A stretch of 64,000 bases of DNA from Candidatus Marinacidobacterales bacterium (GTDB lineage Bacteria > Acidobacteriota > Vicinamibacteria > Marinacidobacterales > DATDRI01), in assembly GCA_965219415.1 (NCBI GenBank), contig CBDCNP010000002.1:3168001-3232000 (forward strand), in the 5' to 3' direction. A program made the translations under genes and the position numbers. Shown here in pieces: positions 1 to 64,000 of the stretch; position 1 is the stretch's first letter; each line of letters opens with the position of its first letter. The notes below the pieces were generated by a model. The model saw only the letters and a list, made by a program, of their open reading frames with translations, was not told the origin of the DNA and searched no databases.

Positions 1-360
1 TTCGACCCGAACTTTGTAAATGGCATCGAAAGATCGGTACCCGATCCACTGACCGTCGGGTGAGAAGAAAGGGACTTCTGCGCGCTCGGTGTCCGGTATC
101 AGCCTTGCTTCGAACCGATCCATCTCTCGGACGAGGAGCCCGTCGGCGGTCGCGAACGCGAGCAATCGGCCTTCAGGAGAGACAGCCGGAGGCGAGATGC
201 CGAGAGAAAGCCGTGCGAGATAGCCGAACTCTCCCGCCGGGCGGTCGATGGAGAAGCGCGTCACGGGACGAGGAGTTGTCTCGGGAGGTGGCATCAGGAT
301 CCATACTCCGATCCCACCGAGGACAAAAGCGATTGACGTCGGGATCGCCCAGGGCCAACG
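1..360 (-). CDS. Partial TM + PD40/TolB-like beta-propeller protein (resembles the C-terminal half of a Ser/Thr kinase; runs off the window edge, start unclear)
   Basis: Manual translation of the minus strand, not in the ORF track: RWPWAIPTSIAFVLGGIGVWILM...PVTRFSI...PAVSPEGRLLAF...VPFFSPDGQWIGY. Confidence 0.65.
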
Positions 361-367
361 TCGATGC

Positions 368-391
368 CCAACTCGGTCCGGACCGAGTTGG
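368..391. repeat. Perfect 24-bp palindrome
   Basis: ccaactcggtcc|ggaccgagttgg. Confidence 0.8.
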
Positions 392-437
392 CGGCCCGCG
401 GGTTGCTTCCGCGCTTCAGGAATCCAGAGCTTCCTTA

Positions 438-1832
438 TTAAAAGAAGGGCTCCACTTTCTCGGGCGGGGTCGGTTCGGTGAGAAGCGAGACAATGACCAG
501 AGCCGCAACCGAAAGTGTGATCGCAGGAATGACGGCTTTTACCGGGCCCGTGTAAAGAAGATTCCAGAGCAGCGTCGTCGTCGTTCCGGTGGCGATAGAC
601 GCAACCGCGCCTGCGCCGGTGGCTCGCCTCCAAAAAAACGTTGCGATCAGGGCTGGAGCGATCGATGTCCCCCATATCGTATAGGCCAAGAGCGCGACCG
701 AGAGAAACCGATCCGAAAGAGTCGACAAGAAATACGCCACTAGCCCGAGAAGAATCGTCGCGATTCTTAACCGGACGACCAACGTACGGCCGCTCGCCTG
801 CGGGTTCAGAAACCTCTGGTAGATATCACGCACCAAAGTCGTGGCGGGTACGAGGAGGCAGCTCGTGGCAGTCGACAAAACGATGGCCATCACGGTCGTG
901 AGCATGAGCGCACCGAGGCCCACCGGCAAGAAATCGCGGGCCGCATAGGGGATGACCCGACCGGGAATATCCATTTCGGGAATCAGCGAGGAGCCGACCC
1001 ACGCGTTCAAGATGATCATCGCCTCCAGGAAGGTCACACCCAACGCCGTCCAAAGCGCCGCCTTTTTTGCGACGAGCGCCGTCCGGGCGGAGAAAAACCG
1101 CTGGTAAAGATTCGCTTCGGCCAAGATGAGAAGGCCGGTGGGGAGCGACAAACCGATGGCTTCAACGAATCCGATGGGACCGATGAGTTGGAAGTGCGAG
1201 GGCTCGAGGACTTCGCGCATCCCTTCCACACCGCCGGCGCGCATGAACAACATCACGAACGTGATCGACATGCCGACGATCATCGTGATACCGGAGACGA
1301 CACCGATGTGGGCGACCGAGACCATGCCTCCAAACGTGGTGTAGAGCACGATGAAGATGGCTGATAGGACGACGGCTGGCTGATAGGGAAGCTCGGGAAG
1401 GGCGAGGTTCAAGACGGCTCCCGCGGCGCGGAACTGATAAGAAAGGATCGTGCTGTAGGCCATGAGGAGAGCGAGGGTGCCGAAGAGTCGGGCCGCCAAG
1501 TTGTAGCGGCGTTCGAGCAAGTCCGGAATCGTAATCTGTTGGAGCGCCCGCGCCCGGCCGGCTACAAAGCTCAGAAAGAATATCGACATGATGGACGCGA
1601 CCGGAAGAATCCAAGCCGATAGGCCGACTTCGTAGGTCTTTTCGGAGTTGCCGAAAAAGCTCCCGCTCCCGATCCAAGTCGCGATCATGGTGAAGGAGAG
1701 AACGAAGGTTCCCAGCCTGCGGCCGGCGACCGAGAAATCTTCCTGAGTGGAGACGCCGCGGCTTCCTCGCACGGCGACGATGACGAGCAAAAGGAAGTAG
1801 CTGGTTATGGCCCAGAGGTAAATGCTGCTCAC
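438..1832 (-). CDS. Sodium:solute symporter (SSS) family protein
   Basis: 464 aa, multi-TM; DFSVAGR, ATWIGSGS, TIPDLLERRY, YQRFFSA motifs. Confidence 0.92.
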   Translation of the reverse strand: MSSIYLWAITSYFLLLVIVAVRGSRGVSTQEDFSVAGRRLGTFVLSFTMIATWIGSGSFFGNSEKTYEVGLSAWILPVASIMSIFFLSFVAGRARALQQITIPDLLERRYNLAARLFGTLALLMAYSTILSYQFRAAGAVLNLALPELPYQPAVVLSAIFIVLYTTFGGMVSVAHIGVVSGITMIVGMSITFVMLFMRAGGVEGMREVLEPSHFQLIGPIGFVEAIGLSLPTGLLILAEANLYQRFFSARTALVAKKAALWTALGVTFLEAMIILNAWVGSSLIPEMDIPGRVIPYAARDFLPVGLGALMLTTVMAIVLSTATSCLLVPATTLVRDIYQRFLNPQASGRTLVVRLRIATILLGLVAYFLSTLSDRFLSVALLAYTIWGTSIAPALIATFFWRRATGAGAVASIATGTTTTLLWNLLYTGPVKAVIPAITLSVAALVIVSLLTEPTPPEKVEPFF

Positions 1833-1940
1833 GCGGTTGTTCGTAGCACAGTCTTCAGGGTGGTTTCCACCGCTCTTTTTCGTCCTATCTATCAGGGATT
1901 AGGAGTCTTAATCGACTTTCTAGGTGGGGTTATTATGGTG

Positions 1941-1980
1941 TTGAAAAAAAGCTATAACCAAGCTAATATAGAGCTATATT
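1941..1980 (+). promoter_or_regulatory. Sigma70-like promoter with an overlapping inverted-repeat operator of the FitA/VapC operon
   Basis: TTGAAA(1941)-17 bp-TAATAT(1964); inverted repeat aatatag-ag-ctatatt at 1965-1980. Confidence 0.6.
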
Positions 1981-1991
1981 GGAGCCACGGA

Positions 1992-2228
1992 ATGGGAGTT
2001 AGCCTGTCGATCAAGAATGTCCCGGACGACTGGGTGGAGCGCCTCCGCGACCGCGCGGAGCGACACCACCGCTCCCTTCAAGGGGAGCTGATGAGCATCT
2101 TAGAGTTGACGCTGGAGTCGGAAAAGCGACGGACTGTTGAGGAATTGCTCGAGGAGAATCGAAGGCTGGGCATCTCGACGCCGTCGGAATCGGCGGCGAT
2201 GATCCGGGCAGATCGAGATGGCCGTTAA
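1992..2228 (+). CDS. FitA/Arc-like ribbon-helix-helix antitoxin
   Basis: MGVSLSIKNVPDDWVERLRDRAERHHRSLQGEL...MIRADRD; overlaps the PIN toxin start; start moved to ATG 1992. Confidence 0.85.
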   Translation: MGVSLSIKNVPDDWVERLRDRAERHHRSLQGELMSILELTLESEKRRTVEELLEENRRLGISTPSESAAMIRADRDGR

Positions 2229-2604
2229 GGTCATCGACGCGTCGGCTTTCGCCGCGATCCTCTTTAGTGAGCCCGAAGCGCGCGAGGTCGCGGAGCGACT
2301 CGGAGGAAGTGCGCTGGTCGCACCTGCCCTCCTGCCTTTTGAAGTGGCTAGCGTTTGCCTCAAGAAGATCCGGCGTCATCCCGAAATGCGACAACAGTTG
2401 CTCGATGCGTACGCTCGCAGGGGCAGAATTGGGGTCGAGGAGGTGGAGGTAACGCTAGACGACGTGGTGACGCTTGCGGAGCAAACCAAACTCACTTGCT
2501 ACGACGCGGCATATCTCTGGTTGGCGACTCGGTTGAAAGCCGACCTTGTGACGCTCGATAAACGTCTAGGCGGCGCAGTGCACAAACCTTCACGATCGTT
2601 CTGA
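2218..2604 (+). CDS. vapC: Type II TA toxin, PIN domain (VapC family)
   Basis: VIDAS, E, YDAAYL, LVTLD acidic PIN motifs. Confidence 0.9.
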   Translation: MAVKVIDASAFAAILFSEPEAREVAERLGGSALVAPALLPFEVASVCLKKIRRHPEMRQQLLDAYARRGRIGVEEVEVTLDDVVTLAEQTKLTCYDAAYLWLATRLKADLVTLDKRLGGAVHKPSRSF

Positions 2605-2658
2605 GAAAAGGAGAATAGCCAGCGACACGCGTTTCTCCATCGTTTCCTGAGGGACGGT

Positions 2659-2982
2659 CTACGGTGCAAACATCGCACTCAATACATTCAGAATCGACTC
2701 ACACGTTTTCCGCTCTAGCCGACCGAGTTTTCTGACTAACCGACTGCCATCCACGGTGCGAATCTGGTCCAGCACGACTTGGCCGGCCTTCCCTTTGAAG
2801 CGGCACGGAACGCGCGTGGGGTAGCCTCGACTCTTGCTCGTCATGGGAGCGACGACGACCGTCCGGAAATGTCGGTTCATCTCATCGGGAGAAACGACGA
2901 CGCACGGTCTCGCCTTCCGGATCTCGGCGCCAATCGTTGGAGCTAGGCTGACCAAAAAGATGTCGCAGCGATTGATCACCAT
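2659..2982 (-). CDS. mazF: PemK/MazF endoribonuclease toxin
   Basis: GAEIRKARPCVVVS, VVVAPMTS, DQIRTVD; start taken as MVINR at 2982. Confidence 0.92.
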   Translation of the reverse strand: MVINRCDIFLVSLAPTIGAEIRKARPCVVVSPDEMNRHFRTVVVAPMTSKSRGYPTRVPCRFKGKAGQVVLDQIRTVDGSRLVRKLGRLERKTCESILNVLSAMFAP

Positions 2983-3230
2983 TCCCACTCTTCTTCGTCC
3001 CATCGGGTAGGCGGAAGCGAACCGGCGTCCAGTAGCGCGTCGTCACCTAGGCGGGCCATTTCCTGAAATGCTGCCTCCCAACCTTCCCGCACCGGCCTCG
3101 CGGGGCGTATAACGAGCGAGTCGTCTTGAACGAAGATCTCCACCTGCTTGCTCAACCCGGTCTGCTCGATGAGGACCTTGGGGATACGGATTCCCTGAGA
3201 GTTGCCGATACGGACTATTTGCCCTTTCAC
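2976..3230 (-). CDS. mazE: AbrB/MazE antitoxin
   Basis: IVRIGNSQGIRIPK and C-terminal WDEEEWEW; likely GTG start at 3230 (ORF open to 3257). Confidence 0.9.
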   Translation of the reverse strand: MKGQIVRIGNSQGIRIPKVLIEQTGLSKQVEIFVQDDSLVIRPARPVREGWEAAFQEMARLGDDALLDAGSLPPTRWDEEEWEW

Positions 3231-3255
3231 CGAGGCCCCTTTTTTGCGACGAGTC

Positions 3256-3294
3256 ATGTGATTACATTGTAATCACATACGATTACCGGGTCAA
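3256..3294 (-). promoter_or_regulatory. mazEF promoter with palindromic operator centred on the -10
   Basis: TTGACC-17 bp-TACAAT on the minus strand; atgtgattaca-t-tgtaatcacat at 3256-3278. Confidence 0.8.
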
Positions 3295-3371
3295 CTGAGA
3301 CCCCAGCACCCGCTTTCCTCAAGAGACGAAAAAAGGAAGGGAGAGCCACCCGGACGGGGCGCTTTCTGAAT

Positions 3372-4614
3372 CTAGCGGAAGCTCCGGCCCAGAGAAAAAA
3401 CGAACCGCGCCGATCCGTCGTCGCCAATCGCGATCACCGCCGCCACCAGCCCGACGCCGGTCTCCATGAGCAGCCCAGCGCTATAGCTGCTCCGTACGTC
3501 CGCGTCATCGAAGTCGTCGAACGCACTCCCGAACTCCACCAGTCCTGTCACATAAACCGCTGCGCCGACGAAATCAGGAAGCCGAGAGATCTGCTTCAAA
3601 TAGGCCACACTCCCGAGAAGGAATTTATCTCCGCGCGGTGCGCTTGCCAGTCTTCCTCGCCGAGCGCCAGCTTCATCAGCTCGGATGCATGCGCCGCCGC
3701 GGCTACCGCACCTAGGTCAGCAATCGCGTCGCTCTTTCGCCAATCGGTGGCGCCGATGTTTTGAAGATCCGGTCGGATGATGATGTCCGCGTCGTCCAAT
3801 CCGTGAGTGGAGCCGTGCTGGATCATGATCGTGAGAGATTGCGAGGCTTGCTCCAGGACAGAGCGAAGCTCGTCGCGGCTCTTCAAGGCCTCGCCGACAT
3901 CCACCGCGATCACGAAATCGGCACCCATTGCGCGCACGATGTCGCCCGGGACATTATTTAGTAGACCACCGTCGACTAAGAGTCGCCCTTGCCAGTCTTA
4001 CGGGCGCGAACACGCCAGGGATTGCCATGGTGGCTCGCATCGCGAGACCGAGAGAGCCGTGGTCGAGCGTCACCAGCTCACCCTCCTCCAAATCAGTCGC
4101 CATGCAGCGAAACGGGATGCGGAGCTCATCGAAGCTCGGAAGTGACGAATAGGGCAGACCGATCCGACTCAGCATCAGTCCGACAAAGTGCCTGGAGTCT
4201 AGGCTGCTCGGTAAGCTGAATCCGTGTCGCAGGCCGAGCTCGAGCTTCACTTGATACTGGCGGCGGTCTTGTTTGCGGCGGAACTCCTTGAGCGAATACG
4301 GTGCCTCGCCGGAGAACACGAGATCCCAGTCCGCATTGTGCAAAAGCTCGCGAATGTCCGAGGCGGTCATGCCGGTTGCGTAGCTGCCGCCGACGAGTCC
4401 TCCCATACTGGTGCCCGCGATGTAGTCGACGGGGATGCGGTTCTCCTCGAGCCATTCGAGGACCCCGACGTGGGCGATGCCGCGGGCGCTCCCGCCTCCG
4501 AGGGCAAGCCCGATGCGGGGGCGTGGTGTGTCTTCCTGGGCGCTGGCGATTCCGCAGACGAGTAGCAATAGCGCGGAGGCCAACCAGCGGGGCGGTGCGG
4601 GTGAAAGCGTCCAT
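3372..4614 (-). pseudogene. Patatin phospholipase fused to an Omp85-like barrel (PlpD-like), frameshifted and internally deleted
   Basis: GGGSARG, GTSMG and DGG motifs split across frames; final segment ends ARFVFSLGRSFR (beta-signal-like); POTRA and most of the barrel absent. Confidence 0.75.
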
Positions 4615-4782
4615 GAGTGAGCGCGACATACTACCGGGAAACCGCGAAAAAAACCAGCCGGCGCGGCAGAGTCGTCGGAATATTCCCTTTGTTTACAGCA
4701 AGATAGGACCCAAAACCCGGGGTCGGGAAGGCAAAAATTTCTCTTAACCTACCGATAGATATGTCTTATGGACGATCGAAAC

Positions 4783-4811
4783 TTGACAAACAGTTCACTT
4801 TCACCTAACTT
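4783..4811 (+). promoter_or_regulatory. Sigma70-like promoter of the HNH gene
   Basis: TTGACA(4783)-17 bp-TAACTT(4806); GGAGGT RBS at 4861 before ATG 4874. Confidence 0.6.
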
Positions 4812-4873
4812 ACACAAAGCAGGCCGAGTTGAGAAGTTTCGGCCAAAAACCTTTGGTGCTGGAGGTGCCTCCT

Positions 4874-6114
4874 ATGAACGCAACTTTAAATGCGACTTTG
4901 ACGCAAGATTCGACAGAGGTCGGGTTGGTTCGCCCGACCTCGAACTTTCCATCGAAGAGCTCGATCTCAAACTCGAACGTATCGTCCGAGTACACGAGGG
5001 ATCGGAGAGGCTCATTTGCGAATACCTGGTTGCCATGCGCGAGGCGACGCGGGTACGAGAAATTCGGTTTCGTGGACGTTTATTACATGCGGAAGAACGC
5101 TTCGGCTTTTCTCCGCGTAAGACCCGTTACCTTCTCCAGCTAGGTCAAAACCTCGAGAAACTCCCGCAGCTCAAGAAGGCACTGGAAGAAGGTAAGCTCG
5201 GATGGACCAAGGCGAGCCGGGTGGCCCGGGTAGCAACGAGCGAGGACGAAGCGATGTGGCTCGACTCGGCGCTATCTCTTTCCGTACGCGAGCTCGATCG
5301 TAAGATCGAGGGAGAAAGGGACGCGGCCGAGGTCAAGGTCCGTGCCTGGCTGACGGAAGATCAAGCGGCGGTGTTCGACCATGCCGTCGAAACCTGTCGT
5401 CGCGTCGCGGGTGAGGATCTGGACATCGGACGGTGCCTGGAGTTCATGGCGGCCGAGCTTATCGCGACGTACGCGCACTTGGGGCAACGGGAGGAGGAGC
5501 ATGACGAGGAGAACGACTGCTCTGAACAGCCGGCCCTGTCAGACGAAGAAAGCGCAGCGGTGGAGCAGCACATCTGTCCGGAAGGCGACGAGCTTCCTTG
5601 GCCGATCGTCCAGAACTACGGCAAGACCTGGAACGAAGTGTTGGAGAGAGATGACTACCGTTGCCAGTACCCTGACTGCGGCGCTCGCGCGCAGCTACAC
5701 GTGCATCACATCAGGTTCCGGAGCCGCAGCGGACGAAAGAGTCGCGCCGAAAGCAACTCGCCGCCGAATCTGATCTCAATTTGCGTTTTTCATCATCGCA
5801 GTATTCACGCCGCGACGATCGGGGTGAAAGGTCGGGCGCCCTCGGAGCTCGAGTGGCGTCGGCCGGCGCTGATGGAGAAGGTGCTGCAGAGGAGCTATGG
5901 CGTGTGTGCCGAGTCCGGTGGCGAACTCGCTCGAGAGCCGGGTCCGGTTTACTTGGTCAACGGGCGCGGCCGGCGACCGGCTGCCAGCGTCAAAGTGCGG
6001 TGTCTCACGATTCAACTTCGCAAGACACCAGTTTGGAAAACGTTTTCCAAATCCGAATCTGGGTCAAAAAGTAACAATCACCATACGCTCACGTTGGGAT
6101 CGTCGCGCACGTAG
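4874..6114 (+). CDS. DUF222-like helical domain + HNH endonuclease (apparent small frameshifts near 4945 and 5040-5090; stop position uncertain)
   Basis: LEKLPQLKKALEEGKLGWTKA helical motif; VLERDDYRCQYPDC..LHVHHI..N..NLISICVFHHRSIH HNH/Zn motif. Confidence 0.8.
6032..6076. repeat. Dispersed element terminus, copy 1 (20-bp palindrome + 17 bp + AAGTAACA)
   Basis: tttggaaaac|gttttccaaa; the reverse complement of 6033-6076 aligns ungapped to 40672-40715 (34/44 by hand). Confidence 0.7.
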
Positions 6115-6703
6115 AAGCGCAAAGGTTTTTTCGCCCACTGCCGCGCGTAGGCCACACCGATGCGAGTGGCGGTGACGATGCGTCCTTCGGGTATGGATTT
6201 CCCTCGCTCGACGTAGAGCTCCTTGCCGTCGACGAGATATCCAGCCGGCCGAGCTTGCCGTCGATGCGGAGCGCCTGTGTGAGCTTGGCAGGTCCCGAGC
6301 AGAGGTCGGTGTCCTTCAAGCGATTGCGTGAGACCTTGCCGCCTCGATGGCGTCGCATGACCTCGACCCCGTCCAGCGGCTCGAGTGCGCGGATCAGACA
6401 AGCCGTGGGTTGACCCTCCCTCTCAGCGACGACGTTCAAGAGCCAATGCATGCCGTAAGTGAAATAGACGTACGCGTGGCCCGCGTCCATCCACATCGTT
6501 TCGGTGCGCTTGGTGCGCCGACCTCCGAAGCTGTGCGCCGCCCGGTCCGGAATGCCAAGGTAGGCTTCGGTCTCGACGATGAGACCTGCGAGCTGCACTC
6601 CATTCCCGAGCTGGCGCACCAGCTTTTTCCCGAGGAGCGCCCGAGCTAGCGTCACCGGGTCGCGCCGGAAAAATCTACGTTTGAGTGGAGTAGGGCGTCC
6701 CAT
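6078..6703 (-). CDS. mpg: DNA-3-methyladenine glycosylase (MPG family), frameshift near 6245
   Basis: IVETEAY, YVYFTYGMH, LIRALEP, SGPAKL; C-terminus RIGVAYA..KPLRFY in the adjacent frame. Confidence 0.9.
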
Positions 6704-6776
6704 TGAGTACGGAGATTCTATGGCGCGACGGGGTACCTCTCAAAGTTGACCTGGGCCCGCTTGGGCCGAATTTGCT

Positions 6777-7958
6777 ATGGTCTCTACCCTCGATCGAATA
6801 CGTATGAGCACGGAACAGTCATCGTTGGCGGGCGACCTCGCCGAAATCCCCCGATTACTCGGCCGCATCGGCAAGCCCGAGGGGCCGACCCTCATCTGCC
6901 TCGGCGGCATCCATGGCAACGAGCCGGCCGGATTTCTAGCGCTCCGCCGTTTCTTCCAAAGAGTCGCGGCGCGGGACGGCTTGGGGGGTCGCATCATCGG
7001 ATTGTCGGGGAACCGCGCTGCCCTGGCCAAGAATCGCCGCTTCGTCGACCAGGATCTGAATCGCATCTGGACCCCGGAGGAGATGTCGAACGAGAGCTCG
7101 GCGGCGGAGCAATCGGAGCTCCAGGAGATCGCGAAGGAGATCCGCGCCGTTCTGGCGACCTGTACCGGCCGCGCTTACTTTCTCGACCTCCACACGACAT
7201 CGGGGCCGGGGCCGGCTTTCGCATTCCTCGAAGATACGCTCCCTAATCGCGAGTTCGCGTTCGAGTTCCCGGTACCCATCGTCTTGGGAGCGGAAGAAGA
7301 GCTCCCCGGCACGCTGGTTCAATATTTATGTGATCTTGGAGTGACCACACTCGGCTTCGAGGCCGGCCAACACGAAGATCCGGTCTCGGTCGACCGCGCC
7401 GAAGCCGCAATCTGGATCGCCATGGAGGCGGCGGGAATTGTAGAGCCGGGGAGTCGTCCCGAAGTCGCGACGGCTCGTCAGACATTGAAGGAGTCTAGCC
7501 AGTCGCTTCCCCGCATCGTGGAGATGCGCTACCGAAAACCGGTCGAGCCCGACGACGGGTTTCAGATGGCTCCCGGTTTTTCTAGCTTTCAAACGATAGA
7601 CGAAGGCCAGCTCATGGCTCACGATGGCGAAGGTCCTATCAAAGCCGCGACCCATGGTTTTCTCCTCATGCCGCTTTATCAAGAGCAGGGTCAAGACGGG
7701 TTTTTCATCGTGCGTCCGGTCCGCGCCTTTTGGCTCGCCTTATCCGCGAAACTCAGACAGCTAGAGTTCGAGCGCTTTCTTCACTGGTTGCCGGGCGTTC
7801 GACGACACGAAGATATCCCTGGAGCTTTCGTCGTGGACCAAGGGACGGCCCGATGGTTGGCGATGGAGCTCTTTCATCTCCTCGGGTTTCGCAGGCGTGG
7901 CGAGAAGGGCCGCTTCCTAATCCTGTCTCGTCGAGCTCATGATCTCGGCGGTACTTAG
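6777..7958 (+). CDS. Succinylglutamate desuccinylase/aspartoacylase family (M14-like)
   Basis: GGIHGNE, DLNR, LDLHTT, FEAG motifs. Confidence 0.88.
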   Translation: MVSTLDRIRMSTEQSSLAGDLAEIPRLLGRIGKPEGPTLICLGGIHGNEPAGFLALRRFFQRVAARDGLGGRIIGLSGNRAALAKNRRFVDQDLNRIWTPEEMSNESSAAEQSELQEIAKEIRAVLATCTGRAYFLDLHTTSGPGPAFAFLEDTLPNREFAFEFPVPIVLGAEEELPGTLVQYLCDLGVTTLGFEAGQHEDPVSVDRAEAAIWIAMEAAGIVEPGSRPEVATARQTLKESSQSLPRIVEMRYRKPVEPDDGFQMAPGFSSFQTIDEGQLMAHDGEGPIKAATHGFLLMPLYQEQGQDGFFIVRPVRAFWLALSAKLRQLEFERFLHWLPGVRRHEDIPGAFVVDQGTARWLAMELFHLLGFRRRGEKGRFLILSRRAHDLGGT

Positions 7959-8833
7959 CCGTGCAGTGACGAAATCTTTCCTTTGGGGCGCTTAGGGTCC
8001 AACACATCCCTCAGCCAGTCACCGAACACATTCGTCCCCAGAACGACCAGCATGATGGCAAGGCCCGGAAAGACCGCGAGGTGCCAGGCTACGGTCACGT
8101 AGGCGCGTCCGTCCGCAAGCATTCCGCCCCAGGAAGGGGTGGGGGGCTGAACTCCGATCCCTAAGAAACTAAGGCCCCCTTCGAAAATGATCATCATGCC
8201 GAAGTTGAGGGTCGCCATGACGACGACCGTGTTGAGGACGTTGGGGAGGATGTGTCGCAGAATCAATCGCGCCGGTCGGCATCCGGCCACACGCGCCGCC
8301 TCGATAAACTCGCTCTGCTTCACGCTTAGCACTTCGCCGCGGACCATCCGAGCGTAGCCGGGCCAGATGCCGAGAGTCAAGACGATGATGACGCTCATCA
8401 AGCTCGGGCCGAAGGCTCCGATGGCAGCGATGGCCATCAACATGAATGGCATCGCCAACTGCATGTCGGCGATTCTCATGATCAGAGTCTCTAACCGGCC
8501 GCCGAAAAATCCCGCCAGCAGTCCCAACGACGTGCCAAAGGCGAGCCCGAGGAACACCGAAAAGAAGCCGACCGAGAGAGATACTCTCGAGCCGTAGACC
8601 AGACGACTAAGGACGTCCCGGCCCAAGCTGTCGGTTCCCAAGAGATGGTCCGAGTTTCCTCCCTCCTCCCAAGCAGGCGGCAGCAAAGTGCTCGCGAGAT
8701 CCTGTCGGATGGGGTCATGACTCGTCACGAAGGGCGCTCCGATCGCGGTCAGCGCGAAGAGCAGCACGATGCCTCCGCTCAAGAGGGGAGACTTCCGGAG
8801 AATAAGTACTTTCGTGTCTATCGGGCCGTCCAT
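7955..8833 (-). CDS. Peptide/nickel ABC permease (DppC-like)
   Basis: LGTDSLGRD, FIEAAR, HILPN, LSFLGIG. Confidence 0.93.
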   Translation of the reverse strand: MDGPIDTKVLILRKSPLLSGGIVLLFALTAIGAPFVTSHDPIRQDLASTLLPPAWEEGGNSDHLLGTDSLGRDVLSRLVYGSRVSLSVGFFSVFLGLAFGTSLGLLAGFFGGRLETLIMRIADMQLAMPFMLMAIAAIGAFGPSLMSVIIVLTLGIWPGYARMVRGEVLSVKQSEFIEAARVAGCRPARLILRHILPNVLNTVVVMATLNFGMMIIFEGGLSFLGIGVQPPTPSWGGMLADGRAYVTVAWHLAVFPGLAIMLVVLGTNVFGDWLRDVLDPKRPKGKISSLHG

Positions 8834-8841
8834 CGTACCGA

Positions 8842-9759
8842 TCAGTTATGACTAATTCTCGGATCGATCCAGGAGTAGAGAATCTCGACCAGTAGATTGA
8901 CCAAGATGAATATGACCGACGCGACGACGACCACCGCCTGCACGACACGGAAATCATTGGATGAAATGGACTGTATGGCGAGGCGCCCCACACCCGGCCA
9001 CGCGAAGATGGTTTCCGTAATAATGGCCCCACCTAGTAAAGTCGCGAGCAGCTGGCCGACGTAGGTCACGACCGGGATGAGGGCGTTTCTGAAGGCGTGT
9101 CTCAAGATCACGATCTGCTCCGGAAATCCTCTGGTGCGGGCGGCGATGACGTATTCCTTTCCCAAGACGTCAAGCATCGCCGAGCGCGTGAGACGCATCA
9201 CCGCGGCCATCCCGAAGGTCCCTAGAGTCACCGCCGGCAGGACGAGGTGCTCCAGACCTCCTCGCCCAGAAATGGGCAGCATCTTTAGCTGGACTCCGAA
9301 GACGAGTATTGCCATGACGCCGAGCCAGTAATTGGGCGCCGCCTGTCCGACCAGAGCCATCATCTGTCCGACTCGATCTACTAAAGAGGAAGGATTCGTT
9401 GCCGAGAGGATCCCGACCGGTAACCCCACCAAGAGCATGAAGACCATGGACGCCACGGTGAGCTCGATGGTTGCCGGCAGGTGTTGAAGCACCAAACCCA
9501 TTGCCGGAGCCCGTCCCTGAAGGGATTCGCCAAAATCTCCCCGAAGAACGTTGCCGAAAAAGGCGAGGTATTGAATGTATAAGGGGCGGTCGAGTCCTAG
9601 CTCCCTTCGCAGTATCTCGGCGTCCTCCCTGGTGGCCATGGGATCCAGAAGAAGCGCAACCGGATCACCGAGAACATTTGTGATCAGGAAGACAAGGATC
9701 GTGATCCCCACGATCATCAAAAGGGAGTGGAAAAAGCGTCTCAGTATGAAAGTCGCCAC
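8842..9759 (-). CDS. Peptide/nickel ABC permease (DppB-like)
   Basis: LGLDRP, GDFGES, RHAFRNA, ETIFAWPG. Confidence 0.93.
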   Translation of the reverse strand: MATFILRRFFHSLLMIVGITILVFLITNVLGDPVALLLDPMATREDAEILRRELGLDRPLYIQYLAFFGNVLRGDFGESLQGRAPAMGLVLQHLPATIELTVASMVFMLLVGLPVGILSATNPSSLVDRVGQMMALVGQAAPNYWLGVMAILVFGVQLKMLPISGRGGLEHLVLPAVTLGTFGMAAVMRLTRSAMLDVLGKEYVIAARTRGFPEQIVILRHAFRNALIPVVTYVGQLLATLLGGAIITETIFAWPGVGRLAIQSISSNDFRVVQAVVVVASVIFILVNLLVEILYSWIDPRISHN

Positions 9760-9765
9760 GCCTGG

Positions 9766-11283
9766 CTATTGCCTTACGCTGACATTCCACAAATCCATCA
9801 TTTCATCACTAGGGGCCACAAAGCCGACCACGTTCTCGGAAACGGCATAGATCCCTCTTACGTTGTAGAGGAACAGATAAATTGCGTCCTCATGGACGAT
9901 TTTGCGGATTTCGTAGGCCGCTTCACTTCTCTTGCCTGTATCCATCGTGGCCTTGGTTCTTTTGACCGTCTCCCACAACGCTTGGTCCGGACTGAAGCAG
10001 AGAAGGGAGCTCGGATCCAGCTCGTTTAGAGAGTGCGAGATGTCCCAATCCCTTGAGGCCATCCCAATGAGGTAGATTCCCTCGAATTCGCGAGCGATGA
10101 GCTTACTGATGTAAGTGCCGCTCTCCATTACATGAACTTTGGTGTCGATCCCTGCCTTGGAAAGTTGGTCCGCAACCGCCAGGATCACTTGTCTGTCCAT
10201 CGGGTATCGGCCGTTCGGGGTGTAGAGGTTCAACGGAAACCCGTTCGAATAGCCGGCCTCCCTTAGAAGGGCTCGCGCCTTCGCGAGATCATAAGGGTAC
10301 GGTTCTAACAGCGGGCCACTGCGCTCGGCGATCCGTAGAGGCACGTGTGTTCCGAGAGGCGTGCCCATCCCGCCCAGCACGCCCTCGACGATCGCCTCCT
10401 TGTCGACGGCGTAGTTGAGGGCCTGGCGTACGCGTTTGTCCCGCAGCGCGGCGACGTTGGTGGTGTCCATGATGATGTGCATCGCCCGTAGACTCTCGAC
10501 CGATTGAACATCGATTTCGTCATTGTCTTCGAGCGTAGCCACCATAAAGGGTGGCACATCGGTGATGATGTCCACGCCCCCGGTCTGCAACTCCGCGACC
10601 CGGGTCCCCATTTCCGGGATGATGCGAAAGACCAGCGCCTCGACTTTGGGGGGAGGGAGGTACCAGTCGGAAACCGCAGTCAGCGTCAAGCGGTCGTTGG
10701 GTTCCCAGGAAACGAACTGGAAGGGGCCGGTTCCGACGGCATGATGCCGAACGCCCTGTTTTTCGTTTTCTTCGAAGGTCTCTTTCGAGACTATCCCCAC
10801 GAAGGCTGCCAGCACATTGGGTAGGAGCGGATCCGGGATTTTCGTCTTGACATCAATGGTGTGGTTATCAACGATATCTATCGTATCGTAGCTGGCGAAG
10901 TAGGATCCAAAGTTCCACCTGTTTCGCGCATCCAATAACCACTCGAGCGTGAACTTGACGTCGGCCGCGGTAAAGGGATAGCCGTTGTGAAACTTCACTC
11001 CCTGCCGAAGATGGAAACGCCAGGTCCTGTCGTCGAGCGACTCCCAGGAAACCGCCAGGCGCGGGTTGATCTTACCGTCGGGGCCGAAGTGAACGAGGCT
11101 GTCGTAAATATGCCGCTGCATCATGACGCCGGTAACGTTCAATGCCAGTAGCGGAGACAGGCCCTTCATGTCGGTGGTCACCGCGACGGTCAGGGCCTGC
11201 TCGGGTTGTGGTGATCCACGCCAGAAGACAGCGAGGCCAATGAGGATGAGGAGGGAAAGTGCGGCGAGTCGCTTCATCGTCAC
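9766..11283 (-). CDS. ABC substrate-binding protein, family 5
   Basis: LRQGVKFHNG, GTGPF, VRQALNYAVD. Confidence 0.93.
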   Translation of the reverse strand: MTMKRLAALSLLILIGLAVFWRGSPQPEQALTVAVTTDMKGLSPLLALNVTGVMMQRHIYDSLVHFGPDGKINPRLAVSWESLDDRTWRFHLRQGVKFHNGYPFTAADVKFTLEWLLDARNRWNFGSYFASYDTIDIVDNHTIDVKTKIPDPLLPNVLAAFVGIVSKETFEENEKQGVRHHAVGTGPFQFVSWEPNDRLTLTAVSDWYLPPPKVEALVFRIIPEMGTRVAELQTGGVDIITDVPPFMVATLEDNDEIDVQSVESLRAMHIIMDTTNVAALRDKRVRQALNYAVDKEAIVEGVLGGMGTPLGTHVPLRIAERSGPLLEPYPYDLAKARALLREAGYSNGFPLNLYTPNGRYPMDRQVILAVADQLSKAGIDTKVHVMESGTYISKLIAREFEGIYLIGMASRDWDISHSLNELDPSSLLCFSPDQALWETVKRTKATMDTGKRSEAAYEIRKIVHEDAIYLFLYNVRGIYAVSENVVGFVAPSDEMMDLWNVSVRQ

Positions 11284-11314
11284 CGACGTCGTCGGAGATC
11301 TCTAGAAACTCTTC

Positions 11315-12184
11315 TCAAGAATCGAACATCCTCCGAATCGTCTGAAAGAGCTCGCTACTCTCGTCGCCGGTGGCGAGGGCGGTGACATCGTGCTCGCATC
11401 CTTCCAACAGCACGAGCTCCGCCTCTCCACCTCTCTCCTTCAACGTCCGAACGAATTCCTTGGATGATTTTACCCGTCCGGCCTTTTCTTCGAGAGAGCC
11501 GACGCCGACCACTGTCTTACGTGGGATGGTCTGGATATTCAAGATCGGGCTGGCCTCGCCCCGAAGCGCTGGGTCGGGAAGGTATTCGCGCACCCAGGTC
11601 GGGACCCGGAGGTCGTAGGACGTACTGACCGGCGCGCAGCCCTTGATCATGTCGGTCGGTAGGGACATCTGCTCGAGCCAGTCGGTTTTGACGCTAACGA
11701 ACGCAGAAAGATTGGCTCCCGACGAATGGCCGCCCACGTAGATTCGCTCAGGATCGCCCCCATGGGCGGCAATGTTCCGGGATACCCAGGCCAACGCGTG
11801 CCGCGCGTCATCATGTGCGTCGGGGTAACGAAAGCTGGGCGTGAGTCGATAGCCTGCTACGACTGTCAGGATGTTGTGATGAACGAACGGCGAGGCAACG
11901 AAACCGTACTCGGCGCGGTCTCCTTCCCGGAACCCACCACCATGAAAGAAGACGAAAACGGGCCATCCTGAAGTTTTTTCTTTTGGGGCGTACAGGTCGA
12001 GCCTCTGCTTGGGGTGGTCGCCATGAGGCCCATACGGTATGTCCAGCTCATTCGGTACGGACTCCCGAGTCGCGGTAGTTAGTTCATCCGCCTTCTCATA
12101 AAAAGCCTTCCAGTTGATGTGGAACTCTTCCGGGTGGGTGACGGTGTAATAGTTTGAGGAGGATGAGCCGTCGAAGTTTTTCAT
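11315..12184 (-). CDS. Alpha/beta hydrolase (arylformamidase/esterase-like)
   Basis: FHGGG oxyanion motif, GHSSG nucleophile elbow, C-terminal His. Confidence 0.85.
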   Translation of the reverse strand: MKNFDGSSSSNYYTVTHPEEFHINWKAFYEKADELTTATRESVPNELDIPYGPHGDHPKQRLDLYAPKEKTSGWPVFVFFHGGGFREGDRAEYGFVASPFVHHNILTVVAGYRLTPSFRYPDAHDDARHALAWVSRNIAAHGGDPERIYVGGHSSGANLSAFVSVKTDWLEQMSLPTDMIKGCAPVSTSYDLRVPTWVREYLPDPALRGEASPILNIQTIPRKTVVGVGSLEEKAGRVKSSKEFVRTLKERGGEAELVLLEGCEHDVTALATGDESSELFQTIRRMFDS

Positions 12185-12327
12185 GCGAGATTCTAAGTGG
12201 CCCAGGTTTCCGGGTCAACCGACAGGAGTACCGGATCGAAAATTTGACGGGAGATACGTCGCTGGTACACTCTGGGCCGCCGACGGGAATCCTGAAGCCG
12301 ACACCAAAGTAACGGGGGACGAACCCA

Positions 12328-13140
12328 ATGAGCAAGGAAAGTGACTTCGAGACGATTCGTCTCGACCGAGATGAGCGCGGGGTAGCGACAATCACCATGA
12401 ACCGACCCGCCGACGGTAACCCGATGGACGAAGCCTCGATTCGCGAGCTGACGCTCGTCGCCGAACGGCTCGGAGAAGACGACAGCGTGCGGGTCGTCGT
12501 CTTGACCGGGGAGGGGGAAGTCTTCTGTGCCGGCGGCAAGCCGGCCTTTCTCGAGAAGCTCAGAAATTTCAGCTTTGCGAAGAATCTCAGCCTAGGCGGG
12601 CAGCTCGACCGCTTGTACGCGACCCTCTCGGGGCTTCCCAAACCGCTGATCGGACGGATCAATGGTGACGCCATCGGGGGTGGAACCGGCATGACAACGA
12701 CGTGCGACATCGCCATTGCTGTCGAGGACGCTCGGTTTGGGTTCTCCGACGTTCGCGTTGGAATAGCACCCACCGTCGTGGCACCGTACTTCGTTCGGAA
12801 GGTCGGTCCCTCGTTCGCGCGCGCCGCCTTTATCAGCTGCGAAAAATTCTCCGCACGAAGAGCTAGCGAGATCGGACTGGTTCATCGGGTAGCTCCCAAG
12901 GCCGACCTCGACGCGGTGGTGGAGGAAACGATCGGTTCTTGTCTCATGGGAGCTCCGAGAGCAATGGCCGTTGCGAAGCGACTCCCGGACATCGTACAGC
13001 ATGGCTCGGAGTCTCTGAGGAAGGAATTGGTCGAGATCGTGGCGAGACTGCGGGAGACCGATGAAGGCCGGGAGGGACTGGCGGCGCTGATGGAGAAGCG
13101 AAAGCCCAGCTGGGTGGCAGGAGACAGAGGTGATGACTAA
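12328..13140 (+). CDS. Enoyl-CoA hydratase/isomerase (methylglutaconyl-CoA hydratase-like)
   Basis: FCAGG, GDAIGGG, EKRKPSW; TTGACG-17 bp-TACACT promoter upstream at about 12244. Confidence 0.88.
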   Translation: MSKESDFETIRLDRDERGVATITMNRPADGNPMDEASIRELTLVAERLGEDDSVRVVVLTGEGEVFCAGGKPAFLEKLRNFSFAKNLSLGGQLDRLYATLSGLPKPLIGRINGDAIGGGTGMTTTCDIAIAVEDARFGFSDVRVGIAPTVVAPYFVRKVGPSFARAAFISCEKFSARRASEIGLVHRVAPKADLDAVVEETIGSCLMGAPRAMAVAKRLPDIVQHGSESLRKELVEIVARLRETDEGREGLAALMEKRKPSWVAGDRGDD

Positions 13141-14845
13141 AGAGCGTTTGTTCGAAGTGACTCGGAAGGCCGTGTTTGTTATCGCCTCGTTGTCCATTGT
13201 CGGTTGCGTCAGCCCGTCAGGGGATGCTCCGGACCTCATCCTGCATTCGGGCAAGATCCTCACGGTGAACGAAGGGTTCGAGATCGCGGAGGCGATCGCG
13301 ATCACGGACGGGAACATCGCAGCGGTCGGCACCGACGAGGAGATCGAGTCTCTCGCGGGGGCGGACACTACGGTATTCGATCTCGAGGGCAAAACCGTGA
13401 TACCCGGGATCGTCGATTCTCACTCCCATCAGGATGGCTATGGGATGCACATCTATCGCCCCGATCTCTCGAAGGTTCGTAGCGTCGCAGAGATGATGTC
13501 GGTGGTGGAAGCGAAGGTCAAAGAGAGCCAGCAGGGAGAGTGGATTACCAACTCCGGTTTCTGGAACGAGACCAAGCTGGAGGAGCGCCGTAACCCGACG
13601 CGGTTCGACATCGATCCCATCTCCCCCGACAACCCGGTGTATTTGGGGCGAGGTCATCTGGGCATCATTAATACCAAGGCGATGGAAGTGCTGGGTTGGG
13701 ACGAGGACACGCCCAGCCCTCCGGGCGGCACCATCGAACGGGATGACCAAGGCCGCATTACCGGCCGAATATACGAGAGAGCCAGCGATCCGGTGGACGA
13801 GGCGGTTCCTAAGCCGACTCACGAGCAAAGGATGGGCTCCATCCTCCAAACGTACAAGGAAATGGCAGCCGCCGGCGCTACGAGTGTGCGTTCGGCCGGA
13901 AGTCCCATCGAAAGCATGGCCGCCTACGCCGAACTAGAGGAACGCGGGGAACTACCCCTTCGTACGAGCGTCACCGGCTATCTGAATCCTAATCAACCCA
14001 GTGACCAAATTGAAGAGTGGTTGCAGCGGCTACCGCCTGTTTCCGAGCCCGGCGACATGTTCCAGGTTTGGGGAGTCAAGATGACGGCCGATGGAGGCTC
14101 GGATCTCGCTTACCTCCGACGCGAGTACGTGAATCGACCCGGGTTCAGGGGCCAGTTGGGCGGATCGTTGGAAGACTTCACGACTGCGGTTTCTCTCTGC
14201 AACCAATACGGGCGGAGAGTCGGGATTCACGCGCTCGGCGACGCGGCCATCGATTTCACCCTCGACGCTTACGAAGCGGCCGACGCGAAAAACTCGATAG
14301 TGGAAAAGCGCTGGTCCATCGAGCACGGTTACCTCATTCAACCGGAGCAGTACCCGCGGATGAAGCGTTTGGGACTCATCGTTCATCCCCAGACGTGGCA
14401 TCTTTACCACCTAAGAAGAAACTTCCTCGACAACTACGGGCAGGAGTATGCCGATATGACGCATCCGTACCGCGATCTGGTGGATCAGGGGATTCCCATC
14501 GCCGGCGGGATGGATTGGAGAGTTGCTCCGCACGACTACTTCTTCTTCATGTGGGTCGCCATTACACGAAAGACGCTGGACGGGGAAGTGGTAGGTCCCG
14601 ATCAAGCCCTAACCCGGGAGGAAGCGCTTCGCTTCCATACCGTATGGGCCGCCTACTCGACTTTTGAGGAAGATCTGAAGGGTTCGCTCGGGCCCGGGAA
14701 ATTCGCCGATCTTGCCATTCTCGACAACGACTACCTCGGCGTCGAGGAGGATGAGATCAAAGACATCCGCCCCTTACTAACGATGGTGGGCGGCAAAGTG
14801 GTTTATCGGGATCCGGACTACACGTTTCCCCAAGGAGATAGATAA
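13130..14845 (+). CDS. Amidohydrolase 3 (YtcJ-like), predicted lipoprotein
   Basis: IVGC lipobox-like; PGIVDSHSH, K..ADG, IHALGD, IEH, GKFADL. Confidence 0.9.
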   Translation: MMTKERLFEVTRKAVFVIASLSIVGCVSPSGDAPDLILHSGKILTVNEGFEIAEAIAITDGNIAAVGTDEEIESLAGADTTVFDLEGKTVIPGIVDSHSHQDGYGMHIYRPDLSKVRSVAEMMSVVEAKVKESQQGEWITNSGFWNETKLEERRNPTRFDIDPISPDNPVYLGRGHLGIINTKAMEVLGWDEDTPSPPGGTIERDDQGRITGRIYERASDPVDEAVPKPTHEQRMGSILQTYKEMAAAGATSVRSAGSPIESMAAYAELEERGELPLRTSVTGYLNPNQPSDQIEEWLQRLPPVSEPGDMFQVWGVKMTADGGSDLAYLRREYVNRPGFRGQLGGSLEDFTTAVSLCNQYGRRVGIHALGDAAIDFTLDAYEAADAKNSIVEKRWSIEHGYLIQPEQYPRMKRLGLIVHPQTWHLYHLRRNFLDNYGQEYADMTHPYRDLVDQGIPIAGGMDWRVAPHDYFFFMWVAITRKTLDGEVVGPDQALTREEALRFHTVWAAYSTFEEDLKGSLGPGKFADLAILDNDYLGVEEDEIKDIRPLLTMVGGKVVYRDPDYTFPQGDR

Positions 14846-15340
14846 ATGCAGCTATCCGATGCACTCGCCGCGGAGTTTTCCTTCGAGTCTGAAACGACCA
14901 AGAAGCTCATGGAGCGACTTCCGGAAGACAAGCTCTCTTGGACGCCGCACGAGAAATCGATGAACCTCAGTCGGCTCGCGACCCACATCGCTCAGATCCC
15001 CGAATGGGGGGAGACCATCGTGGAACACCCGAGCTTCGACATGGCCGGTGTCGATTACAAACCGCTCGAGCTCGGGAGTCGACAAGAGGTCTTAGATCTT
15101 CTCCAGAAGAACCTGGCGCAGTTTGCTGAGATCGTCAAAGGGGAGGACGACGGAGTGATGCTCACCAAGTGGCAGCTAATGCACGGCGACCATGTTGCGG
15201 TCGACCTACCGCGCATCGCGGCGCTTCGAGGTTTCGTTTTGAACCACACCATCCATCACCGCGGACAGCTTTCGGTATACCTGCGCCTGAACGACGTCCC
15301 GCTTCCCGCCATGTACGGGCCTTCCGCGGACGAAAGCTAG
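14846..15340 (+). CDS. DinB family protein
   Basis: LATHIA and HTIHHRGQL. Confidence 0.9.
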   Translation: MQLSDALAAEFSFESETTKKLMERLPEDKLSWTPHEKSMNLSRLATHIAQIPEWGETIVEHPSFDMAGVDYKPLELGSRQEVLDLLQKNLAQFAEIVKGEDDGVMLTKWQLMHGDHVAVDLPRIAALRGFVLNHTIHHRGQLSVYLRLNDVPLPAMYGPSADES

Positions 15341-15401
15341 CCTCCGGTCCTGGCGGCCGTTCAGGCGAATCGCTATGATGTAAGGCTGGACGGCGGCCGC
15401 C

Positions 15402-16600
15402 ATGAGCGAACGAAAATCCTCGCTTGACGATCTGCAAATCGATCGTTCTTCGATCGTAGAAGAGCGCTCGCGATCGTTGCTCTGGTTAACGCTCTTCGGT
15501 GCGCTCATCATCGCCGCCGCTCTCGTTTGGTGGATGACGCGTGCGAGGGGAGCGGAGGTCGTCACCGCCATCGCTCAGGAAGTTCGGATGGGCGAAGGCC
15601 AGACGGTGCTGAACGCATCCGGTTATGTGACGGCGCGCCGGCAGGCGACCGTTTCCTCCAAAGTAACGGCCAGAGTCCTCGAGGTGTTGATCGAAGAGGG
15701 CATGGCCGTCAAGGAGGGTCAAGTCTTAGCGCGCCTCGACACGACTAACGTCGATGCCAGCCTCGGGCTCGCCCGAGCGGAGCTGGCCGCGGTCAAGACC
15801 GCACTCGAAGAAACCAAAGTCCAGCTCGCCGAAGCGAATTTGAACCTGAACAGGACCAACGCTCTGGTTAAGGACGAAGTGGTGAGTCAGGCGGAGCTCG
15901 ACCGTGTCCAGGCCAGCGTGGATGTCATCGAGGCACGTATAGTGAGACAGCGCGAAGAAGCATCGGTCGCGGAGAGCCGCATCGCGGTTTGGCAGCAGCA
16001 GCTCGAAGACACGATCATCCGTGCACCCTTCGACGGTGTCGTGACTACCAAGAACGCCCAACCGGGCGAAATGATCTCGCCGGTGTCCGCGGGCGGCGGG
16101 TTCACCCGCACCGGGATCGGGACGGTCGTCGACATGACCTCTCTCGAAATCGAGGTCGACGTCAACGAAAGCTACATCAACCGTGTTCAGGCGAGGCAAA
16201 TCGTCGAAGCGACCTTGGACGCTTACCCGACCTGGCGCATTCCGAGTCACGTCATCGCCATCGTTCCTACCGCCGATCGCGATCGGGCGACGGTGCGGGT
16301 ACGCATCGGTTTCGACGAGCTCGATCCGCGCGTTCTTCCCGATATGGGCGTCAAGGTGGCGTTCCAGGGGGATGAGACAGAGCAGAGCGGCGGCAGCGCG
16401 GTCAGGATTCCTAAGGAAGCCATTAGCGGCGACGGTGGTCGAGACGTGGTCTTCGTCGTTCAGGATGGACGGGCCGAGCGACGCGCCGTGAGGCTGGGAA
16501 CAAGTGAAGCCGAGGAAGCGATAGTTCTTTCAGGGATCTCGCCCGGAGAGAAGCGTGGTGGTGGAAGGACCAGACTTTCTAGCGGATGGAGATCGCGTAG

Positions 16601-16604
<4 letters not shown>
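15402..16604 (+). CDS. Efflux periplasmic adaptor (MFP), probable frameshift near 16550
   Basis: ASGYV, IRAPFDGVV, VDVNES; C-terminal GE.VVV motif in a shifted frame. Confidence 0.88.
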
Positions 16605-17295
<691 letters not shown>

Positions 17296-17299
<4 letters not shown>

Positions 17300-18450
17300 G
17301 GTTCGTCAACCTGGTCTGGAGCAACCTCAACCGCAAGAAAGTCCGCACACTTCTCACGCTCTTGTCGATTGCGGTCGCCTTTCTCCTGTTCGGATACCTT
17401 GCCGCCATTCGAGTGGCGCTGAGCTCGGGCGTGGATGTCGCCGGCGCCGACCGGTTGATCGTTCGGCACAAGGTCTCCATCATTCAACAATTGCCCGAAA
17501 GCTACGAGGCGCGGATCGAGCAGATACCGAGCGTCGCCGATGCCACGCACGCCACCTGGTTCGGCGGAATCTACCAGGAACCCAAGAACTTCTTCGCGCA
17601 GATGCCGGTGAAACCGGAAGAGTTTCTGGAAATGTATCCGGAGTACCTCATCACCGAAGAGGAGAAGGCGCGCTGGCTCGAGACGAGAACCGGTGCCATC
17701 GCCGGACGGGTCACCGCCGATCGCTTCGGGTGGAAGGTGGGGGATCGCATCCCGATTCAAGCCACCATTTGGACCCATGGCGGGGGTAAGCAGACCTGGG
17801 AGTTCGACCTGGTGGGCATCTACGAAGGCGCCGAGAAGGGGACCGATACTTCGAATTTCTTCTTTCGACATGATTTTTTCGACGAGGCCCGAGATTTCGG
17901 AAGAGGGCAGATCGGCTGGTACTACGTCCGCGTCGAGGATCCGGATAAAGCGGTCGACGTGGCCAAGGCGATCGACGATCAGTTCGCGAATTCTCCCTTC
18001 GAGACCAAGGCCGAGACCGAGGGCGCATTCGTCCAAGCGTTCGCAAACCAGGTTGGAGACATCGGGACCATCATCATGGCGATACTTGCCGCGGTATTCT
18101 TCACGATCTTATTGGTGGCGGGGAATACGATGGCTTACTCGGTGCGTGAGCGGGTCGGAGAGCTAGCGGTCCTCAAGGCAGTCGGTTTTACCGACCGGCA
18201 GGTATTGGGTCTGGTTCTGGCGGAGGCCCTGTCACTCGCCGCCATGGGGGGTCTCTTGGGGCTCGGCATCGGGTGGTTCTTGATCTCGTTGGGCGATCCC
18301 ACCAACGGGGCTCTCCCCGTCTTTTTCTTTCCACCTCGGGACATTGTGCTGGGGGTCGTGCTGGTCTTCGCACTCGGTTTCGCTGCGGGCATCCTGCCTG
18401 CCGTCGAGGCAGGACGACTCCGCATTGCCGACGCGCTCAGGAGGTTGTAG
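17296..18450 (+). CDS. ABC permease (MacB/FtsX type)
   Basis: RTLLT, ERVGELAVLKAVGF. Confidence 0.9.
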
Positions 18451-18453
18451 TCC

Positions 18454-19653
18454 ATGACCGGCCCCATCAATTGGCTCCGACAGGTCTTCTCGCTTTCGAC
18501 GTTCAACCTGATGACCGTCCTCTCCCGCAAAGGGTCCACCGCAGCGGCGGTCTTCGGAATCGCCGGCGTGGTGGCGGTCTTGGTCGCCGTTTTGTCGATC
18601 GCGAAGGGGTTCCAACATGCCATGACCGTGTCCGGATCTCCCGACACCGCGATCATTCTCCGGAGCGGCGCCGACGGCGAGATGATGAGCGGTCTCGGCG
18701 GCCCCACCACCCGCATCATCGCCGACACCGAAGGTGTGGCTCGGGGTGCGGAAGGCCCGATGGCCTCGGCGGAGCTTTTCGTCATTATTGATAGGCCCAT
18801 GCGATCCACCGGCTCCGCTGCCAATGTTCCACTCCGAGGCGTCGAGCCCGCCGCCTTCGACGTGCGCGACAGGATCGAGATCGTAGAAGGCCGTAAGTTC
18901 GAGTGGGGGAAGAACGAAGTCATTGTAGGTTACGGGGCTAGTGTCGAGTTCGGCGGACTCGAAGTGGGAGGCAAGATCCCGGTTGGAAAAGAGGAATGGT
19001 CGGTCGTCGGTCGCTTTTCCGCGAACGGTGGCATCGCCGAGTCCGAGATCTGGACCGACGCCGCCGTCCTGCAGCCCGCCTACCGCCGCGGGAACAGCTT
19101 TCAGTCCGTTTATGCCAAGCTCGATTCGCCCGAGGCGTTCCAAGGCTTCAAGGATCGGCTCACCACAGATCCGCGTCTCAACGTCAAGGTGATACGCCAG
19201 CCCGACTTCTACGCGGAACAGTCGACGATGGTCACCAACCTCATCACCGGGCTCGGAACTTTGGTGGCAGTGTTGATGGGGATCGGTGCCATTTTCGGTG
19301 CCTTGAACACGATGTACACCGCGGTCTCTTCGCGAACACGAGAGATTGCGACGCTGCGCGCACTTGGGTTTCGGGCAACTCCGGTGGTGATCTCGGTGCT
19401 CGCCGAGTCGCTGGTTCTTGCTCTCGTGGGTGGTGCCATCGGCGGCGGCCTTGCCTACATCGTCTTCGACGGTTTCCGGGCTGCGACCCTCAATTGGCAA
19501 AGCTTTTCACAGGTTGCGTTCGCCTTCGATGTGACGCTGGGGTTGATGGTGCAGGGGATCGTCTACGCCGCGATCATCGGGTTGGTAGGAGGGCTCTTTC
19601 CTGCCATCCGCGCCGCCCGCATGCCGGTGGCGACGGCGCTGAGGGAACTTTGA
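18454..19653 (+). CDS. ABC permease (MacB/FtsX type)
   Basis: RTREIATLRALGF, PAIRAAR. Confidence 0.9.
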   Translation: MTGPINWLRQVFSLSTFNLMTVLSRKGSTAAAVFGIAGVVAVLVAVLSIAKGFQHAMTVSGSPDTAIILRSGADGEMMSGLGGPTTRIIADTEGVARGAEGPMASAELFVIIDRPMRSTGSAANVPLRGVEPAAFDVRDRIEIVEGRKFEWGKNEVIVGYGASVEFGGLEVGGKIPVGKEEWSVVGRFSANGGIAESEIWTDAAVLQPAYRRGNSFQSVYAKLDSPEAFQGFKDRLTTDPRLNVKVIRQPDFYAEQSTMVTNLITGLGTLVAVLMGIGAIFGALNTMYTAVSSRTREIATLRALGFRATPVVISVLAESLVLALVGGAIGGGLAYIVFDGFRAATLNWQSFSQVAFAFDVTLGLMVQGIVYAAIIGLVGGLFPAIRAARMPVATALREL

Positions 19654-19669
19654 TCGAGCAACTCAAAAG

Positions 19670-20491
19670 TCACAACGGGGGATCGTCATGCGTGGCCAGA
19701 CGGTCCTCCCTCGTGACACGAATGTACTGATCCAGGTAGTAGCTGCGGCACCGATAAGGTCGCTGCTTCAGAGGTCGAGCGGTTACAGTGAAACCGGTGA
19801 AGGCTCCGTCGGCGTCCGCCGCCGTCGCTGTGTAGGTGAAGTGGTAGCCGTTATAGTCGAACTCGTTCTCGAGCGGGTCGCCCCAGCTCTGGCCGATGCT
19901 TTCGAGCCAACTTCTTACTTCCTTCAAGTCTTTCGGGTAGGTGGCGAACTCACCCTCGTAGATCATGAGGATGCTGGTTAGGCTTCGGAGCTGTCCGATC
20001 GTTGGGCCCTCTCCGATGGGGCCCCCGCGCCGGAGCCCGTCCCAGGCGCCGTAGACCAAGAGGACGGCGAGCACGTAGGCCAACCAGAAAGCGGCCGTCT
20101 TCGCCGCCCGCACGGTGAGCGCGCGTCTGTCCAAAGAGACACAAATCAATCCCATGGCGGCTACGACCACGACGGCGTGAGCGACGAAGCCGACGCCAAC
20201 TGCTAGCCTCAGTGGAGTCGTCATCGGTTCTGCTGTGGGATGAGGAAATTCTCCCATGAGGAGGAGCGCCAAGACGGCTATCCCCCAACCGATAGAGGAC
20301 GCGACACGCTTGGCGTCATCAGGCGGCCACAGCACTGCGGCGAGCCGCACGTACGGCAGTAGAAATAAGAACCATCGTGCACTGGCCTCGGTACAGCAAT
20401 CCAGGAGTTGCGGCATCGCCAGTACAATAAGCATCTGCGCTGCGCCCAAAAGGGCGGCGCCGCGCAGCAACCACAACAGGCCGACCCTCAT
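19670..20491 (-). CDS. Multi-pass membrane protein with C-terminal pilin-like globular domain
   Basis: ATGA overlap with the upstream stop; several TM helices, then TIGQLRSL..Y..YP, GYHFTY, FTVTARP, RSYYLD. Confidence 0.6.
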   Translation of the reverse strand: MRVGLLWLLRGAALLGAAQMLIVLAMPQLLDCCTEASARWFLFLLPYVRLAAVLWPPDDAKRVASSIGWGIAVLALLLMGEFPHPTAEPMTTPLRLAVGVGFVAHAVVVVAAMGLICVSLDRRALTVRAAKTAAFWLAYVLAVLLVYGAWDGLRRGGPIGEGPTIGQLRSLTSILMIYEGEFATYPKDLKEVRSWLESIGQSWGDPLENEFDYNGYHFTYTATAADADGAFTGFTVTARPLKQRPYRCRSYYLDQYIRVTREDRLATHDDPPL

Positions 20492-21015
20492 GGCCCGTCC
20501 CAAGGAGTCGTTCTCGGGATCCACCTTGGCACATGCTTCAAGTAAGTTTTGTAATCCTCGCCGAACCGTCGAACGAGTCCCGGCTCTTCCGATAAAATGA
20601 AATAGATGTGGTTGACGGCCAAGAAGAAGAAAGCCCACGACGCGATGACGATGGACCCAAAGAAAATGCTCTCCCCGAGAAGAATCGTGACCACCGCGGT
20701 GATCATGGGATTTCTAACGTATCGGTAGGGTCCCTCGACTACGAGCTTCTGTGTTGGGTCCCAGGGGGCTAGGGTGCCTTTTCCTACTTTCGCGAAAAGG
20801 CCGATCGTCTTCGCGAGTAGTGCTAGCCCAGCGGCGACTAGGACGACGCCCACCCCGCGCGAAGTGATGTAGGGCGGAACCGAGAACGGCCAACGTGTAT
20901 CGAGCTCCTGAGCGTTGATCAGTATCAGGGCCGGAAGCACAACCGTGACCACGAACGGCAAGGCCAGGATGGAAAGGAGGACTCGCAGCGTGTCGCTCGG
21001 TGTATCGGGGCTCAA
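20488..21015 (-). CDS. Isoprenylcysteine carboxylmethyltransferase/PEMT family membrane protein
   Basis: LVVEGPYRYVRNPM, EE, FGEDY..Y...VPRWIP. Confidence 0.9.
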   Translation of the reverse strand: MSPDTPSDTLRVLLSILALPFVVTVVLPALILINAQELDTRWPFSVPPYITSRGVGVVLVAAGLALLAKTIGLFAKVGKGTLAPWDPTQKLVVEGPYRYVRNPMITAVVTILLGESIFFGSIVIASWAFFFLAVNHIYFILSEEPGLVRRFGEDYKTYLKHVPRWIPRTTPWDGP

Positions 21016-22835
21016 GTCGTGGGCTTTTGGTTATACCAGAACACTAAAATGAACTCGAAGATTTCATCCGGGTAGTCGTCGGGCAAAGCGGCGAGAGCCG
21101 CCTGGCGAAGCGCCCGCTCCGCGGCCGCGTCTAGTATGGAGTTGCTGGAGCCGTTCTTGACTCGAACATCGAGGATTTGCCCGCTACGGTCGATCGAAGC
21201 TTCGACGGAGACGTGGCCTACCGTTTTGGTGTCCGAACCAGGAACCTGCCACTGGCGTTGCACCTCGGTGACCATTTGGTGGACCCAGGGTTGGAAATCG
21301 GCCCCCTTGGCATCGTAGTAGATGCTGTTGGCTAGACGAACCGCTGGCCCGTAGCCGTTGAGCTCGGTTAGAAACCCCTTCGCCATATGGCGCTCCGCGG
21401 TCGTCGTGGCGACGGCTACCACGCGCTCTCCGACCTGCCGCGCTTCGTCCACGCGGTTCAGTCGCAACAGGAGCTCGCCCGTGTTGACCAAATAGATCAC
21501 GTTCTGCGGCTCGAGCTCCATCGATCGTTGAGCTGTGCCGATGGCCTCTTCCAAATTCTCCCTTCGACGCACGTACTCGTAGGCGAGCTGACCGTATCCC
21601 GGTCCAAACAAGGGATTGATCTCGATCGCCCGTTTCAAGGATCTTTCGGCTCTTGCCCATGCGTCGGTGTCTTCTACGTTCTCGGTTGCGAGAACGGCGT
21701 AGTAATAGAGAGAGATGTAGCTTTCGGTACCGAGGCCCACCGCGTCTTCGAACCAGCGTTTCGCCAGTTCCCGTTTGTTGCGCCGGAACTCCAAATAGCC
21801 CATGCTCTCATGCGCCAAGGCGTTTTTTGGATCCAGTCGCAGAGCCTCTTCCAGAAAGTCCTGCGCCTCATACGGACGGTTGCTGGCTACCAAGAAGCTT
21901 CCTCGCACCGCTGCAGACTCCGCCGGCGTAAGCTTTCTCGCGGGATAGGTCGCTTCGTCGATCTTGGCCGGGGCATCTATCCGAAGCCCCCTTCTCATCT
22001 TGCCGGAGCTTATGTAGTCCTCGAGTTTTTCTTGGAGCTCATCGAGATCGCCGAACGCTCGTCGAGCCGCCTCGACCGAATTTACGTCGTCTTGCACGAG
22101 GTGTAGGTACCGGGCCAAAGCGGGCCTGGTTCTCTCTTCGTCGTCGCCGCGCAAGAGATAGTGGATGAGTGCCCATGATTGAGCGTAGAAGATGGAGACC
22201 TTGTCGGGGTCGGTGTCGTGAGGATTCTCCTTCATTCCGATGAGCTCTTCGATCGGCAGCATTCTGCTGCGGTCGAAGATCTCACGACCTATGGGCAAGA
22301 ACATCTCGACGGTTTTGCCTCGAATCCGCGTGCGTTCCCAGAACTCCGCCAATCCCTCGTTCATCCAAGTCGGGACTTTCTTCTTGTTCAGGCTCGCGAG
22401 GAGATGAAAGTATTCGTGGTAGATGAGGCGGTAGCGTTCGTGAGCTCGTCCATCCAAGCGAAGCGCGACGAAGTGCTTGTCGAAGCCTCTTTGGAAGATT
22501 CCAGCCGGACGCCTGCCCTTTCGTTACCAGTATTGCGGAAGGAGCTCCCTTAGACCATCTTGGTTCTTGGTGGCAAGGACAACGATGGGGGAGCCATCGT
22601 CCTTGGCCGCGGGGAGCATCGTCAAGAAGACGGCTCGAATCCGCTCGAAGTCACCCGCCGTGCGGCGGGCCTCCTTCTCGCCGGCGTTGCTGACCTTGGC
22701 GAAGTGGGGGCTACGGACCTCGACCCAGGTTTTTTGCTTGTCGGCTGCCCCTTTCGCGGGGCCGGGGAACGAGAGTTCCAGCGTTACGGTCGCGAGAAGT
22801 GAGAAAAATAGTGCTCTCGCGGGGGTGGCTATCAT
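21012..22835 (-). CDS. Secreted HEXXH (DUF1570-like) + TPR + TonB C-terminal domain protein, frameshift near 22525
   Basis: Signal peptide, WVEVRSPHF, HEYFH, WMNEGLAE, FYAQSWAL, TPRs, SSNSILDAAAERA. Confidence 0.78.
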
Positions 22836-22873
22836 GAGATTAATGCTCCTACCCGCTTTCCCCTGGGGGAGGG

Positions 22874-22918
22874 GAGTATAAGAGCCGTCTTTATACTCTC
22901 CGCCCACTCGGTTGTCAA
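22874..22918 (-). promoter_or_regulatory. Near-consensus sigma70 promoter with an inverted repeat over the -10
   Basis: TTGACA-17 bp-TATAAA on the minus strand; gagtataa-N9-ttatactc at 22874-22898. Confidence 0.7.
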
Positions 22919-23121
22919 GAAGCCGGGTCCCGTCGCGGCATGACGAGTACGAGGTGCCTCCAGATTTCTCGTCGGAGGCACTTCCCCTGAGGTTTAAAAG
23001 GTTCGACGAACTGGTGTGTGGCGGGTGCAGACAGCGCTGAGCGCACCGGAGAGGGCGTGGGGAGGAGCATCTCCCCGCGCCCGTTTTGACGAACTCCGCT
23101 CGCGCCGGGTAGTCTAGGATA

Positions 23122-24084
23122 GTGAAGAGGCTCCTTTTCGTGGCGATGGCCTTCCCGCTCCTTACGGGCATGCAGAACCAGCCCCCCGCGGCCCCCGCAG
23201 CCAATGAGCCCGTCATTTCTCCCCAAGAAGATGTCTTTGCCATCCGTACCGCCCTGGTGACGGTCACCAACGAGGGCGGATTTCCCTTGACCGGATTGGA
23301 GGCGAAGGACTTCGAGGTGCTGGAGACGGAAGTCTCCCGCGATATCGTCGAGGTCCTTGGAGACGAGGATGGGCGAGAGATCTTCCTTCTGGTCGACACC
23401 AGCGTGGGTTTCCGTGGGGAAATCCCTTCATTGCGCAAAGGGCTCCAGGCTTTCGCCGCATCGCTAAGGGAGCCTCACGAAATCATGTTGGTGGAATTCG
23501 GTGGGCGACCCAAGCACCTGGCCGGGCCCACCAGCGATCGCTACCACCTCGACCGAGCTGCGAAGAAGGTCATTGCTCGCCCCGAAGGCGCCCACCTGGC
23601 CGATGCGATCGCCGATGTGACGAGCGGGATCACCGCCGCCAAGCAATCCGAGACCGAGCCGCCGATGATTGTCATCGTGGCTTCTCTCTCATCGGATTTC
23701 TCGACGCGACGTTTCACCGAGGCCTACAATCTCGCCATTCAGTCCCGAGCCGAGTTCTATGTGGTGCGATACGAAGGCAATTTTCGAGGCTCCTTCAATT
23801 CCGCGCAAGTGGAGGAACTTCTGCGGGGTCTCTGCGAACGAAGTGGCGGTGGCTACACGAGGGTCTTGTCCGCCGGTGCATTGGAGAAGGCGCTAGGCAA
23901 TTTAGCGACGCGGCTGCTGCAGACTCGCTATCGAATATCTTTCTTGACTGAAGTCGAGCCACGAACCATGATGGAGAACCTAAACATCACCGTCTTCCGA
24001 GAACATGCCACGACCCTTCTCATCCGGGTGCTCCCGTACGAACGGCGCGTGACCGTCTCGCAACCCTCTCAAGAAGGCCAATGA
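23122..24084 (+). CDS. Secreted VWA-domain protein (degenerate MIDAS)
   Basis: Signal peptide; GLEAKDFEVLE; LLVDTSVG. Confidence 0.8.
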   Translation: MKRLLFVAMAFPLLTGMQNQPPAAPAANEPVISPQEDVFAIRTALVTVTNEGGFPLTGLEAKDFEVLETEVSRDIVEVLGDEDGREIFLLVDTSVGFRGEIPSLRKGLQAFAASLREPHEIMLVEFGGRPKHLAGPTSDRYHLDRAAKKVIARPEGAHLADAIADVTSGITAAKQSETEPPMIVIVASLSSDFSTRRFTEAYNLAIQSRAEFYVVRYEGNFRGSFNSAQVEELLRGLCERSGGGYTRVLSAGALEKALGNLATRLLQTRYRISFLTEVEPRTMMENLNITVFREHATTLLIRVLPYERRVTVSQPSQEGQ

Positions 24085-24106
24085 TTTCACTCTCTAGGTA
24101 GGTATC

Positions 24107-25042
24107 ATGCGAAGACTGACATGTATTTTGACCTCGGTGACGCTACTGGGTCTCACGAGCCAAAGTGCTCGTTCCCAGGAGGACGCATTCGCCATTCGCA
24201 CCGCGCTGGTGTCGGTGACCGACTCGAGCGGCGCTCGCATCGAAGACCTCGCCGAGGATGACTTCAAGCTCGTTGAACGGGGCGTGGAGCGAGACATCAC
24301 GGAAGTGCAGGATGAGGAGAAGGGCGCCGAGCTCTATCTCTTGGTCGACACTAGCGTTTCCTTGCGGCGCCACGTCCAGCAACTCCGGAGCGGTGTTCAG
24401 GAGTTCATCGCCGCCATCGGCAGCCGTTTCGAGGTTACCCTCTATGAGTTCGGGATGAGGCCGCGGAAGCTGGCGGGGCCCACCAACGACCGGGCCGCTC
24501 TTTCGATCGCGGCGTCGAAAATATTCGCCCAGACCGCCGAGGGCGCTTATCTCTTGGACGCCATCACCGAGACCAGTAAGACGATTCGCGACACCGAGCG
24601 CGAAGAAGACACCCCTCCGGTCATCGTCGTGATCTTCACCGGCTCTGGCCCAGAGCTCTCACACATCAACGATCGAGCCGCCGAGAGCGCAGGCAAGAAG
24701 ACAGGCGCGGTCTACCACGTCGTCATCTACGACGGGATAGGTCAGGGCGGCAACCCCACGCAGCGGGCGAAGGTCGACCGCGTTCTGAACGAGTTGAGCA
24801 GCGAGACCGGCGGATCGTTGAAGCGGATCTTGTCGGCCACCGCCATCGGCAACGCCCTCACGCGCGTCGCAGAAGAAGAGTTGCAGCCGGTCTACCGCGT
24901 ATCGTTCCTAACTGAGCTCTCTCCGGAGACCCAACCGGAGGATCTCGAGATTTCCGTCGATAGGGTCGGTGCCGAGGCAGAGCTCATCAAACTCCTTCCG
25001 GGAGAAAAGCGGGTAGGAGCCGAACCTCCCACGAGTCCCTGA
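24107..25042 (+). CDS. Secreted VWA-domain protein, paralog of the upstream gene
   Basis: Shared QED.FAIRTALV N-terminus; LLVDTSVS MIDAS. Confidence 0.82.
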   Translation: MRRLTCILTSVTLLGLTSQSARSQEDAFAIRTALVSVTDSSGARIEDLAEDDFKLVERGVERDITEVQDEEKGAELYLLVDTSVSLRRHVQQLRSGVQEFIAAIGSRFEVTLYEFGMRPRKLAGPTNDRAALSIAASKIFAQTAEGAYLLDAITETSKTIRDTEREEDTPPVIVVIFTGSGPELSHINDRAAESAGKKTGAVYHVVIYDGIGQGGNPTQRAKVDRVLNELSSETGGSLKRILSATAIGNALTRVAEEELQPVYRVSFLTELSPETQPEDLEISVDRVGAEAELIKLLPGEKRVGAEPPTSP

Positions 25043-25082
25043 GTCCCTCCTCCTCATCCCCGGCAGTCCGCGACAGGCTTCT

Positions 25083-26555
25083 TTACCGCAAACCCGCCGA
25101 CCGGTCCGCGGGAACGCCGTAATCCTTCAGAATGTTTCCGCTCTCTAGTTCGACCTGCTGTCTGTCGAGAACGATGAGCTCGTCCCGATCGTCTTTGAAG
25201 ACGACGAACTGTTTTTCCGCGCCGGCCTCTACCAGCCGGACAAGCTCGGCTAGATTGTTCACCTTCTGGTCGTCGACCTCGACGATCCGCCGGTCCCCAA
25301 CGGCGTGATAACCCATGTTCACGTCAGAGGGAAGAACATGGTCCAGGACCACGACCTGCTCCTTTTCTGAGCCCCGGTAGTGGTGACGAAAGGCGAGGAG
25401 GTGTTTGGGTGCATCTTGGTGCCACTGATCGCCCCAAGCCTTGAGGTGATTGAGCGTCAATCCACTGAACACCAGCCCACCGTAGACGTAGTAGGCGGGC
25501 CGGCCGTCGTGGCCAGCCGGAACGAGCCTCTGATGGTTCATGGGTTGGTCCAGCGTCACGAGAACTTGAAGCCTTTTCCTCTCCCGCAGGATTCCGACTC
25601 GGATCTCGTCACCCATTTGGCGGCGCCGCACGAAGCGGTTCAAGGGAGCGCGTTCCTCACCCTGCAGAGCGATGGTGCCGTCATTGTCCAAGGGCCAGTC
25701 GTTGATCGAAAGAACGACATCCCGCTCACGAAGGTGGCCGTCGGCAGGCATGCCGGGCACCACCGAAGCGACGATCACACCGGACTGGTGGGCTTCGAGG
25801 CCGCACATCTTTCGGAGTCCCTCGTTTTCAAGTGGTTGCCAGCGAATCCCGAGAGAGGGGATGCCCTCGAAGCGGCCGTCTTCAACATCGGTCAGGAAAT
25901 GCCTCACGATGGGCACAGGAACGATGTGGCCGAGGTCCCCGTTCATCTGCGATTGCATCGCAACTCCTATCACCTCACCGTCGACCATCGCCGGCCCGCC
26001 GCTGTTTCCCTTGCGTATCGCACCGTTCAACTTGACGGCCTGCAGAACGGCATCGCTATGGACGTAGGTTTGCCTCTCGATGGCGGTGACTGTTCCGCGA
26101 GTGGCGGCTAGCGCTTCCTCTCCTCCGGGAAACCCATAGATCACAACCTCTTCCCCTAGCCCCGGAAGCTCTCTGAACCGAAGTGGGGTAATGCCTTCGA
26201 AGAAGGAAGGGGACTTGACCGTCAAAAGGGCGAGATCGGCCTCGTGCGATACGAACAGGACACGCGCAATCTGCTTTTCGGCCCGCCCGTTGAGCCGCAC
26301 TTGAAGGAAAGTCTGGTCGGATACGACATGGGCGTTGGTCAGAATACGGTGGCCTTCGATGACGAAACCCGAGCCGGTCGACTGACCGGGAAAGTACGAA
26401 TCCCAGGGACTGAAATAGTCCGGCTCGCTCTTGACGACGTAGACCTTGACGATTGAGTCACGCACGTCGAAGCCGTTCGCTAGAGCCGGCTGCTGGGCAC
26501 CGAGCGCCCGTAGAAATATCGTCAGATAGATGAATGCACACGTCTTCATTTGCAA
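25083..26555 (-). CDS. Deg/HtrA serine protease (S1C) with PDZ domains
   Basis: TNAHVV, DLALL, GNSGGP catalytic triad. Confidence 0.92.
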   Translation of the reverse strand: MQMKTCAFIYLTIFLRALGAQQPALANGFDVRDSIVKVYVVKSEPDYFSPWDSYFPGQSTGSGFVIEGHRILTNAHVVSDQTFLQVRLNGRAEKQIARVLFVSHEADLALLTVKSPSFFEGITPLRFRELPGLGEEVVIYGFPGGEEALAATRGTVTAIERQTYVHSDAVLQAVKLNGAIRKGNSGGPAMVDGEVIGVAMQSQMNGDLGHIVPVPIVRHFLTDVEDGRFEGIPSLGIRWQPLENEGLRKMCGLEAHQSGVIVASVVPGMPADGHLRERDVVLSINDWPLDNDGTIALQGEERAPLNRFVRRRQMGDEIRVGILRERKRLQVLVTLDQPMNHQRLVPAGHDGRPAYYVYGGLVFSGLTLNHLKAWGDQWHQDAPKHLLAFRHHYRGSEKEQVVVLDHVLPSDVNMGYHAVGDRRIVEVDDQKVNNLAELVRLVEAGAEKQFVVFKDDRDELIVLDRQQVELESGNILKDYGVPADRSAGLR

Positions 26556-26582
26556 GACTCCTGCCTTGGACCCTAGGAGGGC

Positions 26583-26813
26583 CTAGGACGATTGGTGGCT
26601 CGGGGCGGGAAGGGCTGATGCCGTGCGGGCACCGACCGCCGCCACCACCAGGGCAACCAGGGCGAACAGCAGGAATCCAGGGAAGACGAGCGGCAACAGG
26701 GCCGGAGGCGCCGGATAGAACAAGAGCAGAAGAAAAGCGGCGGCCGTACCGGAAACCAGCCCGTTGGCCATCTGGATACACGTCAACCGGACGGTTCGAA
26801 GGATGGCGAGCAT
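26583..26813 (-). CDS. Small hypothetical membrane protein
   Basis: 76 aa with two hydrophobic helices; AAGGGAG RBS upstream. Confidence 0.55.
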   Translation of the reverse strand: MLAILRTVRLTCIQMANGLVSGTAAAFLLLLFYPAPPALLPLVFPGFLLFALVALVVAAVGARTASALPAPSHQSS

Positions 26814-26929
26814 TGAAACTCCCTTATTAAATGCCTGGGGGAGGCAAGGAAATTATGGGAAGAGGGTTAGCAGAATCGACTAGGGTTGGTCAAATGGGCG
26901 AACCCATAAAAATCAGGGGAAGTTGCAAG

Positions 26930-26974
26930 AAAAAAACCCCGCCTGCTCGGCAGTTCTTGCCGGGACAGGCGGGG
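26930..26974 (-). terminator. Intrinsic terminator downstream of the cold-shock gene
   Basis: ccccgcctg...caggcgggg stem followed by a T7 tract on the minus strand. Confidence 0.85.
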
Positions 26975-26999
26975 CTCGATACGTAAGAGGGTCAGTCAG

Positions 27000-27200
27000 T
27001 TAGACAGGTTTCACGTTCGAAGCTTGGGGGCCTTTCGGGCCCTGCGTCACCTCGAACTCGACCTTTTGACCTTCTTGGAGCGAACGGAAACCGTCGCCCG
27101 CGATCGCTGAAAAATGGACAAACACGTCGGGACCGTCTTCACGCTGGATGAAGCCGAAACCCTTGCTGTCGTTGAACCACTTTACGGAACCAGTTGCCAT
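27000..27200 (-). CDS. cspA: Cold-shock protein (CspA family)
   Basis: VKWFN..KGFGFI (RNP1), DVFVHFSAI (RNP2); AAGGAGGT RBS. Confidence 0.96.
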
Positions 27201-27369
27201 GCCGGGTCTACCTCCTTTCCTTCAAGATTCTCCCAACTCTGGTCGGGGTAAGGTGTAGACTCTGCAATGGCAAAACAAAAAAGCCACGGGTGTTTTGGTT
27301 CTTCCCGTGGCTCGACTTTCGTTTCCTAAGCAAGAGAACAACTACACTTTACGGGACGGAGTATAGCAC
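27201..27369 (-). promoter_or_regulatory. Long structured csp 5' leader with an internal terminator-like hairpin
   Basis: TG-C-TATACT extended -10 at about 27360; agccacggg/cccgtggct stem (27282-27312) followed by a U-rich tract. Confidence 0.65.
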
Positions 27370-27635
27370 TGCCCAATCCAAAACGCTAGTGCGAGTCCAG
27401 CGCCCGGGGTCGGCCGGCGGCGGAGGGCGAGTTGGGGACGTTTCGCATCCTGAGCTTTCTACTGGTGGCATCATCGCCCTTGGCCTCGCCAAGGGTACTG
27501 ACCCACTACCGAGCTCCGCAACTTCTATTCCCGTCCGTCGGCGGATACATCGACGGAGCCGTCGAGGTAGCTGGAGGCTGGCCCGGCGTGCGGATGAAGG
27601 CCAGTGAGTAGGGCCGATATGCCGGCGCCAGGTGA

Positions 27636-28394
27636 TTGAGTGACGGGAGAATCGAAGAGATGACCGAAGTCAGCGAAAGGCTCGAAGCGCTTGTTGAGAG
27701 GGATCGCGACCACGATTGTGAAGGTCTAGGCCCGGCGAAGGTTTGCGTCAAGGTCGTGGGAGTCGCCGATCTGCCCACCCGGTTCGGGCATTTTCGGATC
27801 GTAGCGTTCTGGAACAACCGAGACGCGAAAGAGCACGTCGCCATCGTGCGAGGCAACATCCTCGGCTCTGAGGACGTCCCCACGCGGCTTCACTCGGAGT
27901 GCGTGACCGGCGACGTCGTCGGCTCACTCCGCTGCGACTGCCGCGATCAACTAGAAATTGCCCCACGGAAGATTGGCACCTACGAAAAGGGGCTGATTCT
28001 TTACTTGCGCCAGGAGGGTAGAGGCATCGGCCTCATCAACAAAGTGCGGGCCTACGCGCTTCAAGACGAGGGGCTCGACACCGTCGACGCCAATGAGGCG
28101 CTCGGATTCCGGGATGACGAACGCGACTATGCGATCGCGGCCCACATGATCCACAGTCTCAACGTGAAGTCCATACACCTCATGACCAACAACCCTCGCA
28201 AGATCGAACAACTCACTCAACATGGCATTAAGGTCAGCCAGCGTCTGCCTCACGTGATACCCCCCAATGAGCACAACCGTTTCTACCTGGAGACCAAGGC
28301 GAATCGCTCGGGTCACTGGATCGATTTTTCCGGCAAGCCTCACCTGATGGAACAGAGTGATCCGGTCGTCGTCGAGGGAATGGCCGAGGAGTGA
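27636..28394 (+). CDS. ribA: GTP cyclohydrolase II
   Basis: RLHSECVTGD, RCDC, QEGRGIG, MTNNPRK. Confidence 0.95.
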   Translation: MSDGRIEEMTEVSERLEALVERDRDHDCEGLGPAKVCVKVVGVADLPTRFGHFRIVAFWNNRDAKEHVAIVRGNILGSEDVPTRLHSECVTGDVVGSLRCDCRDQLEIAPRKIGTYEKGLILYLRQEGRGIGLINKVRAYALQDEGLDTVDANEALGFRDDERDYAIAAHMIHSLNVKSIHLMTNNPRKIEQLTQHGIKVSQRLPHVIPPNEHNRFYLETKANRSGHWIDFSGKPHLMEQSDPVVVEGMAEE

Positions 28395-28555
28395 TCGGAG
28401 TCACTTTCCAGATCTGATTCGGCCCTTCGGATCTGGCAATTGATTAAAAGTCCCAACCCGCTGAGAACGATGAAGTTTCGCGGGCGGGGTGGATGTGCTA
28501 TTTTCCTTCGGTCACGTCGTGAAGCACGCTACTCCAAGGCCCTGAGGCTCTCCCT

Positions 28556-29557
28556 TTGTCGTCTCTCAAGATTGGCAATCTAACCGCCCAGTCCGGAAAG
28601 ACACTACGAGGATGGCTCCAGGTTGGAACCAGACCCGCCGGGGCACCCCTAAAGATTCCGTTTTTTCTCATCCAGGGGACCGAGGACGGTCCCGTACTGC
28701 TCGTGGACGCGTGCAATCACGGGAGTGAGTACGAAGGACCGCCCGCCGTCATCAAGCTGGCGCGGTCGCTGGTTCCCGCGAAGCTCCGAGGCACCGTTAT
28801 CGCCGTCCCTGTCGTGAACCTGCCCTCGTTTGAAGAGGGCCGACGGGAATCGTCGATCGACGGGGTCAATATCAACCGCATTTGGCCGGGCGACGAATCC
28901 CGAACGATCTCCTACCAGATCGCCTTCCACTATTTTCGGGAGGTGGTAGAAAAGGCGAATTACGTGGTGACCCATCACAGTGGAGGAAGGGACCTGCAGC
29001 ACCCTCCCTTGGTGGCGTTCCAGGACGAAGGGGACGAGCTGGGAAAGAAGTCCCGGGAGCTCGCCCGCGCGTTCGGCACGAAGTACCTCACCCGCTGGAC
29101 CCCCTTCGATGGCGCCTTGGTCAAGGAGACATGGAAGCGAGGCATCGTCACTCTCAATCCGGAGGCAGGGGGAGTCGATCGGAGCAAGAAGACTTTCTGG
29201 AAGAACGTCGATGCCCTGGTGAATGGCACGGTGGGTGTCATGAAGCAGCTGAACATGCTCGAAGGTGCACCAGAACTCCCAGCCAAGCAGATCGTGACTC
29301 GCACCGTCGCCGAGCCACCATTATCTTATGTTCGGCTCAAGGCTGGCGGGCTCTTTATTCCCGAAGTCGAAATCGAAGATTCCGTCAAGAAGGGCACCGT
29401 TCTGGGACGTCTCACCGATCTTTTTGGTGACGATCTTCAAGTGATCGAGGCACCGATGGACGCGCTCGTCCTGGGCCTTCATTACGATTGCCTCAGCTTC
29501 CCTGGAGAGTTTGCCACCATCCTAGGGGAGTACGAGGAAACGATAGAGAACGCTTGA
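28556..29557 (+). CDS. Succinylglutamate desuccinylase/aspartoacylase family deacylase
   Basis: HGSEYEG, NINRIWPG, THHSG, EAGG; biotinyl-like C-terminus. Confidence 0.88.
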   Translation: MSSLKIGNLTAQSGKTLRGWLQVGTRPAGAPLKIPFFLIQGTEDGPVLLVDACNHGSEYEGPPAVIKLARSLVPAKLRGTVIAVPVVNLPSFEEGRRESSIDGVNINRIWPGDESRTISYQIAFHYFREVVEKANYVVTHHSGGRDLQHPPLVAFQDEGDELGKKSRELARAFGTKYLTRWTPFDGALVKETWKRGIVTLNPEAGGVDRSKKTFWKNVDALVNGTVGVMKQLNMLEGAPELPAKQIVTRTVAEPPLSYVRLKAGGLFIPEVEIEDSVKKGTVLGRLTDLFGDDLQVIEAPMDALVLGLHYDCLSFPGEFATILGEYEETIENA

Positions 29558-29606
29558 TCTGTTTCCACAGGTGAGGCCGTCGCCCTGACCCTGCAATGAC
29601 GCCGCC

Positions 29607-31058
29607 ATGATCTACATCATCGGCATCGCTCTATACCTCGTCTTTCTGATCGGCATCGGTGTCGTGAAGAGCCGAGCCGTCCGGACTCAAGACGACTTCA
29701 TGGTAGCCAGCCGAAGTGTCTCTGCGCTGTTTCTAGCCAGTACTCTCATTTGTACGTCGGTGGGCTCGGGCATTTTGTTTGGCGGGGCGGGCCGCGCCTT
29801 TCGGGATGGCTTCTCCGCTATGTGGATGAACCTCGGTGGTTGGGCAGGCATGTTGGGGGTTTACTTTCTCGCCCACCGCGTGCAGCGGATAGCCCAGTAC
29901 ACCGCTCCCGACATTCTCGAAATGCGATACACCGCGACGGCCCGATTACTGGGTACCGGTGCCGTGGTCATGGCCTACCTGACCATCGCCAGCTATCAAT
30001 TCAGAGGAGGAGGTCGGCTTCTGCACGTCTTGACCGGTCTCGACCCTGTTTACGGGCAAGTCATCACCTGTATCCTGGCAGCGCTTTATACCGGCCTCGC
30101 CGGAATGCTTTCCATCGTTGCCCTCGACATCTTCAACGGCGTACTGATCGCAGGTAGCGCCCTAGTTGCCGTCCCCTTCGTACTGAAGGCCGCCGGAGGT
30201 TGGAGCTCGATGACGGCCATCCTACCGGAATCCCACTTCTACTCGTTCGGATCTCTCGGCCTACTTTCCGCACTCGGTTTGTTCTTCCCTTTGTTTCTCC
30301 AGATCGTCGGCGACAGTGGGATGTACCAGAAGCTCATGTCGGCGAAGGACCCCAACGCGGCGCGACGGGGCGTACTGGGGATGCTGGTGGGGGTGATTCC
30401 GATCCAGTCTGCTTTGGCCATTATCGGCGTGATCGGGGCCGCCATCTACTGGAGCGATCCTGCATTCCTCGGCTCGGACGCTAGCTTCGACGCCGCGGCG
30501 ACGGAGACCATCGTGCTTCAGGTGGCACGCTTCGACTTGCCGGTGGTGCTTGGAGTCGCTCTTCTTTGTGCCGCCGCCGCCATCATCTTTTCGACCGCCA
30601 ACACGATGCTGATGATCCCGTCGACCAACCTGGCACGGGATGTCTATCAGCGTTTCGTGAACCCGAGTGCGAGCCAGCGGCGGATCGTCCTGGTGCAGAG
30701 GCTGATCATCGTCGTGCTCGCCGCCACCTCCTTCTCGATCGCATCTTTCTTCGACAGCATCCTGGACATGGCCCTTTACGCTTATACGATGGTGGGTGCT
30801 GCGGTCACCCCGGCACTCCTGGCGGCTTTCCTTTGGCGGCGAGTCACGGCCCTTGGGGGGACAGTCTCCGTCGCAGCGGGTATGGCGGTAACGATGGGTT
30901 ACGCGGTACTCAATGCATTGGGGGTCACGAACCTGGGCTATAGCTACATCATCTATCCGGCCGTCGCGGCTTCGGTAATCTCCCTGGTGGCTATGAGCCT
31001 CGCGACCCCGCCGTCACCGGAAGAGAAGTGGCGGCCCTTCTGGCCAGATGAGGGATGA
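29607..31058 (+). CDS. Sodium:solute symporter (SSS) family protein
   Basis: TQDDFMVA, PDILEMRY, RDVYQRF; paralog of 438..1832. Confidence 0.92.
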   Translation: MIYIIGIALYLVFLIGIGVVKSRAVRTQDDFMVASRSVSALFLASTLICTSVGSGILFGGAGRAFRDGFSAMWMNLGGWAGMLGVYFLAHRVQRIAQYTAPDILEMRYTATARLLGTGAVVMAYLTIASYQFRGGGRLLHVLTGLDPVYGQVITCILAALYTGLAGMLSIVALDIFNGVLIAGSALVAVPFVLKAAGGWSSMTAILPESHFYSFGSLGLLSALGLFFPLFLQIVGDSGMYQKLMSAKDPNAARRGVLGMLVGVIPIQSALAIIGVIGAAIYWSDPAFLGSDASFDAAATETIVLQVARFDLPVVLGVALLCAAAAIIFSTANTMLMIPSTNLARDVYQRFVNPSASQRRIVLVQRLIIVVLAATSFSIASFFDSILDMALYAYTMVGAAVTPALLAAFLWRRVTALGGTVSVAAGMAVTMGYAVLNALGVTNLGYSYIIYPAVAASVISLVAMSLATPPSPEEKWRPFWPDEG

Positions 31059-31062
31059 GTCT

Positions 31063-32672
31063 CTACGCGACGCCCATCGCATAGAGCAGATCGGCATAAC
31101 CCTTCTCGATCCCTGGCAGCCCGACGACCGAAGAGTGCGAGGAGGGCGACGTTGGCTTCGGGTCGACCAGCATGTACTCGTTCGGTGCGTGCAGATTGCC
31201 ACCGTGTCCGAGACCCACCAAGATCAAAGGTAAGCCGAGTCTTTCGGTGAACTGATAGAACGGCGCATTCGCGCCGAAGCGGGGCCATACCGCCGGAGTG
31301 ATTCCGTATTTGTTGTAGACGGAGATCGCCTTTTGCACCAGCGGGGCTTCGACCGTGGTCTGCGAGGGCGGGTACGAAGCGAGGATCCTGATCTCGATAT
31401 CGCCGAAACCGTTGTCATCGAGGTGTCGGCGGATCAACTTCAAGGCATTTTCCGGACGTTGATTCGGCACCAGCATCGAATCGATCTTGGCCACCGCTCG
31501 GCTGGGCAAGATGCAATTGGCGCCCGGGCCCACGTAGCCGGAAGAGATACCGTCGATGTTGAGCGTGGTGTCGAAGAGAAACTGAGTGAAGGTTTCCTTG
31601 CCTCGGCTCCCGCCGATCCATCTCTTCACGCCTAAGTCGGTGTACTGAGTAAACTCGCCATTGGGACCGAAGAAACCCTCTAGTTGAGGGCTGTTGATGA
31701 GGCGCTGTTGTTCTGTATTGGGAGGCTGGATCGGGTCGTAGTAGCCGGGAACGGCAATGGTGTTCCCGTCGGGTGACGTCAAAGTCGAGAGGGCTTGCAC
31801 AAGGCGCCAGGTGGGGAAGTCGACAATCGATTTGAACCAACCCCCGATGTCATCCACGGTTGGGCCGCCCTGAGCGTTACCGGTCGTTTCCAGCTCGAGG
31901 TAGAGCCATCCTTTCATTCCCAAGCTCAACGTCGCCGCGCCTTCTGCGTTTTGCGAATTGTGAGGGCAAATGACACCGACCACTTCACTGAGGCGCTCTC
32001 CGTAACGGTCGATGATCTGCGCATAGCTACGGGAGCCGATCTCCTCCTCGCCTTCCGCGGCGATCATCAGGTTGACCGGGAGATTGCCCTCCGCGGCGAT
32101 AATGGATTCCACCGCGTTTAGGAAAGCGCGCTCCGGTCCCTTTTGGTTCGCTGCGCCGCGAGCCATGATCGCCGTACCGAGCTCCCCCATCTCGATGAGC
32201 TCGCCGGCAAAAGGAGCGACCCGCCATTCATCGGCCACCGCGGGGACGACGTCGTACATCATGTAGACGGCGATAGTTCTCTTTGCCCCGGCGTCGTAAT
32301 AGCCCCACACACCGGGATGCCCGGTAGTCGGCACCAGCTCGGCTTCCTTGAATCCCAGCCCGCGGAAATCATCGCGGACCATCGTCGCCATCTCTTCGAT
32401 CCCATTGCCCTGTGCACTGTCCGAGGGTTGGCGTAACCAGCGGCGGATGTGCTCCAGATGAGCTTCTCGATGCTCGTCGATGTATACTGATAAACCGCAG
32501 GGTGGTTGCCTTCGTACGCCGAAATTTCCGCGGCGTCGAAGGCTTCTTCCGTCGTCATCTCGAATTTGGAACGTTTCGACTGCGGCCCAGGACCGAACCT
32601 ACTGCCGAGGCTCCCCAAGGCGGCCGCGGGTACCCCTAACAAACTGGCCTGCATGAAGTCCCGGCGCTTCAT
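31063..32672 (-). CDS. Tat-exported M20/M25/M40 metallo-hydrolase, frameshift near 32485
   Basis: MKRRDF Tat motif; YDVVP, ARGA, EGEEEIGS, HAPNE; YIDEH...WLRQPS lies upstream in the catalytic-domain frame. Confidence 0.85.
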
Positions 32673-34420
32673 GGTGCAGGCCTCAGCTTTCCCCTCTCCT
32701 CTTCCGTCCGCTTTGCATCGAGTTTCCCCGTCGTCGCGTCGATGACCGCTCCGTAGTCTTTGAGGGCGGCCTCGGGCGATATGTAACCCCGCGCGACGTC
32801 CTGCTCCACGAGCGCCGGATCACGCTCCAACGGTTCGCCGTTGCCACCGCCCCCGCCGGTCTTCATGCGTATCCGAGCTCCGGGTTTGAGTTTCAGTCCC
32901 ACCGTCTTGAGCAAAACTTCTTCGGGAGCTCCCTCTTCGGTCGCGACGAAACACTCGTTGGTACGGCCCGGTTTCCCGCCGAACAATCCCCACGGGGGAC
33001 ATTGGTTTCTTTCAAAGAAGATGTTGACCTCGGCTTCCTGGTCGAGGACGCGATGCACTCGTTCATACCCCAGCCCACCGCGAAATTTCCCCGGTCCCGC
33101 CGAATCCTGCCGTAGGCCGAAGCTCTCCACCACCAGCGGTGACTTAGCCTCCAGGACCTCGACCGGTACGTTCCGCGTGTCGCCGTTCATGAGGGACGTA
33201 ACGACACTCTCTCCGTCTTCGAAGGAACGTCCACCCCATCCCCCTTGGATCCCTTCGATGTGGATGAATTTCTTGCCGGTTCTTTCGTCCTTGCCGTAAG
33301 CGATGATGGAGGAAACGGCACCGTAGTGGCCGGCGGGGACTCGATCGGGAATGGCTCCGGATAGCGCTTTGTACGTCAGATCCACGAGGACCACGAGCGG
33401 CATCGCGTAAGCCGCTACCGGCGCGGGCTCGATCGCACTCACCATGGTTCCCGGTGGAATAATCGTCTTGATGGGCCGGAAGTTTCCTTCGTTGACCAAG
33501 AGAAAAGGCGTGGTGAGTGAAACCGACGCCACCCGAGCGACTGACACCGCACACGGCGCCCCGCAGTTGATGGGACCCTTGACCATCGGGGGCATCTCGG
33601 AGAAATCGAATGTCATTTCATCCCCCGAGACACCGACTTTGATCTTTATGGGCACGTTCTTGTCGAGGTCGATGCCGTCGTTGTCGAGATAGGCGCTCGC
33701 CTCATAGTCGCCGTCGGGTATTTTCTCGATCTCTGCCCGCGCGATCCGCTCGTTGTGATCCATGAGCCGCTCAACGTAGGAGAAAGTTTCCTCCACGCCC
33801 AGCTTGGACAAGATCTCCGAGAAGCGTTTTTCTCCGGTCCGGCAAGCCGCCACCAAGGCAAAGAGGTCTCCCAGGACGATGTCGGTAAATCGTGTGTTGG
33901 TGCGGAAGAAGGAGATAATGTCCTGGTTCACTTCGCCCGCCTTGAAGAGCTTGAGAGACTTGAACCGGATGCCTTCCTGGTGCACGTCGGTGGTGTCGAA
34001 GAACCAGCCTCCTCCTGGGGCCTTCCCCCCGAGGTCGATGAGGTGCCCTCGTCCGGCCGCGAAGGCGACCAGCTTTCCCTCGAAGAAGATGGGGGAGCAA
34101 ACGCTCATGTCACCGAGATGCGTACCGGTGGTGTAGGGGTCGTTGGTGATGAGTAGGTCACCGGGCTCGATTCCGTCTAGGCCGTACGTCTTGATGCCGT
34201 CGGTGATGGAAGCCCCCAGGTTGCCGAGGAAAATGGGAAGCCCTGAAGCCTGAGCGAGCGTCCGACCTTCGGCGTCGAACAGCCCAACCGCGAAGTCCAG
34301 GACCTCGTAGATCAGTGTGCTGTGCGAGGTCCGGATGAGGTTGAGCTTCATCTCCTCGGCGGCCGCGTTCAGGCTCGAACGGAGGATCTCTTGAGTGATC
34401 GGGTCTGGTTTCTTCGCCAT
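32669..34420 (-). CDS. hyuB: Hydantoinase B/oxoprolinase family
   Basis: NDPY..GTHLGD, HLID.GG, GPGKFRGG, GGGGG.G.P. Confidence 0.92.
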   Translation of the reverse strand: MAKKPDPITQEILRSSLNAAAEEMKLNLIRTSHSTLIYEVLDFAVGLFDAEGRTLAQASGLPIFLGNLGASITDGIKTYGLDGIEPGDLLITNDPYTTGTHLGDMSVCSPIFFEGKLVAFAAGRGHLIDLGGKAPGGGWFFDTTDVHQEGIRFKSLKLFKAGEVNQDIISFFRTNTRFTDIVLGDLFALVAACRTGEKRFSEILSKLGVEETFSYVERLMDHNERIARAEIEKIPDGDYEASAYLDNDGIDLDKNVPIKIKVGVSGDEMTFDFSEMPPMVKGPINCGAPCAVSVARVASVSLTTPFLLVNEGNFRPIKTIIPPGTMVSAIEPAPVAAYAMPLVVLVDLTYKALSGAIPDRVPAGHYGAVSSIIAYGKDERTGKKFIHIEGIQGGWGGRSFEDGESVVTSLMNGDTRNVPVEVLEAKSPLVVESFGLRQDSAGPGKFRGGLGYERVHRVLDQEAEVNIFFERNQCPPWGLFGGKPGRTNECFVATEEGAPEEVLLKTVGLKLKPGARIRMKTGGGGGNGEPLERDPALVEQDVARGYISPEAALKDYGAVIDATTGKLDAKRTEEERGKLRPAP

Positions 34421-34422
34421 CT

Positions 34423-36477
34423 CTAGGCTCCTATCTCGATCACGATATGACCGTGCTCGGTGATCGTGGCCTGGTCGCCTTCATGAAGCACGGTGGTCGA
34501 AGCATACTCTTCTACGATGGCCGGCCCGGTGAGCCGATTTCCGGCGCGTAGTTCCGAACGGACGTAGATCGGACACTCGAGCCAGTGAGCGCCCTCTTCC
34601 AGAAGAACCTTCCGGGTTCCGGCCATCGCCTCCTGATTCACGGTTTTCTTCCCAGCTTCCAACTTCGGGAATTGTGGGCGTTCGACCTTGCCGACCACGG
34701 TGACGCGGAGGTTCACGATCTGCGCCGGGGAGTTCGGCTCTGAAACCCCGTAGTGCGCCTGGTGGAGCTTGTCGAAGCTTTCTTTGATTTGAGGCTTAAG
34801 GTCCTCGCGAAACGTCTCTGCGGAAATTGGAACCGAGACGCTATGTTCTTGACCCACATATCTCATGTCCATGAATCGAAGCACGGAGACCGATTCGTCG
34901 GACATGCACTCGGCAGTCAAATGTTTTTTCCCTTCGGCCTCCATGGAGGCGAAGACGCGTTCGACTTTAGACGGTTCCGCCACCGCGAAATCCACCGCGA
35001 GCGTTCGGACATAGTCGTGCTTCAGGTCCGTGAGGAGCATGGCGAATGCGGAGAAGTTTCCTGGATAAAGAGGAACGATGACCTTGGGGATCTCGAGCTC
35101 CCGCGCCAGCGACGTGGCGTGGACCGGGCCGGCGCCCCCGAAGGCGATCAGGACGAAATCCCTGGGGTCGTGTCCCCGCTCGACGGTGACCGCCCTCAAC
35201 CCATGAAGCATGTTGGTGTTCACGATCTTGAGGATGCCGAGCGCCATTTCCGACGCAGTGAAATCAAACCGGGTTGCGACCTCCGAGATAGCCTTTTCTG
35301 CCGCCTCGAGGTCGAGCGGCATCTCTCCTCCAAGAAAGTTCTTCGGGTTGAGCCGGCCGGTGAGGAGATTCGCATCGGTTACCGTGGGTTCGCGACCACC
35401 CCATCCATAGCAGGCGGGTCCGGGATCGGAGCCCGCACTTCGGGGACCTACCATCAGAGCTCCCGCGTCATCGATCCAAGCGAGGCTTCCACCGCCCGCT
35501 CCCACTTCCACCAGATCGGTCACCGGCATGACGATGGGATGGCCCTTCTTGCCGCCCACTCGGTATTGGTTGGTGACTTGAGCCCGGCCGTCCTCGACGA
35601 GGCAAGCCTTGGCGGTGGTGCCTCCCATATCGAAGGAAATCACGTTGCTGTGGCCGAGAAGCTCGCCGATACCGATCGCTCCAACGACCCCTCCAGCGGG
35701 ACCGGACTCCATCAGCGTCACCGGTTTCTGGGTCGCAAGCTCTGGGCTCATGACACCACCGTTCGACTGCATGATCAGCAAAGAGCCTCGAAAGTCTTTC
35801 TTTCGAATCTCTCCTTCAAGATCTCGAACGTACTTCGTCACCCGGGGCGCGACGTACGCGTTGACACAGGTCGTGCTCGTTCGTTCGTACTCCCGGTACT
35901 CTCTCAACACTTCATGCGAGAGCGTGACCGGCATGTCGGGGCAAATCTTCCGAGCGATCTCCCCCAGCTTCTTCTCGTGTTCAGGGTTCACGTAGGAGTT
36001 GATGAGGCATACCGCCAGGGAAGCGACTCCCTGCCGTTTGAGCTCTTCCATGACCGACGCTGCCTCACCCAGATCGAGCGGCTCGAGGATGTCACCCGAG
36101 GAGCGGATTCGTTCGGTCACCTCGAACCGTAGCTCCCGCGGAACGAGCGGTTTGGGTTTGTTATAGAGGCAGTCGTACATATCCAGCCGATTCGCCCGGC
36201 CGATCTCGTAGACGTCACGGAAACCCTTGGTCGTGAGCAGAGCGGTCCTGGCTCCCTTGAGCTCGAGGAGGGTATTGATGGCGATGGTGGTACCGTGAAT
36301 CAGGTACTGTGTGTCGGAGAGATCATGCTCGACCTTCTCGACGCACTCGCGTATCGCCCTTTCGGGTGCGTCCGGTGTGCTCGAGACTTTGGTCAGCGTG
36401 AGCCGGCCGGTGCCTTCTTCTAGGGCGACGAAATCGGTGAAGGTGCCTCCGATATCGGTCGCCACTCGGTCCCGCAT
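34423..36477 (-). CDS. hyuA: Hydantoinase A/oxoprolinase family
   Basis: DIGGTFTD, HGTT, SGPAGG, DMGGTT, GAGGGS. Confidence 0.93.
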   Translation of the reverse strand: MRDRVATDIGGTFTDFVALEEGTGRLTLTKVSSTPDAPERAIRECVEKVEHDLSDTQYLIHGTTIAINTLLELKGARTALLTTKGFRDVYEIGRANRLDMYDCLYNKPKPLVPRELRFEVTERIRSSGDILEPLDLGEAASVMEELKRQGVASLAVCLINSYVNPEHEKKLGEIARKICPDMPVTLSHEVLREYREYERTSTTCVNAYVAPRVTKYVRDLEGEIRKKDFRGSLLIMQSNGGVMSPELATQKPVTLMESGPAGGVVGAIGIGELLGHSNVISFDMGGTTAKACLVEDGRAQVTNQYRVGGKKGHPIVMPVTDLVEVGAGGGSLAWIDDAGALMVGPRSAGSDPGPACYGWGGREPTVTDANLLTGRLNPKNFLGGEMPLDLEAAEKAISEVATRFDFTASEMALGILKIVNTNMLHGLRAVTVERGHDPRDFVLIAFGGAGPVHATSLARELEIPKVIVPLYPGNFSAFAMLLTDLKHDYVRTLAVDFAVAEPSKVERVFASMEAEGKKHLTAECMSDESVSVLRFMDMRYVGQEHSVSVPISAETFREDLKPQIKESFDKLHQAHYGVSEPNSPAQIVNLRVTVVGKVERPQFPKLEAGKKTVNQEAMAGTRKVLLEEGAHWLECPIYVRSELRAGNRLTGPAIVEEYASTTVLHEGDQATITEHGHIVIEIGA

Positions 36478-36483
36478 GGGTTG

Positions 36484-39131
36484 CTAAGTCTCGTCGTCGA
36501 GGGTGAGGAGCCAGATGTCGGCTTCCGAAGTTTCCATCGTGAAGTAGATGGTTCGGCCATCAGGAGTCGGTACAGGTACGCGTAGCTGGTTGGGCTTTAC
36601 CGAGAGCACTTCCTGCTGTTCCCCGGTTTGGCTGTCGATGAGAACGATTTCCTGTCGCGTGCGAAACAGGAGCTTATTTGTGTCGCCGACCCACTTAGGG
36701 CCGTTCCCGACATCACTCAGCTTCTTATACCGCTGCGACTCGAAGTCGTAAACGGCCACGCCGTCAAGCCTCCCCGAGGTTACAAGGTTGCCCGCCAAGC
36801 GACGGCCGTCCCTCGACCAGTCCCAAGGAAAAAACCCATCAGACTCATCGTCCAAAGGGGGCAACGCTTCCGGCTTCTGTTCAAGAAAGCTCGTGTCCAG
36901 TCGAAAGATGTGAGGCACAGACTGCGGGAAGAGTGTATAAGCCATCAATGATTCATCCGGCGACCACACTGGGACGTCCGCGTCATCGGTGGTATCGGTG
37001 AGCTCGCGGAGCCCGCTGCCGTCGGGGCGGACGGTCCAGATCTCATAGGTACCCGTGCGATCCGAATAGAACGCGATCCACTGACCATCGGGTGACCAGC
37101 GAGCGCCGCGGTCCCTAGCCAGGTCGTCCGTGAGCTGTCGACGCTCGCTTCCATCGGACCGCATCACGAAGAGGCCCTGTTGTTTGCTTCCCGTGCGCCC
37201 GGTGAGCCACTCGCCGTCGGGGGACGTATCGGTCACGAAGAAGCGATTAGATCCCCGCGTTACCGGGGCAGGGCTGCCCAGTGTTTCGCCGGTCGTAGGA
37301 TCGAAATCCACCTTGTGGATATTCGAAGCCACCGTCTGAGCCACGTAGGCTACTTTGCGGCCATCTCCGGACAGGCTCAGGTGTAGAGCTTCGGCGGCCA
37401 CACCGCTCGTGACCGGTTCCGGGTTGCCGAGAGCTTCGCCGGATTCCTCGCTGATGGCGACGCGCCATAAGTTTTGACTGCCCCCACGGTCACTCGAGAA
37501 GTAGAGGTATTTACCGTCCGGTGACCATACCGGGTTCCAGTCGAAGTAACCATCTTCGGTCACACGAACGGGCTCACCACCGTCTGCAGGTATCGTCCAG
37601 ATCTCGGCGCCTTCGAAGAGCGACCAGAAGGCGATGCGGTGACCGCGCGGAGACCAATGAGGCTAGCAGCATCGTCATCCGTGAGAAGCTTTTTTTCGCC
37701 GCTTGCAGTGTCGATGATCCAGAGCTCACTCGGAGTCCGATTGCGAGTGGTCAACGTCATGCCGGTCGCGCAGACGATCCGCTTTCCATCCGGCGCCCAA
37801 GCGGGGTTGTACCCGAAGTCGGCCGCTCGCTTCACCGATTCTCCGGTGCGTCCCATCACGAAAAGCCCACCACCGTCTCGCTCGGAGCGGAACAGGATCT
37901 GCTCCCCGTCCGGGGAGAAGGCGGGCTGTGTGTCGTCGGCCTCAACGCCCTCGGTGAGGTTGATGGCCCTCTCGCCGCCTACGCTCTGCAGATAGATGTC
38001 CCAATTCCCCGAGGTATCGCTGGCGTACACTACCCAGTTTCCGTCCGGCGAGAGGGTTGAAACAATTCTCGGGCGAGGTTCGTCGTGAGCTGGCTGAACC
38101 TGCCCGTAATACTTCTGTCCTTCTCGGACTGTCGATGCGGGATCGCCGGGTCTCAGGAAATACCCCACTAGAGCAGCCGCAATCGCCACCGCACCGACCG
38201 CGGCCCAGACGGTCCAGCTCTTTCGAGACGGGGCAGAGGCCTGCCCGGCCTTGAGCAGCACTCCTGAGTCAAGCTCCTGCTTGAGCTCGTCGAGCTCGTT
38301 CCTCAGATCTTTCGCCGATTGATAGCGGCGGTCGGGATCCTTTACCAGCGCGCGCTTCACGATCCGTGTGAGCTCCGGAGGGCAAGCAGGATTGAGCGTT
38401 CTCACCGACGTGGGAGTGTCGCGAAGAATCGCGGAGAGAAACGAGCCCGGCCCATCGCCTTTGAAGGGGCGCTCGCCGGCGAGCATTTCATAGAAGATGA
38501 TGCCGAGGGAGAAGATGTCCGTACGGTGATCGAGCTTCTTGCCTTCGGCTTGCTCGGGCGACATGCACGCCGCGGTTCCCACGATGCGACCCGCCTCGGT
38601 CATGGCTGCCGTAGGAAGCGCACTGTTGGAGGCGTCGCCCGCCTCCGGGCGCAGCTTGGCGAGGCCGAAGTCCAGGATCTTGAGCTGCCCCTCGTCGCTC
38701 ACCATGATGTTGTCGGGCTTCAGATCTCGATGGGTGATGCCGTGCCCGTGCGCGGAGCTCACCGCGTCCGCGACCGGGACCGGGACCGCGATCTCGAAGA
38801 ACCGCTTCAACCCCAGACCCTTCGACTCAATCAGGTCGGTGAGGGTTTTCCCGCGGACGAGCTCCATGGTGATGAAGTGGACGCCCTCCGATTCTTCGAT
38901 GGAGTGGATGGTGACGATGTTGGGGTGATTGAGCGCTGCGACCGCCTTCGCCTCGCGCTCGAACCGCTCTCGGCGCTGTGCGTTGCCCGCCATCTCCTCC
39001 GGCAACACTTTGATGGCGATCTCCCGGCCGAGCTTCGGATCCCGGGCCCGGTAAACTTCACCCATTCCACCCGCACCGAGTGCGGACAGGATCTCGTAGG
39101 AGCCCAGCTTCGTGCCGGGAGTCAAAGACAT
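36484..39131 (-). pseudogene. Hanks-type Ser/Thr kinase + TM + PD40 propeller, with several frameshifts
   Basis: GAGGMGEVY, AIK, HRDLKPDN, DFG, SPEQ; SPDG repeats continue in other frames; VPVPV duplication. Confidence 0.85.
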
Positions 39132-39151
39132 GGCTGGCCTTTTCTAGAGGC

Positions 39152-39182
39152 AAAATAGCCCGCCACGAAGCGAAAAGTCAAA
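39152..39182 (-). promoter_or_regulatory. Kinase promoter-like repeat, copy 1
   Basis: TTGACT-18 bp-TATTTT on the minus strand; 30/31 identical to 43115-43145. Confidence 0.65.
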
Positions 39183-39207
39183 ACGTTACGTGGCACGCAG
39201 ACTGCCG

Positions 39208-39621
39208 CTACGGCAGGAGGCGGAAAGCGTCGGAGTGTTTTGGCCGAATCGTACCAAAGTGCCGATGGTCGAGCGTGATGATGATATCGGTCTTGAAGCG
39301 TTCGGCCAGCGCGACGACCGAAGCGTCGGTTCCTCCCAGTCTCAATTTCTCGTAACGTTTTACAAGGTCGGCTACGCGTGACCACTCGGCGGGCATTGGC
39401 GCCTCCACGTCGAAGTTTTCGAGCCCGCGGAGAAAGGTCGCCTCCGCCCTCGCGCCCTCCCGTCGTCCTAATAGGTAAGTCACTTCGGCAACACACAACG
39501 CAGGGATGACCAGTTGGTATCGGGGAGACCGTAGTGCCGCGAGACAGGGCCGGTGTTGGGGGTCGGCGGTGTTTGCAGAGGCGATGAGCGGACCGCTATC
39601 CACGATCGCGATCGATATCAT
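39208..39621 (-). CDS. vapC: PIN-domain toxin (VapC family)
   Basis: IVDSG, VAEV, TDASVV, TLDHRHF. Confidence 0.9.
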   Translation of the reverse strand: MISIAIVDSGPLIASANTADPQHRPCLAALRSPRYQLVIPALCVAEVTYLLGRREGARAEATFLRGLENFDVEAPMPAEWSRVADLVKRYEKLRLGGTDASVVALAERFKTDIIITLDHRHFGTIRPKHSDAFRLLP

Positions 39622-39847
39622 CGCTCCATTCTCGTTCCAGCTCTTCGTCGATGTCCTTGCCGTGAACGAAACTGGGGTCGTTCACGATACCCGCCCACGG
39701 GATCTGGCGGGGTTGTTCCTCCGAGCCGACAAACGCCTGAGACAGGAGTTGGCGGATGACTTCAGAAACCGAGGCACGCTGGCGTTGAGCCTCGCGCTCG
39801 ACGAGCTCTGCAAGCTCATCCGAAAGTGTAATAGTGGTGCGCTTCAT
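39596..39847 (-). CDS. CopG/RHH antitoxin
   Basis: MKRTTITL...SVSEVIR; overlaps vapC. Confidence 0.88.
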   Translation of the reverse strand: MKRTTITLSDELAELVEREAQRQRASVSEVIRQLLSQAFVGSEEQPRQIPWAGIVNDPSFVHGKDIDEELEREWSDDIDRDRG

Positions 39848-40001
39848 ATACGCATACTAGCATAACAAGTCCAATCGTTCAAGCTCCAAGTAAGGCTTGG
39901 GAGAAGAGACGAAGCATCGGAGCGCAAGCCGCCCGCTAAATGCCAATTTTTCTTACGGTAATCGATTGGAACTCGTCAGAATATATGTGGTATATTTGAA
40001 C

Positions 40002-40226
40002 ATGCCGCAGCTACATCTGTATGTGCCAAGGGAGGTTGCAGCAGAATTGAAGCGTCGAGCCAAGGCCAAAGGGAAGACGGTCTCAGGTTTTCTAGGGGAG
40101 CTTGTTCAACGGGAGATCTCCGGCGCTTGGCCTGAAGGATTCTTTACGGACGTGGTCGGGGGTTGGGCCGGTGAGCCCTTGACGCGACCAGATGATTTGA
40201 AGCTCGAGGAAAGAGATGAGCTTTAG
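40002..40226 (+). CDS. RHH-type antitoxin
   Basis: MPQLHLYVP..LKRRAKAKGKTVS; abuts vapC; ATG 40002 just after TG-G-TATATT. Confidence 0.82.
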   Translation: MPQLHLYVPREVAAELKRRAKAKGKTVSGFLGELVQREISGAWPEGFFTDVVGGWAGEPLTRPDDLKLEERDEL

Positions 40227-40652
40227 ATGTACTTGCTCGATACCAACGCCTGTATCCGAGTCCTCAACGACAGTTCTCACCCTCTGGTGAGCCGACTGCG
40301 TCAACATCATCCTGCTGAAATACGCCTCTGCTCGGTGGTGAAAGGGGAGCTGGTTTATGGGGCCCGACGGAGCTCCCGTCCAGCCGAGAACCTCCGTCTC
40401 CTGAGCCGGTTCTTCGCTCCGTTCATTTCCTTACCCTTCGAAGATCGATGCGCCGACCACTACGGTGAAATTCGCCACGACCTTCAACGGGCGGGAACGC
40501 TCATAGGCCCTAACGATCTCATAGGCCCTAACGATCTTCTGATCGCTGCCACCGCGATCGGCCACGACGCCACGTTGATAACGCACAACACGCGGGAGTT
40601 TTCCCGTGTCGTGGGACTCGCCTTGGAGGATTGGGAGGAGCCGAGTAGCTAG
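40227..40652 (+). CDS. vapC: VapC PIN toxin with an in-frame 18-bp tandem duplication
   Basis: YLLDTN, GEL, IGPND twice, THNTREF. Confidence 0.9.
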   Translation: MYLLDTNACIRVLNDSSHPLVSRLRQHHPAEIRLCSVVKGELVYGARRSSRPAENLRLLSRFFAPFISLPFEDRCADHYGEIRHDLQRAGTLIGPNDLIGPNDLLIAATAIGHDATLITHNTREFSRVVGLALEDWEEPSS

Positions 40653-40671
40653 GGCTGGGCGACGTTGGACG

Positions 40672-40785
40672 TGTTACTTATCTTCACAAATCCCGAATTG
40701 GCAAACGTTTTCCAAGATTATGTTAAATTCACCGTTTCGAATGTACCCACTTAACTCGGTCTGGAACGAGTAACCAAAAGTAACA
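40672..40785. mobile_element. Putative non-autonomous (MITE-like) 114-bp element with TGTTACTT/AAGTAACA termini
   Basis: 8-bp terminal inverted repeats; left part matches inverted 6033-6076, right part matches 43161-43235; no target duplication. Confidence 0.5.
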
Positions 40786-40852
40786 ACTGATAGATCTGGG
40801 GCAGAGCTTCCGGGACTAAACCCGCGGGAGGGTGTTATCCTAGTGAAAACCC

Positions 40853-41751
40853 GTGTTTTCCAAATTACTGAGGGACCAGTCCGGCAGGATGGTCGAGCCT
40901 CAATTATTTGTCGCGATCATGGGCATTGCAGCCGCGATCATCGTTCCCCAACTGTTGGCGCGAGGGGAAGCGCGAGATCAGGATCTCTCGGCACAATGTA
41001 TCAAGAACCTCTTTCTCATCAAGGAAGGGGCTGACCCCTCGGCTCTTGCTTGCCCGATCTCGGAGCTGGCTTACACGCCCGAGACCCGCGATGGGGTCCG
41101 AGTCCTATCCTGCGCGGATCCGGGGAACCATCTGCGTTTCGACCTAAGCCTCGTCGAGCGCGGCGAGTCATGGGAATTGCACTCCGGGCTCCCCGAGCAC
41201 CCCCACCGCCCGGTGGGGTTGTCGAAATAGAGGGGGCTCGTACCTTCTTCGAATATCGGCCGGAAGAGGTCACCATCGTAAACTCACCACCGCCGCCGCT
41301 GGAGCGTTACCTTTTCACCCCCCTCATCGTCGTAGTCCTCTTCTTTGTGTTCCTGATGCCCGCCAAATGGATTGGGTCCGCCCTTTTATCAGATTTTTCA
41401 GAAAACACACTTGGCCAATCGCTCGTCTTGTTTGTAATCTTTCTGCTACTCCTAGCACCCGGTACCATCCTTATCGCGTGGACGATCCACGGCGCCATCC
41501 ACCGCGACGAGATCGTCCTCTCCCGCGAAGATAAATCTTTGAGCATTCAAGTCTACGATCTGGGCAGGGCTTTCAGAGAAGCCGAGCCCATTCCGTCGGT
41601 GCGCGGAGTGTTTCCGGTTTTCGGAGACGACCGCTACCGCGTCGTTGCCATTTACGAAGACCAGGGGCAGATGCGACACCGGACGCTCTTCAAGTCGTCT
41701 GGATCCGGCTGGGAGGTCTCTTCCCTATTGAATCAACTCTTTGCCCTTTAA
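40853..41751 (+). CDS. Prepilin-like N-terminus fused to a membrane domain, probable frameshift near 41205
   Basis: LRDQSG then hydrophobic helix ending AIIVP, AQCIKNL; two TM helices in the next frame. Confidence 0.55.
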
Positions 41752-43041
41752 GTCTCGTCGTCGAGGGTGAGGAGCCAGATGTCGGCTTCGGTAGTCTCTA
41801 TCGTGAAGTAGATTGTTTGGCCGTCGGGAGTGATGCTGCAGTCCAGAACACGATGTGGTTTTACCGAAAGCAGCTCCCGGCGATCCTTGGTCCGGCTATC
41901 GATGAGCTCGATCGTCGTCGCGGTCCACGCCAGCCATGAATCCGTATCGGCAACCCAGTCGAAGGGTCTTCCATCGTCGCTCAGCCTTTCGTAGCGTTGA
42001 GACTCGAAGTCATAGGTGACGACACCGCGGCCAAACTTGCCAGCAAGGACGCGATCCCCGGCCAAGCGACGACCGTCCCCCGACCAGCTTCTGACGAAGA
42101 GCCTCTCGTTGCTGTCATCCAGAGGTGGTAAGGGTTGCGGTTCCTGCTCGCTCCAGTCCGTGTCGACGCGGAAAACGTAAGGCTGTACCTCTGGAAAGAG
42201 TGTGTAAGCCATGAGTGATCCATCGCGCGACCACACCGGTAGGTTCGCGTCTCCACTCGTTTGGGTCAGCTGTCGCATTCCACTGCCGTCGGGATGGATG
42301 GTCCAGATCTGCCCCGCCTCGGTCTTGGTCACTGTAGGGGCGTCACTCCCCACCACTTTCCTACGTCCTTGTCCCAGGATGGCGAGGCCGAAGTCGAGGA
42401 TTTTGAGCTGGCCTTTGTCGCTCACCATGAGATTGTCGGGTTTTAGGTCGCGGTGGGTGATGCCTTGCTCGTGGGCGGAGCTCACCGCGTCGGCCAGGGG
42501 AATCGCAATCTCGAAGAACTGCTTCAAGGGAAGGCCCTTGTGCGCAATCAACTCGGATAGATTCCGGCCCCGGACGAGCTGCATGGTGATGAAGGGCGTA
42601 CCCTGGTCTTCCTCGATCGAGTGAACGGTCACGATGTTGGGATGATCGAGGGCGGCGAGCGCCTTGGCCTCACGCTCGAACCTTCCAAACCGCTCGTGAT
42701 TCTCGGTCAGTTCGTCCGGGCTTGATAGCGATCTCCCGGTCGAGCTTCGTGTCTCGCGCGCGGTAGACCTCGCCCATGCCTCCCGCACCGAGGAGGTCGA
42801 CGAGTTGGTAGTGGCCGAGCTCGGTTCCGGGGGCTAGGCTCATACGATTCGCCGCGGGCGGATGCCCAAGGAAGCTATTTGCCTCGGCCGCGTCATGATT
42901 TTTGAGAAGTTCTTCGACCTGCTCTCTTAACGCATCCTCTCCCGAGCAGGCTTGGTCCAAGAAACCGGGCCGCCTCTCAGGAGGGAGACTGAGCGCCGTC
43001 TCAAATAGCTCTGCGATGCGATCCCAAGAGTCCGGCATCAA
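41748..43041 (-). pseudogene. Ser/Thr kinase-PD40 paralog, frameshifted, with a large internal deletion
   Basis: WDRIAELF N-terminus, GAGGMGEVY, HRDLKPDN, DFG, then TKTEAG joined directly to QIWT; same EADIWLLTLDDET end as the 36484 copy. Confidence 0.85.
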
Positions 43042-43114
43042 GTGACTTGCATCTTGATCCCTGACAATGAGGGAGCTGTCTTACGCGTTATGAAACTCAC
43101 CGTACCCTTGGTGA

Positions 43115-43145
43115 AAAATAGCCCGGCACGAAGCGAAAAGTCAAA
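43115..43145 (-). promoter_or_regulatory. Kinase promoter-like repeat, copy 2
   Basis: aaaatagcccggcacgaagcgaaaagtcaaa. Confidence 0.65.
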
Positions 43146-43160
43146 GCGCAGTGCGGAGGC

Positions 43161-43235
43161 AAACTACGGTAGATTCGCTGTTTCGAATCTGCCCAGATTA
43201 CTGGGGCCGGACCCAGTAACCAAAAGTAACAACTG
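43161..43235. repeat. Dispersed element, partial copy with two hairpins
   Basis: Ungapped match to 40715-40789, including an identical 21-mer agtaaccaaaagtaacaactg. Confidence 0.75.
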
Positions 43236-43243
43236 TTTCCCGC

Positions 43244-44074
43244 CTACTTCTTACTTCTCGGATTCAGCGCGTCGTTCAATCCATCCCCAATCAGATTAAT
43301 TGCCAGCACCGTCATCAATACCGCCAACCCCGGAAACGTCGCGATCCACCAGCCGCTTCGCAGATAAGCCTGAGCATTCCGGAGCATGTAACCCCAGCTC
43401 ATGACGTTGGGATCCCCGAGGCCGACGAAGCTGAGCGAAGCCTCAGCGAGTATCGCGTAGCCAACTTGAAGCGTCGCTACCGCCACAACCGGCGGGATGG
43501 CGTTAGGGAGAATCTCCTTGAACGCGAGACGAAGATTCCCGGCGCCTCCGAGACGGGCGGCGTCGACGAACTCCATCTCCTTCCACGTGAAAAACTCTGC
43601 ACGTAGGAGGCGCGCGATCGCCGGCCAGGCGAGAAGCCCAATCACAAGGATCAGGTTCTGGATCTCGGCACCGACGAAGGCGACTACCAAGACCGCGAGA
43701 AAAAACGGCGGGATGGTCATGAAGATATCGGTCACTCTCATGATGAGGCCGTCGACTCTGCCGCCGTAGAATCCAGCGATGGCGCCGAGGAAAACTCCTA
43801 TCGCCACCGACGTCAGAGCGGCGAAGAGTCCCACCGCGATCGACGTCCGGGCTCCGTAGAGAGTCCCGCTCATCACGTCCCGCCCCATGTTGTCGGTACC
43901 CATGAGGTGTGAACCCTCGGGGGCGAGAAAGGGCTCGCCCCCGAGCTCGAACGGCTCGAACGGTGCCAATACTGGCGCCAGAAGCGCGGCAACGATCAGC
44001 AGGATGCCGATCGACAAGCCCGCCACCGCAGGGCGATTCGATTTGAACTCACGCCAAAGAGACGTCTCGATCAT
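43244..44074 (-). CDS. Peptide/nickel ABC permease (DppC-like)
   Basis: MGTDNMGRD, FVDAAR, EILPN; start MIETS overlaps the dppB stop. Confidence 0.92.
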   Translation of the reverse strand: MIETSLWREFKSNRPAVAGLSIGILLIVAALLAPVLAPFEPFELGGEPFLAPEGSHLMGTDNMGRDVMSGTLYGARTSIAVGLFAALTSVAIGVFLGAIAGFYGGRVDGLIMRVTDIFMTIPPFFLAVLVVAFVGAEIQNLILVIGLLAWPAIARLLRAEFFTWKEMEFVDAARLGGAGNLRLAFKEILPNAIPPVVAVATLQVGYAILAEASLSFVGLGDPNVMSWGYMLRNAQAYLRSGWWIATFPGLAVLMTVLAINLIGDGLNDALNPRSKK

Positions 44075-45045
44075 GGTGACGTGATCCTCGGGTCCAACCG
44101 GAAGTAGAGCAGGTCGGTGATGAGGTTGGTGACGATGACGGTCAGCGAGACGACGAGGAAGATTCCGCTCAGGAGCGCGTAGTCCCGCGACAGAACCGCA
44201 CCCAACATCAAGCTTCCGATTCCCGGCCATGCAAAGACGATCTCGATGAGGGCCGACGCCGCGAACATGAAACCGATCTGGTGGCCGAAGAGCGTGACGA
44301 TCGGAATCAGGGCGTTGCGGAGCCCATGACGCATCAGGAGCGTTCCCTCGGCAACCCCCTTGGATCGCGCCGCGGTGATGAAATCCATAGAGAGCACGTC
44401 GATCATGCTGGAGCGGGTGAGCCTCGAAAAAAGGGCCATCTGGTGAAAACCCAGAGTGAGCGCGGGGAGTAGGAGGTGGCTCAGCAAATCCCAGAGATAC
44501 GCGAATCCGGTTGAGTCGGAGCCGATGGTGGTCATGCCCGACAGCGGAACGCCGCTTCCGGAAAAGACCAGGATCAGGATCATCCCAGTCCAGAACATGG
44601 GCTGCGAATAGCCCACCAGCGAGATGATCGAGATCGCATTGTCCCACCGGGAACGGGCCTTCTTGGCCGCGACAACCCCAAGGGTGATCCCGGCACCCGC
44701 GGCAAGCAGAAGCGCCGTGAATGTCAGGAGCAGCGTATTGGGCAGCCGGTCCAAAACGACGTCTAGAACCGGTTCTTGAAAGAACGTCGAAAACCCGAGA
44801 TCGCCGACCAGGAGCTTCTGCATATAGATGATGTATTGGGTGTGGAGCGGCTGGTCGAGGCCGAACTCGGTCCGTATATCCTGGTAGTACTCCTCGGTGA
44901 TCGAGGCCCCTCCGATGAAGTAGACCGGATCGCCGGGCGCGAGGCGGCAAAGGAGAAAAACCAGCGTCAGGATGACGAGGGTGACCGGAATGATCTGCAG
45001 CAACCGCGCGGCCACGTAGCGGCCGAGTTTCGATCGAACCGACAA
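44071..45045 (-). CDS. Peptide/nickel ABC permease (DppB-like)
   Basis: APGDP, FGLDQP, TAARSKG, EIVFAWPG. Confidence 0.92.
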   Translation of the reverse strand: MSVRSKLGRYVAARLLQIIPVTLVILTLVFLLCRLAPGDPVYFIGGASITEEYYQDIRTEFGLDQPLHTQYIIYMQKLLVGDLGFSTFFQEPVLDVVLDRLPNTLLLTFTALLLAAGAGITLGVVAAKKARSRWDNAISIISLVGYSQPMFWTGMILILVFSGSGVPLSGMTTIGSDSTGFAYLWDLLSHLLLPALTLGFHQMALFSRLTRSSMIDVLSMDFITAARSKGVAEGTLLMRHGLRNALIPIVTLFGHQIGFMFAASALIEIVFAWPGIGSLMLGAVLSRDYALLSGIFLVVSLTVIVTNLITDLLYFRLDPRITSP

Positions 45046-45079
45046 GGCCCGAGCATCTTACCAAAATCTGTGGAATGCT

Positions 45080-46669
45080 ATGGTCGCTATGGTCACGCGG
45101 ATGACGCAGCTAGCTCTCGTCGCGTTGCTGGTGCCTTCGGGGATGTCGGCGCAGACACCTGAGCGAGGCGGCGTGCTCAACGTGGCTCTGAGTAGCCCCA
45201 TTCAGTCTCTGACCGCCGCCACGACCCATCATCCGGATCTGATCGCCGCCGGTCCCCTGTACGATGCGCTTTTGACGTACGACCGAGACCTCGAACCCAA
45301 GCCCTGGCTCGCCAAGTCCTGGACGATCTCGGAAGACGGCCGCCGGTACACTTTCGAGCTGGAGCGGAACGTGACCTGGCACGATGGAAGAACATTTACC
45401 TCGGCCGACGTGAAGTTCACCATCGAGGAGATCCTTCGCAAGTACCATCCTTCGGGGGCCGTCTTGTGGGCCAACGTTGACACCATCGAGACTCCGGATC
45501 CCAGTACCGTCGTTTTCAACCTCGCTCGACCGTCGGCGGTCTTCATCAAGATTCTCGGACCCTACCACGCCAAGATCATGCCCAAACATATCTACGAGGG
45601 TAAGAGTTTTCTGAGGAATCCCGCCAACCGTCGACCAGTCGGAACCGGCCCCTTCAAGTTCCGTGAGCATCGCCGCGGAAGTTACCTCATCGTCGAGAAA
45701 AATCCCGACTACTGGAAGAAGGGTCTACCTTACCTAGACCGCATCGTCAGCAAGGTGGTCCCCAACGCCGCGGCCCGCATCGCGGCCCTCGAGAACGGTG
45801 AGGTCGATCTTATCCCCATTTACACGCCGGTCCACGAGATCCCGCGCGTCGAGAAGAATCCGAAGTTCGCGGTAACCGCGGGGGGTTACGAGGGCGGCGC
45901 CGGGGTTTGCATGCTCAAACTCAATTTGCGGCGAAAACCCTTGAGTGATCTAAGAGTGCGGCAGGCTTTGAGCTACGCCCTCGACAAGGACAGGATCCAC
46001 AAGCTCGCCGGTTATGGCTACGGACGTCGCACCGACGGTTTTATGCCCCGGGGCGTTGGCGATTGGTATAGCGAGGACCAGCCGACCTACGCGCACGACG
46101 TCGAAAAAGCCAATCAGCTATTGGACCAAGCGGGTTTTCCAAAGGGTGCTGGACGCGTGCGATTCAAGCTCCAGACCGAGCTCCCCGCCGGCCATCTCAC
46201 CCACATCCGAAACTGCGAGGTTGCGAAGGAGCAGCTGAAGAAGGTCGGCATCGACATGGTCCTCAACCTGCGCGACGTGGGGAGTCACCTCGACATCGTT
46301 TACGACAAATGGGATTTCGACATTGCTGTGGCCGGCCACGGAATCCAGTTCGATCCGGCCCTCGGAGGTGCTCGCTACTTGACTACCGAGCAGGCCGGCA
46401 AGGTCCCGTTCACCAACGGCGGGGGTTACAGCAGCCCGCGCGTCGACGAGCTATTTGCAAAGGTCAGGATCGAGACCGATCCCGACATTCGCCGAGAGAT
46501 GTTCTACGAGATCCAGAAGATTCTCGCCGAGGATATTCCGGTGATTTGGCTCTACGATTTTCCGAACCCCACGGCGTTTAACCGTGATCTCATCGGTATT
46601 CCCATGGGCCCCTCGAGCTGGGGCGAAAACTACGCTGCGGTCGGATGGAGAGGGGGCTCGCGCAAGTAG
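45080..46669 (+). CDS. ABC substrate-binding protein, family 5 (divergent from its permeases)
   Basis: PERGG.L, VTWHDG, PVGTGPF, VRQALSYA. Confidence 0.92.
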   Translation: MVAMVTRMTQLALVALLVPSGMSAQTPERGGVLNVALSSPIQSLTAATTHHPDLIAAGPLYDALLTYDRDLEPKPWLAKSWTISEDGRRYTFELERNVTWHDGRTFTSADVKFTIEEILRKYHPSGAVLWANVDTIETPDPSTVVFNLARPSAVFIKILGPYHAKIMPKHIYEGKSFLRNPANRRPVGTGPFKFREHRRGSYLIVEKNPDYWKKGLPYLDRIVSKVVPNAAARIAALENGEVDLIPIYTPVHEIPRVEKNPKFAVTAGGYEGGAGVCMLKLNLRRKPLSDLRVRQALSYALDKDRIHKLAGYGYGRRTDGFMPRGVGDWYSEDQPTYAHDVEKANQLLDQAGFPKGAGRVRFKLQTELPAGHLTHIRNCEVAKEQLKKVGIDMVLNLRDVGSHLDIVYDKWDFDIAVAGHGIQFDPALGGARYLTTEQAGKVPFTNGGGYSSPRVDELFAKVRIETDPDIRREMFYEIQKILAEDIPVIWLYDFPNPTAFNRDLIGIPMGPSSWGENYAAVGWRGGSRK

Positions 46670-46682
46670 CGCTTTGCGCTAG

Positions 46683-47321
46683 CTACTCGAGGGGAGCCCG
46701 AATCTCGCGGATGGCGAGCTTTGCTTCTCCCGCCATATCGCCGGCCCACTGATCTTCCATCTTCTCCTCGAGAACGGGGATGAAGACGGACCCTGCCGCC
46801 CCCTCCGCTCGCATCCCTGAGATGACACCCATCTCCAACGAGTAGACCACGAACCGCATGGCGGTTTCCTCGGTGGCCGCAAACGCCGCCGCCTGGATCT
46901 CCTCACGGGTGGCGTTCTCGAAACCGCCGAAGATGAAATCCTTGATCGCAAACTTGTCGTAGTCGGTGAGGATGGTTTGCCCGGACACGAGATTCTTCAC
47001 CTCGAGGTTGGCGTGTACGACTCCGGGATCGTAATCTCCATCGTTCGTTTCCCGCGTTATCTCTCTCTCGAAGCTCAAATCGATCTCGACAACGGGCTTG
47101 GCCCCCTCTTTGGCCGGGGAGAGGTAGTCCAGATAGGCTCCCCACAGGTTCGAGCCGTTGATGAACTGTGCGATCTTTTCTCGGTGCTCATACGGTGCGG
47201 CGACTCTGCAGCGCGGGTCGAGCTTCTTGCTCGTGCAAGACAAGGCGGGGAGAAGCCCTATGGCGAGAACCACTAGAAGCGAGAGGAACCTTACTCGGTT
47301 CGAGCCGATCGGGGTGGACAT
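46683..47321 (-). CDS. Hypothetical lipoprotein
   Basis: AAGGAGG RBS before MSTPIGS; hydrophobic signal ending ALSC. Confidence 0.7.
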   Translation of the reverse strand: MSTPIGSNRVRFLSLLVVLAIGLLPALSCTSKKLDPRCRVAAPYEHREKIAQFINGSNLWGAYLDYLSPAKEGAKPVVEIDLSFEREITRETNDGDYDPGVVHANLEVKNLVSGQTILTDYDKFAIKDFIFGGFENATREEIQAAAFAATEETAMRFVVYSLEMGVISGMRAEGAAGSVFIPVLEEKMEDQWAGDMAGEAKLAIREIRAPLE

Positions 47322-47425
47322 CGGCAACCTCCTTGTTTGTCGTCGAGCGGAAATGGCTCGGCGGACCGCCAAACGAATCGGTGTGAGATTGGAATCGGGA
47401 TTTCTTGTAAACAGTCTAACACGGG

Positions 47426-48904
47426 TTAGGCGAAGTAAGCCAGGTAGAAGCCCAAGACGCCGAATACGGTCAACGCGACGCCCGAAACGACGAGGCCGGT
47501 CACGAGAAAAGGACCCATCCGGAGGCCTTTTGGCAGGTGCAGCCGATCGCTCCCGAGCATCGCGAAGCACCACATCCCACAAGTGAACGTCGCGGAAATG
47601 ATGGCCGCGGGCGTGACCACGGCGACGGGATCTAGGTTCCACCACAAAAGGATCAAGCCGACGACGCCGCAGACCGCGCAAGTCCACCGTCGGAAAACGC
47701 CGAGCGGCACCGTCTTCCACCTCGGGATAGCAGCAGTGAGACACTCGCAAACCGAACGGGAATAGAGCTCGTACCCTCCGTACATCGTCCCGAAGAACGC
47801 GAAGAAGATCCCGGTCTTGTAAAGGAATCCGAGAAGCCATTGGACGCCCGGGTGTTGGCTGTCTCTGACTAGGAACGCCTCCTGTTCGGTTATGAGCGCA
47901 CTCGCTTCGGGGACGATCTGATTCGGATGGAGAATTGCCGCGCCCAGCGTCGCGAAGAACAGGGTGAACGTAATGATCGCTGCGAACGAAATGCCAACAT
48001 CGATCAGGGGTGCTCGCAACCAGGATCGCCCGCGAGCCAAGTTATCGGGAGACTCGTCGACTCCATCCCGGAGTCGATCGTGCCGGCCGACGGAGCGAGC
48101 CAGCAATCCCCAGCCTTTCTCGCGCAATGTACCGAGATAGCCGAAGTAGTCCACCGTACCACCACCGATAACGCCGAGGTAGACGATGACCTCGACCCAG
48201 GGGTCCCGAGCGGCCAGCGTCGAGGTTTCCATGATCCAAGGCTCGTATTGAGGAATTCTTGGTAGGAAGATGCCCTGAACCAGGGCTATCAGGTCCGGGC
48301 TCGATGCGACGACGGCGACGAACATCGAGAACAAGAGAAGTCCGACGACGAAGGTCTGGACTCTTTCCAAGAACCCGTATGTCTGATTCAGAGTGAGGCC
48401 GATGGCGACGAGGATATAGAGCGTTCCCCAGATACGTGCGAACGTGTCGAATCGCACCTGCGACTCGAGCGCGGCCCCGTCAGCCGACTCGGAAGTCACG
48501 ACGATCCCGACGATCGAGTTCGTGAAATCGCCTAGTATCCTCGGTAACCCTCCGCCCAGGAAGAGTGGCATGCAAACCAAAGTGAGGACGGTCATGACCG
48601 GAACGAACCAACCTCGCAGCCCCGGAAGCTGAGCCCAGCTCTCGAGGGGGTGCCTCCCGGTCAACGTAATGAAACGAGCACCGCTATAGACCTGGACGAA
48701 CTTGATCGCGGCGCCGAGGACGAAGCACCACATCAGCGTGTATCCGAAGATAGCGCCGCCACGAGACGCGAAGATCGTCTCACCGTTACCGATCGTCACC
48801 GACGCGATGATGGCACCGGGACCGAAAATCTTCAGTGTCCCCAGGAAAGAGCGATCACGAAGCTCGGCGGAAAGGCCGGGGTATTTGGCGGGAGGGCCCG
48901 ACAT
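47426..48904 (-). CDS. Nramp-related (APC superfamily) transporter
   Basis: GPGAIIASVTIGNGE, GAIFGYTL, multi-TM; lacks the canonical DPGN. Confidence 0.78.
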   Translation of the reverse strand: MSGPPAKYPGLSAELRDRSFLGTLKIFGPGAIIASVTIGNGETIFASRGGAIFGYTLMWCFVLGAAIKFVQVYSGARFITLTGRHPLESWAQLPGLRGWFVPVMTVLTLVCMPLFLGGGLPRILGDFTNSIVGIVVTSESADGAALESQVRFDTFARIWGTLYILVAIGLTLNQTYGFLERVQTFVVGLLLFSMFVAVVASSPDLIALVQGIFLPRIPQYEPWIMETSTLAARDPWVEVIVYLGVIGGGTVDYFGYLGTLREKGWGLLARSVGRHDRLRDGVDESPDNLARGRSWLRAPLIDVGISFAAIITFTLFFATLGAAILHPNQIVPEASALITEQEAFLVRDSQHPGVQWLLGFLYKTGIFFAFFGTMYGGYELYSRSVCECLTAAIPRWKTVPLGVFRRWTCAVCGVVGLILLWWNLDPVAVVTPAAIISATFTCGMWCFAMLGSDRLHLPKGLRMGPFLVTGLVVSGVALTVFGVLGFYLAYFA

Positions 48905-48921
48905 GTGGTGGGCGGAGCGAT

Positions 48922-50181
48922 TCAGGCCCCGTGGAACCCGCAGGCGTTGAGCACCGTGAGCGCATAAACCTTGGTTTGTTTCACGAGCTCATCGATCGTA
49001 AGAAATTCGTTCGGTTTGTGCACTCTCGAAATGGAGCCCGATCCGTACGTCACACCAGGAATCCCGCGGGTCAGAAAGGCCTCGAGCTCTCCGGTACCTC
49101 CGATGGGAGAAAAACGGGCTTCGATGCCGATCGATTCCGCCGCGCCCCGGATCGCGGTTACGATGGGCTCGTCTTCACTAACTTCTATCGGCTGTCTCTC
49201 GCTCAAGACGTCGACGCTCCCGACACGGAAGTCCGGATCGTTCTCTTTGATGTCTTCGATGATTCTCTCGAGCTCGTCCATGAACCTCTGGGTGGAGTAG
49301 GGCGCCGAAACGCGAATCCCCAAGCCCACCTTGCAGGTTTTCGGTATGTCTCCGAACCGTTCCGCAACGCCCTCGATGGCGCAAACGTTCAAGCTCTCTC
49401 GCCCCTGCACGGGACCTTCCTTGAGCTCGACTCGCTCCAAAGCGTCGATGAACTTTAACGCCTTTCTGATGGCGTTGAGATCTTGCCGATTGGCGACGTG
49501 ACCGACTTCGCCCACGATCTCGAGCTCGATGAGAAGCCTTCCGTTGAATGAGCCACAAATGCGCTCGAGTCCGGAGGCTTCCCCGTTGATGACCACATCG
49601 GGCAGGGGATAGCCCGCCTCTTCGAGGCCTTGCTCCACCAGGAACGTCATTCCGGGCCACTTGAGATGCTCGAGGCGCCCTTCGTCGTCCACCGAGGCAA
49701 CGAGCATCAAGCTGCCCTTCAGCCCGATCCCCAGCTCTCGGATCGCCTTGGCCACGAAGACCTGCGCCGCCAGTGCGCACTTGGCGTCACATGTGCCTCT
49801 CCCCAAGACTTTATCATCTTTGATTTCGGCGCCGAAGGGGTCGAACCGCCACTCGTCGGGGTCCCCCACACCGACGACATCCATGTGAGTGCCGATCATC
49901 AGGATGGGTTTCTTTTCGCTTCCTTCTATGAGTGCCACGACGTTGGGTCGCGGATGCTCCAAACCCACCTGTTCGACCCTTTCCTTCGGGGCGGAAATCA
50001 GATCGGCGTGCACTCCGACGGCGCCGAATTCCTGCCTCATCCTCTGAGCGATCGTCGCGTACTCGCCGCGAGGGAAAACACTGGGAATGCGGACGAGCTC
50101 TCGGAAGAGACTTAACAACTCGTCTCGATGATGGTCCACGAACTCGACGACTCTTTTCCGCGTCGCGCCTTCTCCAGACAT
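48922..50181 (-). CDS. M20 metallopeptidase (ArgE/DapE-like), paralog A
   Basis: [27 protein letters not shown]. Confidence 0.9.
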   Translation of the reverse strand: MSGEGATRKRVVEFVDHHRDELLSLFRELVRIPSVFPRGEYATIAQRMRQEFGAVGVHADLISAPKERVEQVGLEHPRPNVVALIEGSEKKPILMIGTHMDVVGVGDPDEWRFDPFGAEIKDDKVLGRGTCDAKCALAAQVFVAKAIRELGIGLKGSLMLVASVDDEGRLEHLKWPGMTFLVEQGLEEAGYPLPDVVINGEASGLERICGSFNGRLLIELEIVGEVGHVANRQDLNAIRKALKFIDALERVELKEGPVQGRESLNVCAIEGVAERFGDIPKTCKVGLGIRVSAPYSTQRFMDELERIIEDIKENDPDFRVGSVDVLSERQPIEVSEDEPIVTAIRGAAESIGIEARFSPIGGTGELEAFLTRGIPGVTYGSGSISRVHKPNEFLTIDELVKQTKVYALTVLNACGFHGA

Positions 50182-50311
50182 CAGTGGGCTCACTGAGAGT
50201 CCTCGCATCTTATCAGAACGACTGCGCGGCCGGTAAAACTTGCTTCGAGAACTTCTCTAGAGTACTTTGCCTGCGACAGAAACTTCTTCCGCACTGGCGA
50301 GTTGTCGAAGA

Positions 50312-51635
50312 ATGATGCGACTAGTTTCTTGGCTTGCACTCTTTTCCGTGTTCGGGACGGCCACCGTGGTATCGGGCGAGGACTGGCCTGAGTTTCGCGG
50401 AAAGGGTCGGCGGGGAGTTTGGAACGAGGACGGTATCCTCGAGAGTTTCCCAGACGAAGGGCTCGAAGTGATCTGGAGGACTCCTATCGGAAGCGGCTAT
50501 GCAGGGCCGGCGGTTGCCGATGGACGGATCTTAGTGTCGGACTTCAAGCGCGTCGAACGCTTTCGTGGGTTCGAGCGGATTCTCTGCCTCGACGAGCAGA
50601 GCGGCGAGATCTTGTGGGAAACGGAGTGGGAGACCGACTACACCGGACTCCACGAGATCTTTGCCATTGGACCGCGCGCCACTCCGACCGTGGACGGAAA
50701 CCGCGTTTACGTGTTGGAAGCCATGGGCAAGCTAGTTGTCCTGGACGTGGTGTCGGGCCACATCCTCTGGCAAAAGGATTTCGTAAAAGACTACGGCGCC
50801 TCGATTCCGTTCTGGGGTATGGCGGGCGCACCGCTCGTCGACGGAGAAAGGGTCATCTGCGTGGTGGCGGGGGAGCCCGATGCCAAGGTGGTGGCCTTCG
50901 ACAAACAAAGCGGCAAGGAGATCTGGCGGGCTCTCTCATCGGACTGGGAGCCTGGCTACAGTCAGCCAATCATCGTCGAGATCGCCGGCGAGCGTCAGCT
51001 CATCATCTGGCATTCGCAAGCCATCAGCTCCCTCGACCCGGAGACGGGCGCGATCTATTGGGAGGAGCCGTTCGACGTGAAGATGGGAATGGCTGTCTCG
51101 ACACCCGTGGCGAAGGGCCGGTATCTCTTCGTCTCTTCGTTTTTCGATGGTGCGCGGATGTTGAGGATCAACGACGGCAATACAGGTGTAAGCTTACTTT
51201 GGAAAAGCACCGGCGAGAGCGAGATCAAGACGACCCGCATTCACACCGTTATCAACACCGCGGTCATTCAGGATGGCTATCTTTACGGAATCGATGCCTA
51301 CGGACAGCTCCGCTGCCTCGATGCGAGAACCGGCGAGCGTCTCTGGGAGAGTCTTGCCGTGACGAAGGAGAAAGCGCGCCACGCCGCCGCACACTTCGTC
51401 CGCAACGGGGATCGATACTTCATCAACAACGACCGGGGGCGAGCTCATCATCGCCCGATTTCGGCCGGAAGGCTATGAAGAGGTAAGTCGCACCGAGCTC
51501 ATCAAGCCCACCTCGGCCACCACCGCCCGCCGAGAGCTTGGAGCCGTGGCCTGGGCCCACCCGGCGTACGCCAACCGACACATCTTTGCTCGTAACGACG
51601 AGGAGATCCTAAAGGCTTCCCTGGCCAAGGAGTAG
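50312..51635 (+). CDS. PQQ-binding-like beta-propeller protein, frameshift in the G-run near 51438
   Basis: DWPEFRG, GPRATP; C-terminus WAHPAYA..IFARND in the shifted frame, ending TAG at 51635. Confidence 0.88.
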
Positions 51636-51717
51636 CCGCAACGTAGTGTCGTGTCTTGCGGGGCTCCGCTGGAGTCTGCTATCGTCGATTCATCTGAATC
51701 GAAAAGGAGCCCTCAAA

Positions 51718-52732
51718 TTGGCTGCCAACGACGACAAAGCCATAGCGGCGGAGTATCGAGAGAAGAAACCCCTCTATGAGCGACTGTGCCGAGAGGTGGT
51801 CGTCAACCTCGAGGAGCTGGTCAAAGAGAGCGGAATCGCTTTGGAGGTGCCCCTCGAGTCGCGGGTCAAGTCGCTCAATTCGGTTCTAACCAAAGCGAAG
51901 CGTATGGGGCCGGCACTGTCGAGTCTCACCGACATGCACGATCTTGCGGGAGTGCGCCTGGTGGTCATGTTCAAACGGGATGCCGAACGCGTTTGTGAGC
52001 TCATCGGGGAAACCTTCGACGTGATCAAAAGAAGAGAACACCGAGGACCGCCTTTCCGCGGACCAATTCGGGTACGGGTCGATTCACATCGAAGTAAAGC
52101 CACACGAGACATGGTTGTTTCTACCGACCTGGAAGAACCTGGGGAACATGCCCACCGAGATCCAGATCCGAACCGCGACGCAACACATCTGGGCCGGAGC
52201 GTCCCACCTGTTGCAGTACAAATGGAAGAAGCATGTTCCGGTGCCGGTGCGCCGCGCCATCAACCGGGTCGCCGCGCTTCTCGAGCTGGTCGATCTGGAG
52301 TTCGAGCGCGTCCTGATGCGACGGGAGGAGTATCGGACTCATCTCACGGAAATCGGGCTGGATGAGCCCCTCAACACCGAGCTCCTACGTGGCATCTTCG
52401 AACGGTTTCTGCCCGCTGAGAACGCGGACGATGAAGAGCCTTTGGCGGAGCTCGTCGACCAGCTGAGTGCTTTCGGAGTCACAAAGGAACGCGACCTCGT
52501 CGGGCTACTCGAAAAGCACCAAGAAGCGATGAATAGGGCGGAGGCCCTGGCGGTTAAGGACATCAAGCGGAACGGGAGCAAATCGGAGTACCGGTTCGAC
52601 CCCGAGCGGCTCGCGCGGAGTGTCTTCTTGACTCATGTCGGACTCGTACAAGAGGCCCTTTCGAGGGAATTGGGAGCCAAGTTCGACGATTACATACGAT
52701 CGGGCGGGGGTGCTCTAACGAGTGGCGCCTAG
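51718..52732 (+). CDS. RelA/SpoT-domain small alarmone synthetase, frameshift in the A-run near 52030
   Basis: RVKS, DLAGVR, FGYGSIH, EIQIRT, WA..SH..QYK; AAAGGAG RBS before TTG. Confidence 0.85.
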
Positions 52733-52741
52733 GCCGTTTCG

Positions 52742-53389
52742 CTATTTTACCAATCCCGGGAATTTCTCTATGACGCCGTTCGAAATGAGCTCGACGGCTA
52801 ACGCCGCCAGGATGAGCCCCATGAGGCGGGTGGCCACGTTCATTCCGGTCTGAGATAGCACCGCCGCGATGCGCTCGGCGGAGCGCAATACCAGGAAGAT
52901 CGAAACCGAGACCAAGAAGGCGGCCCATATCGCGGTGGCATCCTCGACACGGCTCTGGGTTCTTGCGGCGGCGAGGATCATCAAGCTGATCGCCCCCGGG
53001 CCCGCCGGGAGCGGGATGGCGAGCGGGACAATGGCGACGCTATCGCTTGCTCCTGATCGCTGCGCTTCTTCTTCCTCTAGCTCGGTCTGTTTCGATTCGA
53101 CGCGACGAGCTTGAAGCATCGACCAAGCCATCCCGAAAATGAGGATCCCGCCGGCGATTCTGAGAGATGCGATGCTGACCGAAAGGAACCGGAACAGCGT
53201 TTCACCGACCACGTACGCAATGGTGAGCGTGAGAAAGACACCCATCGAAGTACGAAGGGGAATCCGTTTGCGTTCCGCCGGCTTCTGGTGGCGCGTGAGG
53301 CTGATGAAGACCGGAACGGTAAAGAACGGGTTCGCGATCGCGAAGAGCGAGACCAGGAAGATGAGAAAGTCGTCCACGTACTCCATCAT
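52742..53389 (-). CDS. marC: MarC family membrane protein
   Basis: FAIANP, RIAGG, VPLAIP..AGPGAI, RLMGLILAA. Confidence 0.92.
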   Translation of the reverse strand: MMEYVDDFLIFLVSLFAIANPFFTVPVFISLTRHQKPAERKRIPLRTSMGVFLTLTIAYVVGETLFRFLSVSIASLRIAGGILIFGMAWSMLQARRVESKQTELEEEEAQRSGASDSVAIVPLAIPLPAGPGAISLMILAAARTQSRVEDATAIWAAFLVSVSIFLVLRSAERIAAVLSQTGMNVATRLMGLILAALAVELISNGVIEKFPGLVK

Positions 53390-53401
53390 GTTGAAGACTC
53401 C

Positions 53402-53947
53402 TCAGTTAACACCAATTCTCCGTCGCGCATTGGCTGCGGCTTCATCGAAGGCGTGGTCTAGTGCGGCGTTGATCCCACGACACCCGGCCACCACCCGAGT
53501 CGCGAACTCTACGTACTCCGCTTGCCTCTCCCGAGACCATCCAGCCGGTGGGCCCTTCGCAATGTCGCGGACGTTGCATGTCTTGTCCGCGATCTCCAGT
53601 TGTTTGGCGGCGTCGGACATCGTCGGCGCCGACGTCACCTGAAGTTCCTTTCGAGCGGACTTGGGGAGCGACTTGTCGTCGGTCACCTCCTCCACCAAAC
53701 CTCGCACTTCCGACCCGAATCGCTCTTCCAGCTCTTCGAAAGTGGTCTCAGTGTCTTCAATGGTGTCGTGCAATAGTGCCGCGGCAAGAAGGGTGTGATC
53801 GGTCATACCCGCTTCGGATGCCAGGACATTGGCGACGCCGAGCGGGTGATTGATGTACGGGGATGCTTCCTTGTCCTTTCGACGCTGATCCCGGTGCTTC
53901 CTTGCCGCGAACGAGGCTGCTTCGAGTACGGTGGCCAGATTCACCAT
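53402..53947 (-). CDS. HD-domain small alarmone hydrolase (Mesh1-like)
   Basis: KHRDQRRK, PYINHP, LLHDTIEDT, EVTDDK, ADK..N. Confidence 0.92.
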   Translation of the reverse strand: MVNLATVLEAASFAARKHRDQRRKDKEASPYINHPLGVANVLASEAGMTDHTLLAAALLHDTIEDTETTFEELEERFGSEVRGLVEEVTDDKSLPKSARKELQVTSAPTMSDAAKQLEIADKTCNVRDIAKGPPAGWSRERQAEYVEFATRVVAGCRGINAALDHAFDEAAANARRRIGVN

Positions 53948-53953
53948 GTCACT

Positions 53954-54955
53954 CTAACGCAACAGCAGCGGCAGTACACTACTCTCGAACGGCGAAATGA
54001 CCGCCGTCCAGACCACAAACACGGCAAGGATGCTGAAGAGCGCGACTCGCGCCAGCTTCTGCCGCGGGCTACTCTCGACCCGGGCAAGCTCCAGCAGACG
54101 ATCCCATGGAATCCAAAACGCATAAGTCAGAAAAAATGTGCGGAAGGTGGCCCTCATGGTGACCGCGAATCCTACCTGCATGAAGAAGAGGCACGGGAGG
54201 ATCACGATCCGGGCACGACGGCTGAAGAGCGTGAGCGGGGAGAGAAGCTCGAGAGCCAGGGCGCCAATGGACAGCACCTGACCGAGGAATACATGGCCGG
54301 CCAGCCAGTGAGAAAGAGGGCCCAAATCGATGACCTGCACGGTGAGGGCGAGGTTATCCGACAGAAACCACTCGGGCCCGCCCAGGCGAAGCTTCGCAAT
54401 GCCACCGGCGAAGAAGACGGACACGAACACCAACTGCATCAATCGCACCGGCCAGGCGTAGGTCCCGCGCGCCACTTCTTTAGAGACGTAGTCGGTGCGG
54501 CTTCGCAGTCGTCTCACCAGCCTGTCGAGCGAGAAAGCGTCTCCACAGCGGGACATCGCGAAAATACCGAACATGATGAAGAAGTGCCCTTCCGCTGGCT
54601 CGACGAAACCGAAAGATTGACGCATTCCGAAAAGATAGAGTCCGCTGAGAAAAGTGACGGCGAAGGCGGCCCGCGAGAAGAGGCCGATGAACCCAAGGGT
54701 CAAGGCAACAAAGAAAATGCGCTGGAGCGACTGAACGAACGGGGTCGACGGTATGTCGATTCCGAGCGCATGTATGAGCGGAACCGGCAACCAGAATGCG
54801 TCGGAGACTTGGAGCCAATGCGAGAAATCCCAGGACAGGTGAGACCAGAGGAACAGACCCGACACCAGCGCCCGTGTGAGCCCCAGGTTCTCGGGCCCCC
54901 ACGGTTGGAACCAGAGCTGGTTCCAGACTCTACGGATCCTCGTTGACATTGTCAT
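53954..54955 (-). CDS. HTTM-domain membrane protein, copy 1
   Basis: WNQLWF, GLFSR, FSLD, WPVRLMQ, FFAGGIAKL...W. Confidence 0.8.
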   Translation of the reverse strand: MTMSTRIRRVWNQLWFQPWGPENLGLTRALVSGLFLWSHLSWDFSHWLQVSDAFWLPVPLIHALGIDIPSTPFVQSLQRIFFVALTLGFIGLFSRAAFAVTFLSGLYLFGMRQSFGFVEPAEGHFFIMFGIFAMSRCGDAFSLDRLVRRLRSRTDYVSKEVARGTYAWPVRLMQLVFVSVFFAGGIAKLRLGGPEWFLSDNLALTVQVIDLGPLSHWLAGHVFLGQVLSIGALALELLSPLTLFSRRARIVILPCLFFMQVGFAVTMRATFRTFFLTYAFWIPWDRLLELARVESSPRQKLARVALFSILAVFVVWTAVISPFESSVLPLLLR

Positions 54956-55514
54956 TGGGTACGACCTCGAAAATGAGCTCGCGGTGGGGGAGTGAGGGTG
55001 CACGGGTCATCGCGTCGGTCAAGGAGAGGGTGGCAGGATCCGAGAAATCCCGCTTCATAAGGTAGAGCCTCATCCCAACCAGAGAGGGTTCGTCGGCCAT
55101 TCGGTTCTGGTTGTATCGATCCTTGATGTTGAGCAAGGCTTTGCGTACCAAGAGCTCGTTGGCTTTGGCTCTCGCCCTCAGATCGGCGACACCGGGCTTC
55201 GCCGGCCCTCCCGCAAACATGGATCCCGACCGTCGATTCCCCAGCATCTTGTTGAACGCCATCATCATCGAGACTGGGTACTGGGGTGTCACGTGCCTTG
55301 ACTCCACGACGTGCTCTTTGCCATCGCCGTCAACACCGACTGGGAACAGAGCGAGGTGTGCCGCCACGTCCCCCCTCGACCAGTAGGTGGACCAAGAGCT
55401 CACCGTATGAGCAAACATCGGATAGTTGTTGAAGGGCCAGGGCTTCGCGTCGAGACCGATTGCAGTGAGGATGCTCGCTAGAACGATCAGGATGGTCGCG
55501 TTCGCCTGCCACAT
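54930..55514 (-). CDS. HTTM partner protein, copy 1
   Basis: N-terminal TM, WPFNNYPMF motif; paralog of 56535..57110. Confidence 0.75.
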   Translation of the reverse strand: MWQANATILIVLASILTAIGLDAKPWPFNNYPMFAHTVSSWSTYWSRGDVAAHLALFPVGVDGDGKEHVVESRHVTPQYPVSMMMAFNKMLGNRRSGSMFAGGPAKPGVADLRARAKANELLVRKALLNIKDRYNQNRMADEPSLVGMRLYLMKRDFSDPATLSLTDAMTRAPSLPHRELIFEVVPNDNVNEDP

Positions 55515-55542
55515 GACTCGTTTATACCTTATCCGACGAGGA

Positions 55543-56538
55543 TCAACGCAACACCCAGGGAAGAACCGCCGTCCAGCCCACGAACGTGGCTAACAGGAGG
55601 GCGAGTACAAGCCGGGCCAGCGTCCTACGCCTCGGCCGCCCGCCGCGAGCCATGTCGAGGAGGCGATCCCAGGGAATCCAAAACGCGTAGGTCAGAAAAA
55701 ACGTCTGAAAGAGTGCGCGCATCGTCACCGCGAAGCCTATCTGGAGTAGCAACAAGCACGGAACGATCACGATGCTGGCACGCCGACTGAAAAAAGCGAC
55801 GACGGAGAGTAGCTCGAGCGTCACCGCCCCTGCGCCGAGGATTTGGCCGATGAGTACTTTCCCGGCGATCCAGTGTGAGAGCGGCCCCAGGTCGATGACC
55901 TGAACGGTGAGTGCGAGGTTGTCCGAGAAGATCCAGTCGAGGCCGCCCAGACGCATTTTCCCGACGCCACTCGCGAAGAACACCGATACGAAGAGAAATT
56001 GCATGAGACGCACCGGCCAGGAGTAGCTTCCCCGCTGCACCTCCTCGGCAACGTGGTTGGGTCCGCCTCGCATCCGCCGGATCAAGCTATCGATGGAAAA
56101 CGCGTCCCCGCACCGCGACATGGCAAAGATGCCGAACATGATGATGAAGTGTCCTTCCGCGGGAGCGATGGAGCCGAACGATTGGCGCACGCCGAAGACA
56201 TAGAGCCAAGTGAAGCACGAGATCGCGAAGGCGGTTCGCGTAAACAAGCCGACAAATCCGAGTGTCAGCGAGACGAGGAAAATGCGCTGCAGGAGCCTAA
56301 TGGCGGAAGCCGAGGGGATGTCGAGCCCGAGCGCGCGAAAGAGAGGGATCGGTATCCAGAACGCGTCGGAAACTTCCGTCCAAACGGAGAGATCCCACGA
56401 TAGATGAGACCAGAGAAAGAGGCCCGACACCAGCATTCTAGAGAGGCCCAGATTTTCGGGCCCCCAGGGCTGGAACCAGAGGTTGTTCCAGACCCTGGTC
56501 AACGAGCTCAGACGCCGGGTGAGGGCTCGACTCATCAT
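55543..56538 (-). CDS. HTTM-domain membrane protein, copy 2
   Basis: Collinear with copy 1; FFASGVGKM...W. Confidence 0.8.
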   Translation of the reverse strand: MMSRALTRRLSSLTRVWNNLWFQPWGPENLGLSRMLVSGLFLWSHLSWDLSVWTEVSDAFWIPIPLFRALGLDIPSASAIRLLQRIFLVSLTLGFVGLFTRTAFAISCFTWLYVFGVRQSFGSIAPAEGHFIIMFGIFAMSRCGDAFSIDSLIRRMRGGPNHVAEEVQRGSYSWPVRLMQFLFVSVFFASGVGKMRLGGLDWIFSDNLALTVQVIDLGPLSHWIAGKVLIGQILGAGAVTLELLSVVAFFSRRASIVIVPCLLLLQIGFAVTMRALFQTFFLTYAFWIPWDRLLDMARGGRPRRRTLARLVLALLLATFVGWTAVLPWVLR

Positions 56539-57110
56539 CGAGATGGATCCGGCATGACCTCGAAGATCAGTACACGGTGGGGAAGTGTTGGCCCGCGCTC
56601 CACCGCATCACTCAAGGAGAGCGTTTCGGGGTTCGAGTAGTCGCGCTTCATGAGATAGAGCCTCATCCCGATCATGGGAGGCTCCTCTGGCGGGCGACGC
56701 CGGTTGTAGCGTTCCTTCAGGTCGAGGAGGGCCTTGCGTAGGATGGCCTCCCGCTCGGTGGCCCTTGCCCTGAGGTCGGCCACGCCGGGCTCCGCCGGCG
56801 AGCCTGGAAAGATAGATCCTTGCCAATTCCCCAACATCTTGTTGAAAGCCATCATGGTCCCGACCGTGTGGTGGGGTGACAGATGCCGCGGTTCTAAGGC
56901 GTGCTCTCGCTGAGGTTCTTCGCCGTCGACCCCGAGTGGGATCAGGGCAAGATGGGCGGCGACATCCCCTCGCGCCCAGTAGACGGGCCACGACCGGACG
57001 GTGTGAGCAAACATGGGATAGTTGTTGAAGGGCCACGGCTTCGTGTCGAGGCCGATGGCGGTGAGGACGCCGGCGAGGACGAACAGGATGGTCGTGTTCG
57101 CGCGCCACAT
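56535..57110 (-). CDS. HTTM partner protein, copy 2
   Basis: MWRANTT start; WPFNNYPMF; overlaps the HTTM start. Confidence 0.75.
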   Translation of the reverse strand: MWRANTTILFVLAGVLTAIGLDTKPWPFNNYPMFAHTVRSWPVYWARGDVAAHLALIPLGVDGEEPQREHALEPRHLSPHHTVGTMMAFNKMLGNWQGSIFPGSPAEPGVADLRARATEREAILRKALLDLKERYNRRRPPEEPPMIGMRLYLMKRDYSNPETLSLSDAVERGPTLPHRVLIFEVMPDPSR

Positions 57111-57136
57111 GCCTGAGAAGCTCTTGTTCCCTTTTT

Positions 57137-57238
57137 CCCTCTCCCCTCTGGGGAGAAGGCCAGGCGTCAACTAGATGTCGAGCTCATGATGGACGCCAAA
57201 ACAGCGTGTAGCTATCAATCAACGTAGCCAGTGAGGGG
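57137..57238. repeat. REP-like palindromic unit interrupted by a 63-bp insert
   Basis: ccctctcccctctggggagaaggccag ... gccagtgagggg; gccag direct repeats at 57159 and 57227. Confidence 0.4.
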
Positions 57239-58498
57239 TCAGGATAGTTCAAAGCCACATACATTCAGTGCGGCAATAGCGTAGATCTTCGTCTGATTCA
57301 CTAGCTCTTCGATCGTCAGGTACTCGTTCGCCCGGTGGACCCGAGAAATATGGCCCGGCCCATAGGTGACGCCGGGAATGCCTCGCGCCAGGAACGGCTG
57401 AAGCTCGCCTGATCCGACAATCGAGCCATACGCGGCGTCGATGCCCACCGCCTTTGCGGCGTCTTCGATGGACGTTACCAAGGGACCGTCCTCTTCGATC
57501 TCGAAGGTCTGCCGTTCGCTGAAAACCGTTACATTGCCGATCTTGAAGTCCGGATCCGACTTCTGCAGCTCCTCGATGATCCGGTCTATCTCACCGCGGA
57601 TTCTTTCCGTCGAGTACGGAGCCACCACCCGAATTTCTAGACCCACCTTGCATGAATTCGGTATGTCTCCGAAGCGTTTGGCTACACCCTCCACCGCAAC
57701 GACATTGAGGCTTTCTCTTCCCTGCCGCGGTCCCTCCTTGAGCTCGACTCCTTTTAAGGCTTCGATGAACTTTGTCGCTTTGTCGATAGCGTTGACGCCG
57801 TAGGGAGTGGCCGCGTGGGCGGTCTCACCGACGATCTCGAGCTCGAGGATGAGCCTGCCTTTGAAAGAGCCACAGATATTTTCCAACCCTGATGCTTCGC
57901 CGTTGATGATCATGTCCGGTAGGGGATAACCGGCGTCCTCGAGACCCTGCTCCGCCAGGAACGTCATGCCGGGCCACTTGAGGTGATCAAATCGCCCTTC
58001 ATCGTCGACCGAAGATATCAGCATGAGACTGCCCTTGAGTTGGACCCCCAGGTCTCGAAGCGCTTTGGCGGTGAACACCTGGGCCACCATGGCTGCCTTG
58101 GCGTCGCAGGTTCCTCGTCCCCAAACTCTCCCACCGTCAACCGTGCCCCCGAAGGGGTCGAATTGCCAGTCGTCGGGATCGTCGATATCGACGACGTCCA
58201 TGTGGGTGCCCAACATCAAGACAGGGCCGTTGTTCGCGCCGTCGATCATACCCACGACGTTGGGTCGAGGATACTCGAGCCCTACCTGTTCGACCTTTTC
58301 CTTGGGGGCACAGATGAAATCGGTCCGGACCCCGGCGGCCTCTAGCTCTTCCTTCATCCGTTCCGAGAGGGCTTCGTACTCGCCCGGGGGGAAAACGCTG
58401 GGTAGGCGCACCAGTTCGCAGAATAGGGACACCAACGCGTCCTGGTGCTCGTCGACGTAGCCGATGATCCTCTTGGCAGCGGCGCCATTTTCGTGCAT
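57239..58498 (-). CDS. M20 metallopeptidase (ArgE/DapE-like), paralog B
   Basis: Same motifs as 48922 and collinear with it over the full length. Confidence 0.9.
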
Positions 58499-58623
58499 AC
58501 CGTATACCCCTCTGGAATCGCCCATTCTATCAGAAAGTGCCCGGCGGTGGTGGTTTTCGTGCAATATTCAGATTTCTAGGATGGCTCGGGGAGTCAGTAT
58601 TGTTGTCCCGCCGAGGCCGCGGC

Positions 58624-58887
58624 TCGCAGTCCATGTACTGGGCCATCGTGACGATGACCACCGTGGGCTACGGAGACATCGCGCCGCAAACGGTCTTGGG
58701 AAAGACACTCGCCACCGTTATCATGATCCTCGGCTACGGGATCATCGCCGTACCCACGGGAATCGTCAGCGTCGAGATGCACGCGGCTTCGAAGCCGACC
58801 GTCAGCACGCAGGCCTGCCCGAGCTGTTCCAGCGAGGGACACGATGCGGGCGCCAAGTTTTGCAAGGACTGCGGCGCGCGTTTGTAG
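58624..58887 (+). pseudogene. C-terminal fragment of a potassium channel (pore, last TM helix, zinc ribbon)
   Basis: [14 protein letters not shown] filter; CPSC...FCKDCG; N-terminal helices missing. Confidence 0.8.
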
Positions 58888-58901
58888 ACGGCTCCCCTGC
58901 G

Positions 58902-60085
58902 TCAGCCATCACTATCATTCGGCCCCCTGCGACGACGGTTCACCATCTCGGCGCTCTCTCCATCGCGACAAATCGTCCGTTCTACGACGGACTTGCGGGT
59001 TGGGTTGTCATAGTCAAAGGGACGTCGGTCCAGGAATTTTGCTAGCGAGTAAAGCCAGGAGCTCGAGCGGTATCTTGGTGAGGATGGGACTCAACGGCTC
59101 CGGCACGCCGGTCGGATACTCCCAAACGCTGGTGGCCTCGACGCAAAGGTCTGTCTTTTCTGGGACAACCAGGGCCAAGGAGCCTTTGAGGTCGCGGACC
59201 GCCTGAGCCGTGGGGCCAAGCCGGTCCTGCAGGATGCCCTCTGCCCCAATCAATACGGGTATGGAGCTCCGGGCCGGTGAGGAAGTATTGCTCATGGGCC
59301 CACTCTTCCAGTTCCTGGGTGACCCCGAGAACGAGGCCCGCTTCCAATAACTTGGCGACGCCGAAGTGCGCGGTGGCCCAATTGGGTCCGCCGCCGACGA
59401 GTACGAGAGGTTGCGGGGCGTTCAAGGTCTCCACGTACTCCATCACTTTGTCCTGATTGTGTTCGGCCACCTGTCGGACCTTGCCCAAGGCATCGGAAAG
59501 TGACCGACGTGTGGTCTGCGCCTCCTCGGCGGCAAGCGTCCCTTTGCTGAGACCGAGTGATAGGGCGAGTTGATAAAGTGTCACGATGTTCGCCAGAAAG
59601 TAGACGGTCTGGGGCACCGGTCCTGGCTCCCGTACTCTGATTCCCATGTCGGTCACGTGCTCCGCGACCGAATAGATCTTGCTCTTGGGCGTGCCGGTAA
59701 TGCCGAGGGTGAGGGCACCTTGTTCCTTTGCGCGAAAGAGACAGTCCAAGGTTCTTTCCACTTGCCCCGACACCGATATGCCGATGACGAGACTTCCCTC
59801 GGGCAGGCGGTCGGCTAGATACCGAAACTCCAGGGATTCGATCGCCTCCGCCCAGAGTCCGATCCACTCTTGAAAGGCCAGCCGGGCGGCCATGCCGGTG
59901 TAATACGAATCACCGCAACCGACAAAAAAAACTCGTCGCGCATCGGTAAGGGGACTTTTTGCTCCAAGATCGGTTATTTGCTTTTCGATGACCGGCAGCT
60001 CGGCGGCTACTTTTTCACCTTGATGGTGAATGTCTTCGAGCATCATGGAGTGGATCTGATGTTTCATGGCCCCGTTGTCTCCCAT
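58902..60085 (-). CDS. Double SIS-domain protein (FrlB/GlmS-like), frameshifts near 59255 and 59040
   Basis: FVGCGDSY, ISVSG, KLLE, EEWAHE; reconstructed C-terminus RRPFDYDNP...*. Confidence 0.82.
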
Positions 60086-60090
60086 ATTCT

Positions 60091-60984
60091 CTATAGATCG
60101 ACGATGCGTTCGCGCACTTCCTTCGCGCGCGCGTCGACGGCTGCCTCCGGAGTCCCGAGCGCGTGGAGGCCGCCGAGGTTTTCGACCACGAACGAAGCCG
60201 CGACGGTCCTGCTGACCGCGGCGTTCTTCGGATCGCGGGTGCGTGCATAGTTCCCGCAGAAAGCACCGCAATAGGCATCTCCCGCACCCGTCATGTCGAC
60301 GGACTCCGTTTGGTAGATGGGGACGCGCCAAGCGGTCTCGGTCTCGCGGCTCCAGACCAACGATCCCTCGTCGCCCATCTTGATCGCAACCACCTCGGGG
60401 CCAAAGTCGCCGAGGCGGCGACAGGTTTCCAGGGAGGGCTCGACGTCCCACCGGCTGGGGAGAAAAGCGGTCACACTCGCCAGCACTCTTTCGAGCCGTT
60501 CGCGGCCGGCCCGGTCAAGAGGGACATGAGGTGCGTCGACGCTAACCGTCATCACTCTCGAGGCAAACTCTTCTACCAGCGCTTGCTGGCTCGACACCGG
60601 GATGCTTGCAATGTGAAGCGCCTCGGCCTCGAAGTAGTGAGGCGGGATGTGCTTGGGCCGAGGGTCCATCTGTTCGTTGGTACCGGAGTCCAGCCAGTTG
60701 ACCAACTGGCGCTGATTCGCACCCTCGTGGAGCGCCCACACGTGCAGGGACGGCGTGTCGACACGGGGGCAACCGTCTAGCATGAATCCGGCGGCGGCGA
60801 GCGCATCCAGATTCTCTTGTGGATAGTCTTTACCCACCAGTGCCAGCAGCGCTGGCTTCGCACCTGCCAAGAGCGTTCCGACGCCCGCATAGAGCACGTT
60901 GCCGCCGGGTGCTTTGCGGACCACTCGGTCGTCGAGCAGCACCGTGTCGTCCAACGTGAATCCTCCCGCTATGACTTGCAGCAT
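60091..60984 (-). CDS. PfkB family carbohydrate kinase
   Basis: PGGN, KMGDEGS, DMTGAGDAYCG. Confidence 0.9.
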   Translation of the reverse strand: MLQVIAGGFTLDDTVLLDDRVVRKAPGGNVLYAGVGTLLAGAKPALLALVGKDYPQENLDALAAAGFMLDGCPRVDTPSLHVWALHEGANQRQLVNWLDSGTNEQMDPRPKHIPPHYFEAEALHIASIPVSSQQALVEEFASRVMTVSVDAPHVPLDRAGRERLERVLASVTAFLPSRWDVEPSLETCRRLGDFGPEVVAIKMGDEGSLVWSRETETAWRVPIYQTESVDMTGAGDAYCGAFCGNYARTRDPKNAAVSRTVAASFVVENLGGLHALGTPEAAVDARAKEVRERIVDL

Positions 60985-60994
60985 GTCGCTCCTA

Positions 60995-61789
60995 TTAATT
61001 CGCGGCGATGACGCCGTAGCCCAGGCTTCGTGTAATGATGGCCGACACGAGAAGGATCGCCATGACGACAAGCGCCAGCCGGTCGCCTGTTGAATAAGTG
61101 AGCTCGCGCAGAGACGTTCGATGCGGCCGCGCGTCGAATCCTCGCACCTCCACCGATAAGGCCAACTGATGAGCCACTCGGATCGACTCGATGATCACGG
61201 GTGCCATGATAGCGGCATAGCTCTTGAGTCGTTTCATGAGGGCACCCTTTTCGAGCTCGAGGCCGCGCGCCCTCTGCGCTTCTAGAATCGTTTGTCCGAC
61301 GCCAATCATGGTGGGTAGGAACCGGAATGCGGTCGCGAAGGCGAAGCTCGCCTTGTAAGGCAACCCCAGCCGGTTGAGACCCAGGACGAGGTCGCGCTGC
61401 GTTGTGCAATACATGAGCGTCGTCGATGCCAGGATCATAACCAAGATGCGACAGGCCATGGCCACGCCGAAACCGATCCCCAAATCGGTCACTTGAAACG
61501 GACCCAGTTGGAAGAGCGGCTCGCCGTGCTTGAAGAACAGTGGCCACATGACTACTGAGATCGCGGCAAGGGCGGCGAGCCCTTGCATCAGTTTTAGGAT
61601 TCGGTGGGGGGGAATGCCGCCCGCCAGGCCCAAGAACACGACAAGTACAAGAACGGGACCGAGGATGAAAGGGGAACTGAAGAGCACGCTGAGGGCGAAA
61701 GTCACCAGCACCCCGATGACCTTGGTCCGTGGATCGGCCAGGTAAAGGAAGGAGTCACCGGGTTGGTACAACCGAAAGGAACTAGCCAC
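60995..61789 (-). CDS. ecfT: ECF transporter T component
   Basis: DPRTK, RFLP, AQRARG, EVRGF. Confidence 0.92.
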   Translation of the reverse strand: MASSFRLYQPGDSFLYLADPRTKVIGVLVTFALSVLFSSPFILGPVLVLVVFLGLAGGIPPHRILKLMQGLAALAAISVVMWPLFFKHGEPLFQLGPFQVTDLGIGFGVAMACRILVMILASTTLMYCTTQRDLVLGLNRLGLPYKASFAFATAFRFLPTMIGVGQTILEAQRARGLELEKGALMKRLKSYAAIMAPVIIESIRVAHQLALSVEVRGFDARPHRTSLRELTYSTGDRLALVVMAILLVSAIITRSLGYGVIAAN

Positions 61790-62639
61790 GGCCCTGCCTG
61801 CGGTTCACAAGTTTCACCCAAGCCGAGGCCGTTTCTTCGATGGTGAGGCTCCCGGGATCCATGCCTAAAGGTGCCAGCGCTTGAGCGAGGCGGGTGATCT
61901 GGGGTGGCCGGAGAAAAGTGCGCGCCAGTACATCGGGCTGTGCGAAGACGTCTCGGGGCGGTCCGTCTAGCAAGATTCTTCCCTTGCAAAGGACCACGAC
62001 ACGGGAGGCATAGTCGGCGACGAGTCTCATGTCGTGTGTGATCATCACCAAGGTGTGTCCCTGTTCGTTCAGGCGGCGCATGAGCTCCATCATCCCGACC
62101 CCGCCTCGCCAGTCGAGGCCGGTGGTGGGCTCGTCGACGACGAGGAGCTCGGGCTCGATCGCCAAAATAGAGGCGACCGCCAATTTCTGTCGCTCACCTT
62201 TCGACAGTGAGAAGGGGTATTCGTCCAGCGAACGATCGAGGCCCACGGTCTGCATGATGTCTTGCAGGCGACCGGAATGGTCGCTGCCGGTGCGGTCGAC
62301 GTTCCGCAGACCAAACTCGAGCTCCTCACCGACCGTGGCGGAGAAGATTTGATGATCTGGATTCTGATAGCAATAACCGACATGGACCGCCAGCTCGGCG
62401 ACCGATTGCTGGCGCGTGTCCAGTCCCTTCACCAGGACGCAGCCCGAACCGGGTTTATGAATGCCGTTGAAATGCTTCGCCAAGGTCGTCTTTCCGGCAC
62501 CGTTTTGGCCGATCAAGGCGACGAACTCGCCGGGGTAGACGGCGAGGTTGATCTGTTCGAGCACCGGGACGGAGTCATACCCGAACAACAAGTCTCTGAC
62601 GACGACCAGCGGATCGCCCGTGTTAGGCACGTGCTCCAT
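61782..62639 (-). CDS. ecfA: ECF transporter ATPase
   Basis: GQNGAGKT, QNPDHQ, LSKGE, DEPT. Confidence 0.92.
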   Translation of the reverse strand: MEHVPNTGDPLVVVRDLLFGYDSVPVLEQINLAVYPGEFVALIGQNGAGKTTLAKHFNGIHKPGSGCVLVKGLDTRQQSVAELAVHVGYCYQNPDHQIFSATVGEELEFGLRNVDRTGSDHSGRLQDIMQTVGLDRSLDEYPFSLSKGERQKLAVASILAIEPELLVVDEPTTGLDWRGGVGMMELMRRLNEQGHTLVMITHDMRLVADYASRVVVLCKGRILLDGPPRDVFAQPDVLARTFLRPPQITRLAQALAPLGMDPGSLTIEETASAWVKLVNRRQGRG

Positions 62640-63515
62640 TACCTCGCCGGATTCGGCGCCAAACTATCTATGGCCTCCGCCTCGGTAAGTAGCGTTCTCT
62701 TCTCTTGACCGATACGCTCGGCCAGCAAGAAGCCGAGCGTGGTCACTTCCGGTGGACGTATGCCGATGGCCTCCAACTCAGCCGTGCGCGAGAAGACGTC
62801 TCTGGGGCTGCCATCCATCACCAGCCGGCCCCGCTCTAAGACCAGGAGTCGATCGGAATACTTGACCAGTTCCTCTACCTCGTGTTCGATCATGACCACG
62901 GTGACGTCGTCGGTGTCACGCTTGAGCGTCTCGACGATACGAAAGATATCCTGTTTGCCTACCGGATCGAGCTCCGAGGTGGGCTCGTCCAGGATGAGGA
63001 GCCGGGGCTTAAGCGCCAGGGCGGCACCGAGCGCTACTCGCTGCTTCTCACCTCCGGACAGAGCTTGGGGGGAAAGCGTGGCGATATGGCTCCAGATTGA
63101 GGAGCTCGAGGACCTGTCCGATCCGTTGCTCGATCTCCGTCGCCGGCAGGCAAATGTTCTCGAGAGCAAAGGCCAGCTCCTCCTCCACCGACAGTCCCAC
63201 GATCTGGCTTTCCGGATCTTGAAACGTGATCGCGACCAAGGCACTGCCTTCCTCGCCGTAGAGCAGGCGAGACATCGACTCTTCACGAGTGTCCTTGCCG
63301 GCAATCTGTACCCGGCCGTCGAGCGTTCCGCCCAGCGTCTGCGGAACGAGTCCCGTCAAGGCCAAGGCGAGGGTGGTCTTTCCGGCTCCGGCGGGCCCAA
63401 TCAGTCCGACAAACTCCCCCTGCTGGATGGAAAAACTGATGGAATCAAGCACTCGGCGACCGGTATTGGGGTAACTGTAGGAGAGGTCTTCGACCAGCAG
63501 TATGGGGCTAGGCAT
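62639..63515 (-). CDS. ecfA: ECF transporter ATPase, frameshift near 63075
   Basis: GPAGAGKT and FQDPESQ in one frame; LSGGEKQ and DEPT in the next. Confidence 0.88.
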
Positions 63516-64000
63516 TCCTGGCTCGGTCGGTCTGGCGATCTTCCCAGTACATGTTCCACTTCTTGACGTAAGGGAACAAGGCTTTGGTCAGGATATAGCC
63601 CAGGGTCAAGACCGTGAGAGTGCAGTTCAACATGATGTGACCGAAGTTGACGGTCCAAGCGGCCGCGGTTGGCACGATGTGCCACAAATCGAGCCACCAC
63701 GAGATATAGAACCCGATGACCAGGGCTCCGAGGATAGTCCCGACCGCGTAGCGGACGGCATCACCAATGCTGTTGAGATCCGCATGGGCGGCGGTCTTGA
63801 CGAACCGGTAGATGATATAGGCATTGAGGAAGTTGCCGATGAACCCAGCCACCGAGCCCAGTGTCAGATAGCCGCCGAACAGATCCGCGATGAGGTTTCC
63901 CAGGGCGCATCCGAGAGCGCCGGGAACGCCGAACAGGATACCGAAGACCGCGACGAAGGCCTGGGCAGGGCGGAGATAAGCGAAGCCGGGCAAGAAGACA
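63508..64000 (-). CDS. ECF transporter S component (QueT-like), 5' end outside the window
   Basis: LRPA, GILFG.PGALG..LGNLIAD, GFIGNF. Confidence 0.82.
   Translation of the reverse strand, partial: VFLPGFAYLRPAQAFVAVFGILFGVPGALGCALGNLIADLFGGYLTLGSVAGFIGNFLNAYIIYRFVKTAAHADLNSIGDAVRYAVGTILGALVIGFYISWWLDLWHIVPTAAAWTVNFGHIMLNCTLTVLTLGYILTKALFPYVKKWNMYWEDRQTDRARNA

Follow-up and report, generated by a model that had tools for sequence, protein, structure and literature searches.

A 114-bp stretch with inverted ends in a Marinacidobacterales genome: a probable chance junction of an HNH-module edge and a putative kinase operator

At positions 40672-40785 of the window, by which we mean the whole stretch of 64,000 nucleotides under analysis, lie 114 bp of non-coding DNA with 8-bp inverted ends. 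Is this one small element, or are these two sites that happen to meet? A sequence-only reading of the locus proposed an internally deleted, non-autonomous copy of one unannotated mobile or structured-RNA element, whose halves recur separately elsewhere as lone ends. Its coordinates and counts for the stretch proved exact. The halves do recur apart from each other, and the termini are real, being present in other genomes too: TGTTAC occurs once and GTAACA three times in the window, and these are exactly the four termini.

The left 44 bp from 40672 align without gaps to the reverse complement of 6033-6076 at 34 of 44 positions (next-best match in the window, 24/44), and 40735-40789 aligns without gaps to 43181-43235 at 45 of 55 (next-best, 27/55). 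Shuffled queries peak at 28/44 and 33/55, with 0 of 150 reaching the observed score in either case. Among random real segments of each length, 5 of 200 reach it, and these presumably lie in the window's paralogous genes. The first match was thus upheld as claimed, while the second was right in its numbers and too short in its extent, the true homology running from 40712 or 40719 to 40789. Also as claimed, three of the four termini lie within about 20 bp of a converging stop codon. The distances are 12 nt for the ABC permease, 19 nt for vapC and, for MPG, either 1 nt in an alternative frame or 12 nt if the frameshifted ORF is taken. The inverted ends are weak evidence alone, since an 8-bp inverted repeat at 80-150 bp spacing occurs at 133 of 63,800 window positions.

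We consider it fairly probable that the 114 bp are a chance junction of two sites, here called L and R. L is the edge of an HNH module and a putative site of the HNH protein, and R probably an operator of the kinase genes. The sites are as follows.

40672-40785, no strand: the 114-bp stretch, an L site and an R site back to back
40672-40716, minus strand: orphan L, without an HNH gene; palindrome at 40697-40716, spacer, GTAACA ending at 40672
40712-40789, plus strand: R copy 1; inner imperfect palindrome at 40752-40773, GTAAC at 40770 and 40780
6032-6076, plus strand: L site at the HNH gene 3′ end; perfect 20-bp palindrome at 6032-6051
43165-43235, plus strand: R copy 2 (B), upstream of the kinase 2 promoter; two hairpin-capable palindromes

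If L and R were instead the left and right ends of one TGT..ACA transposon (IS21-, IS481-, Tn7- or Mu-like), the 114 bp would be its MITE and the other sites lone ends. IS21, IS481, Tn7 and Mu are elements with TGT..ACA ends, and all arms here end in GTA(A/G)CA at a sharp edge. Arms with GTAACA stand head to head twice, in the window and at 1426-3307 of L001 (loci of relatives are numbered from L001), which a chance junction does not predict. Moreover, a 2.8-kb kinase-TPR gene at L001 11292-14106 is absent from the window at 6077-6083, where the junction falls within 7 nt of the L terminus and alters the last MPG codons. However, the sequence-only reading had itself seen no transposase and no target duplication, and rightly so. 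Duplications of 2-12 bp are absent at 40672/40785, and no transposase was found among 112 window frames (66 ORFs and 46 further frames covering the gaps), the one weak IstB-like score among the gap frames falling on an ABC ATPase. The arms match at 8/8 positions and then at only 9/22 beyond the first 8 bp. In the 1.34 Mb searched, about 0.31 Mb of it from close relatives, one full L+R copy was counted, and between the paired arms in L001 lies an IS1182-family element. That locus is also the one in five, among close loci with more than 5 kb upstream of L, at which R occurs, there as its own inverted pair split by the IS1182-family element. L follows HNH genes and R never does (0 of 4 arms), which speaks against their being two ends of one DDE element, and in a distant clade the HNH modules have the palindrome without the GTAACA tail.

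An empty site without the whole element was not seen in the comparison with the paralogous kinase locus (41749-43235). That locus keeps R and lacks L together with 1.5 kb, so that gain or loss concerned 39204-40711 and not the 114-bp stretch. A DNA search of plasmids, phages and E. coli gave chance-level matches to plasmids and phages only and none to E. coli; a plasmid protein search gave nothing above chance. On the features tested, the 114 bp are not a member of the DDE-MITE class, a transposon ending in L and R is quite improbable, and the stretch itself is probably a one-off relic. What survives of the mobile-element proposal is that the L half is sharp-edged like an element end and is part of a repeated module without annotation.

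L is the right edge of this discrete, old, repeated module. Here 'module' refers to leader, HNH gene and site together, about 1.55 kb, found in many different gene contexts in Vicinamibacteria. Its parts in the window, apart from the site, are two.

4620-4873, plus strand: conserved HNH-module leader with an A-tract, a pair of 25-bp dyads, sigma-70-like -35 at 4783 and -10 at 4806 (by eye)
4874-6114, plus strand: DUF222-like/HNH gene; predicted ParB-type DNA-binding domain, strand-helix-helix, HNH nuclease; reads through L

Among the matching stretches used, two to three copies were seen in each of five genomes. Paralogues within a genome align over about 1.55 kb, from the A-rich leader to just past the palindrome, in differing contexts, and as their identity is at most about 88%, there is no sign of recent movement. 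In most HNH leaders of L001-L013, two 25-bp dyads with a 17-bp core (window 4690-4770) precede the -35 by eye; we take them to resemble paired IHF sites. The window gene is frameshifted relative to its homologues (ORF 4768-6114). Frameshifts are frequent in the window's ORFs (for example 4768-6114, 6089-6703, 36484-39131, 41748-43041 and 51646-52732) and may be assembly indels or gene decay. Incidentally, a tandem duplication of two ORFs (70% over 1.55 kb) without a Pfam or NCBIfam match lies at 53954-57170.

The L site spans 45 bp: a 20-bp palindrome, a 19-bp spacer and GTAACA. Pairwise identity among eight copies is 0.87 in the palindrome, 0.60 in the spacer, 0.87 in the last 6 bp, and 0.31 and 0.24 in the flanks. 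The orphan retains both conserved parts. A leave-one-out matrix from which the 40672 copy was withheld gives it 45.3 bits, and in 1.34 Mb no match of 8 bits or more lies away from HNH 3′ sites. The full site, with the tail GTA(A/G)CA, is found 3′ of the gene in the window, L001, L002 (twice), L003, L004 and L007, and the palindrome only in L006. A 12-bp core pattern, written after the sites were seen, has 19 matches in 1,341,902 bp, at 15 of the 16 closest HNH copies, at the orphan and at three places elsewhere. These 16 copies (the window and L001-L015) represent 10 genomes of one class, are partly orthologous and are not independent; the best 80 of 319 matching stretches were used. L014 lacks the core, the 3′ end of its HNH gene having been replaced, and in L013 an insertion shifted the core 2 kb away. 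In L013, too, an integrase-core transposase (11092-12947; family by eye) splits the HNH module.

The gene reads through its site, and the L motif can also be followed in translation. It occurs, in any of three frames, in 23 of 101 C-terminal tails of homologues (109 HNH homologues, 8 without a recognisable HNH end being left out) and in none of 33,155 control residues of the same proteins, while R translations are absent from HNH tails (best local score 36). A search with the L-encoded tail returned one near-identical protein. Sites can be doubled: L002 has two in tandem 50 nt apart (11223-11317), and proteins P0023, P0024 and P0031 have tandem L in their tails about 105-120 nt apart, the shorter-spacer variant first. 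An apparent homology past ACA was dropped, as the common tail is the antisense end of the converging kinase-TPR gene (L001; L007 by eye).

A distant clade (32-48% identity) has a related palindrome about 150-230 nt past the stop codon, without the GTAACA tail. No shared motif emerged de novo from the sequence 3′ of 64 HNH loci at greater distance. In L005, L008-L012 and L015, the HNH stop codon is followed by about 150-230 nt of conserved pyrimidine-rich non-coding DNA before the palindrome.

Could L act as RNA or as a single-strand hairpin, either a terminator or a 3′ non-coding RNA of the HNH gene? The regions around both A and B have stronger folds than shuffles do (z -3.3 and -4.05), the latter being the plus-strand value of R copy 2. 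Runs of A and T border four distant-clade palindromes, as they do in bidirectional terminators, and the distant clade retains its 150-230 nt of non-coding DNA before the site. On the other hand, the half-sites of L vary without significant covariation (111 of 500 shuffles), as expected of a protein site on duplex DNA. Consensus folding of the distant-clade 3′ region brings no covariation gain, and the T-run is absent after the other 11 of 15 sites by eye. The 114 bp themselves have no stable fold beyond shuffles (z -0.82 and -0.35). Rfam gave no match in the window or in three loci, and a further search gave four matches at E >5, none of them in the 114 bp; a tRNA scan found nothing above chance. 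The structured-RNA half of the earlier proposal was thus not supported, and a hairpin role of L is very unlikely.

A protein that might bind L as duplex DNA is encoded beside it. We modelled the intact L001 orthologue, the window copy being frameshifted (pLDDT 81; domain model 92). The top four VIA-align matches of both models are Spo0J, KorB, ParB-parS and KorB-operator, at Z 6.5-8.0, the best having Z 8.0, rmsd 2.5 and 91 aligned residues, and that of the domain model Z 7.2, rmsd 3.0 and 92 aligned. A Z of 7-8 is common for unrelated folds and typical of models without a clear relative, so the weight lies in the agreement of ranks. Foldseek also puts Spo0J/Noc/ParB at or near the top, with no match at E <0.1, and a sequence search of solved structures found no ParB and only weak HNH matches. 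Residues 155-198 of the L001 protein form a strand-helix-helix that looks ribbon-helix-helix-like by eye. No N-terminal CTPase (ParBc) domain is matched by Pfam in 74 family members, and the model has only coiled helix before the domain. Of these members, 25 match DUF222 weakly (best E 2.7e-5) and 58 match HNH.

Homodimer prediction scored 0.69, against 0.00 for the best of three controls. Of 30 proteins whose solved structures are pairs, 20 attained this mark, as did 1 of 23 whose structures are single chains, and the dimer runs had a contact agreement of at least 69% and pLDDT of at least 74. The models thus predict that the HNH protein carries a ParB/KorB-type DNA-binding fold and dimerises. 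According to passages of PMC7383237, ParB-family domains bind palindromes with two-fold symmetry. As far as the models go, L is most likely the binding site of its own HNH protein. Outer site bases co-occur with a residue before the RKT motif in L008, L010 and L013, a pattern given no weight here because all three come from one genome. The related protein family has 8,936 representatives at E up to 1e-10; PADLOC matched none of four proteins, and PHROGs returned a generic HNH and two unnamed families.

R has a different company, the two paralogous kinase modules that stand 1 kb apart.

36484-39203, minus strand: kinase module 1, a Ser/Thr kinase-PD40 gene in two ORFs; promoter at 39152-39185
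41748-43164, minus strand: kinase module 2, its paralogue in two ORFs; promoter at 43115-43148
368-391, no strand: lone palindrome like the R inner core; orthologue at L001 6132

Homology between the modules extends from the kinase stop codon (36485/41749) to 40789/43235, with DNA identities of 73-90% in gene segments, 94% in the promoter and 79% in R (over 71 nt against 43165-43235, the alignment beginning near 40712). R is common to both modules and as diverged as their remainder; it was copied along with the kinase gene. R-type sequence occurs at four places, every one of them a kinase-PD40 locus (in the case of R copy 1, only as it was before the insertion described below), and the L001 6132 palindrome adjoins a -10-like box upstream of a kinase gene. 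Window 1-391 is a kinase-PD40 remnant, its 5′ part apparently deleted at the 368-391 palindrome. Two ORFs without a family match lie at 40853-41751, between R and kinase 2, the first with a prepilin-like hydrophobic start by eye; a spurious ORF over B returned no match in a protein search.

The L001 arms fit this company. Two GTAACA-ended R arms stand head to head around an IS1182-family gene (L001 1426-3307), and the element (DUF772, DDE_Tnp_1_6; 1445-3276) has inner inverted repeats of its own and an apparent 3-bp duplication. Palindromes are the targets of the IS1182 family, which can remove a part of them, according to PMC5678879 and PMC4923244. For that reason the L001 arms probably once formed a palindrome of the host, about 46 bp long and 47 nt away from a kinase stop codon. 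The inner repeats of the enclosed transposase and the targets of its family count against a transposon with L and R as its ends.

We regard R as probably a host operator of the kinase genes. If both sites were operators of host regulators, L LacI-like and R OmpR-like, the HNH protein would not bind L and the composite would regulate the gene at 40853. The R arm repeats GTAAC at a 10-bp period and has a 14-nt identity with DNA upstream of E. coli ompF, a segment that we take to be the OmpR F1 site; R-type palindromes adjoin kinase promoters. The orphan L has kept both conserved parts, and near-clade L resembles, in our estimate, LacI-family operators. However, the ompF match was chosen post hoc, and no confirmation that it is an OmpR site was found in the literature. 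L is placed 3′ of its gene, in most cases with a converging stop codon facing it, and distant-clade sites vary at the central dinucleotide, which LacI operators keep. The operator reading of both sites is improbable.

How did the two halves meet? Modules 1 and 2 are alike up to about 39203 and again from about 40712, with about 1.5 kb extra in module 1 between promoter and R.

39204-40711, no strand: insertion relative to the paralogous kinase locus; two toxin-antitoxin pairs, then L
39208-39621, minus strand: PIN toxin, in the insertion
39596-39847, minus strand: RHH antitoxin, in the insertion
39897-40226, plus strand: RHH antitoxin, in the insertion
40227-40652, plus strand: PIN toxin, in the insertion

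Judged by this comparison of the two loci, the insertion of two toxin-antitoxin pairs and L joined the halves. Of 16 HNH modules, 7 adjoin a kinase gene (two of the seven on weak matches), against a 7% background, and in L008 and L013 an L site lies just upstream of a tandem kinase gene, in the same orientation as the orphan to kinase 1. In the preferred history, an HNH module would once have lain in tandem with kinase 1, on its upstream side, an arrangement seen in L008 and L013; toxin-antitoxin pairs would have been gained and the HNH gene deleted, leaving L against R. We infer an ancestral HNH gene beside the orphan L on this basis. The GTAACA end would be common to L and R by chance, giving the 8-bp inverted ends; that the chance-junction reading does not explain this shared end counts against it. 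A second toxin-antitoxin islet at 1871-3371, without L, is a counter-point to the composite history. That islet also has two pairs (FitA-like/PIN and MazEF), is absent from L001, and has a 23-bp palindrome (3256-3278) before mazE.

Junctions cluster at the palindrome, after it in L006 and just before it in L007 and at the orphan. In the preferred mechanism, the HNH protein would dimerise, bind the loop-less palindrome as double-stranded DNA via its ParB-type helix-turn-helix domains, and nick or cut beside it. Cutting there would explain the module edges and deletion junctions at that place. The junctions fit cutting beside a bound site and also fit selection trimming to a functional edge, which would explain the nearby stop codons as well. 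From sequence and models we infer binding, cleavage and mobility of the HNH module.

The setting is that of a Ca. Marinacidobacterales chromosome (Marinacidobacterales being an order of Vicinamibacteria): the window is syntenic with L001 over about 13 kb at 82-89% identity. L007 has other elements, two near-identical IS630-like copies (2617-3731 and 11296-12410) whose repeats also contain GTAACA and an IS66-like element (4211-6230), both families being assigned by eye.

A further possibility, which we hold tentatively and think rather unlikely, is that the ParB-HTH/HNH module mobilises itself, as an element of a kind not yet described, with the GTAACA-ended R as a second end used in trans. The dimer would load on the palindrome at the module's own end and nick beside it to start copying, and R ends in trans would move kinase genes and toxin-antitoxin pairs. 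Such a module would lack terminal repeats, target duplication and any gene of the DDE, HUH or recombinase type.

Many bacteria carry DUF222-type HNH genes in several copies, and no substrate or means of spread was found described for them. The locus offers candidates for the site and for the DNA-binding fold and, in L001, a protein that is intact, with which binding and cleavage become directly testable. If the proposal holds, the HNH protein would be a ParB-type reader naturally fused to a nuclease, its 20-bp site being known; if the module should prove self-mobilising, the large size of the family means that this could explain the spread of DUF222-type HNH genes. In the literature on DUF222+HNH, REP13E12, ParB-like+HNH and the lineage, neither the site nor the domain pairing was found described, although a description of the site may lie in supplements.

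Several known systems share features with the locus. DDE MITEs are alike in TGT..ACA termini and short non-coding size; here, however, target duplication and extended inverted repeat are absent, no cognate transposase was seen in the window and the halves assort separately. IS200/IS605, IS91 and Helitron are one-ended and duplication-free with a subterminal palindrome, and the likeness extends to its fixed distance from a terminal motif, the lack of target duplication and the nuclease gene inside, whereas here no HUH/Y1 transposase was seen and covariation gives no hairpin requirement. IscB was rejected, as its model covers the HNH part only (32.6 bits against a cut-off of 175) and the window has no Y1 match. 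An integron attC has an AAC box before a GTT box and a long bottom-strand hairpin; here the box order is reversed and no fold exceeds shuffles. A dif site has an XerC arm, a 6-bp spacer and an XerD arm. At the L/R junction, 40718-40728 is an 11-mer like the XerD arm of dif, the paralogue differs there, and dif/pdif was rejected because the XerC-like arm is absent by eye. A CRISPR repeat was rejected for want of an array (by eye); REP/BIME have a tetranucleotide foot and a RAYT transposase, and the one feature noted here in their connection is the 50-nt period of the tandem L copies in L002. R is like the tandem operators of the OmpR family in its direct repeat at a 10-bp period upstream of a promoter, and differs in an added overlapping 22-bp palindrome.

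ParB/Spo0J-parS, Noc-NBS and KorB-operator are alike in the predicted DNA-binding fold, the predicted dimer and the loop-less palindrome (in passages of PMC7383237). Unlike these, the HNH protein has no CTPase domain that we could see and an HNH fused instead, and each gene copy has one or two sites next to its own 3′ end. DUF222/13E12-repeat HNH genes (PF02720 + PF01844) are alike in multiple copies, a helical N-terminal region and a C-terminal HNH, and differ in that the DUF222 matches here are all weak; neither a 3′ palindromic site nor a ParB-type fold was found described in the literature on DUF222-HNH proteins. The HNH module is best filed with the DUF222-type HNH repeats, as a variant.
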